From sequence record NC_018855.1: 64,000 bases of DNA; one strand, written 5' to 3'. This document shows, in pieces, positions 1 through 64,000 of this stretch. The stretch is from Escherichia phage HX01. How positions within the stretch are numbered: the first letter of the stretch is position 1; each line of letters begins with the position of its first letter. Below the pieces are notes generated by a model that did no database searches, was not told the DNA's origin, and saw nothing but the letters and a program-made list of their open reading frames with translations. Position numbers and translations under genes: made by a program.

Positions 1-69
1 GTAGCTCAATGGGAGAGCTGTCAGCTCATAACTGATAGGTAGCTGGATCGAAACCAGCCAGGGTCACCA
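1..69 (+). tRNA. tRNA with anticodon CAT (Met or lysidine-Ile type), 5' end cut by window edge
   Basis: D-arm AGCTCAATGGGAGAGC, anticodon stem GTCAG/CTGAT with loop CTCATAA, T-arm GCTGG-ATCGAAA-CCAGC, encoded CCA at 67-69. Confidence 0.7.
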
Positions 70-72
70 ATC

Positions 73-149
<77 letters not shown>

Positions 150-167
150 ACTTTAAGTGAGGAAAAT

Positions 168-512
168 ATGAAAGGCAATATTTATCTGGTAGTTCATGAC
201 TTAACGTTTTATTTTAACGAACGTGAAACAGTTATTTCCGATAGGTTAATTAATTCGCTGTATCAGCATGCTGATTATGTCTATTTTCAAAATGAATTCG
301 GACATTGGAAGTTTCTTAAAAACCGTTCCGGGTTAACTAGTTTTGAATACTTTGACCGTAAAGACCTTTTAAACGAAATTCCATTACAACATCGGTTCCA
401 GAAACGCGAATCACTATACTATTGTCGTCATATACCAAATGCTGAATGTGTTGATGAAGTAATTAATCTATGGCGTAGACGTAGAGAACAAATTGATGAT
501 ATGTCAAAATAA
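168..512 (+). CDS. hypothetical protein in tRNA region
   Basis: ORF track 120..512; start moved to ATG 168 after SD GAGG, since upstream part overlaps tRNA-Arg. Confidence 0.5.
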   Translation: MKGNIYLVVHDLTFYFNERETVISDRLINSLYQHADYVYFQNEFGHWKFLKNRSGLTSFEYFDRKDLLNEIPLQHRFQKRESLYYCRHIPNAECVDEVINLWRRRREQIDDMSK

Positions 513-680
513 GAAGCCGGGTCGCTACCGGCAAGTCGTCGGACTGATGTTCCCTGAGTAAGGACTGGTCTTAATAAATCTTTATGATTTGTTAATATCC
601 CCTTACATCACAGCAGAAACGGCGCAAAGAATTATCGATTCGAGGAAATATCTTTGCCGTAAGCCGAGTAGCGTTTTTGA

Positions 681-771
681 CGGAACGTTCGGATATGGTC
701 GAGATATGGCCTTTTAAAAATATTGAGTAGCGTCAACTGCTTAATAACCGGGTTCGAATCCCGGCGTTTCG
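681..771 (+). ncRNA. candidate tRNA-like small stable RNA
   Basis: Canonical T-arm CCGGG-TTCGAAT-CCCGG at 748-764 and possible acceptor pairing CGGAACG/CGTTTCG; D-arm not canonical; T4 encodes stable RNAs next to its tRNAs. Confidence 0.3.
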
Positions 772-815
772 TACAAACACTTGCCTTAGTAGGTGGAAAC
801 CCCGACAAGGTATAT

Positions 816-846
816 AGCCCCTTCCGAAAGGTTGGGGCTTTTTTGT
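816..846 (+). terminator. rho-independent terminator
   Basis: GC stem AGCCCC..GGGGCT followed by TTTTTT. Confidence 0.7.
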
Positions 847-888
847 ATAAATATAGTAAACAATAAACCTACTTTCTAAGGACCAGCA

Positions 889-1515
889 ATGTATACTTTT
901 AATGAATTTTTAGCCGAAACGGAAGTAATCACCGAAGCCGGTGTACGTATGACAAAAGAGAAATGGCAAGCTGCTTACGATGCTATTTCTGGTACAAAAA
1001 CTAGTACAGAGTTTTTCAAAAACGTTCAAGCCATGTATGGTATCGACACTTCCAGCCAAAAAGAATATTACAGAGCTTCTAAAGCATTCAAAGATATTGT
1101 TAGTGGCGGTGTTTCTGCTAAATCGGGTTCGCCTAAAGTAAAACCTGCTCCTACCGTTCCTAAACCTGCGACCCCTAAAGCAATAGCAAAACCTGAGCCT
1201 AAGCCGGAAGTAAAAGCAACTCCTAAAGCTCCTGCTCTTAAGTTTGATACTTCTAGCCTGGAAAAAAAATATAAACAACTATCTTCGCTTGTTCGTGATA
1301 TTGAATCCGATACATCTTCACTCGTTCGTGAATTCAACAGTCTTCGTAATGGCCAACATATCAACAACCTTGATACCCCAGACCTTTATCGTCTTTATTT
1401 GACTATCGAAGGTTTGAAGTATACTCAACCACTTCACGATGCGATTAAAGAAAAACTTCGTCAGGCAGGTCGTTTGGCTGCTGACGCTGCTCAGTATGCA
1501 AAAACTCGTAAGTAA
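889..1515 (+). CDS. internal head protein-like (N-terminal capsid-targeting-like sequence, K/P-rich)
   Basis: 208 aa; N-terminus MYTFNEFLAE resembles the MKTYQEFI capsid-targeting sequence of T4 internal proteins as I recall it. Confidence 0.5.
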   Translation: MYTFNEFLAETEVITEAGVRMTKEKWQAAYDAISGTKTSTEFFKNVQAMYGIDTSSQKEYYRASKAFKDIVSGGVSAKSGSPKVKPAPTVPKPATPKAIAKPEPKPEVKATPKAPALKFDTSSLEKKYKQLSSLVRDIESDTSSLVREFNSLRNGQHINNLDTPDLYRLYLTIEGLKYTQPLHDAIKEKLRQAGRLAADAAQYAKTRK

Positions 1516-1518
1516 AGA

Positions 1519-1538
1519 ATGGGGACTTCGGTCCCCAT
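1519..1538 (+). other. RNA hairpin with TTCG tetraloop, followed by TTAGGGGG
   Basis: ATGGGGAC-TTCG-GTCCCCAT; no T-run. Confidence 0.5.
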
Positions 1539-1567
1539 TAGGGGGTCTATAACTTACTGAAAAAGTT

Positions 1568-1600
1568 GTTTACTTCTTCCCTAGATGTGTTACTATAGAC
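1568..1600 (+). promoter_or_regulatory. T4-type early promoter (GTTTAC -35, TAnTAT -10)
   Basis: GTTTAC at 1568-1573, 17-nt spacer, TGTGTTACTATAGACC. Confidence 0.55.
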
Positions 1601-1624
1601 CTATAAAAACATGAGGAAAATGTT

Positions 1625-1930
1625 ATGAGTCTTTATACCGAACTGAATAAAAAATCTGAAGAATCTGCTGAAACTATTTTTAAAAACGTGCAAAAGCGTA
1701 TTTTAGAAAAGATGTATAACACTGCAGCTAAAGGTGAAAAATCTTGCCGGTTTCCGATGAGGTGTTCTTCAGATTTATGCGCAAATACTATTGAATGGCT
1801 GGAAAGTGAAGGTCTTACGGTAGAGAAAAACCCGGCGACTTCTATTGACAGTGAATCATATATTAGTATTTCTTGGGATAAACCACGTATGAATGAAGGA
1901 CACTACAAGTTGTTAAGTTGGAAAAAATAA
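1625..1930 (+). CDS. hypothetical protein
   Basis: 101-aa ORF after promoter, SD GAGGAAAA. Confidence 0.55.
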   Translation: MSLYTELNKKSEESAETIFKNVQKRILEKMYNTAAKGEKSCRFPMRCSSDLCANTIEWLESEGLTVEKNPATSIDSESYISISWDKPRMNEGHYKLLSWKK

Positions 1931-1997
1931 AATAATGATGTACAAGCACCAAGGATGGTGATACTATAGACTTATCAACTACAGTGGAGTAAACAAA

Positions 1998-2162
1998 ATG
2001 ACTACTTTAATTATTTGGTTTGACGAAAATGAAGAAACATACTGTGTGAACATTGGCGAAAGCCCAATGCCTGAATTTGAATCCTCAGATAAAAACTCTG
2101 TTGTATCTTGGGCTGAAGGTTATAAAGCCGCTAAAGGTGACGTTGAAATAATTTACATCTAA
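1998..2162 (+). CDS. hypothetical small protein (54 aa)
   Basis: ATG after SD GGAG; below 60-aa track cutoff; read manually. Confidence 0.4.
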   Translation: MTTLIIWFDENEETYCVNIGESPMPEFESSDKNSVVSWAEGYKAAKGDVEIIYI

Positions 2163-2208
2163 GTAAGTTTATGTTATAGTAATCACATCAAATCAAGAGG
2201 AAAACAAA

Positions 2209-2436
2209 ATGGCTAAAGTTAGTATTGATGTCGTTGATTATGAATACACCGAAGAAGTTATTCGCAACCGTCACCCTGAAGTTCGTATCGATTCAGTCCA
2301 AGATTCCAAGTTCTGGACAACTGAGCTTAATCTAAGTGGTCCTTATGAAGCTGTTAAGAAGTTCATGGTTGAAGAATACTGTGAAGGCATGCACCCAGAA
2401 GACGCCGAGTTTTATGTCAATTTGATTAAAAAATAA
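2209..2436 (+). CDS. hypothetical protein
   Basis: 75-aa ORF, SD AGAGGAAAA. Confidence 0.55.
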   Translation: MAKVSIDVVDYEYTEEVIRNRHPEVRIDSVQDSKFWTTELNLSGPYEAVKKFMVEEYCEGMHPEDAEFYVNLIKK

Positions 2437-2465
2437 TTTACAAACTCTTGAGAGCAGAGTATAAT
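2437..2465 (+). promoter_or_regulatory. early promoter (TTTACA -35, perfect TATAAT -10)
   Basis: TTTACA 2437-2442, 17-nt spacer, TATAAT 2460-2465; -10 flanked by inverted repeat GAGAGC/GCTCTC. Confidence 0.55.
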
Positions 2466-2506
2466 GCTCTCGTTGGATAACAAACCACCAATTGAAAGGT
2501 AATAAT

Positions 2507-3100
2507 ATGAACACACTGAAGAAACTTGTTGAATTCATCCGCACTAAACTGGGTACTGCTATGGCTAAAAATCTGACTGTAGAAGAACAGTATAACGCAG
2601 CTGCAGATAAGTTGATTACCCAAATCAAAGAACTAAAAACGGCTTCTGTTAAATCTATTAATGAAGAAAAACGTATTCGCGAACTTGTTAATGAAAAGAA
2701 CAAGCAAGCCGCTTCTAAGGAACGTGAAATTCGTAAGCTCCTGGCTGAAGGACAAGATGTTACCATGCATGCTAAGCTTGGTCTTCTGTATCGTCGAACG
2801 GCTGAACAACTTAATACAAAAGCTGACGGGTATGCCGCTATGCGAATTGAAATTGCTCGTAAGGTGGTTGAACTTGACGATGCTCGTCAGAACCTGGCAA
2901 TCAAACTCGAATACATTCGTGAAACTCGAGCAGCCAATGCCCTTGGTATCTCTACGGCTGATGATGTAATTGAAATCGCTGCACTAACTAAGGTTGATAT
3001 TGAAGACACTCTGACTCGTGTTGAAACGTTCAATGGCACTCCAACCGGTGTCGAAACCACTTCTGCTGATGTACAAGAATATATTAACTCTTTGAAATAA
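2507..3100 (+). CDS. hypothetical protein
   Basis: ORF track 2492..3100; first ATG at 2507. Confidence 0.6.
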
Positions 3101-3108
3101 AATAATAC

Positions 3109-3130
3109 GGAGGACTCCGGTCCTCCTTTT
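3109..3130 (+). terminator. rho-independent terminator
   Basis: GGAGGAC-TCCG-GTCCTCC then TTTT. Confidence 0.65.
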
Positions 3131-3149
3131 GGATAATAAAGGAGTTAAC

Positions 3150-3746
3150 ATGCGAAACCAAAATAATGATATTGACTCAATGTTCGAAGAGTTCCGAAAT
3201 AAGGTAAATCCACCTACGTCTTTAGTTGATTCATTACGATATGTTGCAACTGGACGTAAATGGTATTGGTCGTCTTCTTATGAGACAACTGAATATGCAA
3301 ATAACCGAAAATCTTTATTAGCCCCAGGTATTATGATTCATGATATCGGAGCTATTGCTAAACTAGTTGCAGACCATGATATTAGATTCACTGATTTCGT
3401 TGCTCCTACGTGGTCTGTTTGTTGTTTAAACACTGAATGGGACTATATCAGTGAACGTTCAGATGATTACATAGGCTTTAGAGACAAGCTTTTAAGGTCT
3501 AACATGTTTTATATTGATACAGAAGTTCTGGTCAATAATAAAAAATACTACTTCACTTTAATCGTCGATTCTGAAACTATGTATGAAGGCAAGCCTTTGC
3601 TTAAAAGAGTTGATGCTTTAAGTGCTATTGATGCGCTTTATGAAACCATGGTTGTTAGTCCTAATTTCACTAACAATTTAATCCTTGAGCAATTTATTAT
3701 GGAATGTAGAGAATATGTCAAAGCCAACCCTATACATGCCAAGTAA
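3150..3746 (+). CDS. hypothetical protein containing the EQFIMECR motif
   Basis: ORF track 3129..3746; ATG 3150 after SD AAAGGAG. Confidence 0.6.
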   Translation: MRNQNNDIDSMFEEFRNKVNPPTSLVDSLRYVATGRKWYWSSSYETTEYANNRKSLLAPGIMIHDIGAIAKLVADHDIRFTDFVAPTWSVCCLNTEWDYISERSDDYIGFRDKLLRSNMFYIDTEVLVNNKKYYFTLIVDSETMYEGKPLLKRVDALSAIDALYETMVVSPNFTNNLILEQFIMECREYVKANPIHAK

Positions 3747-4110
3747 GCCCTGGGCGTATGAATACAAGCGTAAATTAATCCCAAATGAAGTACTATTTGG
3801 CCCTATTTTAGCTTTAGCATTTTTAATCTTTATGATTATAGGAGCTGTTTTAGATTCCAATAAAGTTATATCGTCTGATGCAGCGTTTTCATTAATGTTC
3901 GTCGCACCACTTATTGTACCGTTTTTATTAATGCCTATTAATTGGGCAGGATATTGGCACCAAGGCCGTCATCACAGAGCCCGATTAAGAGAATGGAAAG
4001 TTCAGTGCGCAAAAGCCCAAGCTCAGTATGATGAAGCTGTTAAAAAGTATGAATATGAAGAAGCTATGGAATTCGTTAAGGAAATAAGATGCAAAAACCT
4101 CAACTCTTAA
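3715..4110 (+). CDS. small membrane protein, C-terminal EFVKEIRCKN tail
   Basis: ORF track 3685..4110; first ATG 3715; hydrophobic segments. Confidence 0.5.
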   Translation: MSKPTLYMPSKPWAYEYKRKLIPNEVLFGPILALAFLIFMIIGAVLDSNKVISSDAAFSLMFVAPLIVPFLLMPINWAGYWHQGRHHRARLREWKVQCAKAQAQYDEAVKKYEYEEAMEFVKEIRCKNLNS

Positions 4111-4451
4111 CCGTATGGCCTTCTCTTGGTGAGAACATTCTAATTTTTATTATGAGTATTGGCATGGGATTTGCCTTTGGATTAGTTGGATTTCTTATTG
4201 ACGGCGTTGTGTTAGGATTTATAGGGAACACTGGTGGATTCACAGACCAATGGCAGGACTTACGGTATACCCAAGCCTTTGCATCCATCGCATCATTTTG
4301 TACTGTAGTCTATTTTTACTACGATTTTATAAACCATAACAAGAAAAATAAAAAGGTTTACGCTTCTCAAATGATTAGTTATAATGAACTCCTAGCTAGA
4401 CGTGAAAATGAAACAATAGAAAACTTTATTAAGGAATGTAGAAATGAGTAA
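4089..4451 (+). CDS. small membrane protein, C-terminal ENFIKECRNE tail
   Basis: 120 aa, SD AAGGA, hydrophobic N-terminal half. Confidence 0.6.
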   Translation: MQKPQLLTVWPSLGENILIFIMSIGMGFAFGLVGFLIDGVVLGFIGNTGGFTDQWQDLRYTQAFASIASFCTVVYFYYDFINHNKKNKKVYASQMISYNELLARRENETIENFIKECRNE

Positions 4452-4749
4452 GATTATTGAAATTAAAGTACCAGAGTTTAATGATGCCAAATCCGCTTCA
4501 GATGCAATTTATAAACTTCTGAATCAAGCTGAACGTATCGAAGAAGAAGCAACAAAGATCGCAGACCAATATGCCGTATCATTTTCTGTAGGTGATTATG
4601 GTAGCGGTCGTACTTATTATCCTAAGGGTGAAATCGTATCCCAGTGGATGAAAGATGAAATTGAAAATAATGGTGGCGATGTTAAGCGTGAAGGTAATGG
4701 TTACGTTATTACTGAAGGTGCTTGGGTTTCGTCTTCTGCGTTGTGCTAA
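4444..4749 (+). CDS. hypothetical protein, paralog family ending W-V-SSSALC
   Basis: 101 aa; first of three tandem paralogs. Confidence 0.6.
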   Translation: MSKIIEIKVPEFNDAKSASDAIYKLLNQAERIEEEATKIADQYAVSFSVGDYGSGRTYYPKGEIVSQWMKDEIENNGGDVKREGNGYVITEGAWVSSSALC

Positions 4750-4758
4750 GGAATCATT

Positions 4759-5031
4759 ATGTCTAAAGAACAAACCGAACTGGCTGAAGCTGTAGCAAAA
4801 ATCTATGCAGCTATTGAGGCTGCCAAAGAAATTGCTGATAAACAAAACACAACATTCGACTTGTATCCAGCTTATGGTATGGGTGGAACATATCATTCAC
4901 CCGGACAGCTTAAAGCCGATCTTGAACGTTGTACAAAAAACGGCTATGCTGAATGGGCTGACGTTTACCAATACGACTACAACCTGAGCCTCGAAACTGG
5001 TGGTTGGATCGCATCTTCTCACACTTGCTAA
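4759..5031 (+). CDS. hypothetical protein, paralog family ending W-I-ASSHTC
   Basis: 90 aa. Confidence 0.6.
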   Translation: MSKEQTELAEAVAKIYAAIEAAKEIADKQNTTFDLYPAYGMGGTYHSPGQLKADLERCTKNGYAEWADVYQYDYNLSLETGGWIASSHTC

Positions 5032-5040
5032 GGAAACCAT

Positions 5041-5238
5041 ATGTCTCGTGAATTAGATTGTGCTGTACGTACGGCAGTAGCTGCCCTGGAAAACCTGTTC
5101 CAAATTGCAACAGAAGAACGCGAAGAAGTTACATTGTGGATTGAAGATAACGCAGGTCTGAATCTCCAGAACGCGATCTCATTATCCCACAATAGTATCA
5201 CTGTTCAAGGCTGGGTATCATCTAGTTATTCTTGCTAA
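5041..5238 (+). CDS. hypothetical protein, paralog family ending W-V-SSSYSC
   Basis: 65 aa. Confidence 0.55.
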   Translation: MSRELDCAVRTAVAALENLFQIATEEREEVTLWIEDNAGLNLQNAISLSHNSITVQGWVSSSYSC

Positions 5239-5242
5239 AACA

Positions 5243-5272
5243 GTTTACAACAAGATAGGGCTATGTTATAGT
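5243..5272 (+). promoter_or_regulatory. early promoter with inverted repeat around -10
   Basis: GTTTAC 5243-5248; GATAGGGCTA / TAGTCCTATC inverted repeat. Confidence 0.5.
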
Positions 5273-5300
5273 AGTCCTATCAAATTAAATGGAGTCCACA

Positions 5301-5540
5301 ATGATTTATTACGAAAGTATTGGAACCGAAGTGGTTGCTAAAACCATTACTCGTGAAAAGTTTGCAAAGATATTCGATATGCGTTATAAAAAATCTGAAC
5401 ACAAAGGCATCCGATTCGAAGATGCACACTGTACAATTTGCCCTTATAACGAAGACATAAATGGTACAATCGTTCCATTGGTAGAGGCTTCACACGATGA
5501 CCTCTGGGATGAATATGATATCGCATGTCGTGAAATTTAA
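5301..5540 (+). CDS. hypothetical protein
   Basis: ORF track 5289..5540; ATG 5301 after SD GGAG. Confidence 0.5.
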   Translation: MIYYESIGTEVVAKTITREKFAKIFDMRYKKSEHKGIRFEDAHCTICPYNEDINGTIVPLVEASHDDLWDEYDIACREI

Positions 5541-5568
5541 GTTAATGAATTAATCCGAGGAAAATATT

Positions 5569-6525
5569 ATGATGTTAGTTATTGGTTCTCGTGCACTTCA
5601 CTATCACGGTCTTATTGATTCTAACGCTATCAAAAATAGTGACTGGGACTTTATTGCAGACCAAGGTTCTTGGAATGCATTCAAAAATCAAATGATGGGT
5701 GTATATGTTCACCAAGATAACCCTGATGTCCAAGTTTTCAAATGCTTCCATAATGGACGCGAAACTCATTTTGAAGCATATATTGTTCCGGCAATCACTA
5801 ATGTCCGTGAATTAGTAGGTGAACTCACTCCTGAAGATTTCACGTCTTCTTATGACCTTTTAAAATACGCCAAGAAAAATTTGACTAAAGACCGTTTGAA
5901 CGGGTTTTACTGGGCAACTCCTGAGATATGTCTTGCAATTAAGATGTCTCATCGTTTCAAGAAAAATAATCCATTCTTTTTAAAGACTATGAACCATATT
6001 CAGTATCTTCGTGGTAAAGGTGTTACACTGAACGATGAACTTACTGAAATTATGCTAAAACGCCAGAAAGAAACCTTGAACTATGCTCACCCAGTTCTTG
6101 ACACTTCTAAAAGTGCGTTCTTTAAAGATGACATCTATACATATGACCATGATACTATTCATGAAGCCATTGCACTAACAGACCGTCCAGCGTATACATT
6201 TTATATGAAAGACGGTTCTGAAGTCATGACATCACGCGAGAAGTTCGAATCATTACCAGAAATGGTCAAATTGGCCGGTGTATACGAAGAATCATGTGTA
6301 CTAGCATTAGAACGTTCTCAAATTCCTAATGACTTTAAAATTAACCCTGAAGCCAGTTTTATGATGGCATTAGAAAAAGTATGTACAAGCATCACCTCCG
6401 GTTGGTTCCGTGAGTATGCCTGGGAAAACTACAGCAAAGTAGTAAGTATGTACCAAAGCTTAGGACATGATGATTACGTCAAACGTTTCAAACAAAATTT
6501 CCATATGGTAAAACCTTTCAAATAA
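5569..6525 (+). CDS. predicted nucleotidyltransferase-fold protein
   Basis: 318 aa; N-terminal IGSRALHYHGLIDSNAIKNSDWDF resembles the GS...DxD motif of Pol-beta-type NTases; unverified. Confidence 0.6.
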   Translation: MMLVIGSRALHYHGLIDSNAIKNSDWDFIADQGSWNAFKNQMMGVYVHQDNPDVQVFKCFHNGRETHFEAYIVPAITNVRELVGELTPEDFTSSYDLLKYAKKNLTKDRLNGFYWATPEICLAIKMSHRFKKNNPFFLKTMNHIQYLRGKGVTLNDELTEIMLKRQKETLNYAHPVLDTSKSAFFKDDIYTYDHDTIHEAIALTDRPAYTFYMKDGSEVMTSREKFESLPEMVKLAGVYEESCVLALERSQIPNDFKINPEASFMMALEKVCTSITSGWFREYAWENYSKVVSMYQSLGHDDYVKRFKQNFHMVKPFK

Positions 6526-6537
6526 CTTCACAAAACT

Positions 6538-6567
6538 GTTTACACAATTATAGGGCTATATTATAGT
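6538..6567 (+). promoter_or_regulatory. early promoter
   Basis: GTTTAC 6538-6543; near copy of the 5243 promoter. Confidence 0.5.
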
Positions 6568-6595
6568 AGTCCTATTAAAACATGAGGAGAATATT

Positions 6596-6901
6596 ATGAA
6601 ATTAACAGAAACCAACCGAATTGGTCTTTTAACAATATTTGCATCACCTTTTTACGCAGCCCTTTCTGTTGCAGTATTACAAAAGGCTTACGATATGGAT
6701 GGTGTTCCTGGTTTTGTATTCTTATCACCGTTTTTATTATTCGTCGGAGCATTGTTATTATATGCCACGACTAGTTTCGACCATAATGTCTGGGTCAATT
6801 ATAAATGTAAATTGTCTGAAGAAGAACACGCAGAAGCTCGTAAAAAAGCTATTGAATCTACCAATCTAGAAAATTTCATTAAAGAATGTCGAGGAAAATA
6901 A
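6596..6901 (+). CDS. small membrane protein, C-terminal ENFIKECRGK tail
   Basis: 101 aa, SD GAGGAG. Confidence 0.6.
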   Translation: MKLTETNRIGLLTIFASPFYAALSVAVLQKAYDMDGVPGFVFLSPFLLFVGALLLYATTSFDHNVWVNYKCKLSEEEHAEARKKAIESTNLENFIKECRGK

Positions 6902-6902
6902 T

Positions 6903-7589
6903 ATGAATAGTTCTAAAGTGTTTAATAGTCAAGCTCGTGCAGTAGGTGGTTTCGCTGGTAAAATTTCTAACGATAAAATCAAAAACGAACCTATGTTCTT
7001 CAACAGCTCGTTAGCCTTCGCTTTTGATAATGGTGGCCCTATTACTCGCAGCTTCATCATGAACCTACCAGATGATTGGAACACCGACCAGGTTGTATTT
7101 GATTCACGAGTCCACATGCTGATGCCTGGTTGGTATCCTGCTATTCCTGGATATCACCATGATGACGTACCACGCCCTGATATTCCAGTTGGTCAACACT
7201 TTATTACTGCAGGACAACCTGATTATGACAATCCTCGCTATTTGTCTGAACATATTCTTGGTCTTGTTAACGCTGATGTGTGTCCTACTCATTTTGCAAC
7301 AGGAACTGCAGAGTTCAGTCAGATTCCTGATGGCGAACTTATCTATCGTCAGTGGCACAAAGAAGTCCTCGAAAAAATTGAAAAAGGTGAACTAGAGAAA
7401 TGGGAAGCTCCAGATCGTACTCTTCTTCAGTTTGATTGGCAAACATGGCACACTGGTTCTCGTGCAATTAGTAACGGATGGCGTTGGTTCGGACGTGTAT
7501 CTCGTAATACAGACCGAGTTAAAAAGATTACCAATGAAATTCGTGTCAATGCTCAAGTTTATCTGGAATTCCCTATGGAAGGCTGGTAA
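6903..7589 (+). CDS. hypothetical protein
   Basis: 228-aa ORF, translationally coupled. Confidence 0.6.
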   Translation: MNSSKVFNSQARAVGGFAGKISNDKIKNEPMFFNSSLAFAFDNGGPITRSFIMNLPDDWNTDQVVFDSRVHMLMPGWYPAIPGYHHDDVPRPDIPVGQHFITAGQPDYDNPRYLSEHILGLVNADVCPTHFATGTAEFSQIPDGELIYRQWHKEVLEKIEKGELEKWEAPDRTLLQFDWQTWHTGSRAISNGWRWFGRVSRNTDRVKKITNEIRVNAQVYLEFPMEGW

Positions 7590-8080
7590 TGATTAACAAA
7601 ACATATTGGTCTAATATAGACGATAGCAATGAAGGTATTTCATACTATTCAGTAGATTGGACAGGATGTCCATCCTACTTAGTGAAAAATATTTGCCAAG
7701 AATTTAAAATCGACCAGCCAGCAGGTATTATCGTGAACAGATACATTAATGGATATCAACCTATCGATGAAGTAATACGAACAACTCAAGCTGAGCTTGA
7801 AAGGTTTTTCAATAAGTGCCAATGGATAACAGGATGGATTATATTTGTACCATCTATATGGTTTTTCAGTACTAAGGTGAGTTCTTTCGGTTTTGTTGAT
7901 ATTATTGCTATCTTATTAGCATCTAGTATCATAAGTGTTGTTGGTGGCATCATTGGCGGCGGTACCGCCGCCATCATTATTAATCTTGTTAAAAGTAGTT
8001 TACAAGAACATAAAGACAAGATAAAAGCCAAGAATAATGAAGTTGAACGTTTTATTACCGAATGCAGGAATTTGAGATGA
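7589..8080 (+). CDS. membrane protein with glycine-zipper TM segment, C-terminal ERFITECRNLR
   Basis: 163 aa; VVGGIIGGGTAAIII. Confidence 0.6.
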   Translation: MINKTYWSNIDDSNEGISYYSVDWTGCPSYLVKNICQEFKIDQPAGIIVNRYINGYQPIDEVIRTTQAELERFFNKCQWITGWIIFVPSIWFFSTKVSSFGFVDIIAILLASSIISVVGGIIGGGTAAIIINLVKSSLQEHKDKIKAKNNEVERFITECRNLR

Positions 8081-8313
8081 GTATAGCAATTTACATTAAA
8101 TCAGAATCATGTGATTCTTATCTGTATTCCTATGATACCGGAACGTCAGAAGAGAAAATCAAAGAAGATTTAGAAAGCGACTTGGATATGTTCCGACCTA
8201 TTTCTGATTATATGGTCCAAATATCTGATAGTGAAAGTCCGTCAACAGAAACATGTGTTGAAATTATTATACGAGATATCTTTAAACAATCATGGGACCG
8301 AGATGATGAGTAA
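8077..8313 (+). CDS. hypothetical acidic protein
   Basis: ORF track 8062..8313; ATGA overlap start at 8077. Confidence 0.5.
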   Translation: MSIAIYIKSESCDSYLYSYDTGTSEEKIKEDLESDLDMFRPISDYMVQISDSESPSTETCVEIIIRDIFKQSWDRDDE

Positions 8314-8761
8314 GAAAAATAAAGTGAAAGAACTATCAGCCGGTATTATTTTCCTTACCGAAGATAAAGAATTATTCATGGGGCGTGTAACTGGTTCTCG
8401 TCCTAAAGGTTCTTTAGCTCATCGGTGGGATATTCCTAAAGGTCGTGTCGAGCCCGGTGAATCTCCTATCGAAGCCGCTATTCGTGAATGCGAAGAAGAA
8501 ACTGGGTTTACACAATATGACCCTGCCTTCCTGAAAGACCTAGGTGAACATCATTACTCAGACAATAAGAATATTCACCTGTTCCTATATACCATCCCTG
8601 TAGAGCACGAGCAATTCAGAAATAGTGTTTGTAATTCCTATCATACATTCCCAGACGGACGTCAGATTCCTGAATTTGATGCATTCGCTTTAATTAAACC
8701 TTCTCAATGGGAATATGTAATGGGCAAATCATTATATAAGGTGCTCACTACCCTCCTATAA
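8303..8761 (+). CDS. nudE: Nudix hydrolase (T4 NudE / e.1-like)
   Basis: Nudix box GRVEPGESPIEAAIRECEEETG; lies just upstream of lysozyme as in T4; start trimmed to ATG 8303. Confidence 0.8.
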   Translation: MMSKKNKVKELSAGIIFLTEDKELFMGRVTGSRPKGSLAHRWDIPKGRVEPGESPIEAAIRECEEETGFTQYDPAFLKDLGEHHYSDNKNIHLFLYTIPVEHEQFRNSVCNSYHTFPDGRQIPEFDAFALIKPSQWEYVMGKSLYKVLTTLL

Positions 8762-8795
8762 GTAATAAATACCTCCTATAAACGTGGGAGGTATT
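8757..8795 (+). promoter_or_regulatory. late-promoter-like element plus hairpin covering the lysozyme ribosome-binding site
   Basis: AATAAATA 8764-8771 (one mismatch to TATAAATA); 9-bp inverted repeat AATACCTCC 8768-8776 / GGAGGTATT 8787-8795. Confidence 0.5.
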
Positions 8796-9284
8796 ATGAA
8801 TATATTTGAAATGCTTCGTAATGACGAAGGTCTTAGACTGACTTTATACAAAGACACTGAAGGCTTTTGGACGATTGGCATAGGCCATTTAGTAACAAAG
8901 AACCCATCTTTAGCCGTAGCTAAAGCTGAACTTGACAGAATGATCGGCCGTAAATGCAACGGTACAATTACCCTTGATGAGGCTGAAAAGCTATTTAATG
9001 AAGACGTTGATAAAGCCGTTCGCGGAATCTTGGGTAATGCTAAACTTAAACCGGTATACGATTCTTTAGATGCGGTTCGTCGTTGTGCATTGGTCAATAT
9101 GGTCTTCCAAATGGGTGTAGCAGGCGTCGCCGGTTTTACTAATTCTCTTCGTATGCTTCAACAGAAACGTTGGGACGAAGCGGCAGTAAATCTAGCCCAA
9201 TCTAAATGGTATCGTCAGACACCCAATCGCGCGAAACGCGTAATATCAACATTTAAAACAGGAACTTGGAAAGCGTATATATGA
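8796..9284 (+). CDS. e: lysozyme (endolysin), T4 e homolog
   Basis: MNIFEMLR...DEAEKLF...[41 protein letters not shown] matches T4 lysozyme from memory. Confidence 0.95.
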
Positions 9285-9549
9285 AAACATATAGTGAATT
9301 TTTATCAGAATCTATTCTTAACGAAGCTACTGACACATTTGCAACTAAGTTAGGTGCAGCTTTGGTTGAAGCCGAAAGTCTATTAGCACGTATTTTAAGA
9401 TAGATACTCGCAAATTTGAACGTACCAGTGATATCGTTAAGCTTGAAGCCTTGTTGCGTATGTGTGATAAACCGGAAGAAATCGCTAAGAACGGCTCGCT
9501 GATGAAACAACGTCTTGAAAAATATATTTCAGGCGCTTCAGAAAAATAG
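9281..9549 (+). pseudogene. frame-disrupted internal-protein-like gene
   Basis: ATG 9281 (ATGA overlap with e) encodes [10 protein letters not shown]... for 40 codons to TAG 9401-9403; coding-like sequence continues in the +2 frame to TAG 9547-9549. Confidence 0.45.
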
Positions 9550-9550
9550 T

Positions 9551-9605
9551 GTTTACTTCCTCCAAGGGTTTTGATACTATACATTCATCAACTACTTGGA
9601 GGAAA
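9551..9605 (+). promoter_or_regulatory. early promoter with inverted repeat covering the denV ribosome-binding site
   Basis: GTTTAC 9551-9556; perfect 10-bp inverted repeat TTCCTCCAAG 9557-9566 / CTTGGAGGAA 9595-9604. Confidence 0.55.
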
Positions 9606-9607
9606 TT

Positions 9608-10021
9608 ATGACTCGTATCAATTTAACACTTGTTTCTGAACTGACCGACCAACATCTTATGGCTGAGTATCGTGAATTACCACGCGTATTTGGTGCAGTC
9701 CGTAAACATGTTCAAAACGGTAAACGTGTAAAGGATTTTAAAATCTCCCCGACATTTATCTTAGGCACAGGTCATGTAACATTCTTTTACGACAAACTCG
9801 AATTTTTACGTTTACGTCAAATCGAGCTAATCGCTGAATGCTTGAAACGTGGTTTCAAAATCAAGGACACGACTGTCCAAGATATTTCCGACATCCCTGC
9901 CGAATTTCGTAATAATTATGTCCCGACCGAAGCGTCCATTGCGATAAGTCAAGCTCGTTTAGATGAAAAAATTGCTCAACGTCCTACTTGGTACAAATAC
10001 TATGGTAAATCAATTTACTAA
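9608..10021 (+). CDS. denV: endonuclease V, pyrimidine-dimer DNA glycosylase
   Basis: [34 protein letters not shown]... matches T4 DenV from memory; ORF track start trimmed. Confidence 0.93.
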
Positions 10022-10112
10022 GGAAAAAGGTTGCGATGGTAAAGCTTAAACAGTTTACGCTTAAGTATTAATATGGTATAATTACTCTATCAAAACAAAC
10101 AAGGAAACAAAA

Positions 10113-10415
10113 ATGAAAACATATCAAGAATTTATTACTGAAGCGCGAGTGAGTGCAGGTAAATTAGAAGCCGCTATAAATAAAAAGGCCCATTCATTTC
10201 ACGATTTGTCCGATAAAGACCGTAAGAAACTTGTAAGCCTTTATATTGACAAAGAGCGTATTCTCGCTCTTCCTGGCGCTAATGAAGGTAAACAGGCCAA
10301 GCCTTTGAATGCTGTTGAAAAGAAAATTGATAACTTTGCTTCTAAATTCGGTATGTCTATGGATGACCTTCAGCAAGCGGCTATCGAAGCAGCTAAAGTA
10401 ATTAAAGGTAAATAA
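10113..10415 (+). CDS. ipII: internal protein II-like
   Basis: 100 aa, N-terminus MKTYQEFITEARVSA (capsid-targeting-like). Confidence 0.65.
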   Translation: MKTYQEFITEARVSAGKLEAAINKKAHSFHDLSDKDRKKLVSLYIDKERILALPGANEGKQAKPLNAVEKKIDNFASKFGMSMDDLQQAAIEAAKVIKGK

Positions 10416-10417
10416 CA

Positions 10418-10450
10418 GTTTACTTTCTCCTAGAATTGTGATAGTATAAT
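10418..10450 (+). promoter_or_regulatory. early promoter
   Basis: GTTTAC 10418-10423, TATAAT 10445-10450. Confidence 0.45.
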
Positions 10451-10472
10451 CATAATTACTTGGAGAGGTAAA

Positions 10473-10546
10473 ATGACTCGATGAAAAAATTTTAATGAAG
10501 CCACACTGGTATAAGTATTAAGGCAAAAATATTTACATTCAAATAA
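10473..10546 (+). pseudogene. remnant of a denV-like gene (start fused to 3' end)
   Basis: ATG-ACT-CGA (MTR, as denV start) then TGA; following sequence reads DEKILMKPHWYKY*GKNIY, paralleling the denV C-terminus [19 protein letters not shown]. Confidence 0.4.
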
Positions 10547-10687
10547 CATGGGAACAAGCTGGACCTCATGATTCTATGAGGGATTCCCGCCAACCTGTAA
10601 TAAGGTCGAGTCCAAGTGCGGTAATGGGTAAATACAGAAATGGACAATTCATGTGCCATGGAATGGCCCAAACTTAGAGAGAACAAA

Positions 10688-11227
10688 ATGAAAACATTTT
10701 TAACTGGACCTTATCTATCCCTGATGAATGCTTTTACACACCATTCTGATGCTAGAGTAGAAGAAATTTGTAAGAACGGTTATGTCCCACCATTTGAAGA
10801 CATACTCAAGCAGTACTGTACACTTCGTTTAGACGGTGGCAGACAATCAGGTAAATCCACTGCAGTAACTAATTTTGCTGCTAATTGGCTGCACGACGAT
10901 GGAACAGTTATTGTTCTTTCTAATACTTCAGCTTATGCTAAAATTTCTGCTGGCAACATTAAAAAAGAATTTTCTCGTTATTCTAGCGACGATATTCGAT
11001 TCCGTTTATTTACTGATTCTGTCCGTAGTTTTATTGGCAATGAAGGTTCTAAATTCCGTGGATTAACGCTTTCTCGTATTCTGTATATAATTGACGAGCC
11101 TATTAAAGCTCCTGATATGGATAAGATTTACAACATACATATTAAAACAGTCCAACACTGTTGCAAAAGCAAATATTGCATCAGTGGTATTGCTCGTCCT
11201 CAATTTTTTGTGATTGGAATGCAATGA
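10688..11227 (+). CDS. P-loop protein (Walker A GGRQSGKST), function unknown
   Basis: ORF track 10640..11227; ATG 10688 after SD AGAGAGAA. Confidence 0.55.
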   Translation: MKTFLTGPYLSLMNAFTHHSDARVEEICKNGYVPPFEDILKQYCTLRLDGGRQSGKSTAVTNFAANWLHDDGTVIVLSNTSAYAKISAGNIKKEFSRYSSDDIRFRLFTDSVRSFIGNEGSKFRGLTLSRILYIIDEPIKAPDMDKIYNIHIKTVQHCCKSKYCISGIARPQFFVIGMQ

Positions 11228-11532
11228 TGACCACTATTGAAGTTTTTGAGTATTGTTATAACAGCCCAGTATGCAATAAAAGGGCTCTTGTAGAAAATTA
11301 TGAGATTTACCATTTTAAACCTAAACGATACCGTTTGACTAAAGGTCCGTTCGCAGGGCAGCAGGTTCTTTGTACTGCTCCTAATGCACGGTTGATGACT
11401 AGTATTCCGCATTTCAAAATGGAATTTATTGATGGGCCATTTAAAGGATTAATCACTCAAAGTTTAATGGCGTTTAATTCCGACCCATTTTTGATTAAAG
11501 AAAAAACTTGGATAAATTTATTTTCTAATTGA
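11224..11532 (+). CDS. hypothetical protein
   Basis: ORF track 11161..11532; ATGA-coupled start 11224. Confidence 0.5.
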   Translation: MMTTIEVFEYCYNSPVCNKRALVENYEIYHFKPKRYRLTKGPFAGQQVLCTAPNARLMTSIPHFKMEFIDGPFKGLITQSLMAFNSDPFLIKEKTWINLFSN

Positions 11533-11538
11533 GGTTAT

Positions 11539-11901
11539 ATGAAAGCATATCAAATTCTTGAAGGTGTACATAAAGGCACTATTTATTTTGAAGACGGTAC
11601 TCAAGCCCGGATTATCGTCTCTAAGACTTTTAAAGAAGACGCTATTGTAGACCCGGAAATTTTCTACGGTTTGAATGCCCGTGAAATTGAAATTGAACAT
11701 CAACCTAAAGTTAAAATTGAAGGTGGTCAACACCTGAACGTTAACGTTCTGCGTCGTGAAACTCTGGAAGATGCAGTTAAGCATCCGGAAAAATATCCGC
11801 AGCTGACCATCCGTGTATCCGGTTATGCAGTTCGCTTTAACTCTCTGACTCCGGAACAGCAGCGCGACGTTATCGCTCGGACATTTACCGAGAGTCTATA
11901 A
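11539..11901 (+). CDS. grcA: autonomous glycyl-radical cofactor (GrcA/YfiD-like)
   Basis: C-terminal [63 protein letters not shown] with glycyl-radical signature RVSGY; a T4 YfiD homolog (Y06I) is known. Confidence 0.85.
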
Positions 11902-12125
11902 TGGCTAAATTGATTATAGAAGGGTCTGAAGATGTTTTAAAATGTTTTGCCGCCTGGTTTAGTTGCTCAGGCGAGCAATCATTCATTGAAGCATTTAGAA
12001 CGGGTGATATTACTGGAAAATATCCGTCAACCGATATCACTGTACGCGGATATGGTATTAATGAGCCTATCCAATTGGTCGAATATGACCTTGCCACCGA
12101 TGAGGAAATTCCTTATGTCGATTGA
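11901..12125 (+). CDS. hypothetical protein
   Basis: 74-aa ORF, ATGA-coupled. Confidence 0.5.
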   Translation: MAKLIIEGSEDVLKCFAAWFSCSGEQSFIEAFRTGDITGKYPSTDITVRGYGINEPIQLVEYDLATDEEIPYVD

Positions 12126-12360
12126 AGACATCAAAGGCTACAAGCCGCATACCGATGATAAAATCGGTAAAGTGAACGCTATTAAAGATGCCGAAGTTCG
12201 TTTAGGACTTATTCTGGACGCCCTGGCAGAAGAAGCATTATCAGAAAATACTCCTGAAGCTCTGACGGCTTTGTCCCAACTTAACTGTGCTAAAGAGCGT
12301 CTAAAGGAAGCTAGTATGTGGGCGTGTCGTGCGGTATTTCGACCTGAGGAAAAATACTAA
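12115..12360 (+). CDS. hypothetical protein
   Basis: ORF track 11947..12360; start set to ATG 12115 after SD GAGG. Confidence 0.45.
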
Positions 12361-12659
12361 TGGCTCAAATCCTATCAGGCTTTGGAACTCATTATGAAGC
12401 ATCTCGACGCATAACTGAAAGCAATCCTTTTGGCCTTGTTCCGAAGCACAAGAAAATTCAAAGCCTTGATGACTTTGAGAATCGCCTATGGGCCCTCTTT
12501 AATGAGTACAAGGCATATCTGAAAGAAGACGCTGACGATTGTCTTGAAGAAGATGAGATTGCGTATTATGAACAACGCCTTGAACAGCTCAAGAACTTCC
12601 ACCAGGTTCGTGACGAAGTATCTAAAGCAGTTAAAAAGTTAATTCCTTTCAAAGAGTAG
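12360..12659 (+). CDS. hypothetical protein
   Basis: 99-aa ORF. Confidence 0.55.
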
Positions 12660-12708
12660 TTTACTTCTCCTCTAGTTGTGTTACTATAGACCTGTCAACT
12701 AGAGGAGA
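12659..12708 (+). promoter_or_regulatory. early promoter with inverted repeat covering the regB ribosome-binding site
   Basis: GTTTAC 12659-12664; perfect 13-bp inverted repeat TCTCCTCTAGTTG 12666-12678 / CAACTAGAGGAGA 12696-12708. Confidence 0.6.
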
Positions 12709-12715
12709 AATCAAA

Positions 12716-13174
12716 ATGACTATCAATTCAGACGTTTTTATCCGCCGTAATAAACTCCGTCGAATCTTTGAAACGGAGTTCCGCAAAATAAATGCCAGTA
12801 TAAAAGATGCTGCAAAGTCTCTTGGACTACCAGGCTTTCATATCAAGTATTCTCAACATCTCTTAGATCGTGCCATCCAGAGAGAAATAGATGAGAACTA
12901 CGTTTTTGAATTATTTCGTAAAGTAAAAAATCATGTTAAAGAAGTTGCAGAATTTTTATCAATGCCGGCACGTCCAGATGTTGATGAAGATTTTGTCGAA
13001 GGTGTTGAATATCGCCCAGGCCGTTTAGAAATAACTGACGGAAATCTTTGGTTAGGACTTACAGTTTGTCGCGAAAATCCTGCATTCAAAATGAAGACTC
13101 TTCAATGCAGAATGGCTATTATTAACAGTAAACGACTACCAGGAAAAGCTTCTAAAGCAGTGATTAAAATCTAG
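12716..13174 (+). CDS. regB: RegB site-specific endoribonuclease
   Basis: MTINSDVFIRRNKLRR...KYSQHLLDRAIQREIDE...CRMAIINSKRLPGKASKAVIK matches T4 RegB from memory. Confidence 0.9.
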   Translation: MTINSDVFIRRNKLRRIFETEFRKINASIKDAAKSLGLPGFHIKYSQHLLDRAIQREIDENYVFELFRKVKNHVKEVAEFLSMPARPDVDEDFVEGVEYRPGRLEITDGNLWLGLTVCRENPAFKMKTLQCRMAIINSKRLPGKASKAVIKI

Positions 13175-13182
13175 AGGTAAAC

Positions 13183-13725
13183 ATGAGAAAAGCACTACTC
13201 GCTGGTCTATTTGCTCTTTCATTATCAGCACATAGCTCCGAGCATACTTTTAGTAATGTCCAACTCGATAACTTGAATTATGCTTATCAGTTTGGGGAAC
13301 AGTTTTCTAAGGACGGAAAATTTAAAACGCATGAAAATATGCATAAGAAAGGACTTGGATACATAATGGCCGCAATACTATGGCAGGAATCATCTGCCGG
13401 TATTAATCTTAAAGATAAGAAAGGTCACCATGCGTATGGAATGTTCCAAAACTATCTACCAACAATGAGGGCAAGAGTTAACCAGCTTGGTTATAATATG
13501 ACTGATGCCCAAATTAAGAAAATGCTATCTAAGCGGTCTAATTCAGCAAGATGGGCTTATATCGAATTTTCTTATTGGTTAAATATACATAACGGGGATA
13601 TAAGGAAAGCCTTATCCTCATATAATGCGGGATGGAAGACAAGTGCTGGAAGTAAATATGCTTCTGAAGTCCTAGAAAAGGCCAATTACCTTAAATCAAA
13701 TAAACTACTGGAAATAAAAGAATGA
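13183..13725 (+). CDS. secreted lytic transglycosylase-like protein
   Basis: Signal peptide; WQESS and SYNAGW motifs resembling SLT domain. Confidence 0.6.
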   Translation: MRKALLAGLFALSLSAHSSEHTFSNVQLDNLNYAYQFGEQFSKDGKFKTHENMHKKGLGYIMAAILWQESSAGINLKDKKGHHAYGMFQNYLPTMRARVNQLGYNMTDAQIKKMLSKRSNSARWAYIEFSYWLNIHNGDIRKALSSYNAGWKTSAGSKYASEVLEKANYLKSNKLLEIKE

Positions 13726-14069
13726 CCAAAATGTTGGCTTTAATAGTTGGCTTGGTTTCATTTAACGCTCTTGCTAATACTACATATACTGATGTAACGG
13801 AGTATACAAACAGAACGGCGTCTGATTATTGTGGTAAAAGTCAAGAGTGTAAAGTAGATTTTTCACAAAAATTGTTATATGCGTATAAAGACGGAGAAAA
13901 AGATGGGGCGTCTAGTAGGTTCAAGGCGTCTACCTTAATTAAAAGATACTATAAAAAATGGCAAATATTAGAATGCTCGGTGGCGGAACCTAAAGATAAG
14001 GCAGCATGCAATTCTATGGTGGACCGTCTAGTTGACTCTTATAATAGAGGACTTGCAGCAAGTGATTAA
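13722..14069 (+). CDS. small secreted protein (T4 vs position, 115 aa)
   Basis: Signal-peptide-like N-terminus; assignment by position and length only. Confidence 0.5.
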   Translation: MTKMLALIVGLVSFNALANTTYTDVTEYTNRTASDYCGKSQECKVDFSQKLLYAYKDGEKDGASSRFKASTLIKRYYKKWQILECSVAEPKDKAACNSMVDRLVDSYNRGLAASD

Positions 14070-14529
14070 AAACTATATCAAGGGCGATATTGTCGCCCTG
14101 TTTTCTAAAGGTAATAATATTGCTCATGGGTGCAATTGTTTTCATACAATGGGCGCCGGTGTAGCAGGTCAATTAGCAAAGGCTTATCCAAAAATTTTAG
14201 AAGCCGATAAACTTCAAACCGAATTCGGAGACGAGTCTAAACTTGGGACTTATTCGGTTTATGAAAAATATTTTAAGACCCATAAAGCTTATTGCTTTAA
14301 TCTTTATACACAGTTTGAGCCGGGACCTAATTTTGAGTACTCTGCTTTAATGAATTGTATAATAGAATTAAATGAATTCGGAAAAAATAAGATAACAAAG
14401 CCTGTAATTTATATGCCAAGAATTGGTGCGGGTATTGGTGGCGGAAACTGGGATGTCATCGAAGAGATTTTAGATACGTATTCCACTAAACTAGAAATTG
14501 TGATTGTTGATTGGGAACCATTATTATGA
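14062..14529 (+). CDS. macro-domain protein (ADP-ribose binding/processing family)
   Basis: GDIVALFSKGNNIAHGCNCFHTMGAGVAGQLAKAYP resembles macro-domain N-terminal motifs; no in-frame ATG, GTG 14062 assumed. Confidence 0.55.
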   Translation: MIKNYIKGDIVALFSKGNNIAHGCNCFHTMGAGVAGQLAKAYPKILEADKLQTEFGDESKLGTYSVYEKYFKTHKAYCFNLYTQFEPGPNFEYSALMNCIIELNEFGKNKITKPVIYMPRIGAGIGGGNWDVIEEILDTYSTKLEIVIVDWEPLL

Positions 14530-14738
14530 ATATACATTATCCACATCCATATGACCCAAAGAATAAGGCAGTAATTATTCGTCAATGGGAACGCATTTGT
14601 CGTACCAAATGTCCAATTAATAGTCCACATGATGTAGATAAAGACTACATCGGAACATTCGTTGAATATACCTTTATTGATAAGAAAGGCCGTAAACAAC
14701 ATGTAGAAGAATATTGCTTAAAGGTGACATGGTTATGA
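14526..14738 (+). CDS. hypothetical protein
   Basis: ATGA-coupled start. Confidence 0.5.
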   Translation: MNIHYPHPYDPKNKAVIIRQWERICRTKCPINSPHDVDKDYIGTFVEYTFIDKKGRKQHVEEYCLKVTWL

Positions 14739-14920
14739 GTTTAAGTAAAGAACAAAAAGACAGACTCTTTTCTCTTATCCACGAAGTTATGGATAAAAAT
14801 AGCGAATTGGAAAAAGTTTGTAATGAATGCGGTCCTTTTAGCGCAAACGAGTACGAAGAACTTTCTAAAGAATTCGATAATAAAGAACAAGAACTCATTG
14901 ATTATATAAATTCCTTATGA
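14735..14920 (+). CDS. hypothetical protein
   Basis: ATGA-coupled start. Confidence 0.5.
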   Translation: MSLSKEQKDRLFSLIHEVMDKNSELEKVCNECGPFSANEYEELSKEFDNKEQELIDYINSL

Positions 14921-15114
14921 TTACTCGCGAACAAAAGAACGAAATATTATTTTTAGTTGGTGAAATTATTAGTTTAGAAAAGGATTTGTCTTTTGAATTA
15001 TCTTCTGATTATGGAGATGCCGAAACATATTACGAATTAGTAAAATCTATCGATAAAGCTGAAAATGATTTGGAAACATATTTAGAAAATTTAACTAAGG
15101 ACTCTTATGGCTAG
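14917..15114 (+). CDS. hypothetical protein
   Basis: ATGA-coupled start. Confidence 0.5.
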   Translation: MITREQKNEILFLVGEIISLEKDLSFELSSDYGDAETYYELVKSIDKAENDLETYLENLTKDSYG

Positions 15115-15688
15115 TTTAATTTTTACATATGCCGCTATGAACGCTGGTAAGTCTGCTTCATTACTTACTGCCGCACATAACTATAAAGAACGTGGCATGG
15201 GTGTATTAGTTCTTAAACCGGATATTGATACTCGCGATTCAAAAGGTGAAATAGTCTCTCGTATTGGTATTCGTCAGGACGCCAATATAATTACAAAAGA
15301 CATGGATATCTTTGAATTCTATAAATGGGCTGCAGCACAAAAGGATATTCATTGTGTATTTGTTGACGAAGCTCAGTTCTTAACTACTGAAAAGGTGTAT
15401 CAACTTAGTCGTATTGTTGACGTATACAATGTGCCGGTAATGGCATATGGACTACGAACAGATTTTAAAGGTAATCTATTTGAAGGTTCTCAAGCATTAA
15501 TGGCTATTGCCGATAAGCTTGTTGAACTTAAAGGTGTCTGTCATTGCGGTAAAAAAGCCACAATGGTAGCTAGAGTCACGGAAGATGGACTTCCAATTAC
15601 AGATGGCAGTCAAATTGAAATTGGTGATACCGATAGATATGTGTCATTATGCCGGAAGCATTGGAATGATTTGACAGGGTTGTTATAA
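15107..15688 (+). CDS. tk: thymidine kinase
   Basis: MASLIFTYAAMNAGKSASLL...VDEAQFL...CHCGKKA matches T4 Tk. Confidence 0.95.
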   Translation: MASLIFTYAAMNAGKSASLLTAAHNYKERGMGVLVLKPDIDTRDSKGEIVSRIGIRQDANIITKDMDIFEFYKWAAAQKDIHCVFVDEAQFLTTEKVYQLSRIVDVYNVPVMAYGLRTDFKGNLFEGSQALMAIADKLVELKGVCHCGKKATMVARVTEDGLPITDGSQIEIGDTDRYVSLCRKHWNDLTGLL

Positions 15689-15715
15689 ATACTAATATCT
15701 AACCAAGAGGTATAT

Positions 15716-15928
15716 ATGCAGCAATTAAACGAAAGACAACTTCGTAATCTTACTGTAACCCAATTGGACGAAATCCGAAGAGAAATAGGACATTCTATTT
15801 CTCATTTAAACGAGGATATCCGTCAAACTGGTTCTAAAGCTGATTATACACGCAAGCGCAAGCTGGAAAAATACCTCACAGATGTTAAGGCCGTCCAAAG
15901 GCGAAAAATAAATACTGGCCAAAATTAA
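15716..15928 (+). CDS. hypothetical protein
   Basis: 70-aa ORF, SD AGAGG. Confidence 0.5.
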
Positions 15929-15940
15929 CAGGAGGCCTAT

Positions 15941-16243
15941 ATGGCCTTAAGAGCGATAGCTGTCATGGCGATGCTGGGGTTTTTTGCAGCAACAACTCCT
16001 AACGTTGGTACTGCGTACACCGACCCATATTTTGATAACTTTATGGAATCAGGGATTAAAAACGTATATACTTTGTTTGAAATTCAAAATGTCGAGAATT
16101 CTGAAAAATTCTATAAGTATATGGCAAAGCATTACAAAAATAGCCCCTGTGATGATGCATTTGAATGCCATGAACAAGGCATAAAAACTGCCAGACAATT
16201 TGCCGAGTTCATGAAAATAAAATTAGAGCCTACATCTATCTAA
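15941..16243 (+). CDS. rI: lysis-inhibition regulator RI
   Basis: MALRAIAVMAMLGFF...DPYFDNFMESGI...KIKLE matches T4 RI from memory. Confidence 0.85.
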   Translation: MALRAIAVMAMLGFFAATTPNVGTAYTDPYFDNFMESGIKNVYTLFEIQNVENSEKFYKYMAKHYKNSPCDDAFECHEQGIKTARQFAEFMKIKLEPTSI

Positions 16244-16249
16244 TTTACT

Positions 16250-16278
16250 AGCCCCTTCCTTACGGTTGGGGCTTTTTT
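16250..16278 (+). terminator. rho-independent terminator
   Basis: AGCCCC..GGGGC then TTTTTT; near copy of the 816-846 terminator. Confidence 0.7.
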
Positions 16279-16288
16279 GCATTTAGCA

Positions 16289-16340
16289 GTTTACTTCTCC
16301 TCAGGTTGTGTTATAGTAGACCTTACTTACTAGAGGAGAA
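16289..16340 (+). promoter_or_regulatory. early promoter with inverted repeat covering the ribosome-binding site
   Basis: GTTTAC 16289-16294; TCTCCTC / GAGGAGA inverted repeat. Confidence 0.55.
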
Positions 16341-16344
16341 CGTT

Positions 16345-16524
16345 ATGTCACGTAAAGAAAAGATTTCTAAGTTGATGTTTTTGATTGAAGAGTATGCTAA
16401 TGCGGTATCTGATTGGGAAAATGCTCATGGTTGCGAAGATGGAGACATCGACATTAACAGAGCTATGAAAAAGATGGCCGAAGCCCACACCGAATTGCAA
16501 ATGTATGTTAACGAGATTATGTGA
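16345..16524 (+). CDS. hypothetical protein
   Basis: ORF track 16306..16524; ATG 16345 after SD GAGGAG. Confidence 0.5.
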   Translation: MSRKEKISKLMFLIEEYANAVSDWENAHGCEDGDIDINRAMKKMAEAHTELQMYVNEIM

Positions 16525-16531
16525 GGATATT

Positions 16532-16696
16532 ATGCTTTACGATTATACTGGAAAATCTGAAGACGGCGTACTTGAACTTTTACCTGAAAGCGCTGAAGAT
16601 GATATGGTGGTGATATATTGTGTTGGTTGTCAATCAATGCGTGATGAAATTTTTAAACGTGAACCAAGAAACTGTTGGCACAGGAGCATGAGATGA
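16532..16696 (+). CDS. hypothetical protein (MLYD paralog 1)
   Basis: ATG 16532 after SD GAGGA. Confidence 0.5.
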   Translation: MLYDYTGKSEDGVLELLPESAEDDMVVIYCVGCQSMRDEIFKREPRNCWHRSMR

Positions 16697-16788
16697 TTTA
16701 CTATCTTGAACCTTGGGCTTGGTTAACAATGGCTATAGGGCCTGTTTTAATTGGTTTATTCTTTTCATGGTTAGCGAGGAAACTGTAA
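16693..16788 (+). CDS. 31-aa hydrophobic peptide
   Basis: ATGA-coupled start and TAATG-coupled stop; one TM-like segment; read manually. Confidence 0.3.
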   Translation: MIYYLEPWAWLTMAIGPVLIGLFFSWLARKL

Positions 16789-17003
16789 TGCTGTATGACC
16801 CAAGTGGTAATTTTGAAAATGGTGTGATTGTTCTGGAACCTGAGCATCCAGTTGGTGACGTATACCGCCCAGTTGAAGTATGTGAATGTAATTTTGTTGC
16901 AGGTAATACTGGTGGGATTTCCATTGAGCAAGATGATGATGTTATTTACCTGGATGCAAGCCAAGTAGAAGCGCTTTATAGTATTTTAAAACACAATCGG
17001 TAG
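16788..17003 (+). CDS. hypothetical protein (MLYD paralog 2)
   Basis: ATG 16788 after SD GAGGA. Confidence 0.5.
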   Translation: MLYDPSGNFENGVIVLEPEHPVGDVYRPVEVCECNFVAGNTGGISIEQDDDVIYLDASQVEALYSILKHNR

Positions 17004-17045
17004 TTTACGTCTTGGTAGGACTATGATATAGTAATCCTACCAAGA
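17004..17045 (+). promoter_or_regulatory. early promoter with 12-bp inverted repeat
   Basis: GTTTAC 17004-17009; GTCTTGGTAGGA 17010-17021 / TCCTACCAAGAC 17034-17045. Confidence 0.55.
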
Positions 17046-17060
17046 CAAATGGAGAACAAA

Positions 17061-17171
17061 ATGAAACTTTTGCTTATCGCTTATGTTGTAGTACAATACA
17101 ATTATCCGATGTTTACTTATAACATGGTAAACGGCATAGTGAATCTTATTGAAACGAGTATGGTAAAATGA
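17061..17171 (+). CDS. 36-aa hydrophobic peptide
   Basis: First ATG after promoter with SD GGAG; read manually. Confidence 0.35.
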   Translation: MKLLLIAYVVVQYNYPMFTYNMVNGIVNLIETSMVK

Positions 17172-17347
17172 CCCGTGAACAAGCTAATAAATTGATGGAC
17201 CTTATCCATGACTTACGTGAAGCCGATTCAGATTTGAATGATGTAGCTTATCATGCGGTAAATGATAACGGAGACTTTTATGAAAATCAGGTTGATGCTT
17301 GCCAGAATGCTTTGGTGAATTTTGTTGAAACTTTAATTGGTGAATAA
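17168..17347 (+). CDS. hypothetical protein (59 aa)
   Basis: ATGA-coupled start; read manually. Confidence 0.4.
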   Translation: MTREQANKLMDLIHDLREADSDLNDVAYHAVNDNGDFYENQVDACQNALVNFVETLIGE

Positions 17348-17348
17348 T

Positions 17349-17879
17349 ATGAAAACTGTAATTGAAACAACCGAGTTGTTTGGTGATTTATGTATCGAAA
17401 AACGTGGTTATGTGTATGTTCTGACACAAGAAGATGATGCTGCTACTATTCTTCCTATGGAACTGGACAAGATTTTGAAACTCAATCCACCCGGCCATGC
17501 ATCTGTAATTAACATTGATGAAGACCTTCAAGTTCGTTTTTATCACGGACTTTATAGTGGGGTTAATATCGAAACTGAAGACGAATGTTTTTCTATTAAT
17601 AATTGGAAAACATTCGTCACTAAGGTGAAAGAATTCATGGAATCTGAAACAGTCAAAAAAGCCAAACTTCAATGGGCTAAATGCCGTAATGCTTTTATTA
17701 CAAATCAGGACCGCCCTGACTATACAACGATCCTAGGTGTTAATCCTTCTTATGAAGATGGCGATGTTGTAGTTATTCGTCAAATTGATGACCTTCGTCA
17801 GCATATCGTTACATTAGACAAAGATGAAGCAGTTGCTCTTAAAGCTTATCTCGATTCTATTATCCCAACTTTGAAATAA
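17349..17879 (+). CDS. hypothetical protein
   Basis: ORF track 17337..17879; ATG 17349. Confidence 0.6.
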   Translation: MKTVIETTELFGDLCIEKRGYVYVLTQEDDAATILPMELDKILKLNPPGHASVINIDEDLQVRFYHGLYSGVNIETEDECFSINNWKTFVTKVKEFMESETVKKAKLQWAKCRNAFITNQDRPDYTTILGVNPSYEDGDVVVIRQIDDLRQHIVTLDKDEAVALKAYLDSIIPTLK

Positions 17880-17888
17880 GGAATTATT

Positions 17889-18362
17889 ATGATTATCAAT
17901 GAAAACTCTTGGCACTTTAAAATTTACGCCGCGTTCAATAGTACATGGAATCGCCCGAAAACGTTGTGTGCTTATTTTTGGAAAACGTTTCTCCCGGTAT
18001 TGTTTGTTTCGATTATTGGATTTGCGATTTTAGCAGCGGCCACAATCGTTGGCCAGGAAATTTTAACTAAATTCTTTGTCTTTAGTAGTTTATGGACATT
18101 AGTTCCGGCCTCAATTGGTGTAGGTGTTTTATTCATTGCATTATGTGTTGGTATTTCTATAGTTTTAGTATTAGGCATACCGTGGCTAATCGACTTATAC
18201 AGAGAGCGGAAGTATTATAAAGAAGTTGAGCTCATTGCACAAAACCAAGAACGAATTAAAAATGGACTTGAGCCTATTGAACGTAAGAAATCATTAATAG
18301 GTGAATACCTTAAAGCTCGTAAAGAAAAAGTCTGTCCTACTCTTGAATATAAGGCTAAATGA
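17889..18362 (+). CDS. membrane protein
   Basis: 157 aa, multiple hydrophobic segments. Confidence 0.6.
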   Translation: MIINENSWHFKIYAAFNSTWNRPKTLCAYFWKTFLPVLFVSIIGFAILAAATIVGQEILTKFFVFSSLWTLVPASIGVGVLFIALCVGISIVLVLGIPWLIDLYRERKYYKEVELIAQNQERIKNGLEPIERKKSLIGEYLKARKEKVCPTLEYKAK

Positions 18363-19372
18363 TGAAAACAATTGTGAAAACTTATTTTGGTAGTCACCTT
18401 TATGGAACGTCTACTCCTGAATCTGACGTCGATTTTAAAGAAATTTACGTCCCTCATGCTCGTGATATCTTGACCGGTAACGTTAAAGAACATATGAGCA
18501 AGAACACGAATAACACGTCTTCTAAGAACACAAAAGACGACGTGGACCATGAGTTGTATAGTCTCAAATATTTCTTTAAACTAGCTGCAGATGGTGAAAC
18601 AGTCGCATTAGATATGCTTCACACTCCACCAAGTTTAGTAGTTAAATCTGATTTGCCTGACGTGTGGAAGTATATTCAAGACAACAGGTCTCGTTTCTAT
18701 ACTACTAACATGAAATCTTATTTAGGGTATGTCCGTAAGCAAGCTTCTAAATATGGCGTCAAGGGTTCTCGATTGGCCGCATTACGTGATGTATTGAAAG
18801 TAGTTAATCAAATCCCTGACCAGTGGGTTGATTACCAAGAGGGAATTCCAGATCGTTTACGCCGAACTAAGGTAGAAGATATCAAACACCGACTCCCTGA
18901 AAACGAGTTTTGTGAATGGGTATTCCATAATCATGAGAAAACCGGTCCACAAACGTTCTACACTGTGTTGGGTCGTAAATATCAGACAACACTTTCTCTT
19001 ATTGAGCTTAAGCAGTCTTTGAATAAACTTGATGCCGAATACGGTGAACGTGCTCGTAAGGCAGAAGCTAACGAAGGTATTGACTGGAAAGCATTGAGTC
19101 ATGCATGCCGTGGTGGACTTCAATTATTGGAAATTTACAAAACCGGCGACCTGGTTTACCCGCTTCAAGATGCTCCATTTATTCTCGATGTTAAGCTTGG
19201 TAAACATACGTTTAAAACTGTACAAGAATTCCTGGAAGATATTGTTGACCAGGTAGAACATGCGTCAGAACAAGCCGCTAAGAATGGTATGCAGCAAAAA
19301 GTAGATATGAGTTTCTGGGATGACTTCCTTGAACAAGTTTACTTAGAAAACCACAATTCGTACTATAAATGA
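18359..19372 (+). CDS. predicted nucleotidyltransferase-fold protein
   Basis: 337 aa; FGSHLYGTSTPESDVDF resembles the GS...DxD NTase motif; ATGA-coupled. Confidence 0.65.
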   Translation: MMKTIVKTYFGSHLYGTSTPESDVDFKEIYVPHARDILTGNVKEHMSKNTNNTSSKNTKDDVDHELYSLKYFFKLAADGETVALDMLHTPPSLVVKSDLPDVWKYIQDNRSRFYTTNMKSYLGYVRKQASKYGVKGSRLAALRDVLKVVNQIPDQWVDYQEGIPDRLRRTKVEDIKHRLPENEFCEWVFHNHEKTGPQTFYTVLGRKYQTTLSLIELKQSLNKLDAEYGERARKAEANEGIDWKALSHACRGGLQLLEIYKTGDLVYPLQDAPFILDVKLGKHTFKTVQEFLEDIVDQVEHASEQAAKNGMQQKVDMSFWDDFLEQVYLENHNSYYK

Positions 19373-19373
19373 T

Positions 19374-19391
19374 AAGGGCCTGAAGGCCCTT
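19374..19391 (+). other. RNA hairpin followed by TTAGGGGG
   Basis: AAGGGCC-TGAA-GGCCCTT. Confidence 0.45.
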
Positions 19392-19418
19392 TAGGGGGAT
19401 AAAATATTTTTAAAAAGT

Positions 19419-19448
19419 GGTGTACATGCTTTTAGGATATGTTATTAT
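19419..19448 (+). promoter_or_regulatory. early-type promoter (GTGTAC -35, TATTAT -10)
   Basis: 17-nt spacer, TGTTATTATAGACCT. Confidence 0.45.
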
Positions 19449-19486
19449 AGACCTATCGAAACGAAATGAGTAAATTGGAGAATAAA

Positions 19487-20467
19487 ATGTTCAACGTTCA
19501 AATCAAAAAAGGTATCTATCGTAATAACGAAATCTCCGGTTCTTATGTTGCCACAAAGACATGGTTCCCGGCAAAGCTTAATCCTGAATGTTCCCACTTA
19601 GGTGACGGTAAAATTTTCGTTATGATCGATGGTTCTGAACGTGGAGTATGGGTCTTCAAATCAGACATCGTAATGGAAGGAGTTGAGACGTCACCAGTTG
19701 CAGTTGTTGAAAGCACTGAAGATATGAAAACTCGTATCAACAAACGCTTTAAAGTAATGAACATGATGACGAATGGCATTATCGATGGCAAAATTCGTTC
19801 ACTCATTATTTCAGGTGCAGCTGGTATTGGTAAGACGTATTCTCTGGATAAAGCACTTAATAATGCTAATGATAACGGTTTCATCAAATACAAAAGCATT
19901 AATGGTAAAATCTCTGGTATTGGCCTTTACGAACAACTTTGGCTCAACCGTGATGCGGACAGCGTTCTCTTAATCGACGACGTTGACGTATTCTCAGATA
20001 TGGACATCTTGAACCTTCTTAAAGCAGCATTAGATACTGGAGATAAACGCAAAGTTTGCTGGAGCACTGCGTCATCTTATCTCGATGATAAGGGTATTGA
20101 TAAAGAATTTGAGTTTGAAGGTACTATCGTTTTCATTACAAACGTTGATATCGATAAAGAGTTAGAACGCGGTTCGAAACTTGCCCCACACCTTCAAGCT
20201 TTAGTATCTCGTTCAGTGTATCTCGACCTTGGAGTACACTCTAATGAAGAGATTATGGTTCGAGTTGAAGATGTAATATTATCTACTGACATGATGCAGA
20301 AACGTGGTCTGACGGATGCAGAAACGTATAAAGCATTGTCCTGGATGAAGGCCAACGTATCTCGTCTTCGCAATGTATCATTACGTACGGCTCTTTATGT
20401 AGCAGATTTTATTTCAACTGATAAAGATGGTTGGGAAGAAATCTCTGAAGTAACTTTACTGAAATAA
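19487..20467 (+). CDS. P-loop NTPase (Walker A GAAGIGKT, Walker B-like LLIDDVD)
   Basis: ORF track 19466..20467; ATG 19487 has SD GGAG. Confidence 0.65.
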   Translation: MFNVQIKKGIYRNNEISGSYVATKTWFPAKLNPECSHLGDGKIFVMIDGSERGVWVFKSDIVMEGVETSPVAVVESTEDMKTRINKRFKVMNMMTNGIIDGKIRSLIISGAAGIGKTYSLDKALNNANDNGFIKYKSINGKISGIGLYEQLWLNRDADSVLLIDDVDVFSDMDILNLLKAALDTGDKRKVCWSTASSYLDDKGIDKEFEFEGTIVFITNVDIDKELERGSKLAPHLQALVSRSVYLDLGVHSNEEIMVRVEDVILSTDMMQKRGLTDAETYKALSWMKANVSRLRNVSLRTALYVADFISTDKDGWEEISEVTLLK

Positions 20468-20605
20468 GCTTATAGGAAGTTCTGAGGTAACAAAAGCCAT
20501 AAAGATGAATAATCATATGGCTTACCTCAAAGAAGGACACCAGGAACCTACTGAGGGCATAGAAATATTTAAAAATAATGGTGTACAAATCAAAGAGGAT
20601 ATGTT

Positions 20606-20893
20606 ATGGATTTTATGCAAAAAATTAAAGCCGCAGTCGAACTGTATGCTCATCGTATGGTTAGTTCTACGATGCAATATAGCGAGGAGGTTCGCCAGGA
20701 CTCTTCCTTGAAAGGAAAAACTAAAGCCTTAATTACCTTAGACCGTCTACAAAAGAATGCCCTAGAGTTGTTCCAGTACGACAAGGATGCATATAAGAAA
20801 GAACAGGAAGAGAAACTTAAATCCGAAAAATTACAGAAAGTCCCGAAGTCTGTTTGGTTCAGTGGAAAAAATACCGAAAAAAGTTTCTTTTAG
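20606..20893 (+). CDS. hypothetical protein
   Basis: 95 aa, SD AGAGGA. Confidence 0.5.
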   Translation: MDFMQKIKAAVELYAHRMVSSTMQYSEEVRQDSSLKGKTKALITLDRLQKNALELFQYDKDAYKKEQEEKLKSEKLQKVPKSVWFSGKNTEKSFF

Positions 20894-20895
20894 TT

Positions 20896-20925
20896 GTTTA
20901 CAAGGTCTATGGTTATGTTATTATA
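20896..20925 (+). promoter_or_regulatory. early promoter
   Basis: GTTTAC 20896-20901, 17-nt spacer, TATTAT. Confidence 0.55.
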
Positions 20926-20951
20926 GACCTATCAACTACTGGAGGTAAAAC

Positions 20952-21479
20952 ATGAACGCTAAAGATATTTTCAACCTGGTAAATTATAACGACGGTAAAT
21001 TTAAATCTGAAGCACAAAGCAAGTTCTTTAATGACGTTGCTTATGGTAACGAGATTACCGTGGACGGAGGTCAGATTTTCAAATCTCGCTGGAATTGGAT
21101 TGCTATCATCGATTCAGTTGGAATTGTGGAAGTCTACAAAAACACTAACAAAAAACGTACATTATTCTGGTCTCGTGAAACTAACGAGCAGTACAAAAAG
21201 GATAAAGCATCTCGTTTATCCAAAGTAACCCAGGAAGATATCGAGTTTATCAAGAAAGATATCGAGATGTACGAAAATTTAATCGCTGAAGACCAGGCAG
21301 TACTCGATAAGTTTGATGAAATTAAAGCTTCTCGTGAAATCCCTGACTTCATGAAAGAAACAGTAAACGAACGATACGCTCTCACTTCAGAACGTATTGC
21401 AAACTATACAAAACAGAAAGCAGAACGTATTAGTACTCTTCGGAAATTTGAAGAACGTTTAAAGACGGTTCACGCATAA
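20952..21479 (+). CDS. hypothetical protein
   Basis: 175 aa, SD GGAGG. Confidence 0.6.
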   Translation: MNAKDIFNLVNYNDGKFKSEAQSKFFNDVAYGNEITVDGGQIFKSRWNWIAIIDSVGIVEVYKNTNKKRTLFWSRETNEQYKKDKASRLSKVTQEDIEFIKKDIEMYENLIAEDQAVLDKFDEIKASREIPDFMKETVNERYALTSERIANYTKQKAERISTLRKFEERLKTVHA

Positions 21480-21541
21480 ACGCTTTACCCAAGGACGGGT
21501 TATAATGGTTTTGAGTTCCAATTCAATCTGAGGAAATAGAT

Positions 21542-22537
21542 ATGAGCATTACATCTGATGCGGTAAAACATGAAATTAACGGTTTATGTGCTTCACAGAT
21601 TAAAGTATGGTTTAAAGACCATAATGATCGCAGAGCACTTAATTATGAGCAAATTGCTATCCAAGTTCATCAATTACTGACTAGTAAATTTGATTTTCAT
21701 ATGCCGTCTGAAATCTATACTAATCTACCGCGAGCGCTTATTAAAGCGTGTAAAGGTTACGGAAAATCAATGGCCGATGGAATCTTCAGCGCGCTGAATA
21801 AACTTAACGTTCTGTCGATGATTAACTCTAACAACATCCTGCGTAATCTAGGACGTACTGATTTGTTCGGTCGTGAACAGTGTAAAATGCCTTTGAAATG
21901 GATTGTTGCTCATCTTAACGAGAACCAAACACGTTTTATGGCCGTATCAGCACGCTTACAAATGGGCCTAGATCGTCAGATGAACTTTAAAACTCATCCA
22001 CGGTATTCAGGTTCAACAGACTTTTATAAATGTGAGCTTCAAAAGGTTGCAGGTAAAACTGTCTTAGTAGTTCGTGTAACGTTTGAAGGACGACGTCAAG
22101 GATATTTTGACCTAATCGGCTCTGGTCTTAAACATTGTGGATTTATTGACGAAGTTGATATTAAGCGAGACGGCATTGGATACCGTATTGGATATGTTTG
22201 TACTCTTAAAGAAGAGATTTCAGGACCAGCACCAGGACTAAAAGACGTTAGATATAAAGACGAGCTTGTTGAAGAAATAAAAGAAGTTGAATATGATATC
22301 AACCAAGAAGATGCTCTTAAAGACCTTATTGATGAACTAAACCAAGACATTATTCCGGTTCAGAAATTTGAATCAAAACATGTTGAGCAAATCAAATACT
22401 TTGAAGCTTTGATTAACGAACTTAATGTAACTATTCAACAGACTGATGATGAAATCTCACGATTAGCAGGCTTAAATGGTAAAAATAAAACGGAACGAGC
22501 TAATCTTATTCAAGTAGTAAAACTTCTTAAGGAATGA
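21542..22537 (+). CDS. hypothetical protein with C-terminal coiled coil
   Basis: 331 aa. Confidence 0.6.
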   Translation: MSITSDAVKHEINGLCASQIKVWFKDHNDRRALNYEQIAIQVHQLLTSKFDFHMPSEIYTNLPRALIKACKGYGKSMADGIFSALNKLNVLSMINSNNILRNLGRTDLFGREQCKMPLKWIVAHLNENQTRFMAVSARLQMGLDRQMNFKTHPRYSGSTDFYKCELQKVAGKTVLVVRVTFEGRRQGYFDLIGSGLKHCGFIDEVDIKRDGIGYRIGYVCTLKEEISGPAPGLKDVRYKDELVEEIKEVEYDINQEDALKDLIDELNQDIIPVQKFESKHVEQIKYFEALINELNVTIQQTDDEISRLAGLNGKNKTERANLIQVVKLLKE

Positions 22538-22566
22538 TGTACAACCAGGGATGGTTGGAGTATAAT
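22538..22566 (+). promoter_or_regulatory. early-type promoter (TGTACA -35, TATAAT -10)
   Basis: GGATGGTTGGAGTATAAT. Confidence 0.5.
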
Positions 22567-22592
22567 AAATTTTTCAACATGAGGAATATAAA

Positions 22593-23528
22593 ATGGCTTC
22601 TATTACACGTAGAGAACTTATCAAAGAATTTACCTCGAACGCATATACCCCAGGACCTAATCCTATCCGTATGCCTGTAAAGACTCCTGAAGAGATTGAG
22701 GAAATCTGTTCATATTATGGGATTAATTCTCGTAAGTTTACTCAATTTGAATGCGTTACTAACACACCCGTTAAAGAGTTCATTAAAAATGGTGAGTTCA
22801 GCCGTTTATTAGCCAAACAGAAACTTCGTAATTTTTGTATTGGCGGTGAAGGACAATATTTCGCTAAGCAGTTCAGGAATAACCTTAACAATCTGATGGC
22901 CATTGCTTCTCGTATTCGTCCTCAAGCAATTAACATGAAACATTTGAAATATACTTACGATAAGTTAGAAATCATGGTTATCAGTGAGAACGAGTTCACT
23001 CTTACGTATAAACCTAAGAATGATAACGTTGCTCGTGTATTCCACCAAGCGTTGGAAGTGTTAGGTGATAATATCCACCAGATTAAAGCAATTTATTCTC
23101 GTGAGCTTAATATTATCAACCCTATCAAGAATAAGGGCCATATCGCTATCCAGGCTCGTGTATCTATTGGTAAAAAGGTTCCTGCGCCATGGTGGCACAA
23201 AGACTCTGAATACTATCAAAATCTTAAAAAGGAAAATGCAACGTTCGAAGCGTCAATTACTACAACCCCAATTGGCAATGCTGAAGTTCAAGGTGCATAT
23301 TTTACTGCTCCATCTATATACACTTCACCGTCGACTAAACTGGAAATCTCTAACGGTCTTCTTCCTGCCGAAGATTACTATTATAATCAAATCAAAGCCA
23401 CTGTGGACCAACTGTCTGTTGAACTTGACAAAGCACAAGCTAAGCTTCGTGATGCTCAACAAGTAGTTACCAAGCTCCAGTTGCAGTACTCTAAACTTTT
23501 TAACGCAATGAATGCATTAAAATCATAA
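22593..23528 (+). CDS. hypothetical protein with C-terminal coiled coil
   Basis: 311 aa. Confidence 0.6.
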   Translation: MASITRRELIKEFTSNAYTPGPNPIRMPVKTPEEIEEICSYYGINSRKFTQFECVTNTPVKEFIKNGEFSRLLAKQKLRNFCIGGEGQYFAKQFRNNLNNLMAIASRIRPQAINMKHLKYTYDKLEIMVISENEFTLTYKPKNDNVARVFHQALEVLGDNIHQIKAIYSRELNIINPIKNKGHIAIQARVSIGKKVPAPWWHKDSEYYQNLKKENATFEASITTTPIGNAEVQGAYFTAPSIYTSPSTKLEISNGLLPAEDYYYNQIKATVDQLSVELDKAQAKLRDAQQVVTKLQLQYSKLFNAMNALKS

Positions 23529-23532
23529 ATCA

Positions 23533-23562
23533 GTTTACAACCAAGGATGGTTGGAGTATAAT
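23533..23562 (+). promoter_or_regulatory. early promoter
   Basis: GTTTAC 23533-23538; GGATGGTTGGAGTATAAT near-identical to the 22538 promoter. Confidence 0.55.
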
Positions 23563-23590
23563 CTTTCTATCTTAACGAGAGGAAAATATT

Positions 23591-24541
23591 ATGACACGTT
23601 CACATTACATTGATTATTTTGCAGGTCTTATCGCTAACGTTCATGCCCAACGTGCTTCTGGTTCATTAGGATTTGATGTTCCACACCGAGTTGTAGTAAG
23701 TGGTATTCTTCGCGATTTTGGTACATACACAGGCCAAGAAAATCATATCTGTAAAGATACTCAGAATGCATATTCTCATTCATTAGGGACACTGCTTCAA
23801 TGGTTCAAACGTTCTCGTTTATTATCTTCTACTGTAGCTCGCGATAACATTAAAAACTTTATGAAGCCGAGCTTTATTAAATCTGTGACATCTAAAACCG
23901 ATTTGGTTGAATTCACTATTGTTAATGATGTTAAAAAGACTCATTTGGCTGATTGGTTATCTACCATTCCTGAAACTAAATTTGCTGATAAATTTGCTTG
24001 TCAGTTCAATGACCAAGTGAATATGCTTTTTAAGCATGCTCGTAAACTATTTACTGCAGGTGATGACCGTACAAATACAGTTCATGTTAAGGATTGGGTT
24101 ATTGCTGATGAAGTAACACATAAGCCAGGTGGTTCATCAGTATTAATTAATATTCAGGTTCCTTATTATTACTCACGTAATCTCGGCACCATGAACTCTA
24201 AAGAAATTAATAAGCACAACAAAACTATTCGTTCGTTGTCTTATAAACTCCGCATGATGTTAAAAATTATGGACGTAGTGGAAATGTATGACGAAACCGA
24301 AGATAATGGTTCAATGTTATACAGTTCACGCATTCTAATTAAACTGAAGAACCCTAATACATATAAGCCAAATGTAAAAGAACCTAAAGTAGAAAAGGTT
24401 GATAACCTGAGCGAAGAACGTGAATATCTCAAATCTCGACTAGTTGAAGTTGAAGTCCAGATTGCCGAACACACCAAATTGTTAAAAGCTCTTAATGCAA
24501 AAGCAAATGGTTTACGTAATGCTATTGAGGTATTGAAATGA
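23591..24541 (+). CDS. hypothetical protein with C-terminal coiled coil
   Basis: 316 aa. Confidence 0.6.
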   Translation: MTRSHYIDYFAGLIANVHAQRASGSLGFDVPHRVVVSGILRDFGTYTGQENHICKDTQNAYSHSLGTLLQWFKRSRLLSSTVARDNIKNFMKPSFIKSVTSKTDLVEFTIVNDVKKTHLADWLSTIPETKFADKFACQFNDQVNMLFKHARKLFTAGDDRTNTVHVKDWVIADEVTHKPGGSSVLINIQVPYYYSRNLGTMNSKEINKHNKTIRSLSYKLRMMLKIMDVVEMYDETEDNGSMLYSSRILIKLKNPNTYKPNVKEPKVEKVDNLSEEREYLKSRLVEVEVQIAEHTKLLKALNAKANGLRNAIEVLK

Positions 24542-24855
24542 AAAAGCGTCTATTAGAAGATATTGCAGCTTCAAGTAATTCCAGTCTAATTAAAATTATT
24601 ATGGCTGGTGAAGAAGACGATTTAGAAATGCGCGGAAAGATTCATGGTTGTGACGATTTAGATTTTAAACCTCCGGCTTGGGATGCCATTATGGCTATGG
24701 TTAAACGTCGCGAAAGGGCTTCTAAAAACGTTCCTAATTGTCCTGAATGTGGTACTGAACAGGTTCAATTAGTTCATTGGCAGACTAGTAATCTTCGTTA
24801 TAAATGCCGTCATTGTAAACACCGATTTGACCGAGAAGAAAATGACAAAGCGTAA
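24538..24855 (+). CDS. zinc-ribbon protein
   Basis: CPECG...CRHCKH two CxxC pairs. Confidence 0.55.
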
Positions 24856-25084
24856 AGAATATATGGAGACTGCTGAAAAGGCAGTCCGTGAATTAGCAAT
24901 AGCGTATTATAATGAACACGGTAAATTTCCTGATAGATACAGCGTGCTTAAATCTGCTTTAACTCGTTCATATAAAAATATGCTATCAGAAGTAAGTGAT
25001 ATTATATACAAACATAAAGAACAAACAGGTCAAAGTCTTGATTACGACGAGACTTTTAAACAAGTACTAGGAATTAAGGAATAA
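24842..25084 (+). CDS. hypothetical protein
   Basis: ORF track 24827..25084; start uncertain. Confidence 0.45.
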
Positions 25085-25085
25085 T

Positions 25086-25349
25086 ATGTTTAAAGTATAT
25101 GGTTATGATAGCAGCATCCATAAATGTGTGTATTGCGATAATGCAAAACGTCTTTTGACCGTAAAGAAACAGCCGTTTGAATTTATCAACATTATGCCGA
25201 AAAAAGGTGTTTTTGATGATGAGAAAATTGCTGAGCTTCTGACTAAACTAGGTCGTGATACTCAAATTGGACTGACGATGCCACAAGTATTTGCTCCTGA
25301 TGGAAGTCATATTGGTGGATTTGACCAATTGCGGGAATACTTTAAATGA
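25086..25349 (+). CDS. nrdC: glutaredoxin/thioredoxin NrdC
   Basis: MFKVYGYDSSIHKCVYCDNAKRLL...MPQVFAPDGSHIGGFDQLREYFK matches T4 NrdC. Confidence 0.93.
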   Translation: MFKVYGYDSSIHKCVYCDNAKRLLTVKKQPFEFINIMPKKGVFDDEKIAELLTKLGRDTQIGLTMPQVFAPDGSHIGGFDQLREYFK

Positions 25350-25561
25350 TGCTTGAAGGAACTGATTATATCCATGACTACCGCGGAAGCGCGGTATATG
25401 TAGGTGATGAAGTCGCAGTTTATTATGGGTATGGAACTTTGATGACAGCAAAGGTTATTCAAATTAAAAATAATCATGCTAAACTCGAAGTTTATTATTC
25501 TAACGGTGAAAAGTCTATTTCTAAATGGAAATACGGCGATTGTATGGTCAAACTGGGGTAA
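25346..25561 (+). CDS. hypothetical protein
   Basis: ATGA-coupled. Confidence 0.5.
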   Translation: MMLEGTDYIHDYRGSAVYVGDEVAVYYGYGTLMTAKVIQIKNNHAKLEVYYSNGEKSISKWKYGDCMVKLG

Positions 25562-25563
25562 AT

Positions 25564-25734
25564 ATGATTTACGATATTAGTGTATCAAGAACTCCGTCAA
25601 TGGTTACTATTCCTGCTGAAGAATTAGATCGTCTTCAGAAAATTGAAGAGCTTCTTTGGGAAATTGAATCTGATTTGCCATCAGGATTAGAATCCTGGAT
25701 TGATTATGAAGAACTTAATAAATTGCGAAATTAA
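25564..25734 (+). CDS. hypothetical protein
   Basis: ORF track 25525..25734; ATG 25564. Confidence 0.45.
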   Translation: MIYDISVSRTPSMVTIPAEELDRLQKIEELLWEIESDLPSGLESWIDYEELNKLRN

Positions 25735-25744
25735 GTGGTGACAA

Positions 25745-26065
25745 ATGACTATTGAAAATAAATTAGATGTTGATGCAGTTCTGAGTGAAATCATCGAAGA
25801 CCATGACGCATTTTCAGAAAATTATGATTTCGATTTTTCGGATTATCTTAAACCTGTCGAAATAGAAGATTGGGTACAAGATGGCAAATGCCAATATCGG
25901 CAGTGCGTTTATTTTAGTCCAAAACATAACGTTCATGTGTCTGTAAATGAATCTCGCTCAGGTTCTTACCATTCTGACTGGTATTATGCAGTTCCGACTG
26001 TTGAACTAGTTGAGCCTCGTGAACGTGTAGTAACTCAGACAATACGAGAATGGATTACGCTATAA
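25745..26065 (+). CDS. hypothetical protein
   Basis: 106 aa. Confidence 0.55.
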   Translation: MTIENKLDVDAVLSEIIEDHDAFSENYDFDFSDYLKPVEIEDWVQDGKCQYRQCVYFSPKHNVHVSVNESRSGSYHSDWYYAVPTVELVEPRERVVTQTIREWITL

Positions 26066-26205
26066 AACCTTGGTGGGCGGCTAGATGGGAAACAGTAGAG
26101 CCAGAGCCGGAAGAACCGGTTTACACTGATGAAGAAACAGTATATAATGAACCAACGATAAATGACTTAATTGATATGGAGATGGGATATGATTGCAGTA
26201 GATAA
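26050..26205 (+). CDS. possible 51-aa acidic protein
   Basis: Manual read of ORF bridging two neighbours; weak. Confidence 0.25.
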   Translation: MDYAIKPWWAARWETVEPEPEEPVYTDEETVYNEPTINDLIDMEMGYDCSR

Positions 26206-26635
26206 GTGGTTTAGAATTAATCGTGCTGATAAAGGGCTGTGTAATTACTGGCCGGAACTTAGTGCAGGTACTGTCTTTAAAGTTCGTGAACTCGCAAAAG
26301 AATGCGAAGATGATATAGAACCTGATATTGGAATTATTGAAATTGAACTTTCTGATGGAAAGATTATTAACATCTATGATAAGCCAATTACGTATTGGTG
26401 CTTGTGGAATACTGAATCCGCAGAAAATGGCGAGATTGAAGAAGTTGTAGAACGAGTTGATCAAGCTATTCATAAACCTAAAGCTGGATTTCAGGGTGAA
26501 CGTATTTCATATGCATTATCTAAATCGGCGTTGAAAAAAGATATTGATGATTACGAAGGAAATTTGATGCAAGCTGCGGCAGAATATATTGAATGGCTTG
26601 AAACTCAAATTTCTTTTTCTGACCGAGCGTTTTAA
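26189..26635 (+). CDS. hypothetical protein
   Basis: ORF track 26171..26635; ATG 26189 after SD GGAG. Confidence 0.55.
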   Translation: MIAVDKWFRINRADKGLCNYWPELSAGTVFKVRELAKECEDDIEPDIGIIEIELSDGKIINIYDKPITYWCLWNTESAENGEIEEVVERVDQAIHKPKAGFQGERISYALSKSALKKDIDDYEGNLMQAAAEYIEWLETQISFSDRAF

Positions 26636-26684
26636 TACTTGAAAATAATAAATACCTTTATCTATTCAAGGTAAGGGTTTTATT

Positions 26685-27158
26685 ATGTTATTGACTGGCA
26701 AATTATATAAAGAAGAAAAACAGAAATTTTATAATGCACAAAACGGTAAATGCTTAATTTGCCAACGAGAACTAAATCCTGATGTTCAAGCTAATCACCT
26801 TGACCATGACCATGAATTAAATGGACCAAAAGCAGGAAAGGTGCGTGGATTGCTCTGTAATCTTTGCAATGCTGCGGAAGGTCAAATGAAGCACAAATTT
26901 AATCGTTCTGGCTTAAAGGGACAAGGTGTTGATTATCTTGAATGGTTGGAAAATTTACTTACTTATTTAAAATCCGATTACACCCAAAATAATATTCACC
27001 CTAACTTCGTTGGAGATAAATCAAAGGAATTTTCTCGTTTAGGAAAAGAGGAAATGATGGCTGAGATGCTTCAAAGAGGATTTGAATATAATGAATCTGA
27101 CACTAAAACACAATTAATAGCTTCATTTAAGAAGCAGCTTAGAAAGAGTTTAAAATGA
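26685..27158 (+). CDS. 49: endonuclease VII (Holliday junction resolvase)
   Basis: 157 aa; MLLTGKLYKEEKQKFY..CLICQREL..HLDHDHELNG..LLCNLCNAAEG matches T4 gp49. Confidence 0.95.
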   Translation: MLLTGKLYKEEKQKFYNAQNGKCLICQRELNPDVQANHLDHDHELNGPKAGKVRGLLCNLCNAAEGQMKHKFNRSGLKGQGVDYLEWLENLLTYLKSDYTQNNIHPNFVGDKSKEFSRLGKEEMMAEMLQRGFEYNESDTKTQLIASFKKQLRKSLK

Positions 27159-28972
27159 CAATTGAAAAAGAAATTGAAGGATTGATTCATAAAACTAATA
27201 AAGACCTTTTGAACGAGAATGCTAATAAAGATTCTCGTGTTTTTCCAACTCAACGGGACCTTATGGCTGGTATTGTGTCTAAGCACATTGCCAAAAATAT
27301 GGTCCCGTCTTTTATTATGAAAGCACATGAAAGCGGAATTATCCATTTCCATGATATTGATTATTCCCCTGCTCTTCCATTTACTAATTGCTGTTTAGTA
27401 GATTTAAAAGGAATGCTTGAAAACGGGTTTAAGCTAGGTAATGCTCAAATTGAAACGCCTAAATCGATTGGTGTTGCTACTGCAATTATGGCACAAATTA
27501 CCGCACAGGTTGCTTCACATCAGTACGGCGGAACGACTTTTGCTAATGTAGATAAAGTACTTTCTCCTTATGTTAAACGCACCTATGCAAAACATATTGA
27601 GGATGCAGAAAAATGGCAAATCGCTGATGCGTTGAATTATGCCCAATCTAAAACAGAAAAAGACGTATACGATGCATTTCAAGCTTATGAGTATGAAGTA
27701 AATACTCTTTTTAGCTCAAACGGTCAAACGCCTTTTGTAACAATTACATTTGGTACTGGAACTGACTGGACTGAACGAATTATTCAGAAAGCAATTCTTA
27801 AAAACCGCATTAAAGGCCTTGGTCGTGATGGAATAACTCCTATTTTCCCTAAACTTGTTATGTTCATTGAAGAGGGTGTCAATCTTTATAAAGACGACCC
27901 GAACTATGATATTAAGCAGCTTGCTCTAGAGTGTGCAAGCAAAAGAATGTATCCTGATATTATTTCAGTTAAGAACAATAAAGCTATCACTGGTTCATCT
28001 ATTCCTGTTTCTCCAATGGGTTGTCGTAGTTTCTTGAGTGTATGGAAAGATTCGACTGGAAATGAAATTCTTGATGGACGTAATAATCTTGGTGTTGTAA
28101 CACTGAATCTTCCTCGTATTGCGTTAGATTCTTATATTGGAACACAATTCAATGAACAGAAATTTGTTGAGCTATTTAATGAACGAATGGATCTGTGTTT
28201 TGAAGCCTTGATGTGTAGAATTAGTTCTTTAAAGGGTGTTAAAGCAACTGTTGCTCCTATTCTTTACCAAGAAGGTGCATTCGGGGTTCGTCTTAAACCT
28301 GATGACGATATAATTGAGTTATTTAAAAACGGTAGAAGTTCAGTGTCCCTAGGATACATTGGTATTCACGAATTGAATATTCTTGTCGGACGTGATATTG
28401 GACAGGAAATTTTGACTAAAATGAATGCTCGTCTTAAGCAGTGGACTGAAAGAACCGGTTTTGCTTTTAGCTTGTATTCTACTCCTGCTGAAAACCTGTG
28501 CTATCGCTTCTGTAAACTTGATACAGAAAAATATGGAAGTGTAAAGGATGTTACTGATAAAGGCTGGTACACTAACAGTTTCCATGTTTCAGTAGAAGAA
28601 AATATCACTCCGTTTGAAAAGATTTCTCGCGAAGCCCCATATCATTTCATTGCGACAGGTGGTCACATTTCTTATGTTGAACTTCCTGATATGAAAAATA
28701 ACCTAAAAGGTCTTGAGGCTGTATGGGATTATGCTGCACAGCATTTAGATTATTTTGGTGTTAATATGCCAGTAGATAAATGTTTTACATGTGGAAGTAC
28801 CCATGAAATGACTCCTACTGAAAACGGATTTGTTTGTTCTATTTGTGGAGAAACTGATCCTAAAAAGATGAACACCATAAGAAGAACATGCGGTTATCTT
28901 GGAAATCCGAACGAACGCGGATTTAATCTCGGCAAAAATAAAGAAATCATGCATAGGGTTAAACACCAATGA
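27155..28972 (+). CDS. nrdD: anaerobic ribonucleoside-triphosphate reductase
   Basis: 605 aa, C-terminal Cys cluster and glycyl-radical region; matches T4 NrdD size and position. Confidence 0.93.
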   Translation: MTIEKEIEGLIHKTNKDLLNENANKDSRVFPTQRDLMAGIVSKHIAKNMVPSFIMKAHESGIIHFHDIDYSPALPFTNCCLVDLKGMLENGFKLGNAQIETPKSIGVATAIMAQITAQVASHQYGGTTFANVDKVLSPYVKRTYAKHIEDAEKWQIADALNYAQSKTEKDVYDAFQAYEYEVNTLFSSNGQTPFVTITFGTGTDWTERIIQKAILKNRIKGLGRDGITPIFPKLVMFIEEGVNLYKDDPNYDIKQLALECASKRMYPDIISVKNNKAITGSSIPVSPMGCRSFLSVWKDSTGNEILDGRNNLGVVTLNLPRIALDSYIGTQFNEQKFVELFNERMDLCFEALMCRISSLKGVKATVAPILYQEGAFGVRLKPDDDIIELFKNGRSSVSLGYIGIHELNILVGRDIGQEILTKMNARLKQWTERTGFAFSLYSTPAENLCYRFCKLDTEKYGSVKDVTDKGWYTNSFHVSVEENITPFEKISREAPYHFIATGGHISYVELPDMKNNLKGLEAVWDYAAQHLDYFGVNMPVDKCFTCGSTHEMTPTENGFVCSICGETDPKKMNTIRRTCGYLGNPNERGFNLGKNKEIMHRVKHQ

Positions 28973-29439
28973 ATTATGATAGATTTTATCCTTGCGATTT
29001 TGTGAATGGCCCTGGTTGCAGGGTCGTTCTTTTCGTTACAGGTTGTTTGCATAAATGCGAAGGGTGTTATAATAAATCAACATGGAACGCTAGAAATGGT
29101 ATTCCATTCACGGGTGAAACACTGGAACAATTAATTGAATGTTTGAATAATGATTATATAGAAGGATTAACTATAACTGGAGGAGACCCTCTCTATCCTG
29201 ATAACCGAGATGTTGTTCATTGCATTGTTCAAACAGTAAAAAATCTTTATCAAAATAAAAGCATTTGGTTGTGGACAGGATATAAGTTTGAAGATATTAA
29301 ACAACTAGAAATGCTTAAATATGTTGATGTTATTATTGATGGGAAGTATGAGAAAAATCTTCCGACCAAAAAACTGTGGCGAGGATCAGATAATCAGCGA
29401 CTTTGGTCAAATACCGATGGGGTGTGGAAACATGATTAA
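28969..29439 (+). CDS. nrdG: anaerobic RNR activating enzyme (radical SAM)
   Basis: CDFVNGPGCRVVLFVTGCLHKCEGCYN; ATGA-coupled to nrdD. Confidence 0.92.
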   Translation: MNYDRFYPCDFVNGPGCRVVLFVTGCLHKCEGCYNKSTWNARNGIPFTGETLEQLIECLNNDYIEGLTITGGDPLYPDNRDVVHCIVQTVKNLYQNKSIWLWTGYKFEDIKQLEMLKYVDVIIDGKYEKNLPTKKLWRGSDNQRLWSNTDGVWKHD

Positions 29440-29545
29440 ATTGAATTATATTATGGATACTATAAATGATATGATTTTTCATTTTGGTCCAGAATTTTAT
29501 TCGCAGTATAGTTTGGTGTTTATCAATGTTTGGTTAATCAATTAA
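29432..29545 (+). CDS. possible 37-aa peptide
   Basis: ATG overlapping nrdG stop; weak. Confidence 0.25.
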   Translation: MIKLNYIMDTINDMIFHFGPEFYSQYSLVFINVWLIN

Positions 29546-29553
29546 GGGTAAAT

Positions 29554-29769
29554 ATGTATAAATTTCGTAAAGGTTTAGCTGATTTTCTTACAACTGTAAC
29601 GTTCTTTTTGTTTATGGCAGTTGGAGCTATTTTTCTTATTCCTTTTACTGTTGTATTTTTCTTGATTAGTTTAATTTCTCCGGAAAAGGGATTATCCTCC
29701 AGCGAATTCAATGAACGTTTGGACAAAATTACTAATAAACTGAATTCTGTTCTTGATAAAAAGGCTTAA
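29554..29769 (+). CDS. small membrane protein
   Basis: ORF track 29530..29769; ATG 29554; hydrophobic core. Confidence 0.5.
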   Translation: MYKFRKGLADFLTTVTFFLFMAVGAIFLIPFTVVFFLISLISPEKGLSSSEFNERLDKITNKLNSVLDKKA

Positions 29770-29771
29770 TT

Positions 29772-30089
29772 ATGATTAGTTTTGAGCGGTATGTGGTAGA
29801 GAGTTGGAAAGGTTTTGATATGTTCGGTAATGACTATTATTTCTATGAATGTAGTCTAAATCCTAGTTTTTGGGCTGGACGTGAACGAGAACTCGAAGAA
29901 ATTAATAACCGTGCCGAATTGTTAGGTGAATTACCTACGGTTTATTTTACCTTTGATGCATCTGGATTTGTTATCCAGGTTTATTTTCCTGAAGAAAACT
30001 CTGGTGATGATTCTGTTAATCCTCCTTATTGGGCTTACCAAGGAATTATTTCTCGTGGAACAAAACTCGAACTTAAAGAACAAGATTGA
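29772..30089 (+). CDS. hypothetical protein
   Basis: 105 aa. Confidence 0.55.
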   Translation: MISFERYVVESWKGFDMFGNDYYFYECSLNPSFWAGRERELEEINNRAELLGELPTVYFTFDASGFVIQVYFPEENSGDDSVNPPYWAYQGIISRGTKLELKEQD

Positions 30090-30378
30090 AATTTATGGCA
30101 TCCCTGAAGAAGTAGGACGTTGTCCAGGATGTTATACTGTTACAAAACTTTTAAAGGAGCTCAATGCTCCTTATACATTTTATAAAGTCCTCACTAATAA
30201 TGGTAAGATTGAATATGACCGTCCTTTAATCGTATCTCTTGCTAAACGTGCAGGATTCACTTCACTTAATATTCGTTATCCTGTCATATTTTTAAATGAT
30301 AAGAAACAAAAGAATATTGCAGAGTTTAAAAAGTCCTTGATTTCATTAGGATATGACTCTGATATCATAGAAGATTGA
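30085..30378 (+). CDS. nrdH: glutaredoxin-like protein (NrdH-like); start codon unresolved
   Basis: KIEIYGIPEEVGRCPGCYTVTKLL redoxin CxxC; no in-frame ATG near the conserved N-terminus (ATT at 30085, or ATG 30007 giving a hydrophobic extension). Confidence 0.55.
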   Translation: MEIYGIPEEVGRCPGCYTVTKLLKELNAPYTFYKVLTNNGKIEYDRPLIVSLAKRAGFTSLNIRYPVIFLNDKKQKNIAEFKKSLISLGYDSDIIED

Positions 30379-30400
30379 CCAGGTGCCGCCTGGTCTTCTT
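30377..30400 (+). terminator. putative terminator hairpin
   Basis: GACCAGG-TGCCG-CCTGGTC then TTCTTT. Confidence 0.45.
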
Positions 30401-30543
30401 TATCTCATTTCTAATATAATCCATTGGAATCTTCACTTCACTATCTCCTTGTGCCCCTCTCAAATCGAAAATATTTTCATAAAACAGTTTACATCCTCAA
30501 TAGATGTGTTAAGATTAAACCATCTACTATAGAGGAAAATAAA

Positions 30544-30726
30544 ATGACAATTGAAGATAAAGAAATTAAGGTCGACCAGTACTATTCTGTCAATGGTAAT
30601 GCAGTACAGATAACCAGAGTTTCAAGCCTGGATGTTTGGTACCATTCAATCAAATATCCAGAAATTGGTGAAATGCTTTGTGACCGTGGTATCTTCTGTT
30701 CAATTGCGAAGGAAATTAAGCCATGA
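30544..30726 (+). CDS. hypothetical protein
   Basis: ORF track 30424..30726; ATG 30544 after GTTTAC promoter (30486) and SD AGAGG. Confidence 0.5.
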   Translation: MTIEDKEIKVDQYYSVNGNAVQITRVSSLDVWYHSIKYPEIGEMLCDRGIFCSIAKEIKP

Positions 30727-30971
30727 TTAGTTTAGATTCAAAGAAAGTTGTTCTAACTCTTAATGTAAACAACGAACGTCCGATATTCATTACCATTTCC
30801 GATTTGCATGTTGAAATTGCTAATGGCGTCCGTACTTATCAAACGTCTAAAACACAATGGGACTATATCCCAATGTTGACGCTTACTCAGCGTTTAGAAT
30901 CAATCGGTCTTAAAGACCTTTCAGTAAGTGAAGTGAATTTTATCAAACGCATTGTATCAATCAACCTCTGA
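30723..30971 (+). CDS. hypothetical protein
   Basis: ATGA-coupled. Confidence 0.5.
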   Translation: MISLDSKKVVLTLNVNNERPIFITISDLHVEIANGVRTYQTSKTQWDYIPMLTLTQRLESIGLKDLSVSEVNFIKRIVSINL

Positions 30972-30978
30972 GGTACTT

Positions 30979-31272
30979 ATGGGTAAAACATATCGTCGTA
31001 AAGATTTGAAAGTTCGCGATTACGACTATTTTGGTAAACGTAAAGCTCCTGACGGTGTTAGCCACAAAGACATGGTTGAAAACATTTTCCGCTCAGATAA
31101 ATGGAAACGTATGAAAGGCGTTGATTCTGAAGTCAAGAACGAAATGAATCGACAACTTCGCAAAGAAGTTCGTAAGTTGAAAAAAGATGTTTACAGTAAA
31201 GAAGAGTATGATTATAATACTTCTCATACTGAAGCCAAACGTAAAGCTAACGAATGTTATCGTTACAGTTGA
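30979..31272 (+). CDS. hypothetical basic protein
   Basis: ATG 30979 after SD GAGGT. Confidence 0.5.
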   Translation: MGKTYRRKDLKVRDYDYFGKRKAPDGVSHKDMVENIFRSDKWKRMKGVDSEVKNEMNRQLRKEVRKLKKDVYSKEEYDYNTSHTEAKRKANECYRYS

Positions 31273-31279
31273 GGAAATT

Positions 31280-31414
31280 ATGAATATCAAACGAATGCTT
31301 TTTAAGCAGGGATTATATACTTTAAATGTTAATCCAAAGGGTGATACAACTAAATGGTCTGTAAATGACTGGATTAAGTTCATCGATGAAAATGGGGCGT
31401 GGAACACAAAATGA
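31280..31414 (+). CDS. possible 44-aa protein
   Basis: ATG after SD GAGGAAA. Confidence 0.35.
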   Translation: MNIKRMLFKQGLYTLNVNPKGDTTKWSVNDWIKFIDENGAWNTK

Positions 31415-31611
31415 ATCCTGAAAATATTGTGTCATGGCAACTTCGTGAAGAACGTGCCGAATTCTTTGCCAATATGAAACTCAACGGCGTTGAGGACGAA
31501 GACTTCTTACGCTGGTTCTGGATTTACAAATACAAAGAATGTCAACATGCTGTGCTATTGACTTGCGCAGCTATGTACGAAGGCTGGAAAGGCGCTAAAA
31601 AGTTCGGTTAA
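31411..31611 (+). CDS. hypothetical protein
   Basis: ATGA-coupled. Confidence 0.5.
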   Translation: MNPENIVSWQLREERAEFFANMKLNGVEDEDFLRWFWIYKYKECQHAVLLTCAAMYEGWKGAKKFG

Positions 31612-31674
31612 TAATGTACAACGATAGGAAGACATGTTATTATCTTCCTATCGTCTTAAAATGAGGAAAATATC

Positions 31675-31914
31675 ATGGCCCAAGAATTAGATTTTATCAA
31701 ATTCAAAAAACACCTCGACGTTAAAATTGGGGATTCAATTGTTAGGATTGAGTATGACATTTTAACAGATGCTATTACTGTTAGTTGTGATGGAAATAGT
31801 TTCAGCTTCGATACAACAGAAAACAAATACCCAATATATAAAGGTATCTTTGATATGGGTGTCGATATCAGCCCACGCGATACAAATTACTTGCTTTTCA
31901 TGCTTAAAAAATAG
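31675..31914 (+). CDS. hypothetical protein
   Basis: 79 aa; upstream inverted repeat CGATAGGAAGA/TCTTCCTATCG around TGTTATTAT. Confidence 0.55.
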   Translation: MAQELDFIKFKKHLDVKIGDSIVRIEYDILTDAITVSCDGNSFSFDTTENKYPIYKGIFDMGVDISPRDTNYLLFMLKK

Positions 31915-31950
31915 TGTACAGACTCTTGAGAGCAGAGTATAATGCTCTCA
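31915..31950 (+). promoter_or_regulatory. early-type promoter; copy of the 2437 cassette
   Basis: 28-nt identity ACTCTTGAGAGCAGAGTATAATGCTCTC with 2444-2471. Confidence 0.5.
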
Positions 31951-31980
31951 TTGGATAATAAAATAACCGAGGAAAATAAT

Positions 31981-32313
31981 ATGTCTACTAAAATCAAAAA
32001 CGTAGTTAATTCTTTCGCTTTCGATAAAGTTGTTGCTCTTCTGGAATCCGGCAATATTGTTACTCCTCAAGTCCTTGACGCGTGGGAATTCCGTCTTTAT
32101 GAAATCATGCAAAAACACGACCAGAAAATTGGACGTAATTCTATTCGTGAAATTCTAGTACAATATATTCTTTCTGAATTTGACGTTGCTGCATTTGGTG
32201 TTGAATCTAAAGCTTATCAGAAACATGAAATCTCTGAAAAGACTATCCGTCGTATGAAAAATCAACGTAAGAAAAAATTCGTTGACCTGAAAATTGTTAA
32301 GGCGGTAAAATGA
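31981..32313 (+). CDS. hypothetical protein
   Basis: ORF track 31942..32313; ATG 31981. Confidence 0.55.
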   Translation: MSTKIKNVVNSFAFDKVVALLESGNIVTPQVLDAWEFRLYEIMQKHDQKIGRNSIREILVQYILSEFDVAAFGVESKAYQKHEISEKTIRRMKNQRKKKFVDLKIVKAVK

Positions 32314-32537
32314 GCGTATTAACAGAAACTTTGATTAATGACCTGCGTCTAGCTGGTTACGAAGTTGGTACAAATAGTCTAGGTCTTCCTCAGATTGAAG
32401 GGCTTGGATTTATCCTAGAATATGAATTCAAACAATGGTGGTTATATGCTACGGTTGACGATGCGTTGAATATTGATTTCGTTGACCAATTTGATTCGCT
32501 GGATGCTGCTCTTGAAGCAGCAAAGGAACTAGAATGA
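32310..32537 (+). CDS. hypothetical protein
   Basis: ATGA-coupled. Confidence 0.5.
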   Translation: MSVLTETLINDLRLAGYEVGTNSLGLPQIEGLGFILEYEFKQWWLYATVDDALNIDFVDQFDSLDAALEAAKELE

Positions 32538-32803
32538 AATTAACTCGAATCAGTATAACTGAAGAAAAGCTGGGCGAATTCTATGTTGACGAATACATGA
32601 AAGTCACGTATTTTCCATTCGTTAAAGGTGTTGGTTTTTGGGAAACTCATGTATCTCAATTAAACGAAGGCGACTATAACGAAACACATGAGAACTTTTT
32701 AGATTTTCTTTATAATGCCGGTCTTACTGAGCTTTATATCGATATCCATGAGTTCAAACGTTTAATGGAAAAAGTGTTTCAGGCTTATTGTTTGCTCCGA
32801 TAG
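32534..32803 (+). CDS. hypothetical protein
   Basis: ATGA-coupled. Confidence 0.5.
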   Translation: MKLTRISITEEKLGEFYVDEYMKVTYFPFVKGVGFWETHVSQLNEGDYNETHENFLDFLYNAGLTELYIDIHEFKRLMEKVFQAYCLLR

Positions 32804-32875
32804 TATCTCGTGCTTTAAGATAGGTCTCTAAATATTATGATATAATAGACCTATGAATTGAGCTAAGAGGTACTT

Positions 32876-33433
32876 ATGACTGAACAAAAACCTAAAAATA
32901 ACTATGTGAATAATAAAGAGCTTCTCGCCGCTATAATCGAGTGGAAAAAGGAGCTCTTAAATAATAAAGACCCAAACAAAATTATTCGTCAGAATGATAC
33001 CATCGGTTTAGCAATTATGCTTATCGCCGAAGGCCTGTCTAAACGTTTCAACTTTTCAGGATATACCCAGTCTTGGAAGCAGGAGATGATTGCAGATGGG
33101 ATTGAAGCCTCTATTAAGGGACTTCATAATTTCGACGAAACTAAGTACAATAACCCACATGCATACATAACTCGAGCTTGTTTTAATGCTTTTGTCCAAC
33201 GTATCAAAAAAGAGCGTAAGGAAGTTGCAAAGAAATATAGTTACTTCGTTCATAATGTCTACGACAGTCATGACGATGATATGGTAGCGTTGGTAGATGA
33301 AACGTTTATTCAAGACATCTACGATAAAATGACGCATTATGAAGAATCCGCTTATAAAGCTCCTGGGGCTGAAAAGAAGGAAGTTGTTAGCGATTCGCCT
33401 AGTTTGGATTTTTTATATGAGGATGACAATTGA
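32876..33433 (+). CDS. 55: late-transcription sigma factor gp55
   Basis: 185 aa; NYVNNKELL...[39 protein letters not shown] matches T4 gp55. Confidence 0.95.
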
Positions 33434-33632
33434 CATCTCTAACTACTTAGAAGAACCTTTTGACGAAGCAATCCCTTATTTGGTAAAACTGTTGGGTCGT
33501 GAATTTAAAATTAATTTTGACATCGACCCTTTGAACCCACATGACGTGTCATTTTCGATAAATGGGACTCCGGTTGAGTATGAGTTCTGTATTGAAGAGG
33601 ATGGACGTTTTTATTTTAATTTAATGAGATAA
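33417..33632 (+). CDS. hypothetical protein
   Basis: ORF track 33339..33632 overlaps gene 55; start uncertain. Confidence 0.4.
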
Positions 33633-33633
33633 T

Positions 33634-33957
33634 ATGACTACCGAGATTATTGAAAATAAAGAAGCAGAAGATGCAGTAGCTAAAATGCTACAAGAAATCC
33701 AAAAGAAAAATGAAGCTGAAGCACGTAAAAAATCCGAAAAGATTCTTAAAAAGAATCGTTTTGAACTAAACCGTCTTTATGCTCATGCTCAAGAAGCAGC
33801 AATTCAAAACAACTTCGAAGCTTACGAATATGCTATTAAGAAATCTCGGGATATTCTACGACAACCATATAATGACAAGTTAATTAAAATCCAGTGGATT
33901 ACTACTCGTCAGGCTATTGAGGACATCATTAATGGCGCTAGTTCAAACAAAGTTTAA
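33634..33957 (+). CDS. hypothetical protein
   Basis: 107 aa. Confidence 0.55.
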   Translation: MTTEIIENKEAEDAVAKMLQEIQKKNEAEARKKSEKILKKNRFELNRLYAHAQEAAIQNNFEAYEYAIKKSRDILRQPYNDKLIKIQWITTRQAIEDIINGASSNKV

Positions 33958-34138
33958 ACGTCTTAATCTGAACGCAGGGTTCACCCTTAAATTGGGAGGT
34001 CCTCTTTGTGTTAAAATTTCTGAAAAGGAATATCACGACGGTTCTATTACAGAAATTTGTCCGCCTATTGTAAAGGCAGACCCAAAACAACTCGTGTGGG
34101 TTGATTCATTTCAAGTTAAGAAATGGTGGAAACGATGA
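33932..34138 (+). CDS. hypothetical protein
   Basis: ATG 33932 after SD GAGGA. Confidence 0.45.
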   Translation: MALVQTKFKRLNLNAGFTLKLGGPLCVKISEKEYHDGSITEICPPIVKADPKQLVWVDSFQVKKWWKR

Positions 34139-34177
34139 TAGAAATCGATTTAGGTATTTTCTGAGAGGTGATTATGT

Positions 34178-34354
34178 ATGACGAACACCCAGACTTCTGA
34201 AATAGATTATAATAAAATTCGTTCCTCTAAAGTAGAAATGATGAGACGCTTTAAAGAGTCTCATGATAAAGCTAAAGCAGAAGGAACTATAACATATAAG
34301 CCCATTCGATTTAAAAGTTCAAATGAGCCTCTGTACGGTGTACTATGTGGATAG
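34178..34354 (+). CDS. hypothetical protein (58 aa)
   Basis: ATG after SD GAGAGG; read manually; followed by terminator. Confidence 0.45.
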   Translation: MTNTQTSEIDYNKIRSSKVEMMRRFKESHDKAKAEGTITYKPIRFKSSNEPLYGVLCG

Positions 34355-34378
34355 GAACTCTTCGGAGTTCCTTTTTTG
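34353..34378 (+). terminator. rho-independent terminator
   Basis: AGGAACTC-TTCG-GAGTTCCT then TTTTTT. Confidence 0.75.
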
Positions 34379-34423
34379 CTTTATAAACGGATGATAGAAT
34401 GAATTAACTAATGAGGAAATAAT

Positions 34424-35443
34424 ATGAAAATTTTGCACTTAGGCGACTTCCATATCGGAGTCAAACAAGACGACCCATGGGTTCAAGATATTCAACGTGA
34501 TGGTATTCGTCAAGCAATTGAATACTCTAAGAAACATGGGATTAAAACTTGGATTCAGTACGGTGATTGGTTTGACGTCCGTAAAGCAATAACACATCGT
34601 ACAATGGAATTCAATCGTGAAATTGTTGATATGATTTCTAAAGCAGGCATTCACGTTCATGTCACGATAGGAAACCATGACATGGCGTTTAAGAATACAA
34701 TAACACCTAACACTGTTTCTGAATTGTTAACTCAATTTGAAAACTTTACTATTTACGAGCATCCAACTACTGTTGATTTTGACGGATGTCTGATTGATAT
34801 CGTTCCATGGATGTGCGAAGAAAATACAGGTGAAATCTTAGAGCACATCAAGACTTCTTCTGCCGCGTATTGTGTTGGGCACTGGGAACTGAACGGCTTT
34901 TATTTCTATAAAGGAATGAAGTCTCATGGGCTTGAACCTGATTTCTTAAAGACCTACAAACAAGTCTGGTCCGGCCACTTCCACACAATCTCTGAAGCTG
35001 CTAACGTCAAATATATTGGGACACCATGGACCCTTACTGCAGGTGATGAGAACGACCCACGCGGATTCTGGGTATTTGACACTGATGTTGAACGTATGGA
35101 ATTTATTCCTAATGAAACAACATGGCATCGACGAATCACTTATCCGTTTAAAGGCAAAATCAATTATTCTGATTATACTAATCTAGCCGTACGTGTTATA
35201 GTATCAGAAATTGATTCAGAGTTGACTAAGTTTGAATCTGAACTTGAAAAAGTAGTTCACTCTCTTCGTATGGTTTCTAAAGTTGATAACAGTGTTGAAT
35301 CTGATGACGACCAGGAAATCGAGATTAAATCACTTCAAGATATCATTAAAGAATATATTGACGCGATTCCAGATATCTCAGACGAAGACAGAGAAGCGCT
35401 GGTCAAATATTCCAACGAACTTTATATTGAGGCAACACAATGA
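34424..35443 (+). CDS. 47: recombination nuclease subunit gp47 (Mre11-like)
   Basis: MKILHLGDFHIG...GNHD phosphoesterase motifs. Confidence 0.93.
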   Translation: MKILHLGDFHIGVKQDDPWVQDIQRDGIRQAIEYSKKHGIKTWIQYGDWFDVRKAITHRTMEFNREIVDMISKAGIHVHVTIGNHDMAFKNTITPNTVSELLTQFENFTIYEHPTTVDFDGCLIDIVPWMCEENTGEILEHIKTSSAAYCVGHWELNGFYFYKGMKSHGLEPDFLKTYKQVWSGHFHTISEAANVKYIGTPWTLTAGDENDPRGFWVFDTDVERMEFIPNETTWHRRITYPFKGKINYSDYTNLAVRVIVSEIDSELTKFESELEKVVHSLRMVSKVDNSVESDDDQEIEIKSLQDIIKEYIDAIPDISDEDREALVKYSNELYIEATQ

Positions 35444-35697
35444 CTTTAGATGAATTTAACAATGCTGGTCTCAGGCTTGAAGTCGAAATGGGCGTTAAAG
35501 ATGATGATGGATTCGAGAACACTATCAAGTATTGGATTGAGCCATTACGCGTTGAAGGTAATGAAGTTAAAGCAGTTCATGTCTGCACCGACTGGGCTAT
35601 TGAATTTAGCTTTAATATAATGGACAACGATACTCCTGGCTCTATTCTTAAAATGGCTGAAGCGTGTATTGAGGATGCGTATAATGACGAAGACTGA
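35440..35697 (+). CDS. hypothetical protein
   Basis: ATGA-coupled. Confidence 0.5.
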   Translation: MTLDEFNNAGLRLEVEMGVKDDDGFENTIKYWIEPLRVEGNEVKAVHVCTDWAIEFSFNIMDNDTPGSILKMAEACIEDAYNDED

Positions 35698-35923
35698 TTA
35701 TGAAATCCATCGTCATGAATTTAGTATTGGTGACGGTTATATTGGTATCGTTGAATGGACTGAGAATTACGAGGAATCAACTCCTCGTTTCTTTGGAACA
35801 ATGTATGTTACCTGTGAGTACGCACCGGGTGTTGTTATGTATGCAGAACTAGATGAATATTTTGCTGATAGAGATGACATGTTAAAATATGTAGAGGACT
35901 TCATTCGAAGAGAATACATATGA
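35684..35923 (+). CDS. hypothetical protein
   Basis: ORF track 35669..35923; ATG 35684. Confidence 0.45.
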   Translation: MTKTDYEIHRHEFSIGDGYIGIVEWTENYEESTPRFFGTMYVTCEYAPGVVMYAELDEYFADRDDMLKYVEDFIRREYI

Positions 35924-37608
35924 AATCATTTAAATTAAATCGTGTTCGTTATCAAAACATCATGTCGGTAGGTGGGAATCCTATTGACATCCAATTAGAT
36001 AAAGTCCAAAAGACATTAATCACTGGTAAAAATGGTGGTGGTAAATCTACGATGTTAGAAGCCATTACTTTCGGACTTTTCGGTAAACCATTTCGTGATG
36101 TTAAGAAAGGGCAAATCATTAATAGCACGAACAAGAAAGAACTCTTAGTTGAGCTTTGGATGGAATTCGATGGTAAAAAATACTTCATTAAACGTGGCCA
36201 AAAGCCCAATATTTTCGAAATCTCCGTTGACGGTGTTCGTCTTGATGAATCTGCCAGCAGTCGTGACTTCCAAGAAGAATTTGAACGTAGCATCGGAATG
36301 TCATACGCGTCTTTTAAACAAATCGTTGTGCTTGGGACGGCAGGGTATACCCCTTTCATGGCTCTTAGCACCCCTGCTCGTAGAAAACTTGTCGAAGACC
36401 TTTTAGAAGTCGGCACACTCGCTGAAATGGATAAAATCAATAAGTCTCAAGTTCGAGAACTTAATTCCCAGGGACAAGTTCTCGATGCCAAGAAAGACGG
36501 TGTTATCCAACAAATTAAGATTTATAACGAGAATATCGAACGTCAAAAGAAATTATCTGGTGATAATGTAGCGCGTCTACAGAATATGTATGACGACCTA
36601 GCCAAAGAAGCTCGTTCATTAAAAGCAGAAATCGAAGAAGCTAATGAGCGACTACTTAATATCGTTCTTGATGAAGACCCTACTGAGGCATTCAACAAGA
36701 TAGGACAAGAAGCATTCTTGATTAAATCTAAAATTGACTCATATAACAAAGTTATTAAGATGTATCATGATGGTGGTACATGTCCTACTTGTGCATCACA
36801 GTTGCACCAGGGTGATCCTATTGTCTCTAAGATTACCGATAAGCTTCATGAATGTAATCACTCATTCGAGCAACTTACATGTCACAGAGATAATCTGAGT
36901 GTCCTAGTGGACGAATATAGAGCTAATGTTAAGACTAAACAGGACCTTGCATCTGATATTCGTACCAAGAAACAAGCAATGATTGCCACTATTGATAAAG
37001 CTAAGAAAGTTAAAGCTGCAATAGAACAAGCCTCGGCGGAATTTATCGACCATGCTGATGAGATAGCTTTGCTTCAAAAAGAACTTGATAAAATCATTAA
37101 AACAAAATCAGATATCGTTCTTGAAAAATATCATCGTGGTATTATCACAGATATGTTAAAAGATTCTGGTATTAAAGGTGCTATCATTAAAAAATATGTG
37201 CCTCTGTTCAACAAGCAGATTAACCATTATCTTAAAATCATGGAAGCTGATTACGTGTTTTCTATTGACGAAGAATTCAATGAATCTATAAAATCACGTG
37301 GTCGTGAAGATTTTAGTTATGCTTCATTTAGTCAAGGTGAAAAGGCACGTATCGATATCGCATTGTTGTTTACATGGCGAGATATTGCTGAAAAGGTCTC
37401 TGGTGTTAGAATCAATACGTTAATTATGGACGAAGTCATGGATTCCGCGACTGATTCTGAAGGTATTAAAGCTATTTCAACAATTCTTAACTCTCTAACC
37501 GATGCAAACGTGTTTATAATTAGTCACAGAGACCATGACCCACAAGCTTATGGACAGCATCTTCAAATGAGCAAAGTTGGACGATTTACGGTAATGACTG
37601 TTTCATAA
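35920..37608 (+). CDS. 46: recombination nuclease subunit gp46 (Rad50/SbcC-like ATPase)
   Basis: Walker A GKNGGGKST, coiled-coil middle, CPTC zinc hook, C-terminal ABC signature. Confidence 0.93.
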   Translation: MKSFKLNRVRYQNIMSVGGNPIDIQLDKVQKTLITGKNGGGKSTMLEAITFGLFGKPFRDVKKGQIINSTNKKELLVELWMEFDGKKYFIKRGQKPNIFEISVDGVRLDESASSRDFQEEFERSIGMSYASFKQIVVLGTAGYTPFMALSTPARRKLVEDLLEVGTLAEMDKINKSQVRELNSQGQVLDAKKDGVIQQIKIYNENIERQKKLSGDNVARLQNMYDDLAKEARSLKAEIEEANERLLNIVLDEDPTEAFNKIGQEAFLIKSKIDSYNKVIKMYHDGGTCPTCASQLHQGDPIVSKITDKLHECNHSFEQLTCHRDNLSVLVDEYRANVKTKQDLASDIRTKKQAMIATIDKAKKVKAAIEQASAEFIDHADEIALLQKELDKIIKTKSDIVLEKYHRGIITDMLKDSGIKGAIIKKYVPLFNKQINHYLKIMEADYVFSIDEEFNESIKSRGREDFSYASFSQGEKARIDIALLFTWRDIAEKVSGVRINTLIMDEVMDSATDSEGIKAISTILNSLTDANVFIISHRDHDPQAYGQHLQMSKVGRFTVMTVS

Positions 37609-37662
37609 ACGCTTTAACACGATGTGGTTATAATGACCACATCAAATTAAATGGAGAACAAC

Positions 37663-37851
37663 ATGGAGTATTCAACCGGTCAACATCTTCTCGTTGTCCC
37701 TGAAATTAAAAAATATGTTTTGACCAATACGTTTTCAGGTGAAGAACATATTGTTACTGAACAAATGCTCAAATCTGCTTTTAAAGATGAGTATAATAAA
37801 ATAATGTCTAATCGCAATTCCGCATGGACAGTTACCGACTTCTACGAATAA
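37663..37851 (+). CDS. hypothetical protein
   Basis: ATG 37663 after SD GGAG. Confidence 0.5.
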   Translation: MEYSTGQHLLVVPEIKKYVLTNTFSGEEHIVTEQMLKSAFKDEYNKIMSNRNSAWTVTDFYE

Positions 37852-37863
37852 GAGAGAAATAAT

Positions 37864-38280
37864 ATGTTTACTACTGCTAAAGGTTTCACTGCTGCTGATC
37901 TGAAAGTTACTTCTATCCGTACTGACGCTAACCCACATAACCATAATCGTGTTCGTAAAGCATGGGTCCTGCATTGTGATGACGCAAGTGCTAAAAAACT
38001 CCAATCTTTGCCACAAGAAACTCGTTTTATGATTTATGGTTTTATTGATAACGATGTATCTGATATGTGGATTCATCTGATGCGTAAGCACTATAAAGAT
38101 TCTATTGAAGCCGGCGGAAAAATCGTTCTTGATAAAGATGGTTCTGAGCGTCTGGAAGATCTCTACTGTGTTGATGCCGACGAACAACTAATTGCAGCTG
38201 GCGAAATTGTTGCTTCTAAAATTCCAGAATATATTGAATCACTGCCTGAAGCTATTAAAAAGCAGATGGTTGCTGCATAA
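37864..38280 (+). CDS. rpbA: RNA polymerase-binding protein RpbA-like (by position)
   Basis: 138 aa between genes 46 and 45 as in T4; sequence not verified. Confidence 0.6.
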   Translation: MFTTAKGFTAADLKVTSIRTDANPHNHNRVRKAWVLHCDDASAKKLQSLPQETRFMIYGFIDNDVSDMWIHLMRKHYKDSIEAGGKIVLDKDGSERLEDLYCVDADEQLIAAGEIVASKIPEYIESLPEAIKKQMVAA

Positions 38281-38322
38281 TAAATTTGTTATAAACTTTG
38301 AATTGTCTTGAAAGGAAATAAA

Positions 38323-39009
38323 ATGAAACTGTCTAAAGATACTATCGCTATTCTGAAAAACTTTGCCTCTATTAACTCCGGCATTCTGCTGAGTCAAGGT
38401 AAATTTATTATGACTCGTGCAGTTAATGGCACAACTTATGCGGAAGCAAATATCTCTGATGAAATTGATTTTGACGTAGCACTTTATGATTTGAATAGCT
38501 TCTTAAGCATTTTGAGTCTAGTGTCTGACGATGCTGAAATTTCAATGCACACCGATGGCAATATTAAAATTGCAGATACACGTTCCACAGTTTATTGGCC
38601 TGCTGCTGACAAGAGCACCATTGTTTTTCCTAATAAGCCAATTCAATTCCCAGTGGCTTCTGTGATTACTGAAATTAAAGCTGAAGACCTTCAACAATTG
38701 CTTCGAGTTTCACGTGGTCTTCAGATTGATACAATTGCTATTACAAATAAAGATGGTAAAATTGTTATCAATGGTTATAATAAAGTTGAAGATTCTGGAC
38801 TAACTCGTCCTAAGTATTCTTTGACTCTTACCGATTATGATGGTTCTAACAATTTTAACTTCGTAATCAATATGGCTAATATGAAAATCCAGCCAGGTAA
38901 CTATAAAGTAATGTTGTGGGGAGCTGGTGATAAAGTTGCAGCCAAGTTTGAAAGCTCTCAAGTAAGTTATGTTATTGCGATGGAAGCCGATTCTACTCAC
39001 GACTTCTAA
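38323..39009 (+). CDS. 45: sliding clamp gp45
   Basis: 228 aa MKLSKDTIAILKNFASINSGI; position upstream of 44/62. Confidence 0.93.
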   Translation: MKLSKDTIAILKNFASINSGILLSQGKFIMTRAVNGTTYAEANISDEIDFDVALYDLNSFLSILSLVSDDAEISMHTDGNIKIADTRSTVYWPAADKSTIVFPNKPIQFPVASVITEIKAEDLQQLLRVSRGLQIDTIAITNKDGKIVINGYNKVEDSGLTRPKYSLTLTDYDGSNNFNFVINMANMKIQPGNYKVMLWGAGDKVAAKFESSQVSYVIAMEADSTHDF

Positions 39010-39084
39010 GTCAAAGCTTTACGTTTAATGTAGTACTATTATGGAGGAGAAATCCTCCAGTTTAATGATAATGAGGAAAATTAC

Positions 39085-40047
39085 ATGATTACTATCAATT
39101 CCAAAGAACACATTCTAGAACAGAAATATCGTCCTTCTTCCATTGACGAATGTATTCTGCCTGCGTATGACCATGAAACATTCAAGTCTTTAGTATCTAA
39201 AGGAAAACTTCCTCATATTATTTTGCACTCTCCTTCTCCTGGTACAGGTAAAACAACCGTAGCAAAAGCATTATGTAATGATATCAATGCCGAAATGATG
39301 TTCGTCAACGGTTCTGATTGTAAGATTGATTTTGTGCGTGGTCCGTTAACTGCATTCGCTCGTTCAGTCTCAATGGAAGGCAAGCCGAAAGTTATCGTTA
39401 TCGATGAATTTGACCGTAGCGGCCTCGCCGAATCACAACGTCACCTTCGTACGTTTATGGAAGAATTCTCTAGTAACTGTTCTATTATTATTACTGCTAA
39501 CAACATCGATGGAATTATTGAACCATTACGTAGTCGTTGTCGAGTTATCGAATTCGGACGTCCAACCGAAGAAGATAAAATCTCGATGATGAAGAAAATG
39601 ATTCATCGTATGGTTGAAATCTGTAAGAATGAAAATATCGAAATCGCTGATATGAAAGTTGTTGCAGCTCTGGTTAAAAAGAACTTCCCGGACTTTCGTC
39701 GTACAATTGGTCAATTAGACCAGTACTCGTCTAAAGGTGTTCTTGATGCAGGTATTCTGTCTATCGTAACTAATGACCGTGGCACAGTCTCTGATGTTAT
39801 CGAAGCAATGAAGAACAAAGATATCAAACAACTTCGTGCATTAGCTCCAAAATATGCCGCAGATTATTCATGGTTCATCGATAAATTAGTTTCAGAATGT
39901 TATGACCAAGTTGCACCTGGTAAAAGTATTATTTCGCTTTATGAAATTGCAGGCGAAAACAATAAGTTTCATGGATTAGCAAGTAATATTGAATTACATG
40001 TTATGTATATGCTTCTTCAATTGACTTGTGAACTGACTTGGAAATAA
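39085..40047 (+). CDS. 44: clamp loader large subunit gp44
   Basis: Walker [15 protein letters not shown] box, SRC motif. Confidence 0.93.
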
Positions 40048-40048
40048 T

Positions 40049-40612
40049 ATGAACTTATTCGATGATGACGTCCAGCTTAACGAGCACCAAATTGCATGGA
40101 AGTCTAATGACGCTGATGCGATTCAAAAATGTGCTGATATGTTTAAAGAAAAACCTGAGAATGAATTCTTTAAAATCATTAATGCTATTAATGAAAAGAA
40201 ATCTATGTCAATTGCTCAGGTCGACTACTCAAAATTTATGGTTGAGAACTCATTATCCCAGTTCCCAGAATGTATGCCAGCTGTTTACATGATGAACTTA
40301 GTCGGTTCTGAATTAAGTGATGAAGCGCACTTCAACTATATGATGGCGGCAATTCCGCGTGGTCGTCGATTCTCTAAATGGGCTAAACTAGTCGAAGACA
40401 CTTCAGAGTTACTAGTTATCAAACTGTTGATGAAACATTACACAATCAACATGAATGATGCTACTGAGTATAAGCGGCTCCTTGAAAAAAATAACAAGTT
40501 GCCAATAGTCCTTAAAGAACTGAAGGCCATGGTCACTGATGAGTTTCTCAAAGAAGTTACAAAAAATGTGAAAGAACAAAAACAATTTAAAAAATTAGCA
40601 TTGGAATGGTAA
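40049..40612 (+). CDS. 62: clamp loader small subunit gp62
   Basis: 187 aa immediately after gene 44. Confidence 0.9.
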
Positions 40613-40614
40613 AA

Positions 40615-40983
40615 ATGATTGAAATTAAATTGAAGAACCCTGAAGATTTTCTGAAAGTCAAAGAGACTTTGACCCGTATGGGCATCGCTAATAACAAGGA
40701 TAAAGTCCTTTACCAGTCTTGTCATATCCTCCAAAAGCAAGGTAAGTACTATATCGTCCACTTTAAAGAAATGCTGCGTATGGACGGACGTCAGGTTGAT
40801 ATTGATGGTGAAGACTATCAGCGACGTGATTCGATTGCTCAGTTGCTTGAAGACTGGGGATTGATTGTTATTGAAGACTCTGCCCGTGAAGATCTGTTTG
40901 GTCTGACTAATAACTTTCGTGTTATCTCTTTTAAACAGAAAGATGACTGGACTTTGAAAGCAAAATATACAATTGGTAATTAA
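40615..40983 (+). CDS. regA: translational repressor RegA
   Basis: 122 aa MIEIKLKNPEDFLKVKETLTRMGIANNKDKVLYQSCHILQK matches T4 RegA. Confidence 0.93.
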   Translation: MIEIKLKNPEDFLKVKETLTRMGIANNKDKVLYQSCHILQKQGKYYIVHFKEMLRMDGRQVDIDGEDYQRRDSIAQLLEDWGLIVIEDSAREDLFGLTNNFRVISFKQKDDWTLKAKYTIGN

Positions 40984-40987
40984 AGCA

Positions 40988-41017
40988 ATGGGACTTCGGT
41001 CCCATTTGGAGTATAAT
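40988..41017 (+). other. TTCG-loop hairpin followed by TATAAT, upstream of gene 43
   Basis: ATGGGAC-TTCG-GTCCCAT; TTGGAGTATAAT at 41006-41017. Confidence 0.5.
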
Positions 41018-41064
41018 AAGTTCATCAACAAACAAAAGACAATAACTCGTCTAAAGGAAATTAA

Positions 41065-43776
41065 ATGAAAGAATTTTACTTAACGGTTGAACAGATTGGT
41101 GATTCAATTTTTGAACGTTACATCGATTCTAACGGCCGTGAACGTACTCGTGAAGTAGAATATAAACCATCACTGTTTGCTCATTGCCCGGAAAGTCAGG
41201 CTACGAAATATTTCGATATCTACGGTAAGCCGTGTACTCGTAAGTTGTTCGCCAATATGCGTGATGCCTCCCAATGGATTAAACGCATGGAAGATATCGG
41301 ACTTGAAGCACTTGGCATGGACGATTTCAAATTGGCGTATTTGTCTGACACTTATAACTATGAAATCAAATACGACCATACAAAAATTCGTGTGGCTAAC
41401 TTCGACATCGAAGTAACATCTCCAGACGGGTTCCCTGAGCCGTCACAAGCAAAACATCCGATTGATGCTATCACTCATTATGACTCAATTGACGACAGGT
41501 TCTACGTATTTGATCTATTGAATTCTCCATACGGTAATGTAGAAGAATGGTCTATTGAAATCGCTGCTAAGCTTCAAGAACAAGGCGGTGATGAAGTTCC
41601 ATCCGAAATTATCGATAAAATCATTTATATGCCGTTCGATAACGAAAAAGAATTGTTGATGGAATATCTCAACTTCTGGCAACAGAAAACTCCTGTCATT
41701 TTGACTGGATGGAACGTTGAGTCATTTGATATTCCGTATGTGTATAACCGAATCAAGAATATTTTTGGCGAATCCACAGCAAAACGGTTGTCACCACATC
41801 GTAAAACTCGTGTTAAAGTTATCGAAAACATGTATGGTTCTCGTGAAATCATTACATTGTTCGGTATCTCTGTTCTTGATTACATTGACCTTTACAAAAA
41901 ATTCTCTTTTACCAATCAACCGTCATATTCTCTGGATTACATTTCAGAATTTGAATTGAACGTTGGTAAACTGAAATATGACGGCCCTATTTCTAAGCTT
42001 CGTGAAAGCAATCACCAACGATATATTTCTTATAACATTATCGACGTGTATCGTGTATTGCAAATTGATGCTAAACGTCAGTTCATTAACTTGAGCTTGG
42101 ACATGGGTTATTATGCTAAGATACAGATTCAATCTGTGTTTAGCCCAATTAAAACATGGGATGCTATTATTTTTAATAGCCTTAAAGAGCAGAACAAGGT
42201 GATTCCACAAGGTCGTTCTCACCCGGTTCAACCTTATCCCGGCGCTTTTGTTAAGGAACCTATTCCAAATCGATACAAATATGTAATGAGTTTCGACCTT
42301 ACATCTCTGTATCCAAGTATTATTCGCCAAGTGAATATTAGCCCAGAAACAATAGCAGGAACGTTTAAAGTAGCTCCATTGCATGATTATATTAACGCTG
42401 TTGCTGAACGTCCTTCTGATGTGTACAGTTGTTCTCCTAACGGCATGATGTATTATAAAGATCGTGATGGTGTAGTTCCAACTGAAATCACTAAGGTCTT
42501 TAATCAACGTAAAGAACATAAAGGTTACATGCTTGCAGCTCAACGTAATGGTGAAATAATTAAAGAGGCATTGCATAATCCTAATCTTTCTGTTGACGAA
42601 CCATTAGATGTTGATTATCGTTTCGACTTCAGTGATGAGATTAAAGAAAAGATTAAAAAGTTGTCTGCTAAATCTCTTAATGAAATGTTGTTTAGAGCTC
42701 AACGTACTGAAGTTGCAGGTATGACTGCCCAAATTAACCGTAAATTGCTTATCAACTCACTTTATGGTGCACTTGGCAACGTTTGGTTCCGTTATTATGA
42801 TTTGCGTAATGCTACTGCAATCACAACATTCGGGCAAATGGCTTTACAGTGGATTGAACGTAAAGTTAATGAATATCTGAATGAAGTTTGTGGCACAGAA
42901 GGTGAAGCTTTCGTTCTTTATGGTGATACAGACTCTATTTACGTATCTGCTGATAAAATTATCGATAAGGTTGGTGAATCTAAATTCCGTGATACCAACC
43001 ATTGGGTAGACTTCTTAGATAAGTTTGCACGTGAACGTATGGAACCAGCTATTGATAGAGGTTTCCGTGAAATGTGTGAATACATGAACAATAAACAACA
43101 CTTAATGTTCATGGACCGAGAAGCTATCGCTGGGCCTCCACTCGGTTCTAAAGGTATTGGTGGATTCTGGACTGGTAAGAAACGTTATGCATTAAACGTG
43201 TGGGATATGGAAGGAACCAGATACGCCGAACCTAAGCTTAAAATCATGGGTCTAGAGACTCAGAAATCTTCGACTCCTAAAGCAGTACAGAAAGCTCTTA
43301 AAGAATGTATTCGTCGTATGCTTCAGGAAGGCGAAGAATCATTACAAGAATATTTTAAAGAGTTTGAAAAAGAATTCCGTCAATTGAATTATATTAGCAT
43401 CGCGTCGGTATCTTCTGCGAATAACATTGCTAAATATGATGTAGGTGGATTCCCTGGTCCTAAATGCCCGTTCCATATTCGTGGAATTCTGACGTATAAC
43501 CGGGCTATCAAAGGTAATATCGATGCACCGCAAGTTGTAGAAGGTGAAAAAGTATATGTTCTGCCTTTACGTGAAGGAAACCCATTCGGTGATAAATGTA
43601 TCGCATGGCCTTCTGGTACTGAAATCACAGATTTAATTAAAGACGACGTACTTCATTGGATGGACTACACTGTTCTCCTTGAGAAGACATTTATTAAACC
43701 ACTTGAAGGATTCACATCAGCAGCGAAACTCGATTACGAGAAGAAAGCATCTCTGTTCGATATGTTCGATTTTTGA
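41065..43776 (+). CDS. 43: DNA polymerase gp43 (family B)
   Basis: 903 aa; exonuclease and polymerase motifs (YGDTDS); N-terminus matches my recollection of RB69 gp43. Confidence 0.97.
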   Translation: MKEFYLTVEQIGDSIFERYIDSNGRERTREVEYKPSLFAHCPESQATKYFDIYGKPCTRKLFANMRDASQWIKRMEDIGLEALGMDDFKLAYLSDTYNYEIKYDHTKIRVANFDIEVTSPDGFPEPSQAKHPIDAITHYDSIDDRFYVFDLLNSPYGNVEEWSIEIAAKLQEQGGDEVPSEIIDKIIYMPFDNEKELLMEYLNFWQQKTPVILTGWNVESFDIPYVYNRIKNIFGESTAKRLSPHRKTRVKVIENMYGSREIITLFGISVLDYIDLYKKFSFTNQPSYSLDYISEFELNVGKLKYDGPISKLRESNHQRYISYNIIDVYRVLQIDAKRQFINLSLDMGYYAKIQIQSVFSPIKTWDAIIFNSLKEQNKVIPQGRSHPVQPYPGAFVKEPIPNRYKYVMSFDLTSLYPSIIRQVNISPETIAGTFKVAPLHDYINAVAERPSDVYSCSPNGMMYYKDRDGVVPTEITKVFNQRKEHKGYMLAAQRNGEIIKEALHNPNLSVDEPLDVDYRFDFSDEIKEKIKKLSAKSLNEMLFRAQRTEVAGMTAQINRKLLINSLYGALGNVWFRYYDLRNATAITTFGQMALQWIERKVNEYLNEVCGTEGEAFVLYGDTDSIYVSADKIIDKVGESKFRDTNHWVDFLDKFARERMEPAIDRGFREMCEYMNNKQHLMFMDREAIAGPPLGSKGIGGFWTGKKRYALNVWDMEGTRYAEPKLKIMGLETQKSSTPKAVQKALKECIRRMLQEGEESLQEYFKEFEKEFRQLNYISIASVSSANNIAKYDVGGFPGPKCPFHIRGILTYNRAIKGNIDAPQVVEGEKVYVLPLREGNPFGDKCIAWPSGTEITDLIKDDVLHWMDYTVLLEKTFIKPLEGFTSAAKLDYEKKASLFDMFDF

Positions 43777-43816
43777 TATAATGACATGGACGGTAAACTA
43801 ATTAAATGAGAGAAAT

Positions 43817-44452
43817 ATGAAAACTACTCCTATTACTATCGCTATTGACGCAATCATAAAACAAGCTTCTTCTTTGGTCGCTATGGCCAAAGTAATTAGT
43901 CAAAACCCTGCTCGTTATAATGCTATTCTAGAAACTCTTCGACGCCCAGGACTTAGTAATTATGAAAGCCGAGTAATTATTACAGGTGTTGGTAAGAATG
44001 CTAATATTGCAACTAAAGCTTCTGAGACATTTGCTTCACTCGGTATCCCGAGTATGTACTTGAACACTGGACATTATTCTCACGGTGATGCAGGATTCAT
44101 TGCGCCTAATGATGTGTTGATTCATATTAGTCGTTCTGGTAAAACTGAAGAAATGATAGGCGTGGCTAAGCATCTTAAAATGATTCGTCCGAACGTCAAA
44201 CAGATTCTGTTGCATTGTAACCCGGACATTCCACAAGAATACGAAGCTCTTTTTGATTATACGTTCTGTACAGGCATCGCAGTAGAGGTTGATGAGAATT
44301 CTCTGGCTCCGACCATGTCCACTACATTGTTGTTAGCGCTTATCGATACGTTTGCTATCAACCTTTCGTCTGAACGTGGATTTACCTCTAATGACTTCCT
44401 TAAGTTCCACCCTGGCGGTGCACTAGGTGCCATGTTACGAGGCGAACAATGA
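43817..44452 (+). CDS. SIS-domain sugar-phosphate isomerase (arabinose-5-phosphate isomerase / phosphoheptose isomerase-like)
   Basis: ITGVGKNANIATKASETF and HISRSGKTEE match SIS-domain signatures. Confidence 0.75.
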   Translation: MKTTPITIAIDAIIKQASSLVAMAKVISQNPARYNAILETLRRPGLSNYESRVIITGVGKNANIATKASETFASLGIPSMYLNTGHYSHGDAGFIAPNDVLIHISRSGKTEEMIGVAKHLKMIRPNVKQILLHCNPDIPQEYEALFDYTFCTGIAVEVDENSLAPTMSTTLLLALIDTFAINLSSERGFTSNDFLKFHPGGALGAMLRGEQ

Positions 44453-44592
44453 AAGCAATAACAATAGGACTTTTACTATTGATGCTTGTCATGACTATCT
44501 ACTGGAGCTTAACGACTCCAGTAATGATTCCGACTCTTATAATCGGATGGATTATGATTGGACTACAAGCAAAGTATGAATGCTTTAACTAG
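44449..44592 (+). CDS. 47-aa membrane peptide
   Basis: ATGA-coupled to SIS gene; two hydrophobic stretches; read manually. Confidence 0.4.
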   Translation: MKAITIGLLLLMLVMTIYWSLTTPVMIPTLIIGWIMIGLQAKYECFN

Positions 44593-44633
44593 AATAGTGT
44601 ACAATACTCCTACTTACCAATGAGGACCACAAC

Positions 44634-46319
44634 ATGAAAAAAGCTGTTATTCTTGGTGCTGGACTGGCAACTCGTTTGTATCCAATAACGCATCATATTC
44701 CTAAGGTGCTTGTTAACTATAAACAAGACACTATTCTGAGCAATTTGTATACAATTTATTCTGACCTTGGCGCAGATGAAATTATTGTAGTAGTTCATTC
44801 AAAATTTGCTGAAACTGTTCGAGCTTATTGTGAGCAAGAAGGGTTCAATGTGACTATTCGTACAGTTGATGAAGCGTATGGTTCTGCTTATGCTCTTGCT
44901 AAATTGCACAAAGATTTAGACGGCCATAATGTAATTGTTAACTGGTGTGATATTATTCCTGATTTTGGTTCATGGTCTTGGAATGTTAACGCAATCTATG
45001 TTAAAGGTGACGAATGTCGATATAATTTCGACGGTGAAAATATCACTAACGTAGGTTCAACAGGTGGTAATGTTGTAGGAATTTATCAGTTCAAAGACTG
45101 GGAATTCTATATGGGTTCTACCGATGAGGAAATTCATGAATACTGCAAAGGACGTGATTTCGTAGAATTCCTTTACGGCAGTGCATTCAATAAATCAGAG
45201 CTTATGAATCTAATTGATTTAGGTGATATGCCTAAACTTGAAAAGGCTCATGAAGTTCGTGAACTTAATCGTAGTTTTAATGCCGTTGAAATTGGTGAAG
45301 AAACTGTAACTAAATTCGCATTAACCGAACAAGGCCGAGCTCTTCAGAAAGATGAGATTTCATGGTATCTTAAAGTGAAATCAGATTCAGTTCCTCAGTT
45401 AGTTTCTGTTAATGAAAATAACTTTGAAATGGAACGCATTAAAGGTAAGCCGGCATTTGAATATATTAAATCCAAATCGAGTCTTGCTCGTCCACAAATT
45501 GTTGATGCAATTTTAGATGCACTGAAATTCAGCACAGACACTTATTTTGTAAGTCCTGAAACTGTTCGTCGTGATTTCACTAAAGAATTCTATACTAAAG
45601 TTATTGATCGTTGTGAAAGTATTCAACCATTGATTGATTCATTTGGTAAAATCACACATGTGAACTACACTAAGATTGGGCGTCTGAAGCCAATGTTGAA
45701 ACAAGCTTTAGAACACCTTATTCGTTATCATAACCGTTCTCAGGGACAGTACTCTGTTATTCATGGTGACCCGAACTTCAGTAATACTATGATTACTGAT
45801 AATGGTGAAGTCAAGTTTATCGACCCTCGTGGATATTTTGGTGAAACCAAGATTTATGGACCAAAATTGTACGACGAAGCTAAAGTGCTTTATGCTGTTT
45901 CAGGTTATGATGAATTCAACGCTAATCCGACCTGGGGACAGTTTACTATTGACGAAACAACTTGTAATGTGTCTATTAACATCAATCCATTAGTTTACAA
46001 ATATGGAAAGATGAGTTCGTTTAACGAGTATCATCATTTGGCAGTGGCAATTATCTGGATTGCATTAGGTGGTTATTTCAAGAATAATCCACTTAAAGCG
46101 GTAGCCGCATATTATAAAGGTATGGAACTTCTGACTAAGCAATTACGTAACATGGGCCGTGTACTTCAGGACGGCTCTATTAGTTATGACGTAGCAGAAC
46201 CTGTAACGGCTACTCTGATTACAAAAAATCCTGGTAAATGGGTACTAACTGATAAAGAAACTGGTGTTTCCTATCGTCCAATCGGTGGCGATATCACTCA
46301 TCAATGGGAACGAATCTAA
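44634..46319 (+). CDS. bifunctional sugar-1-phosphate nucleotidyltransferase / sugar kinase
   Basis: N-terminal GAGLATRLYPITHHIPKVL (G-x-G-T-R-x-x-P motif); C-terminal HGDPNFSNTMI and FIDPRGYFG (APH/ChoK-like kinase motifs). Confidence 0.75.
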   Translation: MKKAVILGAGLATRLYPITHHIPKVLVNYKQDTILSNLYTIYSDLGADEIIVVVHSKFAETVRAYCEQEGFNVTIRTVDEAYGSAYALAKLHKDLDGHNVIVNWCDIIPDFGSWSWNVNAIYVKGDECRYNFDGENITNVGSTGGNVVGIYQFKDWEFYMGSTDEEIHEYCKGRDFVEFLYGSAFNKSELMNLIDLGDMPKLEKAHEVRELNRSFNAVEIGEETVTKFALTEQGRALQKDEISWYLKVKSDSVPQLVSVNENNFEMERIKGKPAFEYIKSKSSLARPQIVDAILDALKFSTDTYFVSPETVRRDFTKEFYTKVIDRCESIQPLIDSFGKITHVNYTKIGRLKPMLKQALEHLIRYHNRSQGQYSVIHGDPNFSNTMITDNGEVKFIDPRGYFGETKIYGPKLYDEAKVLYAVSGYDEFNANPTWGQFTIDETTCNVSININPLVYKYGKMSSFNEYHHLAVAIIWIALGGYFKNNPLKAVAAYYKGMELLTKQLRNMGRVLQDGSISYDVAEPVTATLITKNPGKWVLTDKETGVSYRPIGGDITHQWERI

Positions 46320-46705
46320 TGCACCGTGTAGAAAACATGCTTAATCTTTGTTTTGATGTCGATGATTGTATAACAGAGTGGAATAACAACCGTGATTACG
46401 TGAACTTCAAACCAGACGTCGAAATGGTGACTGCCATTAATGCCCTGTACGATGCAGGGCATACCATAACGCTTTACACTGCTCGCGGTATGAAGTCAGT
46501 CGGTCCTGGTCGTATAGCAATTGACATTCTCCCAAGTCTGATTCAGAACTTGGCAAACATTGGATTGAAGTACCATAATTTGCTAACACATAAACCAGTA
46601 TATGATTGGATTATCGACGACAAAGCTATGCGTCCTGACGAATTCAAAGCTCTTATGAATAAAGGCGAATTCGAAACATTTAAATCATATAAACCGAATC
46701 TATAA
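46319..46705 (+). CDS. HAD-superfamily phosphatase
   Basis: Motif I FDVDDCIT; TAATG-coupled start at 46319. Confidence 0.65.
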   Translation: MHRVENMLNLCFDVDDCITEWNNNRDYVNFKPDVEMVTAINALYDAGHTITLYTARGMKSVGPGRIAIDILPSLIQNLANIGLKYHNLLTHKPVYDWIIDDKAMRPDEFKALMNKGEFETFKSYKPNL

Positions 46706-46762
46706 TAATTTAAGTAAGACCTGCAAAAACCATCGCGTCAATTAACGTGAGATGCAAAAAAA

Positions 46763-47923
46763 ATGAATACTTTTAAAATCGGAACGAATTTTGATTTAGC
46801 TCTTCTTGATAAAATCGTAGAGCTCAATAAAACTTATCCTAATAGCTTGATAAACGAAGTATACGGCTCTACAAGAGAAATGGCTTTTGTAGCAGCCAGA
46901 CCTGATTTTAGGCTTCCTGACGTTGACAAAAAGATGTTAGAAGATTATGTTAAACGTTGTAACGAATTAGGTATTTGCTTTAACTATACACTCAACACGA
47001 TAAATCCTGGTTCAAAAAGAGAACTAGTTGAGTGGAAGAAGAAAGCTATTCAGGATTATGTTCAGTATCTTTGGTCAATAGGCGTATGGCGTATTACTAT
47101 CGCTAACCCTGTTGTTATGGAAATTGTTCGTGAAGTCAATAAAGACATTGAGATTGAAGTTTCAACAATTCTACATGTCGATGCTGTAACTCAAATCAAA
47201 TACTTGCATGACCAATATAATATCAAAAAGGTCTGCTGTGGAATTCATAAGAACCGTTCAGTTTCTTTCCTGAAACGTGCAGCAGAGTTTTGTAATAAGA
47301 ACAATATAATATTTGAAGTTCTTGTAAATGAGTTCTGTTCTAATGCTGGTAAAGGGTACACAACACATTGTAGCTATCGTGACTCTTGCTATATTTTCCA
47401 TAGCACCGATGTTACAGTAGATGATGCCAAATCCTTAAATGGATATCCAATGCAACACTGTATTAAAGCTCGTGATACAGATCCATTTAACTGGTTGAGA
47501 ACTCGTTTTGTTCGTCCTCAAGATTTGAAACTTTATAATGATATTGGTATCACTCAATTTAAAGTTTCGGGACGTACAGGTAGCACAGACTACATTTTGA
47601 AAGTTCTTGAAGCTTATGCTTCTGAAAAGTTTGAAGGCAATTTGTTGGAATTGTGGAAGCCTTTAGAGACCATTTTCACTCTTGAAAATGAGACCGAGTT
47701 TTCACATACAGTAAATATTGAAACCTCTTTGTTAGACGGCTTTTTAGAAAAAAGGTGGTTCAAACATCCAGATTTCGATTGTGCTAATGAAATCTGCGGG
47801 ACGACGTGTACATATTGTGAAAGATATTATAAACGTCAGTTATCTAAAAATGGGTTATCAGAAAACTCTATATCTATTATTGATATAACTAACTCTGATG
47901 ACGCTTTGAGGTACCCAGAATGA
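46763..47923 (+). CDS. peptidase-U32-family-like protein with Cys cluster
   Basis: FKVSGRTGS resembles the U32 LKIEGRTKS motif; EFCSNAGKGYTTHCSYRDSC and C-terminal CANEICGTTCTYC. Confidence 0.5.
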   Translation: MNTFKIGTNFDLALLDKIVELNKTYPNSLINEVYGSTREMAFVAARPDFRLPDVDKKMLEDYVKRCNELGICFNYTLNTINPGSKRELVEWKKKAIQDYVQYLWSIGVWRITIANPVVMEIVREVNKDIEIEVSTILHVDAVTQIKYLHDQYNIKKVCCGIHKNRSVSFLKRAAEFCNKNNIIFEVLVNEFCSNAGKGYTTHCSYRDSCYIFHSTDVTVDDAKSLNGYPMQHCIKARDTDPFNWLRTRFVRPQDLKLYNDIGITQFKVSGRTGSTDYILKVLEAYASEKFEGNLLELWKPLETIFTLENETEFSHTVNIETSLLDGFLEKRWFKHPDFDCANEICGTTCTYCERYYKRQLSKNGLSENSISIIDITNSDDALRYPE

Positions 47924-48000
47924 TTTCTAGAAAAACTTTTAACCACCAACTTAACGAAGAGATTTTGACTATTAAAATTAACAGCAACGAACAAATTCTT

Positions 48001-48025
48001 AAAAAGGCCCATAAGGGCCTTTTTG
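48001..48025 (+). terminator. possible terminator
   Basis: AAAAAGGCCC-ATAA-GGGCCTTTTT; lies inside a possible 51-aa ORF. Confidence 0.4.
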
Positions 48026-48161
48026 AAACTAAAGCGGCTAAAGTGATTAAAGAACCTGTTCAACTAGAATACTAAGCCGAAGCTCTACGTTATATCAACA
48101 TCGCTAAGAAATTCAAATAAGCTTTATGAATTGAGTATATAATAACTGTATTGAGGTAAAC

Positions 48162-48878
48162 ATGGGAAAACATAACACAATGAAATATATTAAAGCCGCA
48201 GATTTTCAATCCGCATTTAAAGCTGTCAATCGTGAAATTTTAGAAAATCCACAGTTCATTACTGATTCTCGTATTGGACGTTGTAATGAAATTGGGTCTA
48301 TGACAGTAGTTGTTGATACCCCTTCATCATTCAAAATGACCGACCCACGTATTAATCGCATCTCTTATGAATATGCTGAAGATTTCTGGAAATTTATGAT
48401 TTCTGGTGGTACTGATGCAAAAGAAGCATTTAAGGCATATCCTAACGTCGCTAAATTTATTTCTAAACCTAAATCAGACGCTTTGCCTGCAAACTTCAAC
48501 ACTTTCTATGGTCCACGAATTGCGGCCCAGTTACCAACTCTTCTAAAAGAACTTAAAGAAAAACCTAACTCTCGAAGAGTTGTGTTCCAAATTCTAGAAA
48601 GTTCTGATCAGGCTTTGCTTGATTCAGACGAAACACTTGAATATCCATGTACTGACTCAGTGACTTATTATATTCGTGATGGTAAGCTTTATACCCACTG
48701 TCATATGCGTTCTCAGAACTGTGCTGTTGTTATGCAGTTGGATTTTTATCTCCAAGGAAAATTACTTCATTATATCGCTAACGAATGTGGTGTAGAAGTT
48801 GGTGATTATACTCATACCATGGTAAGTGCCCATGTGTTTGAACGTGATTTTGATTATGTTAAAGGATTCCTTGACTAA
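48162..48878 (+). CDS. 42: thymidylate-synthase-fold pyrimidine hydroxymethylase (gene 42-like, divergent)
   Basis: RRVVFQI, PCTDSVTYYIRDGKLYTHCHMRSQN, QLDF align to TS / dCMP-hydroxymethylase core motifs, with Asp at the cytosine-specificity position. Confidence 0.65.
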   Translation: MGKHNTMKYIKAADFQSAFKAVNREILENPQFITDSRIGRCNEIGSMTVVVDTPSSFKMTDPRINRISYEYAEDFWKFMISGGTDAKEAFKAYPNVAKFISKPKSDALPANFNTFYGPRIAAQLPTLLKELKEKPNSRRVVFQILESSDQALLDSDETLEYPCTDSVTYYIRDGKLYTHCHMRSQNCAVVMQLDFYLQGKLLHYIANECGVEVGDYTHTMVSAHVFERDFDYVKGFLD

Positions 48879-49777
48879 TGGCTATTTTCCGCGTACCTAT
48901 TTTGAGTATGCGGTCTTATGAAACTGGACAGTATGCTATCCTTAAGGATGGCAACTTCCAACTTCATTTGCACCGTGCTAATCCGGGTGATGTGATTACA
49001 TATCCACGTAATGCATCTGATATTAAAGAATGTGAACGTCTTTTCCCAGAATTTAAGTTTGTTCCATTATGGTATAAAGATAACGCATATAACACTCGTA
49101 AATATTTCTGGTCTGAAAATGAATTTGTGGTTGATTCATTAATTGATTATTATGATTGTGATTTTCTAATCACAGATATCACTGGATATGACGGCACTTT
49201 TGACGTAGAATTCAATTTCAATATCACTGCAGACCCTAATAAACCACGTTTTTATATTGACGAATTCTTAAAAACCGACATGTTGTCTGTTAATCGTTCA
49301 CTTCAAACTACTGTGTTGAATGAACGTCAAAAAGAAGTGCTGGTTAACGCAGGTGCAGATGGTAATAAGATTATCGTAACGCAGAAAGTTATACGTCCTT
49401 CCATCATGCAGCGTCTTGTAGGTGATTTGGCCCCTATTCATCTAGATGGTATTTTTCATCCATTTCGAATTAGTGACCCGTGTTATCGTTTTGAACAAGT
49501 GGTTGAATGCGCAATTCAATTAGGTCAACCGCTTTATATAACCGATCCAAATAATAGCTTCGACAGAAATAAGTATCCTGAAGAAGCACTGATTCGAATT
49601 TTTAAACCAACTAAAACTGAGTACTATCAAATTCTTAAAGGAAGACCGAAGATTCAATATTTCGAAAATCCTGAAGAAGTATTCCATCCAGGTCTTGGCG
49701 AGTTCATCTACTTTAACGCTTTAATTTCTTCACCGTATAATATACCTAAATATGAAGATGTCGTAATCGAGGAATAA
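48878..49777 (+). CDS. hypothetical protein; candidate DNA glycosyltransferase by position
   Basis: 299 aa in the slot where T4 has beta-gt; no diagnostic motif recognised. Confidence 0.35.
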   Translation: MAIFRVPILSMRSYETGQYAILKDGNFQLHLHRANPGDVITYPRNASDIKECERLFPEFKFVPLWYKDNAYNTRKYFWSENEFVVDSLIDYYDCDFLITDITGYDGTFDVEFNFNITADPNKPRFYIDEFLKTDMLSVNRSLQTTVLNERQKEVLVNAGADGNKIIVTQKVIRPSIMQRLVGDLAPIHLDGIFHPFRISDPCYRFEQVVECAIQLGQPLYITDPNNSFDRNKYPEEALIRIFKPTKTEYYQILKGRPKIQYFENPEEVFHPGLGEFIYFNALISSPYNIPKYEDVVIEE

Positions 49778-49778
49778 A

Positions 49779-50327
49779 ATGGCTAAAATTATTTTAGTAG
49801 ATGGCCCAGATAATGCTGGTAAAACAACTTTCATTAATGACATAATGGAAATTAGTGAAAGATATGTAAAGATTGATTTCCCTAAACGAACAGTTGATGG
49901 ACGTTTCGATGTTAAGTCTCGAAATGAAGTTGGCTGTTTCGAAACGATGTTGAATTATTTAGACCCTACTAAGATTTATCTGTTAGACCGTGGATATATT
50001 AGTAACTGGGTTTATGGACGTATTCGACAAGATGCGGACTCGGTTCTTGACGTTTATGAACAGGATTATGTTCGTCTTTGCCAAAACCATGATGTGTTCA
50101 CAATTATTTTAACACGTAACGAAATGACTGAAAGTTTTGAAGACGACCTTATTACTTTGTCTTCATTCGGTTTTAATACAGTCATTTCATATTTTGAAGA
50201 GTTTGCAATTCATAACGAAATCCAAACGTATCAATTACTTAATCATGATGGTGCTAACAAAGTTATAGGATTTAATGCAAGCGAACGTAATGGTTTGATT
50301 ACAGAAATTATCAAATGGGCTCGTTAA
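49779..50327 (+). CDS. P-loop kinase (nucleoside/nucleotide or small-molecule kinase-like)
   Basis: Walker A VDGPDNAGKTT, LLDRGY motif. Confidence 0.6.
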   Translation: MAKIILVDGPDNAGKTTFINDIMEISERYVKIDFPKRTVDGRFDVKSRNEVGCFETMLNYLDPTKIYLLDRGYISNWVYGRIRQDADSVLDVYEQDYVRLCQNHDVFTIILTRNEMTESFEDDLITLSSFGFNTVISYFEEFAIHNEIQTYQLLNHDGANKVIGFNASERNGLITEIIKWAR

Positions 50328-50426
50328 GAGCCTGTTTAAAGTTTTAAATGCTGTATAACCCTTAGTATATAATCATTTTATCTTTTAAACATGAGTAAAA
50401 TATAATGATGCCTATGGAAAAATACA

Positions 50427-51599
50427 ATGTCTGATTTAAAATCTCGTCTGATTAAAGCTTCTACTTCTAAAATGACTGCAGACTTGACTAAGTCTAAGCT
50501 GTTTAATAATCGTGATGAAGTCCCTACTCGTATTCCGATGTTGAATATTGCATTAGGTGGTGCACTGAATGCCGGGTTGCAATCAGGCTTAACTATTTTT
50601 GCTGCTCCTTCTAAACACTTTAAAACGTTGTTTGGACTGACCATGGTTGCAGCGTATATGAAGAAATATAAAGATGCAATCTGTTTGTTTTATGACTCAG
50701 AATTCGGTGCTTCGGAATCTTATTTTCGTTCAATGGGTGTTGATTTAGACCGTGTAGTTCATACACCAATTCAGTCAGTCGAACAACTTAAAGTTGATAT
50801 GACTAATCAGCTTGACGCGATTGAACGCGGTGATAAAGTTATTATCTTTATCGATTCAATCGGTAATACTGCATCTAAGAAAGAAACTGAAGATGCATTG
50901 AACGAGAAAGTTGTAGGTGATATGTCTCGTGCTAAGGCACTTAAATCTCTTTTCCGTATTGTGACCCCGTATCTGACTATTAAAGATATTCCGTGTGTTG
51001 CAATTAACCATACCGCAATGGAAATTGGCGGATTGTATCCTAAAGAGATTATGGGCGGTGGTACAGGTATTCTTTATTCTGCTAACACTGTATTCTTTAT
51101 CTCTAAACGTCAGGTTAAAGAAGGTACAGAATTGACCGGTTACGACTTCACGTTGAAAGCAGAAAAATCTCGTACAGTTAAAGAGAAATCTACTTTCCCG
51201 ATCACGGTTAATTTCGATGGTGGTATCGACCCATTCAGTGGCTTGCTAGAAATGGCAACTGAAATCGGTTTTGTGGTTAAGCCTAAAGCTGGTTGGTATG
51301 CTCGTGAATTCCTTGACGAAGAAACAGGTGAAATGATTCGTGAAGAAAAATCATGGCGTGCTAAAGCTACTGATTGTGTAGAATTCTGGGGACCTTTGTT
51401 TAAACACAAACCTTTCCGAGATGCAATTGAAACTAAATATAAACTAGGTGCTATCTCTTCTATTAAAGAAGTTGATGACGCTGTTAACGACCTTATTAAT
51501 TGCAAAGCAACAACTAAAGTTCCGGTTAAAACTTCTGATGCTCCGTCTGCAGCAGATATAGAAAACGACCTTGACGAAATGGAAGATTTCGATGAATAA
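50427..51599 (+). CDS. uvsX: recombinase UvsX (RecA-like)
   Basis: MSDLKSRLIKASTSK...AREFLDEETGEMIREEKSWRAK matches T4 UvsX. Confidence 0.96.
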   Translation: MSDLKSRLIKASTSKMTADLTKSKLFNNRDEVPTRIPMLNIALGGALNAGLQSGLTIFAAPSKHFKTLFGLTMVAAYMKKYKDAICLFYDSEFGASESYFRSMGVDLDRVVHTPIQSVEQLKVDMTNQLDAIERGDKVIIFIDSIGNTASKKETEDALNEKVVGDMSRAKALKSLFRIVTPYLTIKDIPCVAINHTAMEIGGLYPKEIMGGGTGILYSANTVFFISKRQVKEGTELTGYDFTLKAEKSRTVKEKSTFPITVNFDGGIDPFSGLLEMATEIGFVVKPKAGWYAREFLDEETGEMIREEKSWRAKATDCVEFWGPLFKHKPFRDAIETKYKLGAISSIKEVDDAVNDLINCKATTKVPVKTSDAPSAADIENDLDEMEDFDE

Positions 51600-51933
51600 T
51601 CTCGATGATTTAAATCTAGAAATCGTTGATGAATCCCCTTCTTTGGAAGGGGAGGACATTCGCAAAGAACGAGTGTTTAATGAATCTCTTAAAATTGTCC
51701 GTTCAGCAATGGAAAATGTCATTCAAGAGATTCTGATTACACTTGAAGACGGTTCCCATCATATAGTCTATATTACAAAACTAGACTGGGTTGATGGTAA
51801 AATCGTAATGGACTTTGCAGTTCTTGACCAGGACAGAAAAGCAGAACTTGCACCACATGTTGAAAAATGTGTTACAATGCAAGTACAACAAGCTTTTAAT
51901 GAACGGACCAAGAAAAAATTTAAATTCTTTTAA
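51592..51933 (+). CDS. 40: gene 40-like protein (by position)
   Basis: 113 aa between uvsX and 41. Confidence 0.6.
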   Translation: MNNLDDLNLEIVDESPSLEGEDIRKERVFNESLKIVRSAMENVIQEILITLEDGSHHIVYITKLDWVDGKIVMDFAVLDQDRKAELAPHVEKCVTMQVQQAFNERTKKKFKFF

Positions 51934-51942
51934 GGAGTTATC

Positions 51943-53385
51943 GTGGTAGAAATTATTTTGTCTCATCTAGTATATGACCAGGCTTATTTTTCTAAGGTCT
52001 GGCCTTATATGGATTCTGAGTACTTTGAGCGTGGACCGGCAAAAAATGTCTTTAAAATTATAAAGAGCCACGTTAACGAATATAATGCAATGCCGTCTAT
52101 CAATGCATTAAAGGTGGCTTTAGATAACAGTTCTTTAACTGAAGCCGAATATAAAGGAACTTCAGACCTAATTGAAAAATTGGCTGATACTCCTGAAGAC
52201 CATGAATGGTTGGTTAAAGAAACTGAGAAATATGTCCAGCAAAAAGCGATGTATAATGCTACGTCCAAAATCATTGAGATTCAGTCTAATGCTGAACTAC
52301 CTCCAGAACAACGTAACAAGAAAATGCCTGATGTAGGAGCTATTCCTGATATTATGCGTCAAGCACTTTCAATTTCGTTTGATAGTTATGTTGGACACGA
52401 CTGGATGGAAGACTATGAAGCACGCTGGCTTTCTTATCTAAACAAAGCACGTAAGGTCCCGTTCAAATTAAACATTCTGAATAAAATCACTAAAGGTGGT
52501 GCTGAAACCGGTACACTGAATGTTTTAATGGCCGGTGTTAACGTTGGTAAATCTTTAGGCCTTTGTTCACTTGCTGCAGATTATCTTCAAACAGGTCATA
52601 ATGTTCTTTATATTTCTATGGAAATGGCTGAAGAAGTTTGTGCTAAGCGTATAGATGCAAACATGCTTGACGTATCACTCGATGATATTGATGATGGTAA
52701 CGTATCTTATGCTGAATATAAAGCCAAGATGGAAAAATGGCGTTCAAAATCCACATTAGGACGTTTAGTAGTTAAACAGTATCCTACTGGCGGAGCTAAT
52801 GCTAATACATTCCGTGCATTGCTTAATGAATTGAAACTCAAGAAGAACTTTGTGCCATCTGTAATCATGGTTGATTACTTAGGTATTTGTGGGTCTTGTC
52901 GTATCAGAGTTTACACTGAAAATAGTTACACATTAGTTAAAGCTATCGCAGAAGAACTTCGTGCATTAGCAGTAGAATCTGAAACAGTTCTATGGACTGC
53001 AGCTCAAGTAGGACGTGCAGCATGGGATGCTTCGGATATGAACATGAGCGATATTGCAGAATCAGCAGGTTTACCAGCAACGGCAGATTTCATGTTGGCC
53101 GTAATTGAAACCGAAGAACTTGCACAAGCTGAACAACAACTTATCAAACAAATCAAATCACGTTATGGTGATAAGAATAAGTGGAATAAATTCCTGATGG
53201 GTGTACGTAAAGGCAACCAGAAATGGATTGAGATTGAGCAAGAAGGCATGAACACACCTAACACAGTAAATGAAAACGCAGGTGCTCAGATGCGTCAGGC
53301 AGAGGTGAATCGTACGGAACGCGTAGGTAAAGCCAAAGCAACACGTGCTGACCTAGATAGCTTAGCCAATGAGTTAAAATTTTAA
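51943..53385 (+). CDS. 41: replicative DNA helicase gp41 (DnaB-like); GTG start
   Basis: MVEIILSHLVYDQAYFSKVWPYMDSEYFE; Walker A GVNVGKS; GTG 51943 after SD AAGGAG. Confidence 0.95.
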   Translation: MVEIILSHLVYDQAYFSKVWPYMDSEYFERGPAKNVFKIIKSHVNEYNAMPSINALKVALDNSSLTEAEYKGTSDLIEKLADTPEDHEWLVKETEKYVQQKAMYNATSKIIEIQSNAELPPEQRNKKMPDVGAIPDIMRQALSISFDSYVGHDWMEDYEARWLSYLNKARKVPFKLNILNKITKGGAETGTLNVLMAGVNVGKSLGLCSLAADYLQTGHNVLYISMEMAEEVCAKRIDANMLDVSLDDIDDGNVSYAEYKAKMEKWRSKSTLGRLVVKQYPTGGANANTFRALLNELKLKKNFVPSVIMVDYLGICGSCRIRVYTENSYTLVKAIAEELRALAVESETVLWTAAQVGRAAWDASDMNMSDIAESAGLPATADFMLAVIETEELAQAEQQLIKQIKSRYGDKNKWNKFLMGVRKGNQKWIEIEQEGMNTPNTVNENAGAQMRQAEVNRTERVGKAKATRADLDSLANELKF

Positions 53386-53390
53386 TAAAA

Positions 53391-53408
53391 AGGAGACTTC
53401 GGTCTCCT
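53391..53408 (+). other. TTCG-loop hairpin after gene 41
   Basis: AGGAGAC-TTCG-GTCTCCT. Confidence 0.5.
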
Positions 53409-53414
53409 TTCGGG

Positions 53415-53444
53415 GTTTACATCTTCCTCTAGGCGTGATATGAT
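53415..53444 (+). promoter_or_regulatory. early promoter
   Basis: GTTTAC 53415-53420. Confidence 0.45.
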
Positions 53445-53473
53445 GTACTTACACAAACCAAGAGGAAAACATT

Positions 53474-53848
53474 ATGAATATGTCTCAAGCAATTTTTACT
53501 GCAATCACCGAAAACACAACTGTTGAAGTAGTTTCTCCGCTGGCAACCTACGTTATTCTTGCACCTAAAACTATTGTATCTCGTATGGAAAACATGGGCA
53601 AACGTATCGTACAAATTGTTGGAGCCGGAAATCAAAAACTTGATTATCTACGAACCATCAAAGCTTATGAACATTTCCAACTCGAAAAAGGTTCTCCTAT
53701 CCAGGTAGAACTCGTAAATGGTGATATCGTTCGAGCAATGTTCCATCATTTCTATGCATTGAATGACCCGTCTAAAGCGGTTCGTTTAATTGCATACGAC
53801 GCAAACCAAAACGAAATCAACGCAGATGTATCTAAATTACGTTTTTAA
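53474..53848 (+). CDS. hypothetical protein
   Basis: 124 aa, SD AGAGGAAAA. Confidence 0.6.
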   Translation: MNMSQAIFTAITENTTVEVVSPLATYVILAPKTIVSRMENMGKRIVQIVGAGNQKLDYLRTIKAYEHFQLEKGSPIQVELVNGDIVRAMFHHFYALNDPSKAVRLIAYDANQNEINADVSKLRF

Positions 53849-53899
53849 GTTTACTTCTCCGGTAGTTGTGTTATTATAGACCTATCAACTACTGGAGAA
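53849..53899 (+). promoter_or_regulatory. early promoter with inverted repeat covering the ribosome-binding site
   Basis: GTTTAC 53849-53854; 14-bp inverted repeat TTCTCCGGTAGTTG 53855-53868 / CAACTACTGGAGAA 53886-53899 (one G-T pair). Confidence 0.55.
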
Positions 53900-53903
53900 C
53901 AAA

Positions 53904-54221
53904 ATGAAAACCATCGATTGTAAAGCAGAATTTAAGATTTTTTATCACGGTTCAAGTAGTTCAGCTAACATCGAAAACATGCTTTGTCCTCCTGAGGAAA
54001 CAGGAGTTCTGTCTGAAACTGGACGTAAGAAAAACTTGGATCGTGTATTCTTTACTGAAGATATCGGTTTAGCAAAGATTTATGCAGGACGAGCAGCACG
54101 CTCTTATGGAGGTGAACCACGTCTCTATCGAGTAATTTCTCCGGTAGACGTAGTTCAAATGAATAATACTAAAGGTGCTACAGTTTATCACGCTGAATGG
54201 GCATTTTGCGAGGAAATATGA
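53904..54221 (+). CDS. hypothetical protein
   Basis: 105 aa. Confidence 0.55.
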   Translation: MKTIDCKAEFKIFYHGSSSSANIENMLCPPEETGVLSETGRKKNLDRVFFTEDIGLAKIYAGRAARSYGGEPRLYRVISPVDVVQMNNTKGATVYHAEWAFCEEI

Positions 54222-54409
54222 GCAAATTAACTAAAGTTACTTTTACCGGTTGGTTTAAAAGCGGTGAGATGTTCACTAAAGATATCATGTTATCAGGTGA
54301 TCGCGAAGAAATCGAGTGGGTTGCGGTACAACTTGCTGAAGTGAACAAAGCATTAGTTAAAGCATTTGTTAATGACGAGAAAGTTTTTGAAGCTGATTTC
54401 AGAGGATAA
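54218..54409 (+). CDS. dmd: Dmd (antitoxin against host RnlA/LsoA)
   Basis: MSKLTKVTFTGWFKSGEMFTKDIMLSGD...EVNKALVKAFVNDEKVFEADFRG matches T4 Dmd from memory; ATGA-coupled. Confidence 0.85.
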   Translation: MSKLTKVTFTGWFKSGEMFTKDIMLSGDREEIEWVAVQLAEVNKALVKAFVNDEKVFEADFRG

Positions 54410-54410
54410 T

Positions 54411-54623
54411 ATGTATTCAACCGTGTTTAAACCATCAACATACGAATTTGCATCAACTACACAATGGAAAGCTCTTATTCTGGAAGGATGGGAACTAATG
54501 ATGGACTGTGAAGCATCTGAAAAGTTTCCACACGGCAAAGTGGACTTCGTTAAATTTGCTGTACGTCCGACTAAACGACAGATTCGTCAAGAAAAACGCA
54601 AATTTCGCAAAAGTTTAAAATAG
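54411..54623 (+). CDS. hypothetical protein
   Basis: ATG 54411 after SD AGAGGA. Confidence 0.5.
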   Translation: MYSTVFKPSTYEFASTTQWKALILEGWELMMDCEASEKFPHGKVDFVKFAVRPTKRQIRQEKRKFRKSLK

Positions 54624-54625
54624 CT

Positions 54626-54655
54626 GTTTACAAGCATCGCATACTGTGTTACTAT
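54626..54655 (+). promoter_or_regulatory. early promoter
   Basis: GTTTAC 54626-54631, TGTGTTACTAT. Confidence 0.5.
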
Positions 54656-54683
54656 CTTTCTATCAACTACAGAGGAAATTGAA

Positions 54684-55052
54684 ATGAAAAAATTAATCGC
54701 TTTAGCAATGGTATTTGGATTAACCGGATGTGGTGCCAACGGCTTTATCCCTAATAATGTTGGGCAACTGATTTACAATCCGAATGTTAAACAGTATGAC
54801 CAACCTAAAGTTGAAGTGGAAGACCCGGTTACTGTAGGTAATCGAATGATTCAAGCTGATGCCCATGCTCAACATTATCGTGACTCTGATACTGTAGCAT
54901 TGCCAAAAGAACAACGCGTTAAAGAACATTGTCTACAGGCTACTGAAATCGCATTCATTCGCTATGTTGAAACAACTGGTAAAGAGCCTACCCAGAAACA
55001 AATCGCAAATAACTACGTCCAGTGTATTGAACGTTTAAACAAATTTAATTAA
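54684..55052 (+). CDS. predicted lipoprotein
   Basis: Signal peptide with lipobox LTGC. Confidence 0.6.
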   Translation: MKKLIALAMVFGLTGCGANGFIPNNVGQLIYNPNVKQYDQPKVEVEDPVTVGNRMIQADAHAQHYRDSDTVALPKEQRVKEHCLQATEIAFIRYVETTGKEPTQKQIANNYVQCIERLNKFN

Positions 55053-55113
55053 TTGGTTTACGCCAAAGTTAAAACAAGATATTATAAACATAACAAATCA
55101 AGAGGAAATTAAC

Positions 55114-55362
55114 ATGGAATTATTCGTAGCTAGTTCAGTAGCGGTTTTAATCGCAGGTATTGGTTCAATCATCATTTACATGTTGCCTTGGGTAATCGCA
55201 CTTATTCGTGGCACAAAAAGCACAACAGCAATCTTTTTTGTATCTTTACTCTTTAACTGGACGATGATTGGTTGGATTGGAACTTTAATTTGGTCTATCG
55301 TTGCCGAAAAGAAATCTGCCCAGCAGCCTCAACAAGTAATTATTATTCGCGAAAAAGAATAA
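55114..55362 (+). CDS. small two-TM membrane protein
   Basis: 82 aa, two hydrophobic helices. Confidence 0.6.
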   Translation: MELFVASSVAVLIAGIGSIIIYMLPWVIALIRGTKSTTAIFFVSLLFNWTMIGWIGTLIWSIVAEKKSAQQPQQVIIIREKE

Positions 55363-55366
55363 ACTT

Positions 55367-55400
55367 GTTTACATTATAGATGGACTATAGTATAGTAGTC
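55367..55400 (+). promoter_or_regulatory. early promoter
   Basis: GTTTAC 55367-55372; GGACTA/TAGTCC inverted repeat. Confidence 0.5.
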
Positions 55401-55425
55401 CTATCAAATCAACTAAGGAGTTAAA

Positions 55426-55719
55426 ATGAAAAAGTTATCATTGGCAGCAATCTTACTTGCAGTATCATGTGCACCAGCTCCAGTTACGGCAGGTTATGAT
55501 AAAGACCTCTGTGAGTGGTCAATGACTGCAAATCAAGAAGATGTTGAACAACAAATCTTCTCTGATATCATGAACATCACTAAACGAGACCGTCCTAATA
55601 TGGTTAATAAAGTTGTTGAACAACTTAAGTCTGGCGGTATCATGCAGTACAACTATGTTTTGTATTGTGACCCTAATTTCGATAACAAAGATATCGTAAC
55701 CGAAATCACAGGTGAATAA
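55426..55719 (+). CDS. sp: Spackle periplasmic protein
   Basis: 97 aa, signal peptide, GYDKDLCEWSMTA...SGGIMQYNYVLYCD matches T4 Sp from memory. Confidence 0.8.
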   Translation: MKKLSLAAILLAVSCAPAPVTAGYDKDLCEWSMTANQEDVEQQIFSDIMNITKRDRPNMVNKVVEQLKSGGIMQYNYVLYCDPNFDNKDIVTEITGE

Positions 55720-55720
55720 T

Positions 55721-56371
55721 ATGATTTATTATATGCACAAAAATGCGCCATTTAAATATGGTAAATTTCCTAATGCACAATGTTATAATATAACGCCGAA
55801 CGAAAATAATAACGGATATCATATTGGTGTAATTTTTGTAATTGTTAAAGATAACGAAATCGTTGCCTGGGCAGATTTTAAAGGTACAACATATGATGTT
55901 AATCCTGTGCCTTTCACATATTACAATATAATGGATTTGGCATATGATTATAATTGGTTTAATCATGACACGTTGGCTCATATTGAAGGTGTAGGATTTG
56001 ACATCTCTTATTCTAGCTATTCATTATGTCCTATGAGCCGAGCTCACGGTAAAGATGCCTCATATTTTTCATTTCGGAAACGTGTAAACTTCAAACGTAG
56101 TACAGAGTATGTTGGTGGACTCTTTGTTAAAGATAATAAAATAACCCGTATTAGTTATCCTCTAAGTGTAGGTCAAAAAGATGTTGATGTTGATTTAGAC
56201 TTAACCGAAAATAACATTAATCATATTGCTTCTGTATATTTTGATATCGATGAAAAAATTGTAGTGTGTGGATACGAATTACCACCTGAAGAAAAGGCTG
56301 AAGCAATTGAAGTCGAATTAGAAATTTCTGTTGACGACCAAATATTTAATGCATTTATGAATCGAGGTTAA
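55721..56371 (+). CDS. hypothetical protein
   Basis: ORF track 55712..56371; ATG 55721. Confidence 0.55.
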   Translation: MIYYMHKNAPFKYGKFPNAQCYNITPNENNNGYHIGVIFVIVKDNEIVAWADFKGTTYDVNPVPFTYYNIMDLAYDYNWFNHDTLAHIEGVGFDISYSSYSLCPMSRAHGKDASYFSFRKRVNFKRSTEYVGGLFVKDNKITRISYPLSVGQKDVDVDLDLTENNINHIASVYFDIDEKIVVCGYELPPEEKAEAIEVELEISVDDQIFNAFMNRG

Positions 56372-56372
56372 A

Positions 56373-56570
56373 ATGACTACTGCAATTTGCACTGGTTCTA
56401 AAATTAGTGTTTTTACAAGTTTTGAAGATTATGAAGTTGTTTCAAAACACCAATACCATATTAGCGTAAAAGCTAATGATGGTGTAATTTGGAATATTCC
56501 ACAGTATGAAGGCACTACATATGAAGTCACAGATATAAATGGTGACAAAGCAATCTTTGTAATTGATTAA
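56373..56570 (+). CDS. hypothetical protein
   Basis: 65 aa. Confidence 0.5.
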   Translation: MTTAICTGSKISVFTSFEDYEVVSKHQYHISVKANDGVIWNIPQYEGTTYEVTDINGDKAIFVID

Positions 56571-56589
56571 ATATACTCAGGAGGTACCT

Positions 56590-57057
56590 ATGGGTATTAT
56601 TAACACTGCAATAGATTCTGTTTATGCATATAAGTTTATTCGACTAATGCAAAAACCTTTTACCGAATGGAAAGCGTACGAAGCCAAAATCATCGATGAA
56701 CGTGGAAGTGTTCTTAAACGTCCTTCTACTCCTGAAGAGAAAGCGGCTTATACACCTTTTCATGCTTCAGTTCGTTCAATGAAGCGAATGATGAGCACTG
56801 TTCCCGGTCTTAATGGAATGGCCTCAATGATGTCTGCCTGGAGTGCTGTAGCTTCACGCTATAACATTACGGAAGAACAACAGAAAGAAATATTTAAAGA
56901 ACTCCCTTTATTTGAGGATATGGTTGCTGGTGATTCAGGCGGCAGTCCTCAAGCTATTGCATCAGGAACAACTACAGGTGCAGTCGTAAATAAAGGTCCA
57001 GAACAAATTCCTTCCAAGAAAAGAAAGCGAATTAAAGTAAATATTAATAAGTTGTGA
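56590..57057 (+). CDS. hypothetical protein
   Basis: ATG 56590 after SD AGGAGG. Confidence 0.55.
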   Translation: MGIINTAIDSVYAYKFIRLMQKPFTEWKAYEAKIIDERGSVLKRPSTPEEKAAYTPFHASVRSMKRMMSTVPGLNGMASMMSAWSAVASRYNITEEQQKEIFKELPLFEDMVAGDSGGSPQAIASGTTTGAVVNKGPEQIPSKKRKRIKVNINKL

Positions 57058-57096
57058 TATGATGGCCTTATTAATTTAAGGCCTCTGGAGAATACT

Positions 57097-58119
57097 ATGG
57101 CTGAATGGATAGATAATGAATTTGCTTATCGTGCGTTTTCTCACCTCCCTCGTTTTAGACAAATCAATAATTCAAGCACATTTAAATTAACATTTCGTTG
57201 TCCAGTTTGTGGCGACTCCCAGACAGATGCAATGAAAGCTCGCGGATGGTATTATGGCGGTACTCCTGGTAATGTACATTGCTATAACTGCCAATACCAC
57301 AATACAATTTCCGGATACTTAAAAGAGTATGATGAAGAGCTTTACCGCGAATATCTAATGGAAGTTCGTAAAGAAAAAGCTAGAATGGAACCAAAGATTG
57401 AAAAGGTTCCTGAACATAAACCAGAACCGGAGAAAAAGACTATAAATTCTTTGCCGTCTTGTTCTCGTCTGGACAAGCTGCCTGAAGAGCATCCTATTGT
57501 GAAATATGTTAAGTCTCGATGCATTCCTAAAGAATCATGGAACAGATTATGGTTCACATTAGAATGGCCCAAATTGGTCAACAAGATTCAACCCGGTACG
57601 TATAAGAAAGAGATTCCGGAACCACGTTTAGTGATTCCTATTTTTAATAAAGACGGGAAGGCTGAATCATTCCAAGGGCGTGCACTTCGTAAAGATGCTC
57701 CTCAGAAATATATCACTATTAAAGCGTTTGAGTCTGCAACAAAAATTTATGGTGTTGAACGTGTTAAGGAAGGAGACGTCTGGGTAATGGAAGGCCCTAT
57801 TGATAGTTTATTCATACCCAACGCAATCGCTATTACAGGCGGCTCAATAGATTTAGATGTGGTACCATTTAAAGAACGTCGGGTATGGGTAATGGATAAT
57901 GAACCTAGGCATCCGGATACTATAGCTCGCATGAAGCGATTAGTTGATGCAGGCGAACGTGTCATGTTCTGGGACCGAGCTCCGTGGAGATCAAAGGATG
58001 TGAATGATATGGTAATGAAAGAAAATGCAACACCACAAGAAATTTTAGAATATATGAAACAGAATATTTCAAGTGGGTTGCATGCTAAAATGAGATTATC
58101 TCGTTATTCGAAGATTTAA
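57097..58119 (+). CDS. 61: DNA primase gp61
   Basis: Zinc ribbon CPVCGDS...CYNCQYH and TOPRIM region; 340 aa. Confidence 0.93.
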   Translation: MAEWIDNEFAYRAFSHLPRFRQINNSSTFKLTFRCPVCGDSQTDAMKARGWYYGGTPGNVHCYNCQYHNTISGYLKEYDEELYREYLMEVRKEKARMEPKIEKVPEHKPEPEKKTINSLPSCSRLDKLPEEHPIVKYVKSRCIPKESWNRLWFTLEWPKLVNKIQPGTYKKEIPEPRLVIPIFNKDGKAESFQGRALRKDAPQKYITIKAFESATKIYGVERVKEGDVWVMEGPIDSLFIPNAIAITGGSIDLDVVPFKERRVWVMDNEPRHPDTIARMKRLVDAGERVMFWDRAPWRSKDVNDMVMKENATPQEILEYMKQNISSGLHAKMRLSRYSKI

Positions 58120-58313
58120 ACAAGCCCTATAATAGCAAAGGCCAAATCAACTACAGTATCCAATGGAACAGAAGGAACTATAATACCATGGGCAACTAAC
58201 AATGGTGCAATCCCGAAGTTCCATGAAATAATGCCACCTACAACTATTGCAGCGATAGCAGTTTTCTTTTTATTGCCTTTAATAGCGTTGATTAACGATG
58301 GAAGTTTAAACAT
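58116..58313 (-). CDS. small two-TM membrane peptide on the opposite strand
   Basis: Minus-strand ATG at 58313 preceded by SD AAGGAG with 6-nt spacer; hydrophobic with GG motif; overlaps primase stop by 4 nt. Confidence 0.6.
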   Translation of the reverse strand: MFKLPSLINAIKGNKKKTAIAAIVVGGIISWNFGIAPLLVAHGIIVPSVPLDTVVDLAFAIIGLV

Positions 58314-58403
58314 AATATCTCCTTAGTTACCTTATTATTTATTACGCTTTATAAAATTAATGTTAGAATTAACTTCTCTTATACTGAATTGAAAGGAAAA
58401 ATA

Positions 58404-58925
58404 ATGGCACACTTTAACGAATGTTCACAACTTATTTCTGGTGTTGATAAAGCAGAAGAAGCTTATTTTAATGCTCTGATTCACGAAGATAAAGACCCAC
58501 TGCAGGTAATGCTTGATATGCAGAAATCTTTACAGGTTCGTCTGGCAAATGACAAGCCTGAACATAACAAACATCCTGATGAATTAGCCACTGCTGGCGA
58601 TGTTGTTGATTGGCTGCGTAATCAGAAAGATTATATTGATGATGAATTCCGTGAACTGCTGACTTCACTTGGTGGTATGAGCAATGGTGAAAAAGCCGCT
58701 AGCTCTGTATGGAAGCCGTGGAAGGCACAACATGCTGAATATCGAAATCGTCGTATCGATGAACTGTCTCCTGAAGACCAGCTTGAAATTAAATTCGAGA
58801 TGATTGATATCCTCCACTTTGTTCTGAATATGTTCCAAGGTCTGGGTCTTTCCGCTGAAGAAATCTTTAAACTGTATTACCTGAAAAACCAACACAACTT
58901 TGAACGCCAGGATAATGGTTACTGA
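58404..58925 (+). CDS. 56: dCTPase/dUTPase gp56 (MazG-like)
   Basis: MAHFNECSQLISGVDKAEEAYFNAL...; position after primase as in T4. Confidence 0.85.
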   Translation: MAHFNECSQLISGVDKAEEAYFNALIHEDKDPLQVMLDMQKSLQVRLANDKPEHNKHPDELATAGDVVDWLRNQKDYIDDEFRELLTSLGGMSNGEKAASSVWKPWKAQHAEYRNRRIDELSPEDQLEIKFEMIDILHFVLNMFQGLGLSAEEIFKLYYLKNQHNFERQDNGY

Positions 58926-58970
58926 TTAAGTTATAAATACACCTGTAATTAAACAACAAAGGAGTTAATT

Positions 58971-59207
58971 ATGGGTGGTTACGTTAATATTAAAACCTTT
59001 ACACGTCCGGCTGGTGAAGGCAAAGAAGTTAAAGGTATGGAAGTTTCTGTACCGTTTGAGATTTATTCAAACGAACATCGGATTGCGGATTCTCATTACC
59101 AAATCTTTCCATCAGAAAAGGCAGCATATTCTACTGTAGTTTCTGATGCAGCTGATTGGAAAACTAAGAACGCTGCAATGTTTACCCCTACACCAGTAAG
59201 CGGTTAA
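58971..59207 (+). CDS. soc: small outer capsid protein Soc
   Basis: GYVNIKTF...YQIFPSEKAAYSTV matches T4 Soc. Confidence 0.9.
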   Translation: MGGYVNIKTFTRPAGEGKEVKGMEVSVPFEIYSNEHRIADSHYQIFPSEKAAYSTVVSDAADWKTKNAAMFTPTPVSG

Positions 59208-59215
59208 ATAATTTA

Positions 59216-59242
59216 AGGAATCCTTCGGGATTCCTTTTTTTG
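59216..59242 (+). terminator. rho-independent terminator
   Basis: AGGAATCC-TTCG-GGATTCCT then TTTTTTT. Confidence 0.8.
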
Positions 59243-59250
59243 TTTCTACA

Positions 59251-59285
59251 GTTTACATCCACTAAAAACTGTGTTAAGATATTCT
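59251..59285 (+). promoter_or_regulatory. early promoter
   Basis: GTTTAC 59251-59256. Confidence 0.5.
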
Positions 59286-59308
59286 TACTTACTCAAGAGG
59301 AGAACAAT

Positions 59309-59536
59309 ATGTTAAATCGCTGGATTAAACCTAATAACACATTAGGTGCTTTGATTGCTCAAGAAGTTTCGTTGAAATATGGTCTTGGATATTATGATGA
59401 TGTAGTCGTACACTCATTCATGATGGATGGTGAAGACATCAAATTTAATGCCGAAATTCGTTGGGACGATGGTGGTGTTCGTTTTGTTCGAGGAACAATT
59501 AATGCTTACAATGCTGAAGAAGTTGTTTGCTGTTAA
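59309..59536 (+). CDS. hypothetical protein
   Basis: ATG 59309 after SD GAGGAG. Confidence 0.55.
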   Translation: MLNRWIKPNNTLGALIAQEVSLKYGLGYYDDVVVHSFMMDGEDIKFNAEIRWDDGGVRFVRGTINAYNAEEVVCC

Positions 59537-59549
59537 ACCAGGCGAAGGT

Positions 59550-59750
59550 ATGATGCCTATTCCTGATACACACGAAAAAAGTTGGGAATATATCGGCGAC
59601 GGAATGATGGAAGAAGTTGTTCGTCCAAAAACAAAACAGGTTAATGCTTCAAGCTCTTCAAGTTATAATCATTCATACGTATCGTCTTGGCCTGGCGATT
59701 CTGGGTCAAGTTATTCTGATTGTGGTTCAAGCTCAGGGAGCTGTGAATGA
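59550..59750 (+). CDS. hypothetical Ser-rich protein
   Basis: ORF track 59427..59750; ATG 59550 after SD GAAGG. Confidence 0.45.
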   Translation: MMPIPDTHEKSWEYIGDGMMEEVVRPKTKQVNASSSSSYNHSYVSSWPGDSGSSYSDCGSSSGSCE

Positions 59751-59926
59751 ACAAAATAGTAAAATGGTTTAAAAGCTGGAATGATGGAGTCGAACCAGAA
59801 GATTGGTTGGATGTTCTTGAAGAGAATATGGCTAAAGAATTCCAGAAACACGAAGAGAAGCTCGTCGAAGATGAAGGCGAACGTATCGTAAAACTTTATA
59901 TGGGTGAACCATCGAGGAAATTATAA
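59747..59926 (+). CDS. hypothetical protein (59 aa)
   Basis: ATGA-coupled start, TAATG-coupled stop; read manually. Confidence 0.4.
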   Translation: MNKIVKWFKSWNDGVEPEDWLDVLEENMAKEFQKHEEKLVEDEGERIVKLYMGEPSRKL

Positions 59927-60390
59927 TGGATGCTATGTTATTTAAAATGTATTTGCTTGAAGCCAAGTCGTTTAAACATATACCAGTAGAAGATAAGACT
60001 CCACTAGAAATAGCTATTCTCATTAACAAAAGTCTAAATAATCCGCAATATATCGTAGAAGAATTCTGCAAATTGCAGATTCCTAAAGGTTACAAAATTC
60101 GTGTAGAGCGAGTTGGAGCTATTACTCGTTCTAAAAATTCTCCGTTTAGTCTTGAAGAAGGCATAAAGGATTTAGGTTATGAATCTACTGAAAATGCAGT
60201 TTATGTGAATCCTGAAAAGCGTTTAGACCTGTTTGAAAAGCGAGACCATAAGTACTTTGCCAAAAAATACTTTATTACATCATTAGCAGATTTAATCCAT
60301 TTGCAGCGAGCTATTTGGAAATTTTTTAAGACAAAAGGTGTAGCACTAGAAACATTCTCTGAACCGGCTAGTTTTTATCTTGGTGAATAA
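59926..60390 (+). CDS. hypothetical protein (T4 mrh position)
   Basis: 154 aa. Confidence 0.55.
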   Translation: MDAMLFKMYLLEAKSFKHIPVEDKTPLEIAILINKSLNNPQYIVEEFCKLQIPKGYKIRVERVGAITRSKNSPFSLEEGIKDLGYESTENAVYVNPEKRLDLFEKRDHKYFAKKYFITSLADLIHLQRAIWKFFKTKGVALETFSEPASFYLGE

Positions 60391-60391
60391 T

Positions 60392-60571
60392 ATGGACCTT
60401 ATGAGTATGTTTGACGAGCCTGAAGTTGAGGCTCCTAAAGTGCATCGTAGTGAACTTGTTGATGAACTAGATAGTATTATACAACGACACGGCTTTAGTT
60501 TACCTGTTGAAGCCCTGAAAGACCTTGCATCTTATTATGACGACCCTCCACCATGGAGTCCTTGGAAATGA
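60392..60571 (+). CDS. hypothetical protein
   Basis: ATG 60392. Confidence 0.45.
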   Translation: MDLMSMFDEPEVEAPKVHRSELVDELDSIIQRHGFSLPVEALKDLASYYDDPPPWSPWK

Positions 60572-60732
60572 AAGAGAAATTGAAAGAGAAATTCTTACTA
60601 GAAATCAAGGAAAAAGACTTTGAGACATGGTATCGAATGGTGAAAGGGTTGACATTGCTTTTTAAAGCATCCTTATTCATGTTAGAACAACCTGGTCCTG
60701 ATGGACCTTTAGTAGGAAAGCTTAAAAAATAG
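60568..60732 (+). CDS. hypothetical protein (54 aa)
   Basis: ATGA-coupled; read manually. Confidence 0.4.
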   Translation: MKEKLKEKFLLEIKEKDFETWYRMVKGLTLLFKASLFMLEQPGPDGPLVGKLKK

Positions 60733-60760
60733 TTTACATTCCCTCCTCTCGTGTTATGAT
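60732..60760 (+). promoter_or_regulatory. early promoter
   Basis: GTTTAC 60732-60737, TATGAT -10. Confidence 0.5.
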
Positions 60761-60787
60761 AGGCTTATCTTTAAATGGAGGTCTATC

Positions 60788-61369
60788 ATGACATGTCAAT
60801 CTGAACTTCAAGAACGTGAATACCTAACAAATCTGATTGATAGCAAATTCACCCACCAAGAACAAAACATTCTCTGGGCTTGCACCGATTCTAAGGAAGA
60901 CCCGGATTTCCACTATGAATTAGACCATCTTGTTCGTAAGCATATGACTTCTACAGTACCAGTAGAACTCTACCGTGGTGTAACTCCAGAAGAAGTAGAA
61001 CGTCTTTCCCTTCTTTCTGTTGGATGCCATTGGTCTCCTGGACGAGTAACATCGTTCACAACTGATTTCAGTACAGCTCGTCAATTCTCTGGGAGATGGG
61101 AATATCAGACGTACACTATTCTTAGTCTCAGGAATGCTCCATTCATTTTTGATTACTACCAAAACATGGTTAATATTGTACTCGCCGGAAAGAACCCTAA
61201 GCATGTTATGGAAGAAACACGTGTTGATGTCCTAGATATGATTGAATCTGAACAAGAGTACATGGTTTCAAGTATCTCTAGATTTGAGATTGTGGAAATC
61301 GAAGAGTTAGAGTATGACCCTTTGTCTCGAGTATACAAAATCATTCACTTAAAGATGTTGAATTTTTAG
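60788..61369 (+). CDS. modA: ADP-ribosyltransferase (ModA/ModB family), copy 1
   Basis: R-S-E type motifs: LYRG, SFTTDFSTA, ESEQEY; position before srd/dda. Confidence 0.7.
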   Translation: MTCQSELQEREYLTNLIDSKFTHQEQNILWACTDSKEDPDFHYELDHLVRKHMTSTVPVELYRGVTPEEVERLSLLSVGCHWSPGRVTSFTTDFSTARQFSGRWEYQTYTILSLRNAPFIFDYYQNMVNIVLAGKNPKHVMEETRVDVLDMIESEQEYMVSSISRFEIVEIEELEYDPLSRVYKIIHLKMLNF

Positions 61370-61400
61370 TTTACAACCACCACAGACGGTGTTATGATTA
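61369..61400 (+). promoter_or_regulatory. early promoter
   Basis: GTTTAC 61369-61374. Confidence 0.5.
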
Positions 61401-61428
61401 CTTTATCGAAACGTGAGGAGAAACCTAA

Positions 61429-62037
61429 ATGTTTATGCCGTATAACGAGTGTGAAATTGAAGAAATGGTTCGTCGTGCTCAAAACCCCGAATATCAAGAT
61501 GTATTGCAGTACGAAATTGATAGTCAATTCAGCGACATTGAACAAAGTGTACTGTGGCAGTGTATGGAAAACAAGCCAGACTGTATTCAACAGGAGTTAA
61601 GTTCAATCGTTCGTAGAAATTGGACGTCTTCTGTTCCTGAGACAATGTATCGTGGAATCTCTAAGAAAACTATGGCCACACTCGATGATAAAGGTATTGG
61701 TAGTATTATTAAATTTGACAGAGTAATGAGCTTCAGCCCAGTGTTCGGTGTAGCACGTAACTTTGCTTCGTATAATTTTTACGGAACATTTAATATGTTC
61801 TGCATCAAAGATGCACCATTTGCTTTCAACTTCCGTGAACATATGCTTAACATGATTCTGGCTGCGCCATCTTGTGAGTTCAATGGAGCTTTCCCTGAAG
61901 CGACAAGACGGTCTAATGCTAGACTTATATCTGACGAATGTGAATTTATGCTCCCTATAGGGACTACACTGCGTGTAGATTCTATTATTCAGGATGGACG
62001 TTATACAATCTGGAATCTGTCTATTGTCAGTTACTGA
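61429..62037 (+). CDS. modB: ADP-ribosyltransferase (ModA/ModB family), copy 2
   Basis: MYRG, SFSPVFGVA, SDECEF; paralog of the preceding gene. Confidence 0.7.
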   Translation: MFMPYNECEIEEMVRRAQNPEYQDVLQYEIDSQFSDIEQSVLWQCMENKPDCIQQELSSIVRRNWTSSVPETMYRGISKKTMATLDDKGIGSIIKFDRVMSFSPVFGVARNFASYNFYGTFNMFCIKDAPFAFNFREHMLNMILAAPSCEFNGAFPEATRRSNARLISDECEFMLPIGTTLRVDSIIQDGRYTIWNLSIVSY

Positions 62038-62190
62038 CTGAATTGGAATAACCGGATGGAACTCAGAACCATTATAACACATAAAAAATTAAAGCATTTT
62101 ATGAAAAAAGAGTGTACACTACCTGAGGGCATGATATTATAAGCTTATCAGCTAAATGACCTTAACGTCCGTAAGACAGAGGAAAATATT

Positions 62191-62937
62191 ATGTTATCAA
62201 ATAATAAAATTAACAAAATTAATCGTCGTCTTGACCACACCAGAGCTTCTGCGAAGAGACGCTCTAAGGATTTTAACTTAGACTTTAATTACCTTAAAAA
62301 CATTCTTGATCAAAAGGTCTGCGCTTACTCAGGTGAATCTTTCAATAACTCTGTTGAAGGTGAGAAATTATCCTTAGAACGTTTTAATAATGATATCGGC
62401 TACATTAAAGGTAATGTTATCCCAGTTAAGAAAAAATATAACACGGCTCGTTCTGATTTAACATTAGAAGAACTTATTGAGAAACGTGATGCCATTGCAA
62501 GACGTATCGCTAATCCTTCTGTTCGTAAAGTAGAGAAACTTAATCTCGACGAGAAGAAATGGGCCCAAATTAAAAAGGTTTATGGTACTATTTTAAAAAT
62601 CCGAGCAAAACGTGAAAATCGTGTTAAGCATATGGCGAACATGATGAAAAATCAACCTTTATCTAACGAATCTAAACTTAGAATTGTTGCTTTGAAAGCA
62701 CGCATTAACGGCTCACATCAAGCAGAAGGCCATGAACTTACTAAACTCAACGTTCTTCTTAAAGGCTCTGACTGGAAAACTAAAACTAAATTAACTGACG
62801 CTGAATCGCTTTTCGATACATATGATAAAGTTATCCAAGGTCTGCAACGTTTTGAAAAGATTGGTTTCATTGGTAAATTAAAATTGAAACGTGGCTTACC
62901 ACTTAGCGCATCATTATTCCAACTGGTTAAAGGTTAA
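62191..62937 (+). CDS. srd: Srd-like protein (by position and size)
   Basis: 248 aa upstream of dda; contains LSLERFNNDIGYIKGNV, possibly HNH-like; unverified. Confidence 0.5.
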   Translation: MLSNNKINKINRRLDHTRASAKRRSKDFNLDFNYLKNILDQKVCAYSGESFNNSVEGEKLSLERFNNDIGYIKGNVIPVKKKYNTARSDLTLEELIEKRDAIARRIANPSVRKVEKLNLDEKKWAQIKKVYGTILKIRAKRENRVKHMANMMKNQPLSNESKLRIVALKARINGSHQAEGHELTKLNVLLKGSDWKTKTKLTDAESLFDTYDKVIQGLQRFEKIGFIGKLKLKRGLPLSASLFQLVKG

Positions 62938-62939
62938 TT

Positions 62940-63251
62940 ATGGTTTATGTATATGCAATAGTTTATCGAGATATGGAAGGATTTACTGTCCCGGTTCCAC
63001 TTGATGAGCATCGTCCTGCGGTATTTTTTAGAAAGGATATTGCAGATAAAGTTTTCGATACTTTGAAAACACAGTATAAAACAGATTTAAAAATGGGAGT
63101 TCTAAGAATGGTCGAAACTCCGCGTAAGTTCTGGTTTAATAAGCTTGAAATGAAACACGTTAAACTAGATGCGGAGACGCAAAGATTGTATCAACGAATC
63201 CTGGACACAGGCCGTATTGTTAGTATTCCAATTGCAGGGACTTTACGATGA
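62940..63251 (+). CDS. hypothetical protein
   Basis: 103 aa. Confidence 0.55.
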   Translation: MVYVYAIVYRDMEGFTVPVPLDEHRPAVFFRKDIADKVFDTLKTQYKTDLKMGVLRMVETPRKFWFNKLEMKHVKLDAETQRLYQRILDTGRIVSIPIAGTLR

Positions 63252-64000
63252 CATTTGATGATTTGACTGAAGGCCAGAAAAACGCCTTCAACGTTGTTAT
63301 GGAAGCTATTAAAGAAAAGAAACATCATGTAACTATTAATGGACCTGCTGGTACAGGTAAAACAACCCTTACTAGATTCATCGTTGAAGCCCTTATTTCT
63401 TCTGGAGAATCAGGTATTATTTTAGCAGCCCCTACACATGCTGCTAAAAAGGTTCTAAGCAAACTTGCAGGTCAAGAAGCATCGACTATTCATAGCATTC
63501 TTAAAATCAACCCAACTACATACGAAGAAAACGTATTGTTTGAACAGAAAAAGGTTCCCGACTTAGCCTTGTGTCGTGTACTGTTATTTGATGAAGCGTC
63601 AATGTGCGACCGTTCTCTGTTTAAAATAATGTTAGCTAGTATCCCTAAATGGTGCACAGTAATTGGAATCGGCGACCGATGTCAAATTCGACCGGTAGAC
63701 CCAGGCGAATCAACTGCGTATCTAAGTCCTTTCTTCACTCACAAAGACTTCGTGCAATGCAACCTTACAGAAGTTAAACGTAGTAATGCACCAATTATTG
63801 ATGTTGCGACTGATATTCGTAATGGCAAATGGATTTACGATAAAGTAGTTGATGGACACGGTGTTCATGGATATACAGACCTTAAATCGTATATGATGAA
63901 CTATTTTAACGTCGTTAAAACTCCTGAAGACCTTTTCGAAAATCGAATGATGGCATTCACAAATAAGTCGGTGGACAAGTTAAATTCAATTATTCGCCGA
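63248..64000 (+). CDS. dda: Dda DNA helicase (SF1), 3' end beyond window
   Basis: MTFDDLTEGQKNAFNVVMEAIKEKKHHVTINGPAGTGKTT matches T4 Dda; no stop before window end. Confidence 0.93.
   Translation, partial: MTFDDLTEGQKNAFNVVMEAIKEKKHHVTINGPAGTGKTTLTRFIVEALISSGESGIILAAPTHAAKKVLSKLAGQEASTIHSILKINPTTYEENVLFEQKKVPDLALCRVLLFDEASMCDRSLFKIMLASIPKWCTVIGIGDRCQIRPVDPGESTAYLSPFFTHKDFVQCNLTEVKRSNAPIIDVATDIRNGKWIYDKVVDGHGVHGYTDLKSYMMNYFNVVKTPEDLFENRMMAFTNKSVDKLNSIIRR

Follow-up and report, generated by a model that had tools for sequence, protein, structure and literature searches.

Inverted repeats joining early-promoter spacers to Shine–Dalgarno sequences in Escherichia phage HX01: candidate translational insulators of denV, regB and other early genes

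Hairpin switches and promoter repeats described so far

T4 is the textbook system of temporal control, and its reviews give hairpins that sequester the ribosome-binding site for late genes only; a 2010 review states that the genes under such control ‘are all late genes’. In these switches (e, soc, 49, I-TevI, segB and mobE of phage Aeh1) the Shine–Dalgarno (SD) sequence is sequestered by a hairpin on the long RNA. The promoter, a gp55 late promoter (TATAAATA), lies in or at the hairpin, so that the RNA it starts has no 5′ arm and can be translated, and expression is delayed to late times. The structure at T4 lysozyme (e) is reported to cut translation about 100-fold (PMC3014915).

A second described group, PeSL (Arbiol, 2010; Comeau, 2014), brings together an SD, its start codon and a strong early promoter that an inverted repeat overlaps or adjoins; it recurs between small early genes and is linked to gene gain and loss. 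The published stem-loops are G/C-rich elements inside the promoter in RB49 and sit upstream of it in PST/T4, and they have been read as terminators or attenuators and as recombination sites. According to the PeSL papers, PeSL-like sequences at T-even IP loci had already been seen by Repoila et al. (1994) (PMC2839356, PMC4122927). Outside phages, sigma-54 promoters contain internal anti-SD motifs that silence the translation of read-through RNA (Levy et al., bioRxiv 10.1101/086108). Since these motifs lie upstream of the promoter’s own start site, they can act on read-through RNA only. They are 3–5 nt long, dispersed, bacterial and defined by reporter libraries.

We analysed a window of 64,000 nucleotides of Escherichia phage HX01 (NC_018855.1), in which the early genes lie on the + strand, syntenic with T4 e–denV–regB–tk–rI–nrdC–pin–49–nrdD–55 and beyond. 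The stretch around the sites described here is 95–97% identical to Tevenvirinae Escherichia phages, with vB_EcoM-ZQ3 (genus Mosigvirus) as the top single-piece match. In the composites found here, called cassettes below, the SD would be sequestered by a hairpin on the long RNA, as in the e-type switches; the promoter likewise lies in or at the hairpin, and its own transcripts are predicted to lack the 5′ arm and to be translated. Unlike in the e-type switches, the anti-SD is placed in the −35/−10 spacer of a sigma-70-type early promoter, and the effect is predicted to be reversed, namely expression confined to immediate-early transcripts. The logic would be that of lysozyme, soc, 49 and I-TevI with its temporal sign reversed. 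The late-promoter motif TATAAATA was looked for at the cassette sites and none was found; the promoters are of the GTTTAC-N16/17-TAnnnT early type. A lysozyme-type hairpin switch on early sigma-70-type promoters is the best-supported candidate mechanism for these sites.

The cassettes share with PeSL all of the elements listed above, as well as the recurrence between small early genes, and may share the link to gene gain and loss. They differ in that the 3′ arm is the SD itself, in having neither a U-tract nor a match in the terminator scan, and in arms that covary within cassettes and are not conserved between them, unlike PeSL as described. The sigma-54 promoters are the closest functional analog outside phages: in both systems an anti-SD (CT-rich in sigma-54) lies upstream of the promoter’s own start site and is complementary to the downstream SD. 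The cassettes, on the other hand, have helices of 10–14 bp whose position in these phage early promoters of the sigma-70 type is fixed, and they show evolutionary covariation. Early promoters with an overlapping inverted repeat reportedly featured already in the 1994 work of Repoila. What would be new is the predicted SD sequestering on early promoters; overlapping repeats were known before (Repoila, 1994; PeSL papers) and were read as recombination or terminator modules. The accessible PeSL papers, a set that leaves Repoila (1994) outside, do not discuss SD pairing or translational consequences. Targeted full-text searches returned no description of SD pairing at T4 early promoters; it is possible, if on the unlikely side, that the older subscription literature (Miller, 2003; Repoila, 1994; Liebig & Ruger, 1989) contains one.

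Repeats that pair the promoter spacer with the SD

A mechanical scan of the + strand of the window returned 24 early-type promoters, all of them with an SD, an ATG and an ORF downstream, with a −10-to-ATG spacing of mostly 27–30 nt. An initial annotation had claimed that at least four of these promoters contain an inverted repeat with its 5′ arm in the spacer and its 3′ arm over the SD. This arrangement can be read at all four cited sites (9551, 12659, 16289 and 53849), and the SD is also covered at 30487 and, weakly, at 53415:

9551–9610, + strand: denV cassette; −35 box GTTTAC 9551–9556, −10 box TACTAT 9575–9580, ATG 9608, putative start about 9587
9557–9566 and 9595–9604, + strand: denV arms, 5′ (anti-SD) TTCCTCCAAG and 3′ CTTGGAGGAA, 10 bp perfect; SD GGAGGA 9598–9603 inside the 3′ arm
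12659–12718, + strand: regB cassette; −35 box 12659–12664, −10 box TACTAT 12682–12687, ATG 12716
12665–12678 and 12696–12709, + strand: regB arms, TTCTCCTCTAGTTG and CAACTAGAGGAGAA (SD GAGGAG), 14 bp perfect
16289–16347, + strand: weak cassette; −35 box 16289–16294, −10 box TATAGT 16312–16317, ATG 16345 of a 59-aa ORF
16295–16302 and 16333–16340, + strand: its arms, TTCTCCTC and GAGGAGAA, 8 bp
53849–53906, + strand: cassette; −35 box 53849–53854, −10 box TATTAT 53872–53877, ATG 53904
53855–53868 and 53886–53899, + strand: its arms, TTCTCCGGTAGTTG and CAACTACTGGAGAA, 14 bp including one G·U
30487–30546, + strand: cassette beyond the four cited; −10 box TAAGAT 30510–30515, ATG 30544
30494–30506 and about 30521–30536, + strand: its arms, TCCTCAATAG(ATG) and (CATCTA)CTATAGAGGA, bulged
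53415–53476, + strand: weak additional cassette; arms TCTTCCTCTAGG 53422–53433 and CCAAGAGGAAAA 53458–53469, ATG 53474

The repeats at the cited promoters are real. These four sites share GTTTAC, a 16/17-nt spacer, TAnnnT and 27–28 nt to the ATG; the 5′ arm starts directly after the −35 hexamer and the SD lies within the 3′ arm. Since the 5′ arm lies between the −35 hexamer and the −10 box, any plausible start site of that promoter excludes it. The geometry thus agrees with the earlier claim that proximal transcripts lack this arm, with the start predicted from promoter geometry. The naming of denV and regB among the early genes concerned also stands: the ORF at 9608 has 91% amino-acid identity with T4 DenV and that at 12716 has 77% with T4 RegB. 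The gene downstream of the 30487 cassette is a gp55.6 homolog, and the ORFs at 53474 (124 aa) and 53904 (105 aa) have no T4 homolog. A terminator-like hairpin with a T-run (about 16250–16280) lies just 5′ of the 16289 cassette and a terminator precedes the 53415 site. None of the cassette sites falls in an Rfam family, the sole matches in the window being two tRNAs at 1–146.

Against shuffled 5′ regions, the duplex z-scores were −5.45 (9551), −5.88 (12659), −2.72 (16289) and −5.85 (53849) at the cited sites, and −4.22 and −4.19 at 30487 and 53415, respectively; the duplex energies were −20.0 (9551), −23.4 (12659), −22.2 (53849), −12.3 (30487) and −14.8 (53415). Across the 24 window promoters, duplexes between spacer and leader had a mean of −10.2 kcal/mol for cognate pairs versus −7.2 kcal/mol for non-cognate pairs (0 of 10000 permutations as low). 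We folded a long RNA, which starts at the −35 box and ends at +15 of the ORF, and a short RNA, the expected transcript of the proximal promoter, a comparison that the initial annotation had proposed. On the long RNA the SD is in a stem, with MFEs of −19.1, −21.6, −15.1 and −21.0 kcal/mol at 9551, 12659, 16289 and 53849; on the short RNA it is free, with MFEs of −2.1, −2.5, −2.0 and −0.3 kcal/mol, respectively. The ensemble cost of opening the SD points the same way: 8.8–15.5 kcal/mol on the long and 1.0–2.8 kcal/mol on the short RNA (8.8/2.4 at 9551, 15.5/2.8 at 12659, 8.9/1.0 at 16289 and 12.5/2.5 at 53849), so that read-through RNA is indeed predicted to occlude the SD. At 30487 and 53415 the costs were 7.0/0.8 and 3.6/1.7 kcal/mol. 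The difference between long and short RNA is 6–13 kcal/mol at 9551, 12659, 16289, 30487 and 53849, and at most 2.2 kcal/mol at 18 of the 19 remaining window promoters, the exception being 60733 (4.1 kcal/mol). At 53415 it is only 1.8 kcal/mol, a small predicted occlusion. By every measure 16289 is the weakest of the four cited sites (shuffle p = 0.013–0.04; MFE z of −0.58, compared with −3.98 at 9551 and −4.0 at 53849), and its membership of the class is marginal.

The lysozyme hairpin, present in the same window, provides an internal control:

8763–8798, + strand: lysozyme (e) hairpin; ATACCTCC 8769–8776 pairs with GGAGGTAT 8787–8794, ATG 8796; AATAAATA and TATAAACG, which resemble late-promoter motifs, lie around the 5′ arm and loop

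Its MFE is −16.3 (z = −3.88) and its SD-opening cost is 13.1 on the long and 3.9 on the short RNA, a difference of about 9.1 kcal/mol. Judged by MFE, the hairpins at three of the four cited sites equal or exceed the strength of this hairpin type, whose effect is proven. The likeness to the T4 lysozyme control, which the initial annotation had drawn, extends to comparable energetics.

Conservation and covariation of the pairing

In T4, denV (TCTCCTGTAG/CTACAGGAGA) and regB (TTTTCCTCTTGACTG/CAGTTAAGAGGAGAA) keep the cassette architecture with arms that differ from those of the window, and nrdC.8 and motB.2 show the same architecture, again with arm sequences unlike the window’s. We gathered the denV and regB loci of relatives from IMG/VR. 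The denV arms read CCTCCAAG/CTTGGAGG, CTCCTGTAG/CTACAGGAG, CTCCGTTTG/CAAACGGAG or CTCCTGTG/CACAGGAG, and in several denV lineages the 5′ arm lies on the −10 end/+1 region (ATGTCCTCC...GGAGGACAT; TAGCCT...AGGCTA), still upstream of the expected start. Pairing of the denV SD is kept through at least ten arm designs, and it is kept likewise in the regB orthologs (CTCTAGTTG/CAACTAGAG, CTCTTGACTG/CAGTTAAGAG, CTCTTTATG/CATAAAGAG and CTGTAAG/CTTACAG). In 26 of 31 distinct denV upstream regions the difference in opening cost between long and short RNA is at least 4 kcal/mol (median 7.9), the exceptions being mainly jumbo phages with another promoter type. Since only six of the 24 window promoters reach this value, the high cost difference is a property of the denV gene and not of cassettes generally.

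Covariation was measured without alignment in a swap test anchored on the SD/anti-SD core, which scores the extension of the stem toward the loop. Among 19 cassettes the median extension was 5 bp for cognate arms versus 0 for swapped arms (0 of 20000 permutations, p < 5e-5), and these cassettes contain 18 distinct extension sequences. A collection-wide scan that fixed only GTTTAC, TCTCC, TAnnnT and GGAGA gave 88 unique cassettes, with an extension of at least 4 bp in 53% of the cognate versus 6.5% of the swapped pairs. In a gapless alignment of 16 cassettes of identical geometry, picked regardless of pairing, changes occur on both sides in 8/8 informative pairs; compensatory cells number 20, compared with 8.0 ± 2.1 in shuffles (0/500 reach 20), and the covariation score is 0.215 versus 0.077 in shuffles (0/500) and 0.012–0.108 with partners slid. 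MAFFT followed by RNAalifold, on 14 and on 8 cassettes, predicted no structure; in the MAFFT alignment the arms are out of register because the SD-to-ATG and spacer lengths vary. The swap test, the collection-wide scan and the gapless alignment agree, and together with the conserved SD pairing at denV and regB they show that the pairing of the arms is under selection.

The scope can be widened to 109 non-redundant T-even early promoters (the window, 80 kb of T4 and the IMG/VR loci), 46 of which (~40%) have a significant promoter-embedded repeat. These repeats form two classes. One covers the SD (n = 18; median stem 12.5 bp, median loop 20 nt); the other flanks the −10 box without touching the SD (n = 28; stem 9.5 bp, loop 8 nt). 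Coverage of the SD is all-or-none: 0% in 28 repeats, 100% in 17 and 83% in one. Members of the −10-flanking class are:

5254–5281, window: −10-flanking repeat
6550–6575, window: −10-flanking repeat
17009–17046, window: −10-flanking repeat
20903–20930, window: −10-flanking repeat
ipI, ipII, mobD.2 and dmd, T4: −10-flanking repeats

An upstream stop codon lies within 8 nt of the −35 box in 81–89% of the repeat-bearing promoters of both classes, versus 47% of the repeat-free ones, and an intrinsic terminator precedes 1/46 repeat-bearing versus 14/63 repeat-free promoters (Fisher p = 0.0035), an anticorrelation that is equal in the two classes. The abutting stop codons and the rarity of terminators make both classes look like devices that handle RNA reading in from upstream, and the repeats look as if they sit at junctions too tight to hold a terminator or at which none was selected.

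This mutual exclusion of repeats and terminators is also what would be expected if the cassettes were mobile elements of the PeSL type, that is, recombination sites that shuffle early genes and whose stem-loop attenuates or terminates upstream transcripts, with the SD pairing incidental. Composite promoter/stem-loops have been found in RB49/phi1, PST/T4 and nt-1/KVP40, with PeSL-like ones at T-even IP loci, and one RB49 stem-loop lowered lacZ expression like a strong terminator (PMC2839356, PMC4122927). Cassette turnover is real as well: an orphan cassette copy lies at 10418, next to an IP-leader remnant, each of the two ORFs without T4 homologs (53474 and 53904) bears a cassette, and different cassettes stand ahead of denV in different phages. 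Yet recombination needs similarity between cassettes, and the arms, which covary inside each cassette, differ from one cassette to the next (18 distinct extensions among 19). There is no U-tract, the median loop of the SD-covering class measures 20 nt, no stem of this class was scored as terminator-like, and the published T4/PST stem-loops sit upstream of the promoter, a different anatomy. Neither the all-or-none coverage of the SD nor the gene-specific conservation at denV through differing arm placements is explained in this way. The divergence of arms that covary within each cassette, the missing U-tracts, the long loops and the all-or-none coverage suggest that the SD pairing itself is selected, and we consider the PeSL-type explanation unlikely. 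The idea of an intrinsic terminator was rejected: no U-run is found, the 3′ arms being followed by AAATTATG, AAATCAAAATG, ACGTTATG and ACAAAATG, and the sites are absent from the terminator-like list.

We may also wonder whether the repeat, with the −10 box in its loop, acts at the level of DNA: it could extrude as a cruciform or, under supercoiling, change in some other way how strong the promoter is or how it melts. The −10 hexamer does lie between the arms in every case. Loops of 14–32 nt in the SD-covering class nevertheless disfavour extrusion, and such a function predicts neither the all-or-none coverage of the SD by the 3′ arm nor the maintenance of denV SD pairing when the 5′ arm shifts from the spacer to the −10/+1 region. 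Counts of G·U versus A·C in the stems, which bear on RNA versus DNA level, were 16 versus 9, 18 versus 9 (p = 0.12) and 5–7 versus 2; the wobble pairs thus tilt 2:1 to the sense strand, against a DNA-level role, while the asymmetry is not significant, which leaves room for one. Altogether a DNA-level repeat seems to us the most improbable of the explanations considered.

Predicted fate of read-through RNA

We propose that the cassettes are promoter-embedded translational insulators acting at the RNA level. The anti-SD, directly after the −35 box of a T4-type early promoter (GTTTAC-N17-TAnnnT), complements the SD and the flanking leader. RNA from the proximal promoter would begin about 7 nt past the −10 box, without the anti-SD arm and with the SD free. 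RNA from upstream early, middle or late promoters would carry both arms and form a hairpin of 10–14 bp, with a loop of 17–28 nt containing the −10 box and the start site. This hairpin would bury the SD, read-through RNA would not be translated for that gene, and DenV, RegB and a few other proteins would depend for their synthesis on their own immediate-early promoters. Synthesis so tied would stop at early-promoter shut-off despite continued transcription of the region. Such transcription has sources upstream: denV, for example, has the late promoters of lysozyme about 800 nt ahead of it. The terminator scan found no terminator on the way from these e late promoters to denV, from the promoters at 10054/10419 to the regB cassette, or from the promoter at 53415 to that at 53849, 434 nt further on. 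With no terminators upstream, read-through is expected into the denV, regB and 53849 cassettes. We rather favour this insulator model as a whole; its anatomy, covariation and energetics are computed, and the start site, folding in vivo, block of translation and purpose are its postulates.

Published T4 data fit the model. At 2–3 min after infection the T4 regB promoter is switched off, and the production of RegB ‘must be tightly regulated’ (PMC3014915); the protein falls in the early class (PMC9697503). In vivo, RegB cuts the SDs of T4 regB, nrdC.8 and motB.2 and, after grafting of an A-rich element, that of denV as well (PMC1702504), which implies that the SD is accessible on bulk proximal transcripts. 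A conserved early-promoter version of the hairpin switch would add a third layer of immediate-early shut-off beside promoter silencing and RegB cleavage.

The proximity of the upstream stop codon invites another reading, translational coupling, in which the SD stays closed until a ribosome finishing the upstream ORF melts the 5′ arm. The stop lies within 8 nt of the −35 box in 89% of the SD-covering cassettes, as opposed to 47% of repeat-free promoters, and at regB the stop TAG (12657–12659) even shares the G of the −35 box; moreover, the stem has the anti-SD at its base, closest to the terminating ribosome. By textbook footprint sizes, a ribosome whose A site is occupied by the stop codon enters only about 0–5 nt of a stem of 10–16 bp, so that most of the SD stays paired. 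The −10-flanking class is equally near to stop codons without involvement of the SD, and the denV hairpin persists though the upstream gene varies among phages. Coupling is thus quite improbable; a ribosome terminating at the abutting stop could still fray the base of the stem.

RegB itself suggests a further possibility, that a GGAG held in the helix shields read-through RNA from RegB (possibly also from RNase E), whereas the proximal RNA is cleavable. Secondary structure does guard GGAG against RegB (PMC3014915; PMC1702504), RegB cuts its own SD, and GGAG is present in 15/18 SD-covering cassettes. This frequency (83%) is not, however, a significant enrichment over the 66% of other promoters (p = 0.17), the 30487 and 53415 cassettes have GAGGA and no GGAG, and the GGAG of T4 denV is RegB-resistant by sequence, whatever its structure (PMC1702504). 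We rejected RegB protection as the explanation of the repeats, GGAG not being significantly enriched in the SD-covering cassettes, and regard an account of the repeats in terms of RNA stability as very improbable, slightly more so than coupling. Such an effect would add to translational occlusion and not substitute for it; as an added effect, protection of GGAG is plausible.

If the insulator model is true, pairing with the leader would explain why promoter spacers in these phages cannot vary freely, and part of the PeSL recombination/terminator cassettes would have to be reinterpreted as translational insulators. Poor expression would be expected when such a gene is cloned behind a foreign upstream promoter with its native promoter region kept, and the cassettes could serve synthetic biology as compact natural ‘insulated promoter-RBS’ parts.

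Since the −10-flanking class leaves the SD free, SD occlusion cannot explain all promoter-embedded repeats, and since this class is equally anticorrelated with terminators, a broader function of promoter repeats may exist. Hairpins of this kind might then organise the early regions of Tevenvirinae in general: the repeats, at about 40% of early promoters and able to form on read-through RNA only, would be either SD-covering or −10-flanking and would replace terminators where gene junctions are tightly packed, and the SD-covering class would ensure ‘one promoter, one translated cistron’. We put this generalisation forward tentatively, as possible rather than likely. If true, it would give RegB and DenV a built-in shut-off upon early-promoter silencing and could explain part of the mismatch between mRNA and protein timing in T4 omics data.

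The class can also switch between orthologs. The repeat of T4 nrdC.8 covers the SD and that of the window ortholog at 20897 does not, while T4 55.6 has no repeat and its window ortholog at 30487 has one. Finally, the −10-flanking repeats also covary between orthologs, mobD.2 having AGTTGACAAGATTA in T4 and GTCTTGGTAGGAC in the window.

Repeats flanking the −10 hexamer

Besides the SD-covering promoters, in which the 5′ arm of the inverted repeat lies in the −35/−10 spacer and the 3′ arm over the Shine–Dalgarno (SD) sequence, there is another discrete class of inverted repeats embedded in promoters. The −10 hexamer is here located between the arms (for example GTCTTGGTAGGACTA...TAATCCTACCAAGAC) and the SD is left free.

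−10-flanking repeats in the window
about 2444–2478, further −10-flanking repeat
5254–5281, −10-flanking repeat
6550–6575, −10-flanking repeat
17009–17046, −10-flanking repeat
20903–20930, −10-flanking repeat
about 55377–55405, further −10-flanking repeat

Of 109 non-redundant T-even early promoters (from the window, 80 kb of T4 and IMG/VR loci), 28 carry such a repeat, and the repeats show covariation across orthologs (T4 mobD.2, dmd, ipI and ipII). None of the 28 promoters is preceded by an intrinsic terminator. The stem-loops described for PST/T4 as ‘PeSL’ (promoter-early stem-loop) may be members of this class.

Regularity of the early leaders

Across the window, the −10 box and the ATG are separated by a highly regular interval, 27–30 nt at most early promoters, and many early leaders, including those of T4, share the motif (T)ATCAACTAC right after the start site.

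Examples of regular leaders in the window
9581–9594
12688–12701
20925–20940
53878–53891
54656–54670

At the hairpin-bearing promoters, it is apparently the spacer arm that has adapted to this conserved leader.

Upstream regions of denV in other phages

Several T4-like lineages pair the denV SD differently: its partner is the end of the −10 box together with the +1 region instead of the promoter spacer (for example tatgATGTCTTCC...GGAGGACAT); in this alternative anatomy the 5′ arm still lies upstream of the expected start site.

denV loci from IMG/VR
L015, L023–L025, L028–L032, L036 and L037, about 3930–4003 of each locus, alternative arm placement upstream of denV
L026–L031, about 3930–4000, upstream regions of denV in jumbo phages (genomes of 345–378 kb)

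In the jumbo phages (L026–L031), a TTGAC-type promoter lies in front of denV, and its −35 is located within a G/C-rich hairpin that has a T-run behind it (aaaagggTTGACttcggtcagcccttttt...TATAAT). SD occlusion is absent at this element, a genuine composite of promoter and terminator in the style of the RB49 PeSL.

Gene order, possible insertions and an orphan cassette

Features of the window
1–146, two tRNA genes, the first cut by the window edge
10418–10475, orphan early-promoter cassette
10520–10555, downstream remnant of an internal-protein (IP) gene leader
53474–53848, ORF of 124 aa
53904–54221, ORF of 105 aa
55114–55716, imm followed directly by a spackle (sp) homolog

The adjacency of imm and sp is a departure from the T4 gene order in this part, as in T4 the two genes are about 6 kb apart, with 42, beta-gt, uvsX, 40, 41 and dmd in between. 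The 124 and 105 aa ORFs, which gave no tblastn match in T4 coordinates 1–80000, look like cassette-borne insertions. An SD-covering promoter cassette of its own stands before each of them. On the upstream side of the pair there is a long ORF with a terminator-like hairpin after it, and an imm.1 homolog lies just downstream.

The orphan cassette closely resembles the ipIII promoter of T4 and carries an SD, an ATG and two codons, then a stop. About 200 nt of noncoding DNA come next, in which the IP-leader remnant (aaaatatttacatt...) lies; the arrangement resembles a scar left by deletion of an IP gene. The minus-strand promoter-like match at 10472 is due to the palindromy of the cassette.

Follow-up and report, generated by a model that had tools for sequence, protein, structure and literature searches.

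What lies between an internal-protein gene and vs.8 in the genome of Escherichia phage HX01 is very probably the carcass of a repair gene that came from elsewhere. Positions 10418-10546 (+ strand) of the window, by which we mean the whole 64,000-nt stretch of record NC_018855.1 that was analyzed, are best explained overall as a pseudogene of an imported T2/RB68-type denV, then gutted by a 347-bp deletion between short repeats. The product of denV is endonuclease V, a pyrimidine-dimer glycosylase. On the evidence of its sequence, the remnant is the wreck of a T2/RB68-type allele and not a copy of the resident denV, which sits intact a short way upstream. It matters little in itself. The structured RNA element that adjoins it is of greater value, and we return to this below.

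The region is T-even phage DNA. Over 9250-10750 it comes closest to two GenBank records, ECCR664 and that of the JS09-like Mosigvirus ZQ3, with 98.5-98.7% identity. The local map starts with the lysozyme gene e, ending at 9284, followed by a short internal-protein (IP) gene (9281-9549). Next comes the resident denV (9608..10021, + strand), an intact working copy of the RB69/T4 type encoding 137 aa (Pfam Pyr_excise, E 3e-14; PHROG 1183, E 1e-62), whose product is 99% identical in amino acid sequence to RB69 DenV. After it stands an ipII-like internal-protein gene (10113..10415, + strand; PHROG 7857 internal virion protein, E 4.5e-55), and both IP genes open with identical capsid-targeting codons. 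The remnant fills the space between the ipII-like gene and a 140-nt gap (10547-10687). Beyond the gap is the first gene 3' of the remnant, a vs.8 homologue (10688..11227, + strand; PHROG 1488, E 4e-78), which carries the annotation vs.8 in JS09, RB68, and RB69.

Two neighbors deserve a word of their own. The first IP gene after e is a homologue of JS09_055 and RB69 ORF127 (93 aa), but it has suffered a 13-bp deletion, CTGAACTTGCTAG being absent between 9395 and 9396; the resulting frameshift runs into a stop at 9401-9403 and leaves 40 aa. An intact 282-nt version is annotated in JS09, ZQ3, and W143. The frameshifted gene may represent another pseudogene, or the deletion may be an error of sequencing. 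Far to the left, at 514-600, lies a homologue of rnaD, a small stable RNA of T4 (GCCGGGTCGCTACCGGCAAGTCGTCGGACTGATGTTCCCTGAGTAAGGA...). It comes about 370 nt after a tRNA-Arg gene (73-149), with an inserted ORF in between; in T4, rnaD follows the tRNA directly, with no intervening ORF.

The remnant itself is easily taken apart. A T4-type early-promoter motif (10418..10447, + strand), presumed from its sequence to be active, begins only 2 nt after the ipII stop codon. Its -35 region, GTTTAC, occupies 10418-10423 and is separated by a 17-nt spacer from TG-n-TAGTAT, an extended -10 whose TAGTAT hexamer (10442-10447) overlaps a TATAAT at 10445-10450. The Shine-Dalgarno sequence of the former denV, GGAGAGG, follows at 10462..10468 (+ strand), and then a residual frame, ATG ACT CGA TGA (Met-Thr-Arg-stop; 10473..10484, + strand), whose first 8 nt are the denV start, ATGACTCG. 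A lone GACTCG (10475..10480, + strand) marks the deletion junction: comparison with the intact denV of JE01 and VIPECOOM01 identifies it as what is left of two direct repeats. The last 20 codons of a T2/RB68-type denV (10481..10542, + strand) then follow, 95.8% identical to the 3' end of JE01 denV; read from 10480 they give DEKILMKPHWYKY*GKNIYI, the asterisk being a stop. That stop is a nonsense change, TAC to TAA, at 10519-10521, and the former denV stop at 10540-10542 has gone the other way, from TAA to CAA. Both substitutions are common to N2, W143, and ZQ3, and the CAA change is also found in JS09 and ESCO47. The original prediction had described an early promoter and Shine-Dalgarno sequence ahead of ATG-ACT-CGA-TGA, and every one of those statements holds on a direct reading of 10418-10484.

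It had also noted that the tail parallels the C terminus of DenV. The likeness to the resident protein is real but weak: 14 of 20 amino acids (tblastn E 3e-5). A 60-mer of the tail matches the resident denV at 36 of 60 nt without gaps (60%). On neither strand of the 64-kb window does that 60-mer have a better non-self match, the runner-up scoring 33, and the value stands about 5.4 standard deviations above a background with mean 17.1 and standard deviation 3.5. Against JE01 denV the picture changes entirely. From the promoter to ATGACTCG the remnant is 98.4% identical (62/63 nt), in the 3' part 95.8% (69/72 nt), with E values of about 1e-31 for each end, and tblastn aligns the tail with JE01 DenV residues 118-138 at 20 of 21 amino acids (E 5e-9). 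The promoter region likewise agrees at 62 of 63 nt with the stretch that precedes intact denV in both JE01 and VIPECOOM01. RB68 denV is a little more distant, at 58/63 from promoter to ATGACTCG and 59/64 in the 3' part. Similarity to denV at the nucleotide level, on which the prediction had been staked, is thus marginal when sought in the resident gene and decisive when sought in the JE01-type allele, and the alignment to related phages that it called for gives 96-98% to JE01-type denV at both ends. The two allele types are well separated, RB68/JE01-type and resident RB69/T4-type denV sharing about 68% nucleotide identity (some 32% of positions differ). The product of the nearest intact allele, JE01 DenV, matches T4 endonuclease V in the PDB with E 2e-69. 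In the Tequatrovirus phages JE01 and VIPECOOM01 the gene order is e-ipIII-ipII-denV-vs.8, as in T4. A deletion of Ip4, considered from the RB68 comparison as an explanation for the remnant's 3' end, was dropped, since the stop codon of JE01 denV abuts the spacer directly.

How the gene lost its middle can be read from the intact alleles. The denV genes of JE01 and VIPECOOM01 contain GACTCG twice, at positions 3-8 and 350-355 of the gene, 347 bp apart. The window keeps exactly one GACTCG, at 10475-10480, and nothing of the intervening sequence, which appears in a multiple alignment as a clean internal gap. This is the signature of a deletion between direct repeats, with the repeat at both ends of the missing segment in the intact allele and a single copy remaining. 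Together with the JE01 matches at either end, the gap bears out the idea of a promoter-bearing remnant of a second denV with its interior deleted. Since 347 is 3 x 115 + 2, the deletion shifts the reading frame, which accounts for the Met-Thr-Arg-stop frame. The 347-bp deletion between the perfect GACTCG repeats took out codons 3-118, and with them the whole catalytic domain. Point changes built up too, producing the nonsense codon and removing the original stop.

The consequences for function are plain enough. In the intact proteins Pyr_excise covers residues 1-87, and since the remnant has lost this domain completely it cannot make endonuclease V. A functional DenV calls for an uninterrupted ORF of about 138 aa carrying Pyr_excise; here the ORF is three codons long. 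In T4 endonuclease V, catalysis depends on the N-terminal amine of Thr2 and on Glu23, and Arg3, Arg22, and Arg26 contact DNA. Only Met-Thr-Arg remains in frame here; residues 4-118 are absent, so the catalytic and DNA-contact set is incomplete. The remnant, by all appearances, is an ordinary pseudogene with no repair-enzyme product.

Where did a second denV come from? The mosaic structure of the region points the way. From 8000 to 10028, taking in e, the first IP gene, and the resident denV, the window is 94% identical to RB69 and 71-79% identical to Tequatrovirus. From 10101 to 10480, the ipII-like gene and the head of the remnant, it is 98.2% JE01-like, and this segment is absent from RB69. 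From vs.8 onward it is again RB69-like (93%, against about 78% for JE01). In three-way alignments the switch on the left falls within the opening codons of the IP gene, whose promoter is that of RB69 ORF124c, and the crossover on the right falls near the start of vs.8. Comparison with the RB69 genome reveals no remnant at this locus. Because the resident region is RB69-like while the ipII-like gene and remnant head are JE01-like, the second denV copy came in by recombination with another T-even lineage, and it came to rest in the very slot where T4 itself keeps denV (ipII-denV-vs.8). In the simplest history, as the comparison shows, homologous recombination put a JE01-like ipII-denV cassette in place of ORF124c/ORF123c in an RB69-like (Mosigvirus) genome, with crossovers in the conserved first IP codons on the left and near the vs.8 start on the right. 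As a denV already stood between e and the IP genes of the recipient, the phage would have carried two for a time, until the incoming one decayed. We infer this two-copy intermediate. Transfer from Tequatrovirus to Mosigvirus or the reverse, and deletion before or after import, would each fit. A search with a synthetic query joining RB69-type denV to a T2-type interior found no phage with both denV genes intact; 2 of 479 records matched it in two separate places. That query is confounded, single mosaic genes matching both halves. In slur07, ime09, Kha5h, and other phages, a single denV matches the RB69-type and T2-type halves at about 88%, which suggests that such genes may be mosaic alleles from recombination inside the gene.

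The original prediction had taken another route to the second copy: an in situ tandem duplication of the resident [internal protein][denV] pair, with the second denV internally deleted. The layout it described is certainly there, in the order e-IP-denV-IP-remnant, and both IP genes do begin with the same capsid-targeting codons. Origin by duplication is another matter. A duplicate should be closest to its neighbor, yet the remnant shares only 60% identity with the resident denV as against 96-98% with the JE01-type gene; the second IP gene, missing in RB69, is JE01-like at 98%; and the two promoters are only about 80% alike, with gaps. The layout stands; the duplication behind it we regard as very improbable. 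Chance similarity or an artefact of assembly is scarcely credible in the face of E values of about 1e-31 to JE01 and an identical junction in 16 independently deposited records. Import of a JE01-like cassette and its subsequent decay remains our explanation.

The exact junction occurs, in a single piece, in 16 phage/GenBank records, in 15 of which it is unannotated, an omission that is readily corrected; the intact gene occurs in four (JE01 and VIPECOOM01-03). Tequatrovirus N2 is instructive. Its gene order is e-denV-ipII-remnant, the denV being an intact T2-type gene, and its remnant shares with that of the window both the junction and the two point changes. The shared junction and shared point changes, N2 included, indicate that the allele would have arisen once and that it travels with ipII as a cassette; they point to a single origin of the window-type junction, then to its spread.

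Not every loss at this locus has that origin. JS09 carries at the same place a 45-aa "DenV" (JS09_060, YP_009037383.1), in which the first 35 denV codons are fused to the last few bases of the gene. Many Tequatrovirus phages, the RB68 group, have a denV that matches its N-terminal piece with 91-93% identity, as against only about 82% for T4. This JS09-type allele, present in five records, has a 292-bp deletion between GGCAAA repeats, and its surviving codons carry R3Y, E11K, L12F, R22C, and V31I, at positions where the DenV proteins of T4, RB68, JE01, and the window all agree. The truncated DenV coding sequences of JS09, pEK20, and ESCO47 share with the window their locus (ipII to vs.8), the type of the parental allele, and the lost stop. 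The JS09 deletion is nevertheless a different one, which keeps codons 1-35, and neither allele can derive from the other. To judge from these differences, the JS09-type deletion is independent of the window-type deletion. Mosigvirus ESCO47 (OM386662.1) goes further still. Its complete genome of 162,477 bp holds no intact denV, only a JS09-type remnant at 29628-29756, and its sequence makes it a natural denV-null phage. Since ESCO47 does without any intact denV, a backup copy is not a precondition for loss. (One of its genes, ESCO47_00050, is labelled "pyrimidine dimer DNA glycosylase"; it has no similarity to DenV and looks mis-annotated.) Across phages, then, denV has been lost repeatedly.

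The promoter has fared better than the gene. Our criteria for an early promoter of the T4 type were GTTTAC, a spacer of 16-17 nt, and TAnnAT with an upstream TG, on the early strand and followed by a Shine-Dalgarno sequence and ATG; all of these are found at 10418-10447 and just beyond. A census of GTTTAC-N17-TAnnAT in the window gave 19 sites on the + strand, most of them just before a Shine-Dalgarno sequence and ATG, and none on the - strand. A generic scan for sigma-70 promoters and terminators missed 10418-10447 because its hexamers score 8/12, and found no + strand terminator either. A further early-promoter motif lies 5' of the ipII-like gene at 10053-10082, with no + strand terminator-like site between it and the remnant. 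The remnant's promoter probably still fires and would add to the read-through from the ipII promoter into the structured RNA element and vs.8.

Has selection kept it for that purpose? The idea would be that the dead gene's early promoter feeds an undescribed pseudoknotted phage RNA (10547-10649) and is retained because the RNA and the vs.8 gene block need it. The two independent deletion alleles both retain the promoter, and its -35 and -10 hexamers are unchanged in the window, W143, JS09, and N2 while the Shine-Dalgarno sequence has decayed in JS09 (GGATGGG), ESCO47 (GGGTGGG), and N2 (AGAGAGG). The RNA element, moreover, begins only 4-8 nt past the old denV stop. Against this, both deletions end inside the gene, so the promoter's survival may be incidental; the other early-promoter motif lies 5' at 10053-10082 with no terminator-like site in the way; RB69 and RB68 have different genes, not the remnant's promoter, directly 5' of the RNA element; and the sample is small and its sequences closely related. 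We put the idea forward tentatively and think it on balance doubtful. Far less can be said for the three-codon ORF, or the overlapping ATG AAA AAA TTT TAA, as a functional leader peptide or upstream ORF. A good Shine-Dalgarno sequence and an ATG are in place, but the ORF is an automatic result of the frameshift, the JS09 allele codes instead for an unrelated fusion of 42-45 aa, and the Shine-Dalgarno sequence is mutated in the three phages just named. Such a role is highly improbable.

This brings us to the neighbor. A pseudoknotted RNA-like element occupies 10547..10649 (+ strand), where a covariance model made with the T4-like copies scores a match of 62.5 bits (E 1e-13). Its helix P1 pairs GGGAA (10550-10554) with UUCCC (10584-10588); the P2 hairpin is at 10564-10581 and the P4 hairpin at 10593-10606. 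In order, the fold comprises P1, a strand "a" in the P1 loop, the P2 hairpin, P3 enclosing P4 and a short P5, and finally, toward the 3' end, a strand "a'" (10635-10637) whose pairing with "a" (10559-10561) makes the pseudoknot. P4 has the form nCCU-GUAAnA-AGGn. The distal domain is a three-way arrangement with invariant CCUGUAAnAAGG / AGC..GCGGUAA.

We hold with considerable confidence that this structure is real. In a MAFFT alignment of 22 distinct T4-like copies, not fitted to any structure, 93.5% of cells pair, as against 20-51% when the partners are slid; compensatory changes affect 7 of 19 pairs, and one pair of the pseudoknot occurs as CG in 12 copies, AU in 5, UA in 3, and GC in 2. A model-based alignment of 35 sequences has compensatory changes in all five P1 pairs, and the pseudoknot, which is absent from the model, pairs in 70% of cells against 25-48% for slid partners. 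Because the other helices of the 35-sequence alignment were fitted to the covariance model, it is the unfitted alignments that carry the weight. P5 as a 5-bp helix is unsupported, its inner two pairs alone holding. Folding the spacer as a single sequence is unremarkable (z = -0.05), and RNAalifold on nine sequences of the spacer was uninformative.

The spacer follows denV in T4 and JE01 and Ip4 in RB68. By blastn the stretch is present in more than 1,000 phage records, including T4-like phages of Klebsiella, Salmonella, Enterobacter, and Citrobacter in which Vs.8 is no more than 40-48% identical. Classified records with copies fall in Tequatrovirus, Mosigvirus, Gelderlandvirus, Kanagawavirus, Moonvirus, Gaprivervirus, and Marfavirus. 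Scanning IMG/VR with a pattern turned up the motif again in contigs of unrelated phages, and at the seven loci with mapped tRNAs it lies beside the tRNA array on the same strand, once between the last tRNA and a terminator. The covariance model finds exactly one copy in the window (10547-10649), one in T4 (T4 GT7 L006:2919-3021), and full-length matches in 16 non-T4 contigs. Among 185,579 genomes of bacteria and archaea, a stringent pattern matched in just one. The genes 3' of the RNA in the non-T4 phages are unrelated to one another, with no common cis-regulated gene among them.

Several further features caught our eye. Some phages have two tandem copies of the element (L061 and L019). In five non-T4 IMG/VR contigs (L029, L041, L070, L074, and L088) the motif lies inside a series of cassettes near tRNAs, framed by near-identical inverted segments (ACAACAGGTAAGAGCAyT ... 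AGTGCTCTTTCCGTTGTG); from their sequence these look like an array of hairpin-framed small RNAs. In the window a second conserved block, ATGTGCCAnGGAATGGCC, at 10651-10668, would form the hairpin GCCA-nGGAA-UGGC about 20 nt 5' of the vs.8 start. This block is kept throughout the T4-like genera that were compared, even at the locus in Marfavirus F48.

Other identities for the spacer were tried and set aside. It does not code for protein in a conserved manner: on the + strand a frame closes after 33 aa in the window, JE01, RB68, N2, and VIPECOOM01, and indels disrupt it in the RB69-type sequences; on the - strand, direct reading finds that the same RB69 indel breaks the frame. No tRNA or tmRNA identity was found. 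Homology to T4 rnaC or rnaD was rejected too, the covariance model having no match in the T4 tRNA/rnaC/rnaD region. Rfam 15 had no match in window 10000-11000 at E<=1; in 12 related loci Rfam returned only tRNA and group I intron matches elsewhere in the loci, and for two compact copies at E<=10 nothing credible. A literature search with sequence strings of the element and for vs.8 brought up nothing useful. The element is apparently undescribed.

In T4 and JS09 the spacer is read as an N-terminal extension of Vs.8, making a protein of 216-217 aa. The T4 version (T4 GT7 L006:2948-3598) is 216 aa long, its extra 37 N-terminal residues coming from reading through the structured element, and JS09 is read through in the same way from L001:3331 onward. 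Read this way, the long 25-kDa annotation of Vs.8 in T4 is probably an over-extension. The spacer folded into that annotation would instead be a conserved structured RNA with a pseudoknot and, if confirmed, a new phage RNA family in a well-studied genome.

How, finally, do these elements compare with what is known? With T4 denV and its product endonuclease V (PF03013 Pyr_excise; PDB 2END and 1VAS), the remnant is homologous through the start, ATGACTCG, and the last 20 codons. It differs in lacking codons 3-118, in its broken frame, and in its nonsense codon, and the enzyme cannot be encoded. Modular shuffling of T-even internal-protein loci was reportedly described by Repoila et al. in 1994. 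Exchange at conserved sequences of these loci is documented for T4-type phages (PMC2839356), and the window resembles it in having crossovers in the conserved 5' codons of the IP gene and in conserved flanks. T4 deletions of 0.7-6 kb flanked by short microhomologies (typically 6-10 bp) arise readily, including at ipIII (PMC9391042), and the deletion in the window, between 6-bp direct repeats, is of the same kind. The remnant is thus a tidy natural example of two processes known in T-even phages, the exchange of IP-locus cassettes and the removal, through deletion across 6-bp repeats, of a gene that the phage can spare. It is unlike the promoter-early stem-loop (PeSL) cassettes in having no stem-loop beside its promoter: 9200-11300 holds no terminator-like site on the + strand, and 2 nt separate the ipII stop from GTTTAC. 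For the RNA element the nearest parallels, which we take no further than a lead, are nested double-pseudoknot RNAs such as the HDV-like or theta ribozymes that sit beside phage tRNAs. In the linker leading to its 3' strand the element has no invariant C, nor does its P1 open with a conserved G-U, and its distal domain (CCUGUAAnAAGG...AGC...GCGGUAA) is highly conserved, in contrast to an HDV-type P4. What it shares with them is the order of its helices (P1, then a strand in its loop that pairs to the 3' tail, then the inner hairpin, then the distal domain) and, in other phages, a home in tRNA arrays.

Follow-up and report, generated by a model that had tools for sequence, protein, structure and literature searches.

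A patch of DNA identical to host grcA within the phage gene vs.6 of Escherichia phage HX01

The vs.6 gene of Escherichia phage HX01 encodes, as judged from its sequence, an ortholog of a T4 spare-part protein for pyruvate formate-lyase (PFL), and a 163-nt patch of it is identical to E. coli grcA. We consider it likely that vs.6 is an old phage gene that was overwritten in part by host grcA through gene conversion, and that such an event took place at least twice. The gene was found in a window of 64,000 nt from record NC_018855.1, i.e., the whole stretch of DNA analyzed here. Gene and function are already known from the literature and from RefSeq annotation, and the gene itself adds nothing new, being a T4-type spare-part protein present in reference records. 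The lead lies in a domain-sized block of host-chromosome sequence in lytic T-even-type phages, which agrees with the genus of the host in each of three phage genera. Full-text searches turned up biochemical papers only and, within the literature available, no description of a host-identical or host-genus-matched DNA patch.

The vs.6 protein and its predicted function

The only Pfam domain in the HX01 protein is Gly_radical (PF01228, residues 60–101, E = 1.9e-18), and the best structure match is the NMR structure of E. coli GrcA (PDB 6OWR, E = 2e-42, residues 21–120), with the C-terminus of PflB (residues 696–759 of 1CM5/1H16) matching at E = 3e-26. Its architecture is the small standalone one of the GrcA type, i.e., a glycyl-radical domain within 120 aa and without a catalytic barrel, and by these features we class the ORF as a GrcA/YfiD-like autonomous glycyl-radical protein. 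The radical loop RVSGYAV (residues 92–98) is identical in the alignments with GrcA and PflB, and Gly95 within it aligns with Gly102 of GrcA and Gly734 of PflB. Identity to E. coli GrcA (WP_000627804) is 65% over the full length and 60 of 60 residues between E61–L120 and GrcA 68–127. The N-terminal half, 7 residues shorter than its GrcA counterpart, shows 35% aa identity over 40 aa to GrcA residues 1–67 (E = 3e-6, in one pairwise BLASTP) and is likely homologous to it. The NCBIfam profile TIGR04365 (spare_glycyl) matches residues 18–120 with 159.1 bits (E = 6e-47), which lies below the equivalog cut-off of 170 because the N-terminal half has diverged; E. coli GrcA itself scores 233.9 bits. PHROG 1209 covers the protein from residue 1 to 120 (E = 1.5e-62) and is matched by the N-terminal 60 aa alone (E = 1.2e-15). 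An assignment to PFL proper (PflB/TdcE, TIGR01255) was rejected: the match extends over profile positions 679–744 only, with 89.7 bits against a cut-off of 994. The label “pyruvate formate-lyase” carried by some phage records is a misnomer.

HX01 and T4 Vs.6 are both 120 aa long and share 94% aa identity (92.6% at the DNA level), with all seven amino acid differences falling within the first 60 residues; the T4 RefSeq record NC_000866 names vs.6 “autonomous glycyl radical cofactor GrcA”. Gene order is as in T4 (denV, vs.8, vs.7, vs.6, vs.5, regB, vs.1, the T4 block continuing to tk), with denV at 9596–10021 and regB (Pfam REGB_T4) at 12716–13174. Within this denV–tk block, vs.6 sits between vs.7 and vs.5 in a tightly packed series on one strand, and its stop shares bases with the start of the next ORF in a TAATG overlap (Table 1). 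HX01 belongs to Mosigvirus (JS09/RB69-like) rather than to Tequatrovirus: over 20 kb it shares 95.8% identity with vB_EcoM-ZQ3, classified as Mosigvirus JS09, and the closest vs.6 among GenBank phages is 98.6% identical. An antisense ORF of 88 aa (11518–11784) overlaps vs.6 and is assumed to be a by-product of the coding strand. A promoter and terminator scan of positions 10000–13300 returned counts no higher than in shuffled sequence, and Rfam at gathering thresholds yielded tRNAs and no other RNA family across the whole window.

The original prediction, made from the letters of the DNA, had described a GrcA/YfiD-like glycyl-radical protein whose last ~59 residues match E. coli GrcA, in a phage that also carries nrdD and nrdG. 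The Pfam, 6OWR and TIGR04365 matches bear out the family, the terminal identity extends to 60 residues, and both reductase genes were located, nrdD supplying the second glycyl-radical function (Table 1).

Table 1. Positions of vs.6, its parts and the anaerobic ribonucleotide reductase genes in the 64,000-nt window
Feature	Position	Strand	Evidence
Shine-Dalgarno GAGG	11531..11534	+	Sequence inspection; spacing to ATG = 4 nt
vs.6/Y06I ortholog, GrcA-like autonomous glycyl-radical protein, 120 aa, ATG start	11539..11901	+	ORF, Pfam, PHROG, T4 orthology
5' half of vs.6, phage-lineage	11539..11716	+	GC 0.35, GC3 0.25; T4 and GrcA comparisons
Host-identical patch, 163 nt, major E. coli grcA allele	11717..11879	+	Nucleotide alignment
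GGT codon of Gly95 in RVSGYAV, predicted glycyl-radical site	11821..11823	+	Alignment with GrcA and PflB C-terminus
3' tail, 6 synonymous differences to E. coli grcA	11880..11901	+	Nucleotide alignment
nrdD, anaerobic class III ribonucleotide reductase	27155..28972	+	Pfam NRDD E = 5e-171, Gly_radical E = 1.2e-25
nrdG, radical-SAM activase of NrdD	28969..29439	+	Pfam Fer4_12 E = 6.5e-48, Radical_SAM

PMC8683613 names YfiD (GrcA) and T4 Y06I as the only two validated spare-part proteins and states, citing Wagner et al. 2001, that the PFL-activating enzyme puts a glycyl radical on both; the two proteins are described there as restoring activity to PFL cleaved by oxygen at Gly734, in vitro in the case of Y06I. 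The same paper presents residues 1–60 of YfiD as disordered, yet important for binding of cleaved PFL and for efficient activation, and residues 61–127 as a structured domain standing in for the C-terminus that PFL has lost. Because the HX01 protein differs from T4 Y06I at only seven positions, none of them past residue 60, we infer that it has the same spare-part activity. During infection, the 14-kDa protein would bind host PflB cleaved by O2 at Gly734, host PflA would install a glycyl radical on Gly95, and the protein would stand in for the lost C-terminal radical domain of PflB, with output of acetyl-CoA and formate continuing in a cell unable to make its own GrcA or PflB. Given the diverged N-terminal half, PFL targeting could differ. 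Formate is the reductant of class III ribonucleotide reductase, a context in which T4 NrdD is discussed (PMC4493059). Formate from rescued PFL may plausibly feed the phage NrdD/NrdG, in which case vs.6 would link PFL repair to the anaerobic ribonucleotide reductase of the phage.

The host-identical patch and its age

Over ORF nt 179–341, HX01 vs.6 is identical to both E. coli grcA and T4 vs.6 at 163 of 163 positions, and the last 60 codons with the stop agree with E. coli grcA at 177 of 183. Since none of 40 synonymous sites differs from E. coli grcA across codons 61–113, the identity far exceeds what chance or protein-level constraint would give. For other hosts, the synonymous differences of the patch number 2 (a cryptic Escherichia clade), 13 (Citrobacter), 17 (K. 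pneumoniae) and 24.5 (Salmonella). The patch has a match in every one of the 5,426 complete E. coli genomes (at ≥99% in 5,161 of the 5,432 records matched), and it carries the majority grcA allele, ~30% of records having C at grcA nt 240 where the majority has T. Its GC (0.503) and GC3 (0.434) equal those of E. coli grcA, against 0.35 and 0.25 in the 5' half of vs.6 and a GC of 0.37 in the window. The patch fits into the normal vertical series that grcA forms among enterobacteria, and its base composition is atypical of the phage; the sequence comparison therefore places the transfer in the direction from host to phage.

Upstream of ORF nt 179, nucleotide similarity to grcA drops sharply; the blastn alignment to E. 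coli begins only at ORF nt 133, averaging 90.5%, and no E. coli genome contains a ≥80% match to the ORF. Megablast of positions 1–11700, 11902–36900 and 36901–61900 found no match in any of the 5,426 E. coli genomes, and within the 61.7 kb searched nothing but the patch resembles host DNA. It encodes GrcA residues 67/68–121, i.e., most of the structured domain (61–127) and none of the disordered half. Among GenBank phages, 641 records carry the patch at ≥95% identity (394 at ≥99%, 247 at 95–99%), followed after a clean gap by 97 Klebsiella-phage records at 80–90%.

All E. coli-type patches start at one place, after AAAA at ORF nt 178, and differ in where the E. coli-identical tract ends: ORF nt 356 in T4, ~353 in other Mosigviruses, and 341, i.e., 15 nt earlier than in T4, in HX01. 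Synonymous changes at 11880, 11883 and 11889 occur in HX01 only, among the loci compared. The final 12 nt together with the next start (GAGAGTCTATAATG) are common to HX01, other Mosigviruses and RB16- and KP15-type phages, and this sharing with the RB16 and KP15 types suggests that the gene has kept ancestral phage sequence at its very 3' end.

The gene belongs to a family with GrcA-like members in 1,503 phage records, and vs.6 homologs in IMG/VR contigs include T4-like, T5-like and RaK2-sized jumbo phages. Full-length aa identity to RB16-, RB43-, KP15- and CC31-sized contigs is 74–78%. In a comparison of 53 codons with those of E. coli or K. pneumoniae, RB16, RB43 and KP15 show 0–1 nonsynonymous and 26–30 synonymous differences, the latter amounting to saturation of about 40 sites. 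Because these phages keep the amino acids but differ at so many synonymous sites, the gene is old and the patch young. Once the E. coli-type and Klebsiella groups are set aside, phage GrcA genes contain no DNA identical to the host: exact matches to the 81 host grcA genes compared reach ≤35 nt.

A comparison of HX01 with T4 gives the patch a relative age. The 5' half of vs.6 is 88% identical at the nucleotide level, with dN 0.063 and dS 0.449, and is under purifying selection. The neighbors denV, vs.8, vs.7, vs.5, vs.3, regB, vs.1, vs and tk.4 have pS values of 0.51–0.76, a dS of about 1 and nucleotide identities of 67–82%, with ipII alone standing out at 95%. Against a pS of 0.34 in the vs.6 5' half, the lowest local rate, the core shows 0 of 40, a result with a chance of ~6e-8 under a simple binomial. 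Since the core is without synonymous change amid such diverged neighbors, the patch is much younger than the split between Mosigvirus and Tequatrovirus.

The amino acid sequence carries no such signal. The identical 60 aa are common to many enterobacterial genera and are encoded by RB16-type contigs, while KP15-type phages encode the Klebsiella variant. Because RB16- and KP15-type phages encode these residues with saturated synonymous divergence, amino acid identity is not diagnostic of recency, although the original prediction had read it as a sign of recent acquisition from the host. The nucleotide alignment to E. coli grcA, which had been named as the check, upholds that proposal for the 163-nt patch, but not for the gene as a whole, an old vs.6 ortholog with a phage-type 5' half. 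The case thus serves as a caution: phage–host amino acid identity proved nothing here, and recent transfer was visible only in the DNA.

Klebsiella phages and competing explanations

A counterpart is found in Jiaodavirus, a genus of T4-like Klebsiella phages, members of which (KPV15, Roth20, ValerieMcCarty01, vB_Rp_M21a and W1W2-10) carry a vs.6 with an orthologous 5' half. Their cores are identical to K. pneumoniae grcA at 151–160 of 163 positions and to E. coli grcA at 141–143, and the KPV15 core differs at 2 of 41 synonymous sites from K. pneumoniae and at 17 from E. coli. A further Jiaodavirus-type metagenome contig reaches 161/163 to K. pneumoniae. Both patch boundaries lie within a few nucleotides of those in HX01; the one explanation offered for this agreement between two genera is that homology stops at these points. 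Between Jiaodavirus members, the 5' half is better conserved (169–174/178) than the core (150–155/163). In a degenerate-pattern scan of metagenome contigs, the hits were 31 bacterial grcA alleles of the Klebsiella type and a single phage, and no allele proved a better donor for Roth20 or W1W2-10 than K. pneumoniae (all ≤155/163). Because Jiaodavirus carries a K. pneumoniae-type patch, host-to-phage replacement would have taken place on two or more occasions, with two host genera as donors.

These patterns are consistent with a mechanism in which the DNA for the C-terminal domain of an old phage grcA homolog would be overwritten in homologous recombination with the grcA of the host chromosome (gene conversion), with E. 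coli as donor for HX01 and T4 and K. pneumoniae for Jiaodavirus. Recombination with the host chromosome is what the sequences lead us to infer. Recombination of T-even phages with homologous DNA present in the cell is a laboratory tool, used in marker rescue and with insertion/substitution vectors, which makes such a route plausible. One further phage (L089) has the C that is a common alternative at nt 240 of E. coli grcA, together with a private change, a weak hint that there may have been more than one E. coli donor allele; no E. coli genome with 100% identity to its core was found. The stronger proposal, i.e., that the structured half of vs.6 is repeatedly overwritten by the grcA of whichever host is current, with the tract bounded by the end of homology, is one we advance tentatively, putting its chances at slightly under even.

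Several accounts dispense with repeated conversion. A single host-to-phage event in E. coli phages, followed by spread between Tequatrovirus and Mosigvirus through phage–phage recombination in co-infections, would fit the common 5' boundary of all E. coli-type patches, the mosaic nature of a region in which ipII and the vs.6 5' half are closer to T4 than their neighbors, and the 0–6 scattered private mismatches in phage cores, which are consistent with decay. However, divergence falls from 12% to 0% exactly where homology to the host starts, a position that a phage–phage tract need not respect; the 3' ends of the tracts differ, and the independent Klebsiella-type patch indicates that the host-to-phage route is repeatable, so we regard this account as unlikely, though with an appreciable chance of being right. 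Recent capture of the whole gene from E. coli with later divergence of its N-terminal half would explain the identity of both the C-terminal 60 aa and the 163 nt. It is nonetheless very improbable, as the AT-rich 5' half has little nucleotide similarity to grcA, only the low amino acid identity given above, and conservation among phage genera, the ORF lacks a ≥80% match in any E. coli genome, and divergence on that scale is impossible beside 0 of 40 synonymous changes. Even less credit is due to the idea that there was no transfer at all, and that extreme purifying selection preserved a domain fitting host PflA and PflB: the constraint must indeed be very strong, given that many enterobacterial genera and RB16-type phages have the same 60 aa, but protein constraint leaves synonymous sites free, as RB16, RB43 and KP15 demonstrate, the GC3 of the patch is that of the host, and the DNA of Klebsiella phages agrees with Klebsiella, not with E. 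coli.

Selection might instead act on the DNA or RNA itself, through an mRNA element, host codon optimization or a deliberate homology to the host locus, and the 394 phage records that keep the 163 nt at ≥99% despite strongly diverged flanking genes could be read in this way. Yet Rfam matched nothing but tRNAs in the window, the T4-like E. coli phages RB16 and RB43 and three KEM-type contigs do without the identity, Jiaodaviruses keep Klebsiella sequence in its place, and 247 records have drifted to 95–99%, all of which makes this account improbable. We give scarcely more weight to a role as decoy or hijacker instead of PFL repair, in which the protein would, for instance, soak up PflA, block host GrcA or act on a different glycyl-radical enzyme such as NrdD. 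The N-terminal half, corresponding to the part that governs recognition of cleaved PFL and efficiency of activation in YfiD, has been replaced by phage-conserved sequence under purifying selection and the TIGR04365 score is below its cut-off, as a decoy might lead one to expect; against this, the patch was copied from grcA and not from pflB or nrdD, and PMC8683613 reports activation by PFL-AE and in vitro rescue of cleaved PFL for T4 Y06I, a protein with an identical C-terminal domain and only seven differences in its N-terminal half. An assembly artefact, with host grcA reads merged into the phage contig, is conceivable in that host DNA is present in phage lysates and its reads could be drawn in by the homologous phage gene, but its probability is negligible: 641 phage records independent of one another, the T4 reference and T4 GT7 among them, have the same patch and boundaries, Klebsiella phages carry a Klebsiella-type version, and private phage substitutions occur inside the patch. 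Overall, overwriting of an old phage gene by host grcA on at least two occasions is the reading that we retain as likely.

If conversion is ongoing, vs.6 would offer a simple assay of host-to-phage recombination and a marker of recent host history, and if repeated overwriting holds true, the gene would keep a natural, datable record of how a phage that is strictly lytic and degrades host DNA recombines with the chromosome of its host.

Comparison with known systems

In vs.6 of the Tequatrovirus T4, the 163-nt core is likewise identical to E. coli and begins at the same point as in HX01, and the tract extends further toward the 3' end. E. coli GrcA shares residues 68–127, including the radical loop, with the HX01 protein and differs in its N-terminal half. 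PflB (~760 aa) has a homologous fold and radical motif in residues 693–759, whereas its catalytic barrel with the Cys418/Cys419 active site is absent from the phage protein; moreover, pflB DNA is only ~80% identical over the patch, the DNA of which is of the grcA type. RB16-, RB43-, KP15- and CC31-type, T5-like and RaK2-sized phages encode members of the same family with the same two-part architecture, in some cases with an identical C-terminal 60 aa. In Jiaodavirus vs.6, the core donor would be a K. pneumoniae-type grcA, and the cores show more decay and vary more from phage to phage than those of E. coli phages.

A broader parallel is provided by cyanophage psbA and psbD, host-derived metabolic genes in lytic phages for which patches have been exchanged between host and phage copies. 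That system involves another gene, other hosts and other phage families, whereas in vs.6 a single domain-sized block is nucleotide-identical to the host.

Local mosaicism against T4

When compared with T4 (locus L002), the interval 9596-14529 of the window is locally mosaic. Within it, nucleotide identity reaches 95% for ipII and 88% for the 5' half of vs.6, i.e., the phage-lineage part of the GrcA-like glycyl-radical gene, while denV, vs.8, vs.7, vs.5, vs.3, regB, vs.1, vs, and tk.4 share 67-82% of their nucleotides with their T4 counterparts, with dS values around 1 or saturated.

Features of the window by position
Feature	Position (nt)	Remarks
tRNA, second	1-66	3' part only, cut off by the window edge
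tRNA-Arg	73-149	anticodon TCT
ipII	10113-10415	
vs.6, 5' half	11539-11716	
endonuclease VII (gp49) homolog	26685-27158	directly upstream of nrdD, overlapping its start
nrdD	27155-28972	605 aa, single unbroken ORF

Variation at the host-identical patch of vs.6

The patch that vs.6 shares with E. coli grcA includes nt 240 of the grcA coding sequence, at which two synonymous alleles are common in E. coli, T in ~70% and C in ~30% of records (loci L207 and L208, set against the E. coli grcA locus L001). C is the allele of K-12-like strains, and T is found in both the window and T4.

Two further variants were observed in or next to this patch. At 11878-11889, the window reads CGG ACA TTT ACC where E. 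coli and relatives read CGT ACC TTT ACT, and among the loci compared, closest relatives included, these three clustered synonymous changes were found in the window only; they could represent either a very small recombination tract or three separate point mutations. Separately, in the vs.6 of Escherichia phage vB_Eco_Some (OZ034686, ~491-648 of locus L206), 79 nt within the patch are duplicated in tandem; this duplication shifts the reading frame of the C-terminus past ...ARTF and could be a genuine recombination footprint or an assembly error.

Klebsiella sequences

Frameshifts were encountered in two Klebsiella-associated records: vs.6 is divided into two CDS in the GenBank record of Klebsiella phage KPV15 (locus L166, 2324-2685), and grcA is frameshifted within an A-run in the K. 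aerogenes NCTC10006 assembly (L171). Both are probably sequencing errors. The PLSDB plasmid collection was found to include entire chromosomes under a plasmid label, e.g., CP125156 (5.37 Mb) and NZ_OL790696 (4.8 Mb), among others, and these mislabelled chromosomes were the source of the grcA sequence used for K. pneumoniae.

tRNAs and introns

The two tRNAs at the start of the window, spanning 1-149, look like the end of a phage tRNA cluster. Around nrdD, which encodes the anaerobic ribonucleotide reductase, the Mosigvirus region represented here appears to be intron-free: an Rfam search of the whole 64-kb window returned no group I intron. In T4, introns are present in both nrdD and td.

Follow-up and report, generated by a model that had tools for sequence, protein, structure and literature searches.

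The closest described relative of the gene analysed here is tk.4 of phage T4, whose orthologs have been reported to match the macro/A1pp domain since 2006 (PMC1524935). A biological role emerged in November 2025. T4 transposon sequencing identified tk.4 as the single gene depleted specifically on DarTG2-expressing hosts, a clean knockout was DarTG2-sensitive, and T4 growth without DarTG2 did not require the gene (bioRxiv 10.1101/2025.11.20.689424). In that preprint, the gene is renamed adfM, for anti-DarT factor, macrodomain, and the authors say only that enzymatic removal of ADP-ribose from DNA by T4 AdfM "seems likely". In an earlier report, the resistance of T2 and T4 to DarTG2 persisted after loss of the NADAR enzyme AdfN, whose activity is confined to DarT1 guanine adducts (PMC11825919).

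Two further systems are informative. In the chimallivirus phiKZ, the stand-alone macrodomain gp104, independently given the name AdfM, also counters DarTG2; it strips DarT2-made ADP-ribose from thymidine of single-stranded DNA in vitro, protects the phage, and is imported into the phage nucleus (Cell Rep 2026, PMC13309987). The Streptomyces coelicolor macrodomain SCO6735 cleaves thymidine-linked ADP-ribose on DNA, with its Q85A and Q85E variants being inactive and a water-activated mechanism having been proposed (PMC9411070).

Here, a gene from Escherichia phage HX01 (NC_018855.1) is compared with these systems; the window is the whole stretch of DNA analysed, 64,000 nucleotides in length. The combined sequence, model and analogy evidence gives a probability of about 80% to the reading that this gene is a tk.4/adfM ortholog, translated from a GTG start, and encodes an orphan-antitoxin-type counter-defence enzyme against DarT2. 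The locus itself is already known, in that the same coding sequence with its GTG has been deposited and the role of the T4 ortholog was assigned in 2025.

A syntenic ortholog of T4 tk.4

The gene and its two neighbours are arranged as follows.

13722..14069, + strand: vs (valyl-tRNA synthetase modifier), identified from its open reading frame, PHROG 1256 and the annotations of relatives
14062..14529, + strand: tk.4/adfM ortholog, encoding a stand-alone macrodomain protein of 155 residues, read from a GTG to the TGA at 14527-14529
14526..14738, + strand: tk.3 homolog, 70 residues, DUF7202 (Pfam PF23832, E 1.6e-38)

Over 13183-15688, identity to Escherichia phage moskry (Mosigvirus, Tevenvirinae) reaches 98.4%, and in that phage the coding sequence equivalent to 14062-14529 is annotated "macro domain protein" (QHR76569.1); phage Mizar has the same coding sequence. 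The T4 counterpart is tk.4 (NP_049723.1), described in RefSeq as "phosphatase; contains A1pp phosphatase motif". The window protein and T4 Tk.4 align over their full length without gaps and are identical at 131 of 155 positions (85%, E 7e-105). At the nucleotide level dN/dS is 0.07 with a dS of 1.25, and so low a ratio indicates a functional gene maintained by strong purifying selection. The gene lies between vs and tk.3 in the window, moskry, Mizar and T4, and the order regB-vs.1-vs-tk.4-tk.3-tk.2-tk.1-tk is identical in the window and T4. This is the syntenic Mosigvirus ortholog of T4 tk.4, now adfM.

Homologs are widespread. With the window protein as tblastn query they were found in 2798 phage records, from phages of many genera, including Pseudomonas, Vibrio, Acinetobacter and Erwinia phages. 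In one Acinetobacter phage, the homolog adjoins a nicotinamide phosphoribosyltransferase gene.

The gene overlaps its neighbours on both sides. Upstream, the TAA stop of vs (14067-14069) overlaps the tk.4 start by 8 nt (GTGATTAA); downstream, the tk.4 stop and the tk.3 ATG are fused in an ATGA (14526-14529). Such tight overlaps on either side suggest translational coupling of tk.4 to the flanking genes, in which case ribosomes ending vs would probably reinitiate at GTG 14062. The vs/tk.4 junction differs from that of T4, where the two genes meet in an ATGA overlap; in the window the TAA falls five bases downstream of the start. Here, the spacer between the Shine-Dalgarno sequence and the start is 1 nt shorter than in T4, and the vs frame is therefore shifted and ends at the next stop. 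This single-nucleotide difference amounts to one indel near the tk.4 start, outside the gene. A scan of 11500-16500 for sigma-70 promoters returned 16 sites where chance alone predicts 15.9, a number that carries no signal; the middle and late promoter classes of T4 are outside the scope of the tool.

Macro fold and ADP-ribose-binding loops

The original prediction placed a macro-domain protein at 14062-14529, and this assignment is borne out by profile searches as well as by the coordinates of the moskry and Mizar coding sequences. The protein matches Pfam PF01661 (Macro) with 28.1 bits, above the gathering cut-off of 22 bits (E 2.2e-6, profile positions 2-117 of 118). It also falls in PHROG 335 (E 4.7e-67), a family labelled "phosphatase".

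Fold prediction, which had been set beforehand as the refuting test, returned a macro fold. The AlphaFold2 model, built with 71 homologs, has a pLDDT of 95.2 and a pTM of 0.91. In the PDB, the best 50 Foldseek matches consist entirely of macrodomains or designs based on one, the top matches having a probability of 1.0 and TM-scores of at most 0.80; Poa1p, TARG1, BT1257 and DarG head this group. As modelled, the protein has the three-layer alpha/beta/alpha macro fold.

Both ADP-ribose-binding loops, N-x(4)-M-G-x-G and P-x-I-G-x-G-x-x-G, are present and align with the corresponding loops of DarG, TARG1 and SCO6735. Within them, the 71 homologs show little or no variation at N25, M30, G31, G33, P119, I121, G122 and G124. 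In profile comparisons the best PDB match is BT1257 (E 5.4e-17), followed by TARG1 (1.3e-15), M. tuberculosis DarG (3.6e-14), SCO6735 (6.3e-14) and Poa1p (9.8e-14). The near-equal distance to DarG, TARG1, SCO6735/BT1257 and Poa1p means that similarity alone cannot tell the substrate. A separate candidate identity, the YmdB/MacroD-type O-acetyl-ADP-ribose deacetylase named in the JGI label of some homologs, was rejected, as the close PDB matches include no MacroD-type structure.

Translation start at a GTG codon

The initiation region contains two features.

14047..14051, + strand: Shine-Dalgarno sequence GAGGA, read from the sequence, 10 nt before the GTG
14062..14064, + strand: GTG initiation codon, positional homolog of the T4 tk.4 ATG in aligned start contexts from 50 loci

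On the + strand, a single open frame extends from 14032 and closes with the TGA at 14527-14529. Three in-frame codons that could initiate translation precede the conserved domain, TTG 14032, TTG 14053 and GTG 14062, and there are no others as far back as the in-frame stop upstream. An in-frame ATG does not occur before codon 30 (14149-14151), within the HTMGAG motif; being inside the conserved ADP-ribose-binding loop, it cannot serve as a start. The claim that the gene has no usable in-frame ATG is therefore correct.

Comparison with T4 locates the start. When the T4 region (cGAGGAttgagtactagATGATTGTAAAATATATCAAGGGC) is set against its window counterpart (aGAGGActtgcagcaaGTGATTAAAAACTATATCAAGGGC), GTG 14062 occupies the exact codon of the T4 tk.4 ATG and follows an identical GAGGA, from which it is separated by 10 nt, versus 11 nt for the ATG in T4. 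In the Mizar record, a ribosome-binding site is annotated at the equivalent AGGA. In the 50-locus comparison, ATG is the start codon of almost all lineages and is followed by I-x-x-Y-I-K-G-D. All six Mosigvirus-type copies have GTG (the window, moskry, Mizar and the loci L004, L005 and L006), and in L013, which belongs to a separate lineage, a GTG was acquired independently. A pattern scan of viral contigs for the start context found three known contigs only, leaving the count of GTG copies at six.

It is scarcely credible that translation begins instead at an upstream TTG (14032 or 14053), or that the ATG was lost and the gene is decaying. In both the window and moskry, the open frame extends upstream to 14032 and includes two in-frame TTGs. 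However, in three close relatives, Mizar (L002), L004 and L005, the frame is closed by a TAG at -6 to -4, two codons upstream, which leaves the GTG as the sole possible start in those phages; L006, in turn, has lost the TTG at -9. Together, these differences indicate that the upstream TTGs are not a conserved start. TTG 14053 also lies just 1 nt past the Shine-Dalgarno sequence, and nearly all other lineages use ATG at the position of GTG 14062. Decay is contradicted by the dN/dS of 0.07 and by a fully conserved active site.

The comparative evidence thus decisively favours initiation at GTG 14062 over an indel, and the GenBank annotators of moskry and Mizar picked the same start. In the aligned contexts, the GTG is an unremarkable A-to-G substitution in a conserved initiation codon, and no indel inside the macrodomain gene is required to explain the missing ATG. 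The original proposal of "a GTG start or an indel" is accordingly retained in its first half and dropped in its second.

Active-site residues

Three elements of the putative active site were assigned from alignments.

14134..14136, + strand: Asn25 codon, in the HGCNC motif (hhalign family alignment against DarG; MAFFT)
14311..14313, + strand: Gln84 codon, in the NLYTQ motif (hhalign and MAFFT alignments)
14416..14451, + strand: codons of P119-W130 (PRIGAGIGGGNW), the glycine-rich diphosphate-binding loop (alignments to TARG1, BT1257, DarG and SCO6735)

Asn25 aligns with the active-site Asn22 of Thermus aquaticus DarG and Asn23 of phiKZ AdfM; the residue roles for these two active sites are those given in PMC13309987. 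Gln84 is invariant in the 71 family members. The same column holds a lysine in DarG (Lys80 in T. aquaticus and M. tuberculosis), in TARG1 (Lys84) and in phiKZ-type AdfM (FPTKD), and a glutamine in BT1257 and SCO6735 (Q85). The SCO6735 sequence was recovered by a BT1257 query and then aligned with hhalign, and the number Q85 is obtained from the chain numbering by subtracting a presumed tag of 20 residues, in agreement with PMC9411070. In the glycine-rich loop, P119, I121, G122 and G124 are invariant, and Gly126 stands at the position of TARG1 Asp125. When only the last 96 residues were searched against the PDB, the alignment was confined to the glycine-rich loop.

The presence of Asn25, together with an invariant Gln84 in place of the catalytic lysine, makes SCO6735-like chemistry most likely. 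By analogy, the T4-type family most likely works as SCO6735 is proposed to do, as a glutamine-type ALC1-like macrodomain acting via an activated water. The invariant glutamine of T4-type AdfM, as opposed to the catalytic lysine of DarG, TARG1 and phiKZ AdfM, appears to be a modest new point: the difference is unmentioned in the accessible parts of both AdfM papers (bioRxiv 10.1101/2025.11.20.689424 and PMC13309987). It is relevant to the design of active-site mutants and to mechanistic work.

Proposed role against DarT2

The only NCBIfam match of the window protein, and likewise its only PADLOC match, is DarG, in each case to the macrodomain portion (NCBIfam NF048014, 31.9 bits, model positions 4-146 of 338; PADLOC, positions 4-145 of 329). 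Identity as a DarG equivalog was considered and rejected. The score is far below the NF048014 equivalog cut-off of 250 bits, and the catalytic lysine, the DarT-binding domain and a linked toxin gene are all missing.

In a host carrying DarTG2, the DarT2 toxin would ADP-ribosylate thymidines in single-stranded phage DNA and thereby block replication. The phage macrodomain would then behave as an orphan antitoxin, hydrolysing the bond between ADP-ribose and thymidine and restoring the DNA; both this enzymatic step and its chemistry are deduced from related proteins. The original prediction had called the gene relevant to host ADP-ribosylation defences, and this is substantiated by the DarTG2 sensitivity of the T4 tk.4/adfM knockout. 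The genetics come from T4 only; extended by analogy to the Mosigvirus ortholog, they predict a role in DarTG2 resistance there. Since catalytically dead SCO6735 inhibits DarT by binding, protection need not be purely enzymatic.

Alternative functions

The binding activity just mentioned raises the possibility of a stoichiometric antitoxin mimic that mainly binds and blocks DarT2 and does not hydrolyse modified DNA. Dead SCO6735 (Q85A) inhibits DarT better than dead DarG or dead TARG1 (PMC9411070), and two other phage factors, AdfA and AdfB, work through binding to DarT (PMC11825919). Against this, the window protein, of only 155 residues, has no counterpart of the C-terminal domain with which DarG binds DarT, and the invariance of N25, Q84 and the glycine-rich loop across a wide phage family fits an enzymatic site better. 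PhiKZ AdfM also works enzymatically (PMC13309987). Taken together, these points make a purely binding role quite unlikely. The phosphatase label leads elsewhere, to an enzyme that processes ADP-ribose-1''-phosphate (Appr-1''-p) or another free ADP-ribose metabolite, as Poa1p does, with a small molecule as substrate. RefSeq for T4 and PHROG 335 carry this label, and the A1pp match goes back to 2006 (PMC1524935). Poa1p is the top Foldseek match (TM 0.80) and is also a strong match in sequence (E 1e-8). His22 and Thr29 of the window protein correspond in the alignment to His23 and Ser30 of Poa1p; these two Poa1p residues are mutated in deposited structures, and their roles are taken from the PDB entry titles alone. 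The nicotinamide phosphoribosyltransferase gene beside the Acinetobacter phage homolog would also suit a metabolic function. The name, however, stems from domain transfer rather than from an assay. Many macrodomains have Appr-1''-p phosphatase activity as a side reaction in vitro, and T4-infected cells have no known source of Appr-1''-p, both of which count against this function. It would also leave unexplained the DarTG2-specific phenotype of the T4 knockout (bioRxiv 10.1101/2025.11.20.689424), and is considered very unlikely.

The original prediction further connected the macrodomain with ADP-ribosyltransferases of the phage itself, citing two Mod-family genes. Two such open reading frames are indeed present in the window.

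60788-61369 and 61429-62037, + strand: Mod-like open reading frames (tblastn to T4 ModB/ModA, 30-38% identity, E 1e-17 to 1e-29)

A Pfam search of these two frames gave no match. Their occurrence in the same window would allow the macrodomain to be an eraser of the phage's own Alt, ModA and ModB marks, whether protein ADP-ribosylation or ModB RNAylation of host proteins, and ADP-ribose attached to protein is likewise removed by SCO6735 and TARG1 (PMC9411070). The Mod-like genes are nevertheless some 47 kb away and in different transcription units, and the Tk.4 family is frequent in phages of many other genera. Alt, ModA and ModB form arginine N-glycosidic linkages, which TARG1/ALC1-like macrodomains are not known to cleave; these linkages are the substrates of ARH-fold enzymes, and the targets of the macrodomain class are ADP-ribose in ester linkage (Glu/Asp) or on nucleic acids. 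In addition, T4 dispenses with tk.4 when DarTG2 is missing (bioRxiv 10.1101/2025.11.20.689424). An eraser of the phage's own marks is therefore highly improbable, and the proposed link to the Mod enzymes comes down to their sharing a genome.

Implications

If the preferred reading of a DarT2-directed counter-defence enzyme is correct, the AdfM assignment extends to Mosigvirus (RB69-like) phages, for which DarTG2 resistance is predicted, and the persistent "phosphatase" label of T4 Tk.4 is corrected. A wider role, in which the T4-type glutamine macrodomain would act as an eraser of nucleic-acid or protein ADP-ribosylation beyond DarT2 damage, is tentative and on present evidence unlikely. Its substrates could include RNA or ester-linked protein marks from other host defences, or the products of the phage's own Alt and Mod enzymes. 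Were it true, such an enzyme would be the missing eraser of T4 ADP-ribosylation biology.

Comparison with known systems

The nearest known system is T4 Tk.4/AdfM, which resembles the window protein in its length of 155 residues, in N25 and Q84, and in the glycine-rich loop. The two genes differ in the start codon, ATG in T4 and GTG in the window.

Among macrodomains of known structure, SCO6735 (PDB 5e3b) and its close Bacteroides homolog BT1257 (2fg1/2afc), to which no function is assigned, are ALC1-like and share with the window protein a glutamine at the catalytic position, the absence of a Lys/Asp dyad, and the loop PRIG(A/C)G(I/L)(A/G)GG.W, with an hhalign probability of 98.4%. They differ in overall sequence (about 23-28% identity), in the motif around the glutamine (NMIGQ versus NLYTQ), and in setting, being bacterial chromosomal genes rather than phage counter-defence genes.

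Human TARG1/OARD1 and yeast Poa1p have the same ALC1-like macro fold, with TM-scores of 0.72-0.80 and identities of 23-26%. TARG1, however, carries a K84/D125 dyad where the window protein has Q84 and G126, and Poa1p is an Appr-1''-p phosphatase of 180 residues with an inserted segment.

The DarG macrodomain (T. aquaticus 5m31/5m3e, M. tuberculosis 5m3i) has the same fold, ADP-ribose pocket and asparagine (hhalign 98%), and its substrate, DarT2-modified thymidine, is presumed to be alike. In contrast to DarG, the window protein has Gln84 in place of the catalytic Lys80 and no C-terminal DarT-binding domain, and its gene has vs and tk.3 as neighbours, with no adjacent darT.

PhiKZ AdfM, the other stand-alone phage macrodomain, is DarG-like, with a catalytic lysine (K78, in FPTKD) and about 20% identity to the window protein. 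With the T. aquaticus DarG macrodomain as tblastn query, 299 phage records were returned, mostly from jumbo phages; T4-like phages were absent among 30 of these records sampled across the ranking, and from the top genus counts. By these sequence comparisons, T4-type AdfM is assigned to a different lineage from phiKZ AdfM. This suggests that two mechanistically distinct macrodomain lineages have been recruited independently against DarT2, a glutamine type in T4-like phages and a lysine type in phiKZ-like phages, a reading rated likelier than that of a broader eraser.

A hairpin within the tk.4 coding sequence

The GTG-initiated macrodomain gene tk.4 carries a terminator-like hairpin near its 5′ end:

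14081-14099, + strand: terminator-like hairpin in tk.4, AGGGCGAU-AUU-GUCGCCCU, then GUUUUCU

This element falls within codons 7-13, 19 nt past the start codon, and the predicted fold of 14036-14125 gives z = -2.75 versus shuffles. T4 tk.4 shares this palindrome, which is absent from those more distant homologs that have GDIVK. The hairpin could function as an attenuator or as an element that tunes translation or mRNA stability. Alternatively, it could be a mere by-product of the GDIVAL codons.

Variation of tk.4 among relatives

In the mutant T4 clone T4_7t1 (OL964745.1; 159.7-kb genome), tk.4 is present as two short ORFs (locus positions 473-848), each annotated 'macro domain-containing protein'. 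This disruption of the gene is in keeping with tk.4 being dispensable without DarTG2. In the homolog from IMGVR_UViG_2706796257_000001, 2 nt appear to be lost right behind the start codon as compared to its relative L013 (ATGATTAAA-ATATATC; approximately locus positions 1989-2010). Given this apparent loss, the N-terminus is out of frame with the remaining domain, owing to a frameshift or else to an error in sequencing.

Genomic surroundings and other ADP-ribosylation-related genes

Two genes near tk.4, each also found in phage moskry (MN850651.1), have public-record labels that look like annotation carry-over errors:

13183-13725 (moskry locus 1501-2043): vs.1 homolog with a signal peptide; in PHROG 600 (function unknown); labelled 'endoribonuclease RegB'
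14526-14738 (moskry locus 2844-3056): tk.3 homolog, 70 aa; Pfam DUF7202; labelled 'putative ABC transporter ATP-binding protein'

Elsewhere, the window encodes further genes related to ADP-ribosylation, with an srd homolog downstream:

55721-56371, + strand: homolog of T4 gene 61.2 (AdfA, anti-DarTG1 factor), 67% identity to T4
60788-61369, + strand: ModA/ModB-like ADP-ribosyltransferase gene 1
61429-62037, + strand: ModA/ModB-like ADP-ribosyltransferase gene 2
62191-62937: srd homolog, downstream of the two Mod-like genes

The 61.2 homolog has His at the T4 His165 position (NINHIAS), the placing of the RB69 R164H site being uncertain. The adjoining Mod-like genes were identified by tblastn against T4 ModB/ModA, with 30-38% identity; Pfam returned no domain in either ORF.

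In Acinetobacter phage vB_AbaM_14/CRR8 (PV611675.1), a Tk.4-type macrodomain gene (85607-86062) adjoins a nicotinamide phosphoribosyltransferase gene. This proximity hints that the family is tied to NAD+ salvage or ADP-ribose metabolism in some phages.

Comparison with known macrodomains

PDB comparisons show that the structural-genomics protein BT1257, which has no assigned function, is closely homologous to SCO6735 (E 2e-53), and the two have the VANMIGQHG motif in common. Because of this similarity in sequence, BT1257 is probably also a thymidine-ADP-ribose hydrolase. The same comparisons place a Gln likewise in the column of SCO6735 Gln85 in the human ALC1/CHD1L macro domain (AQH).
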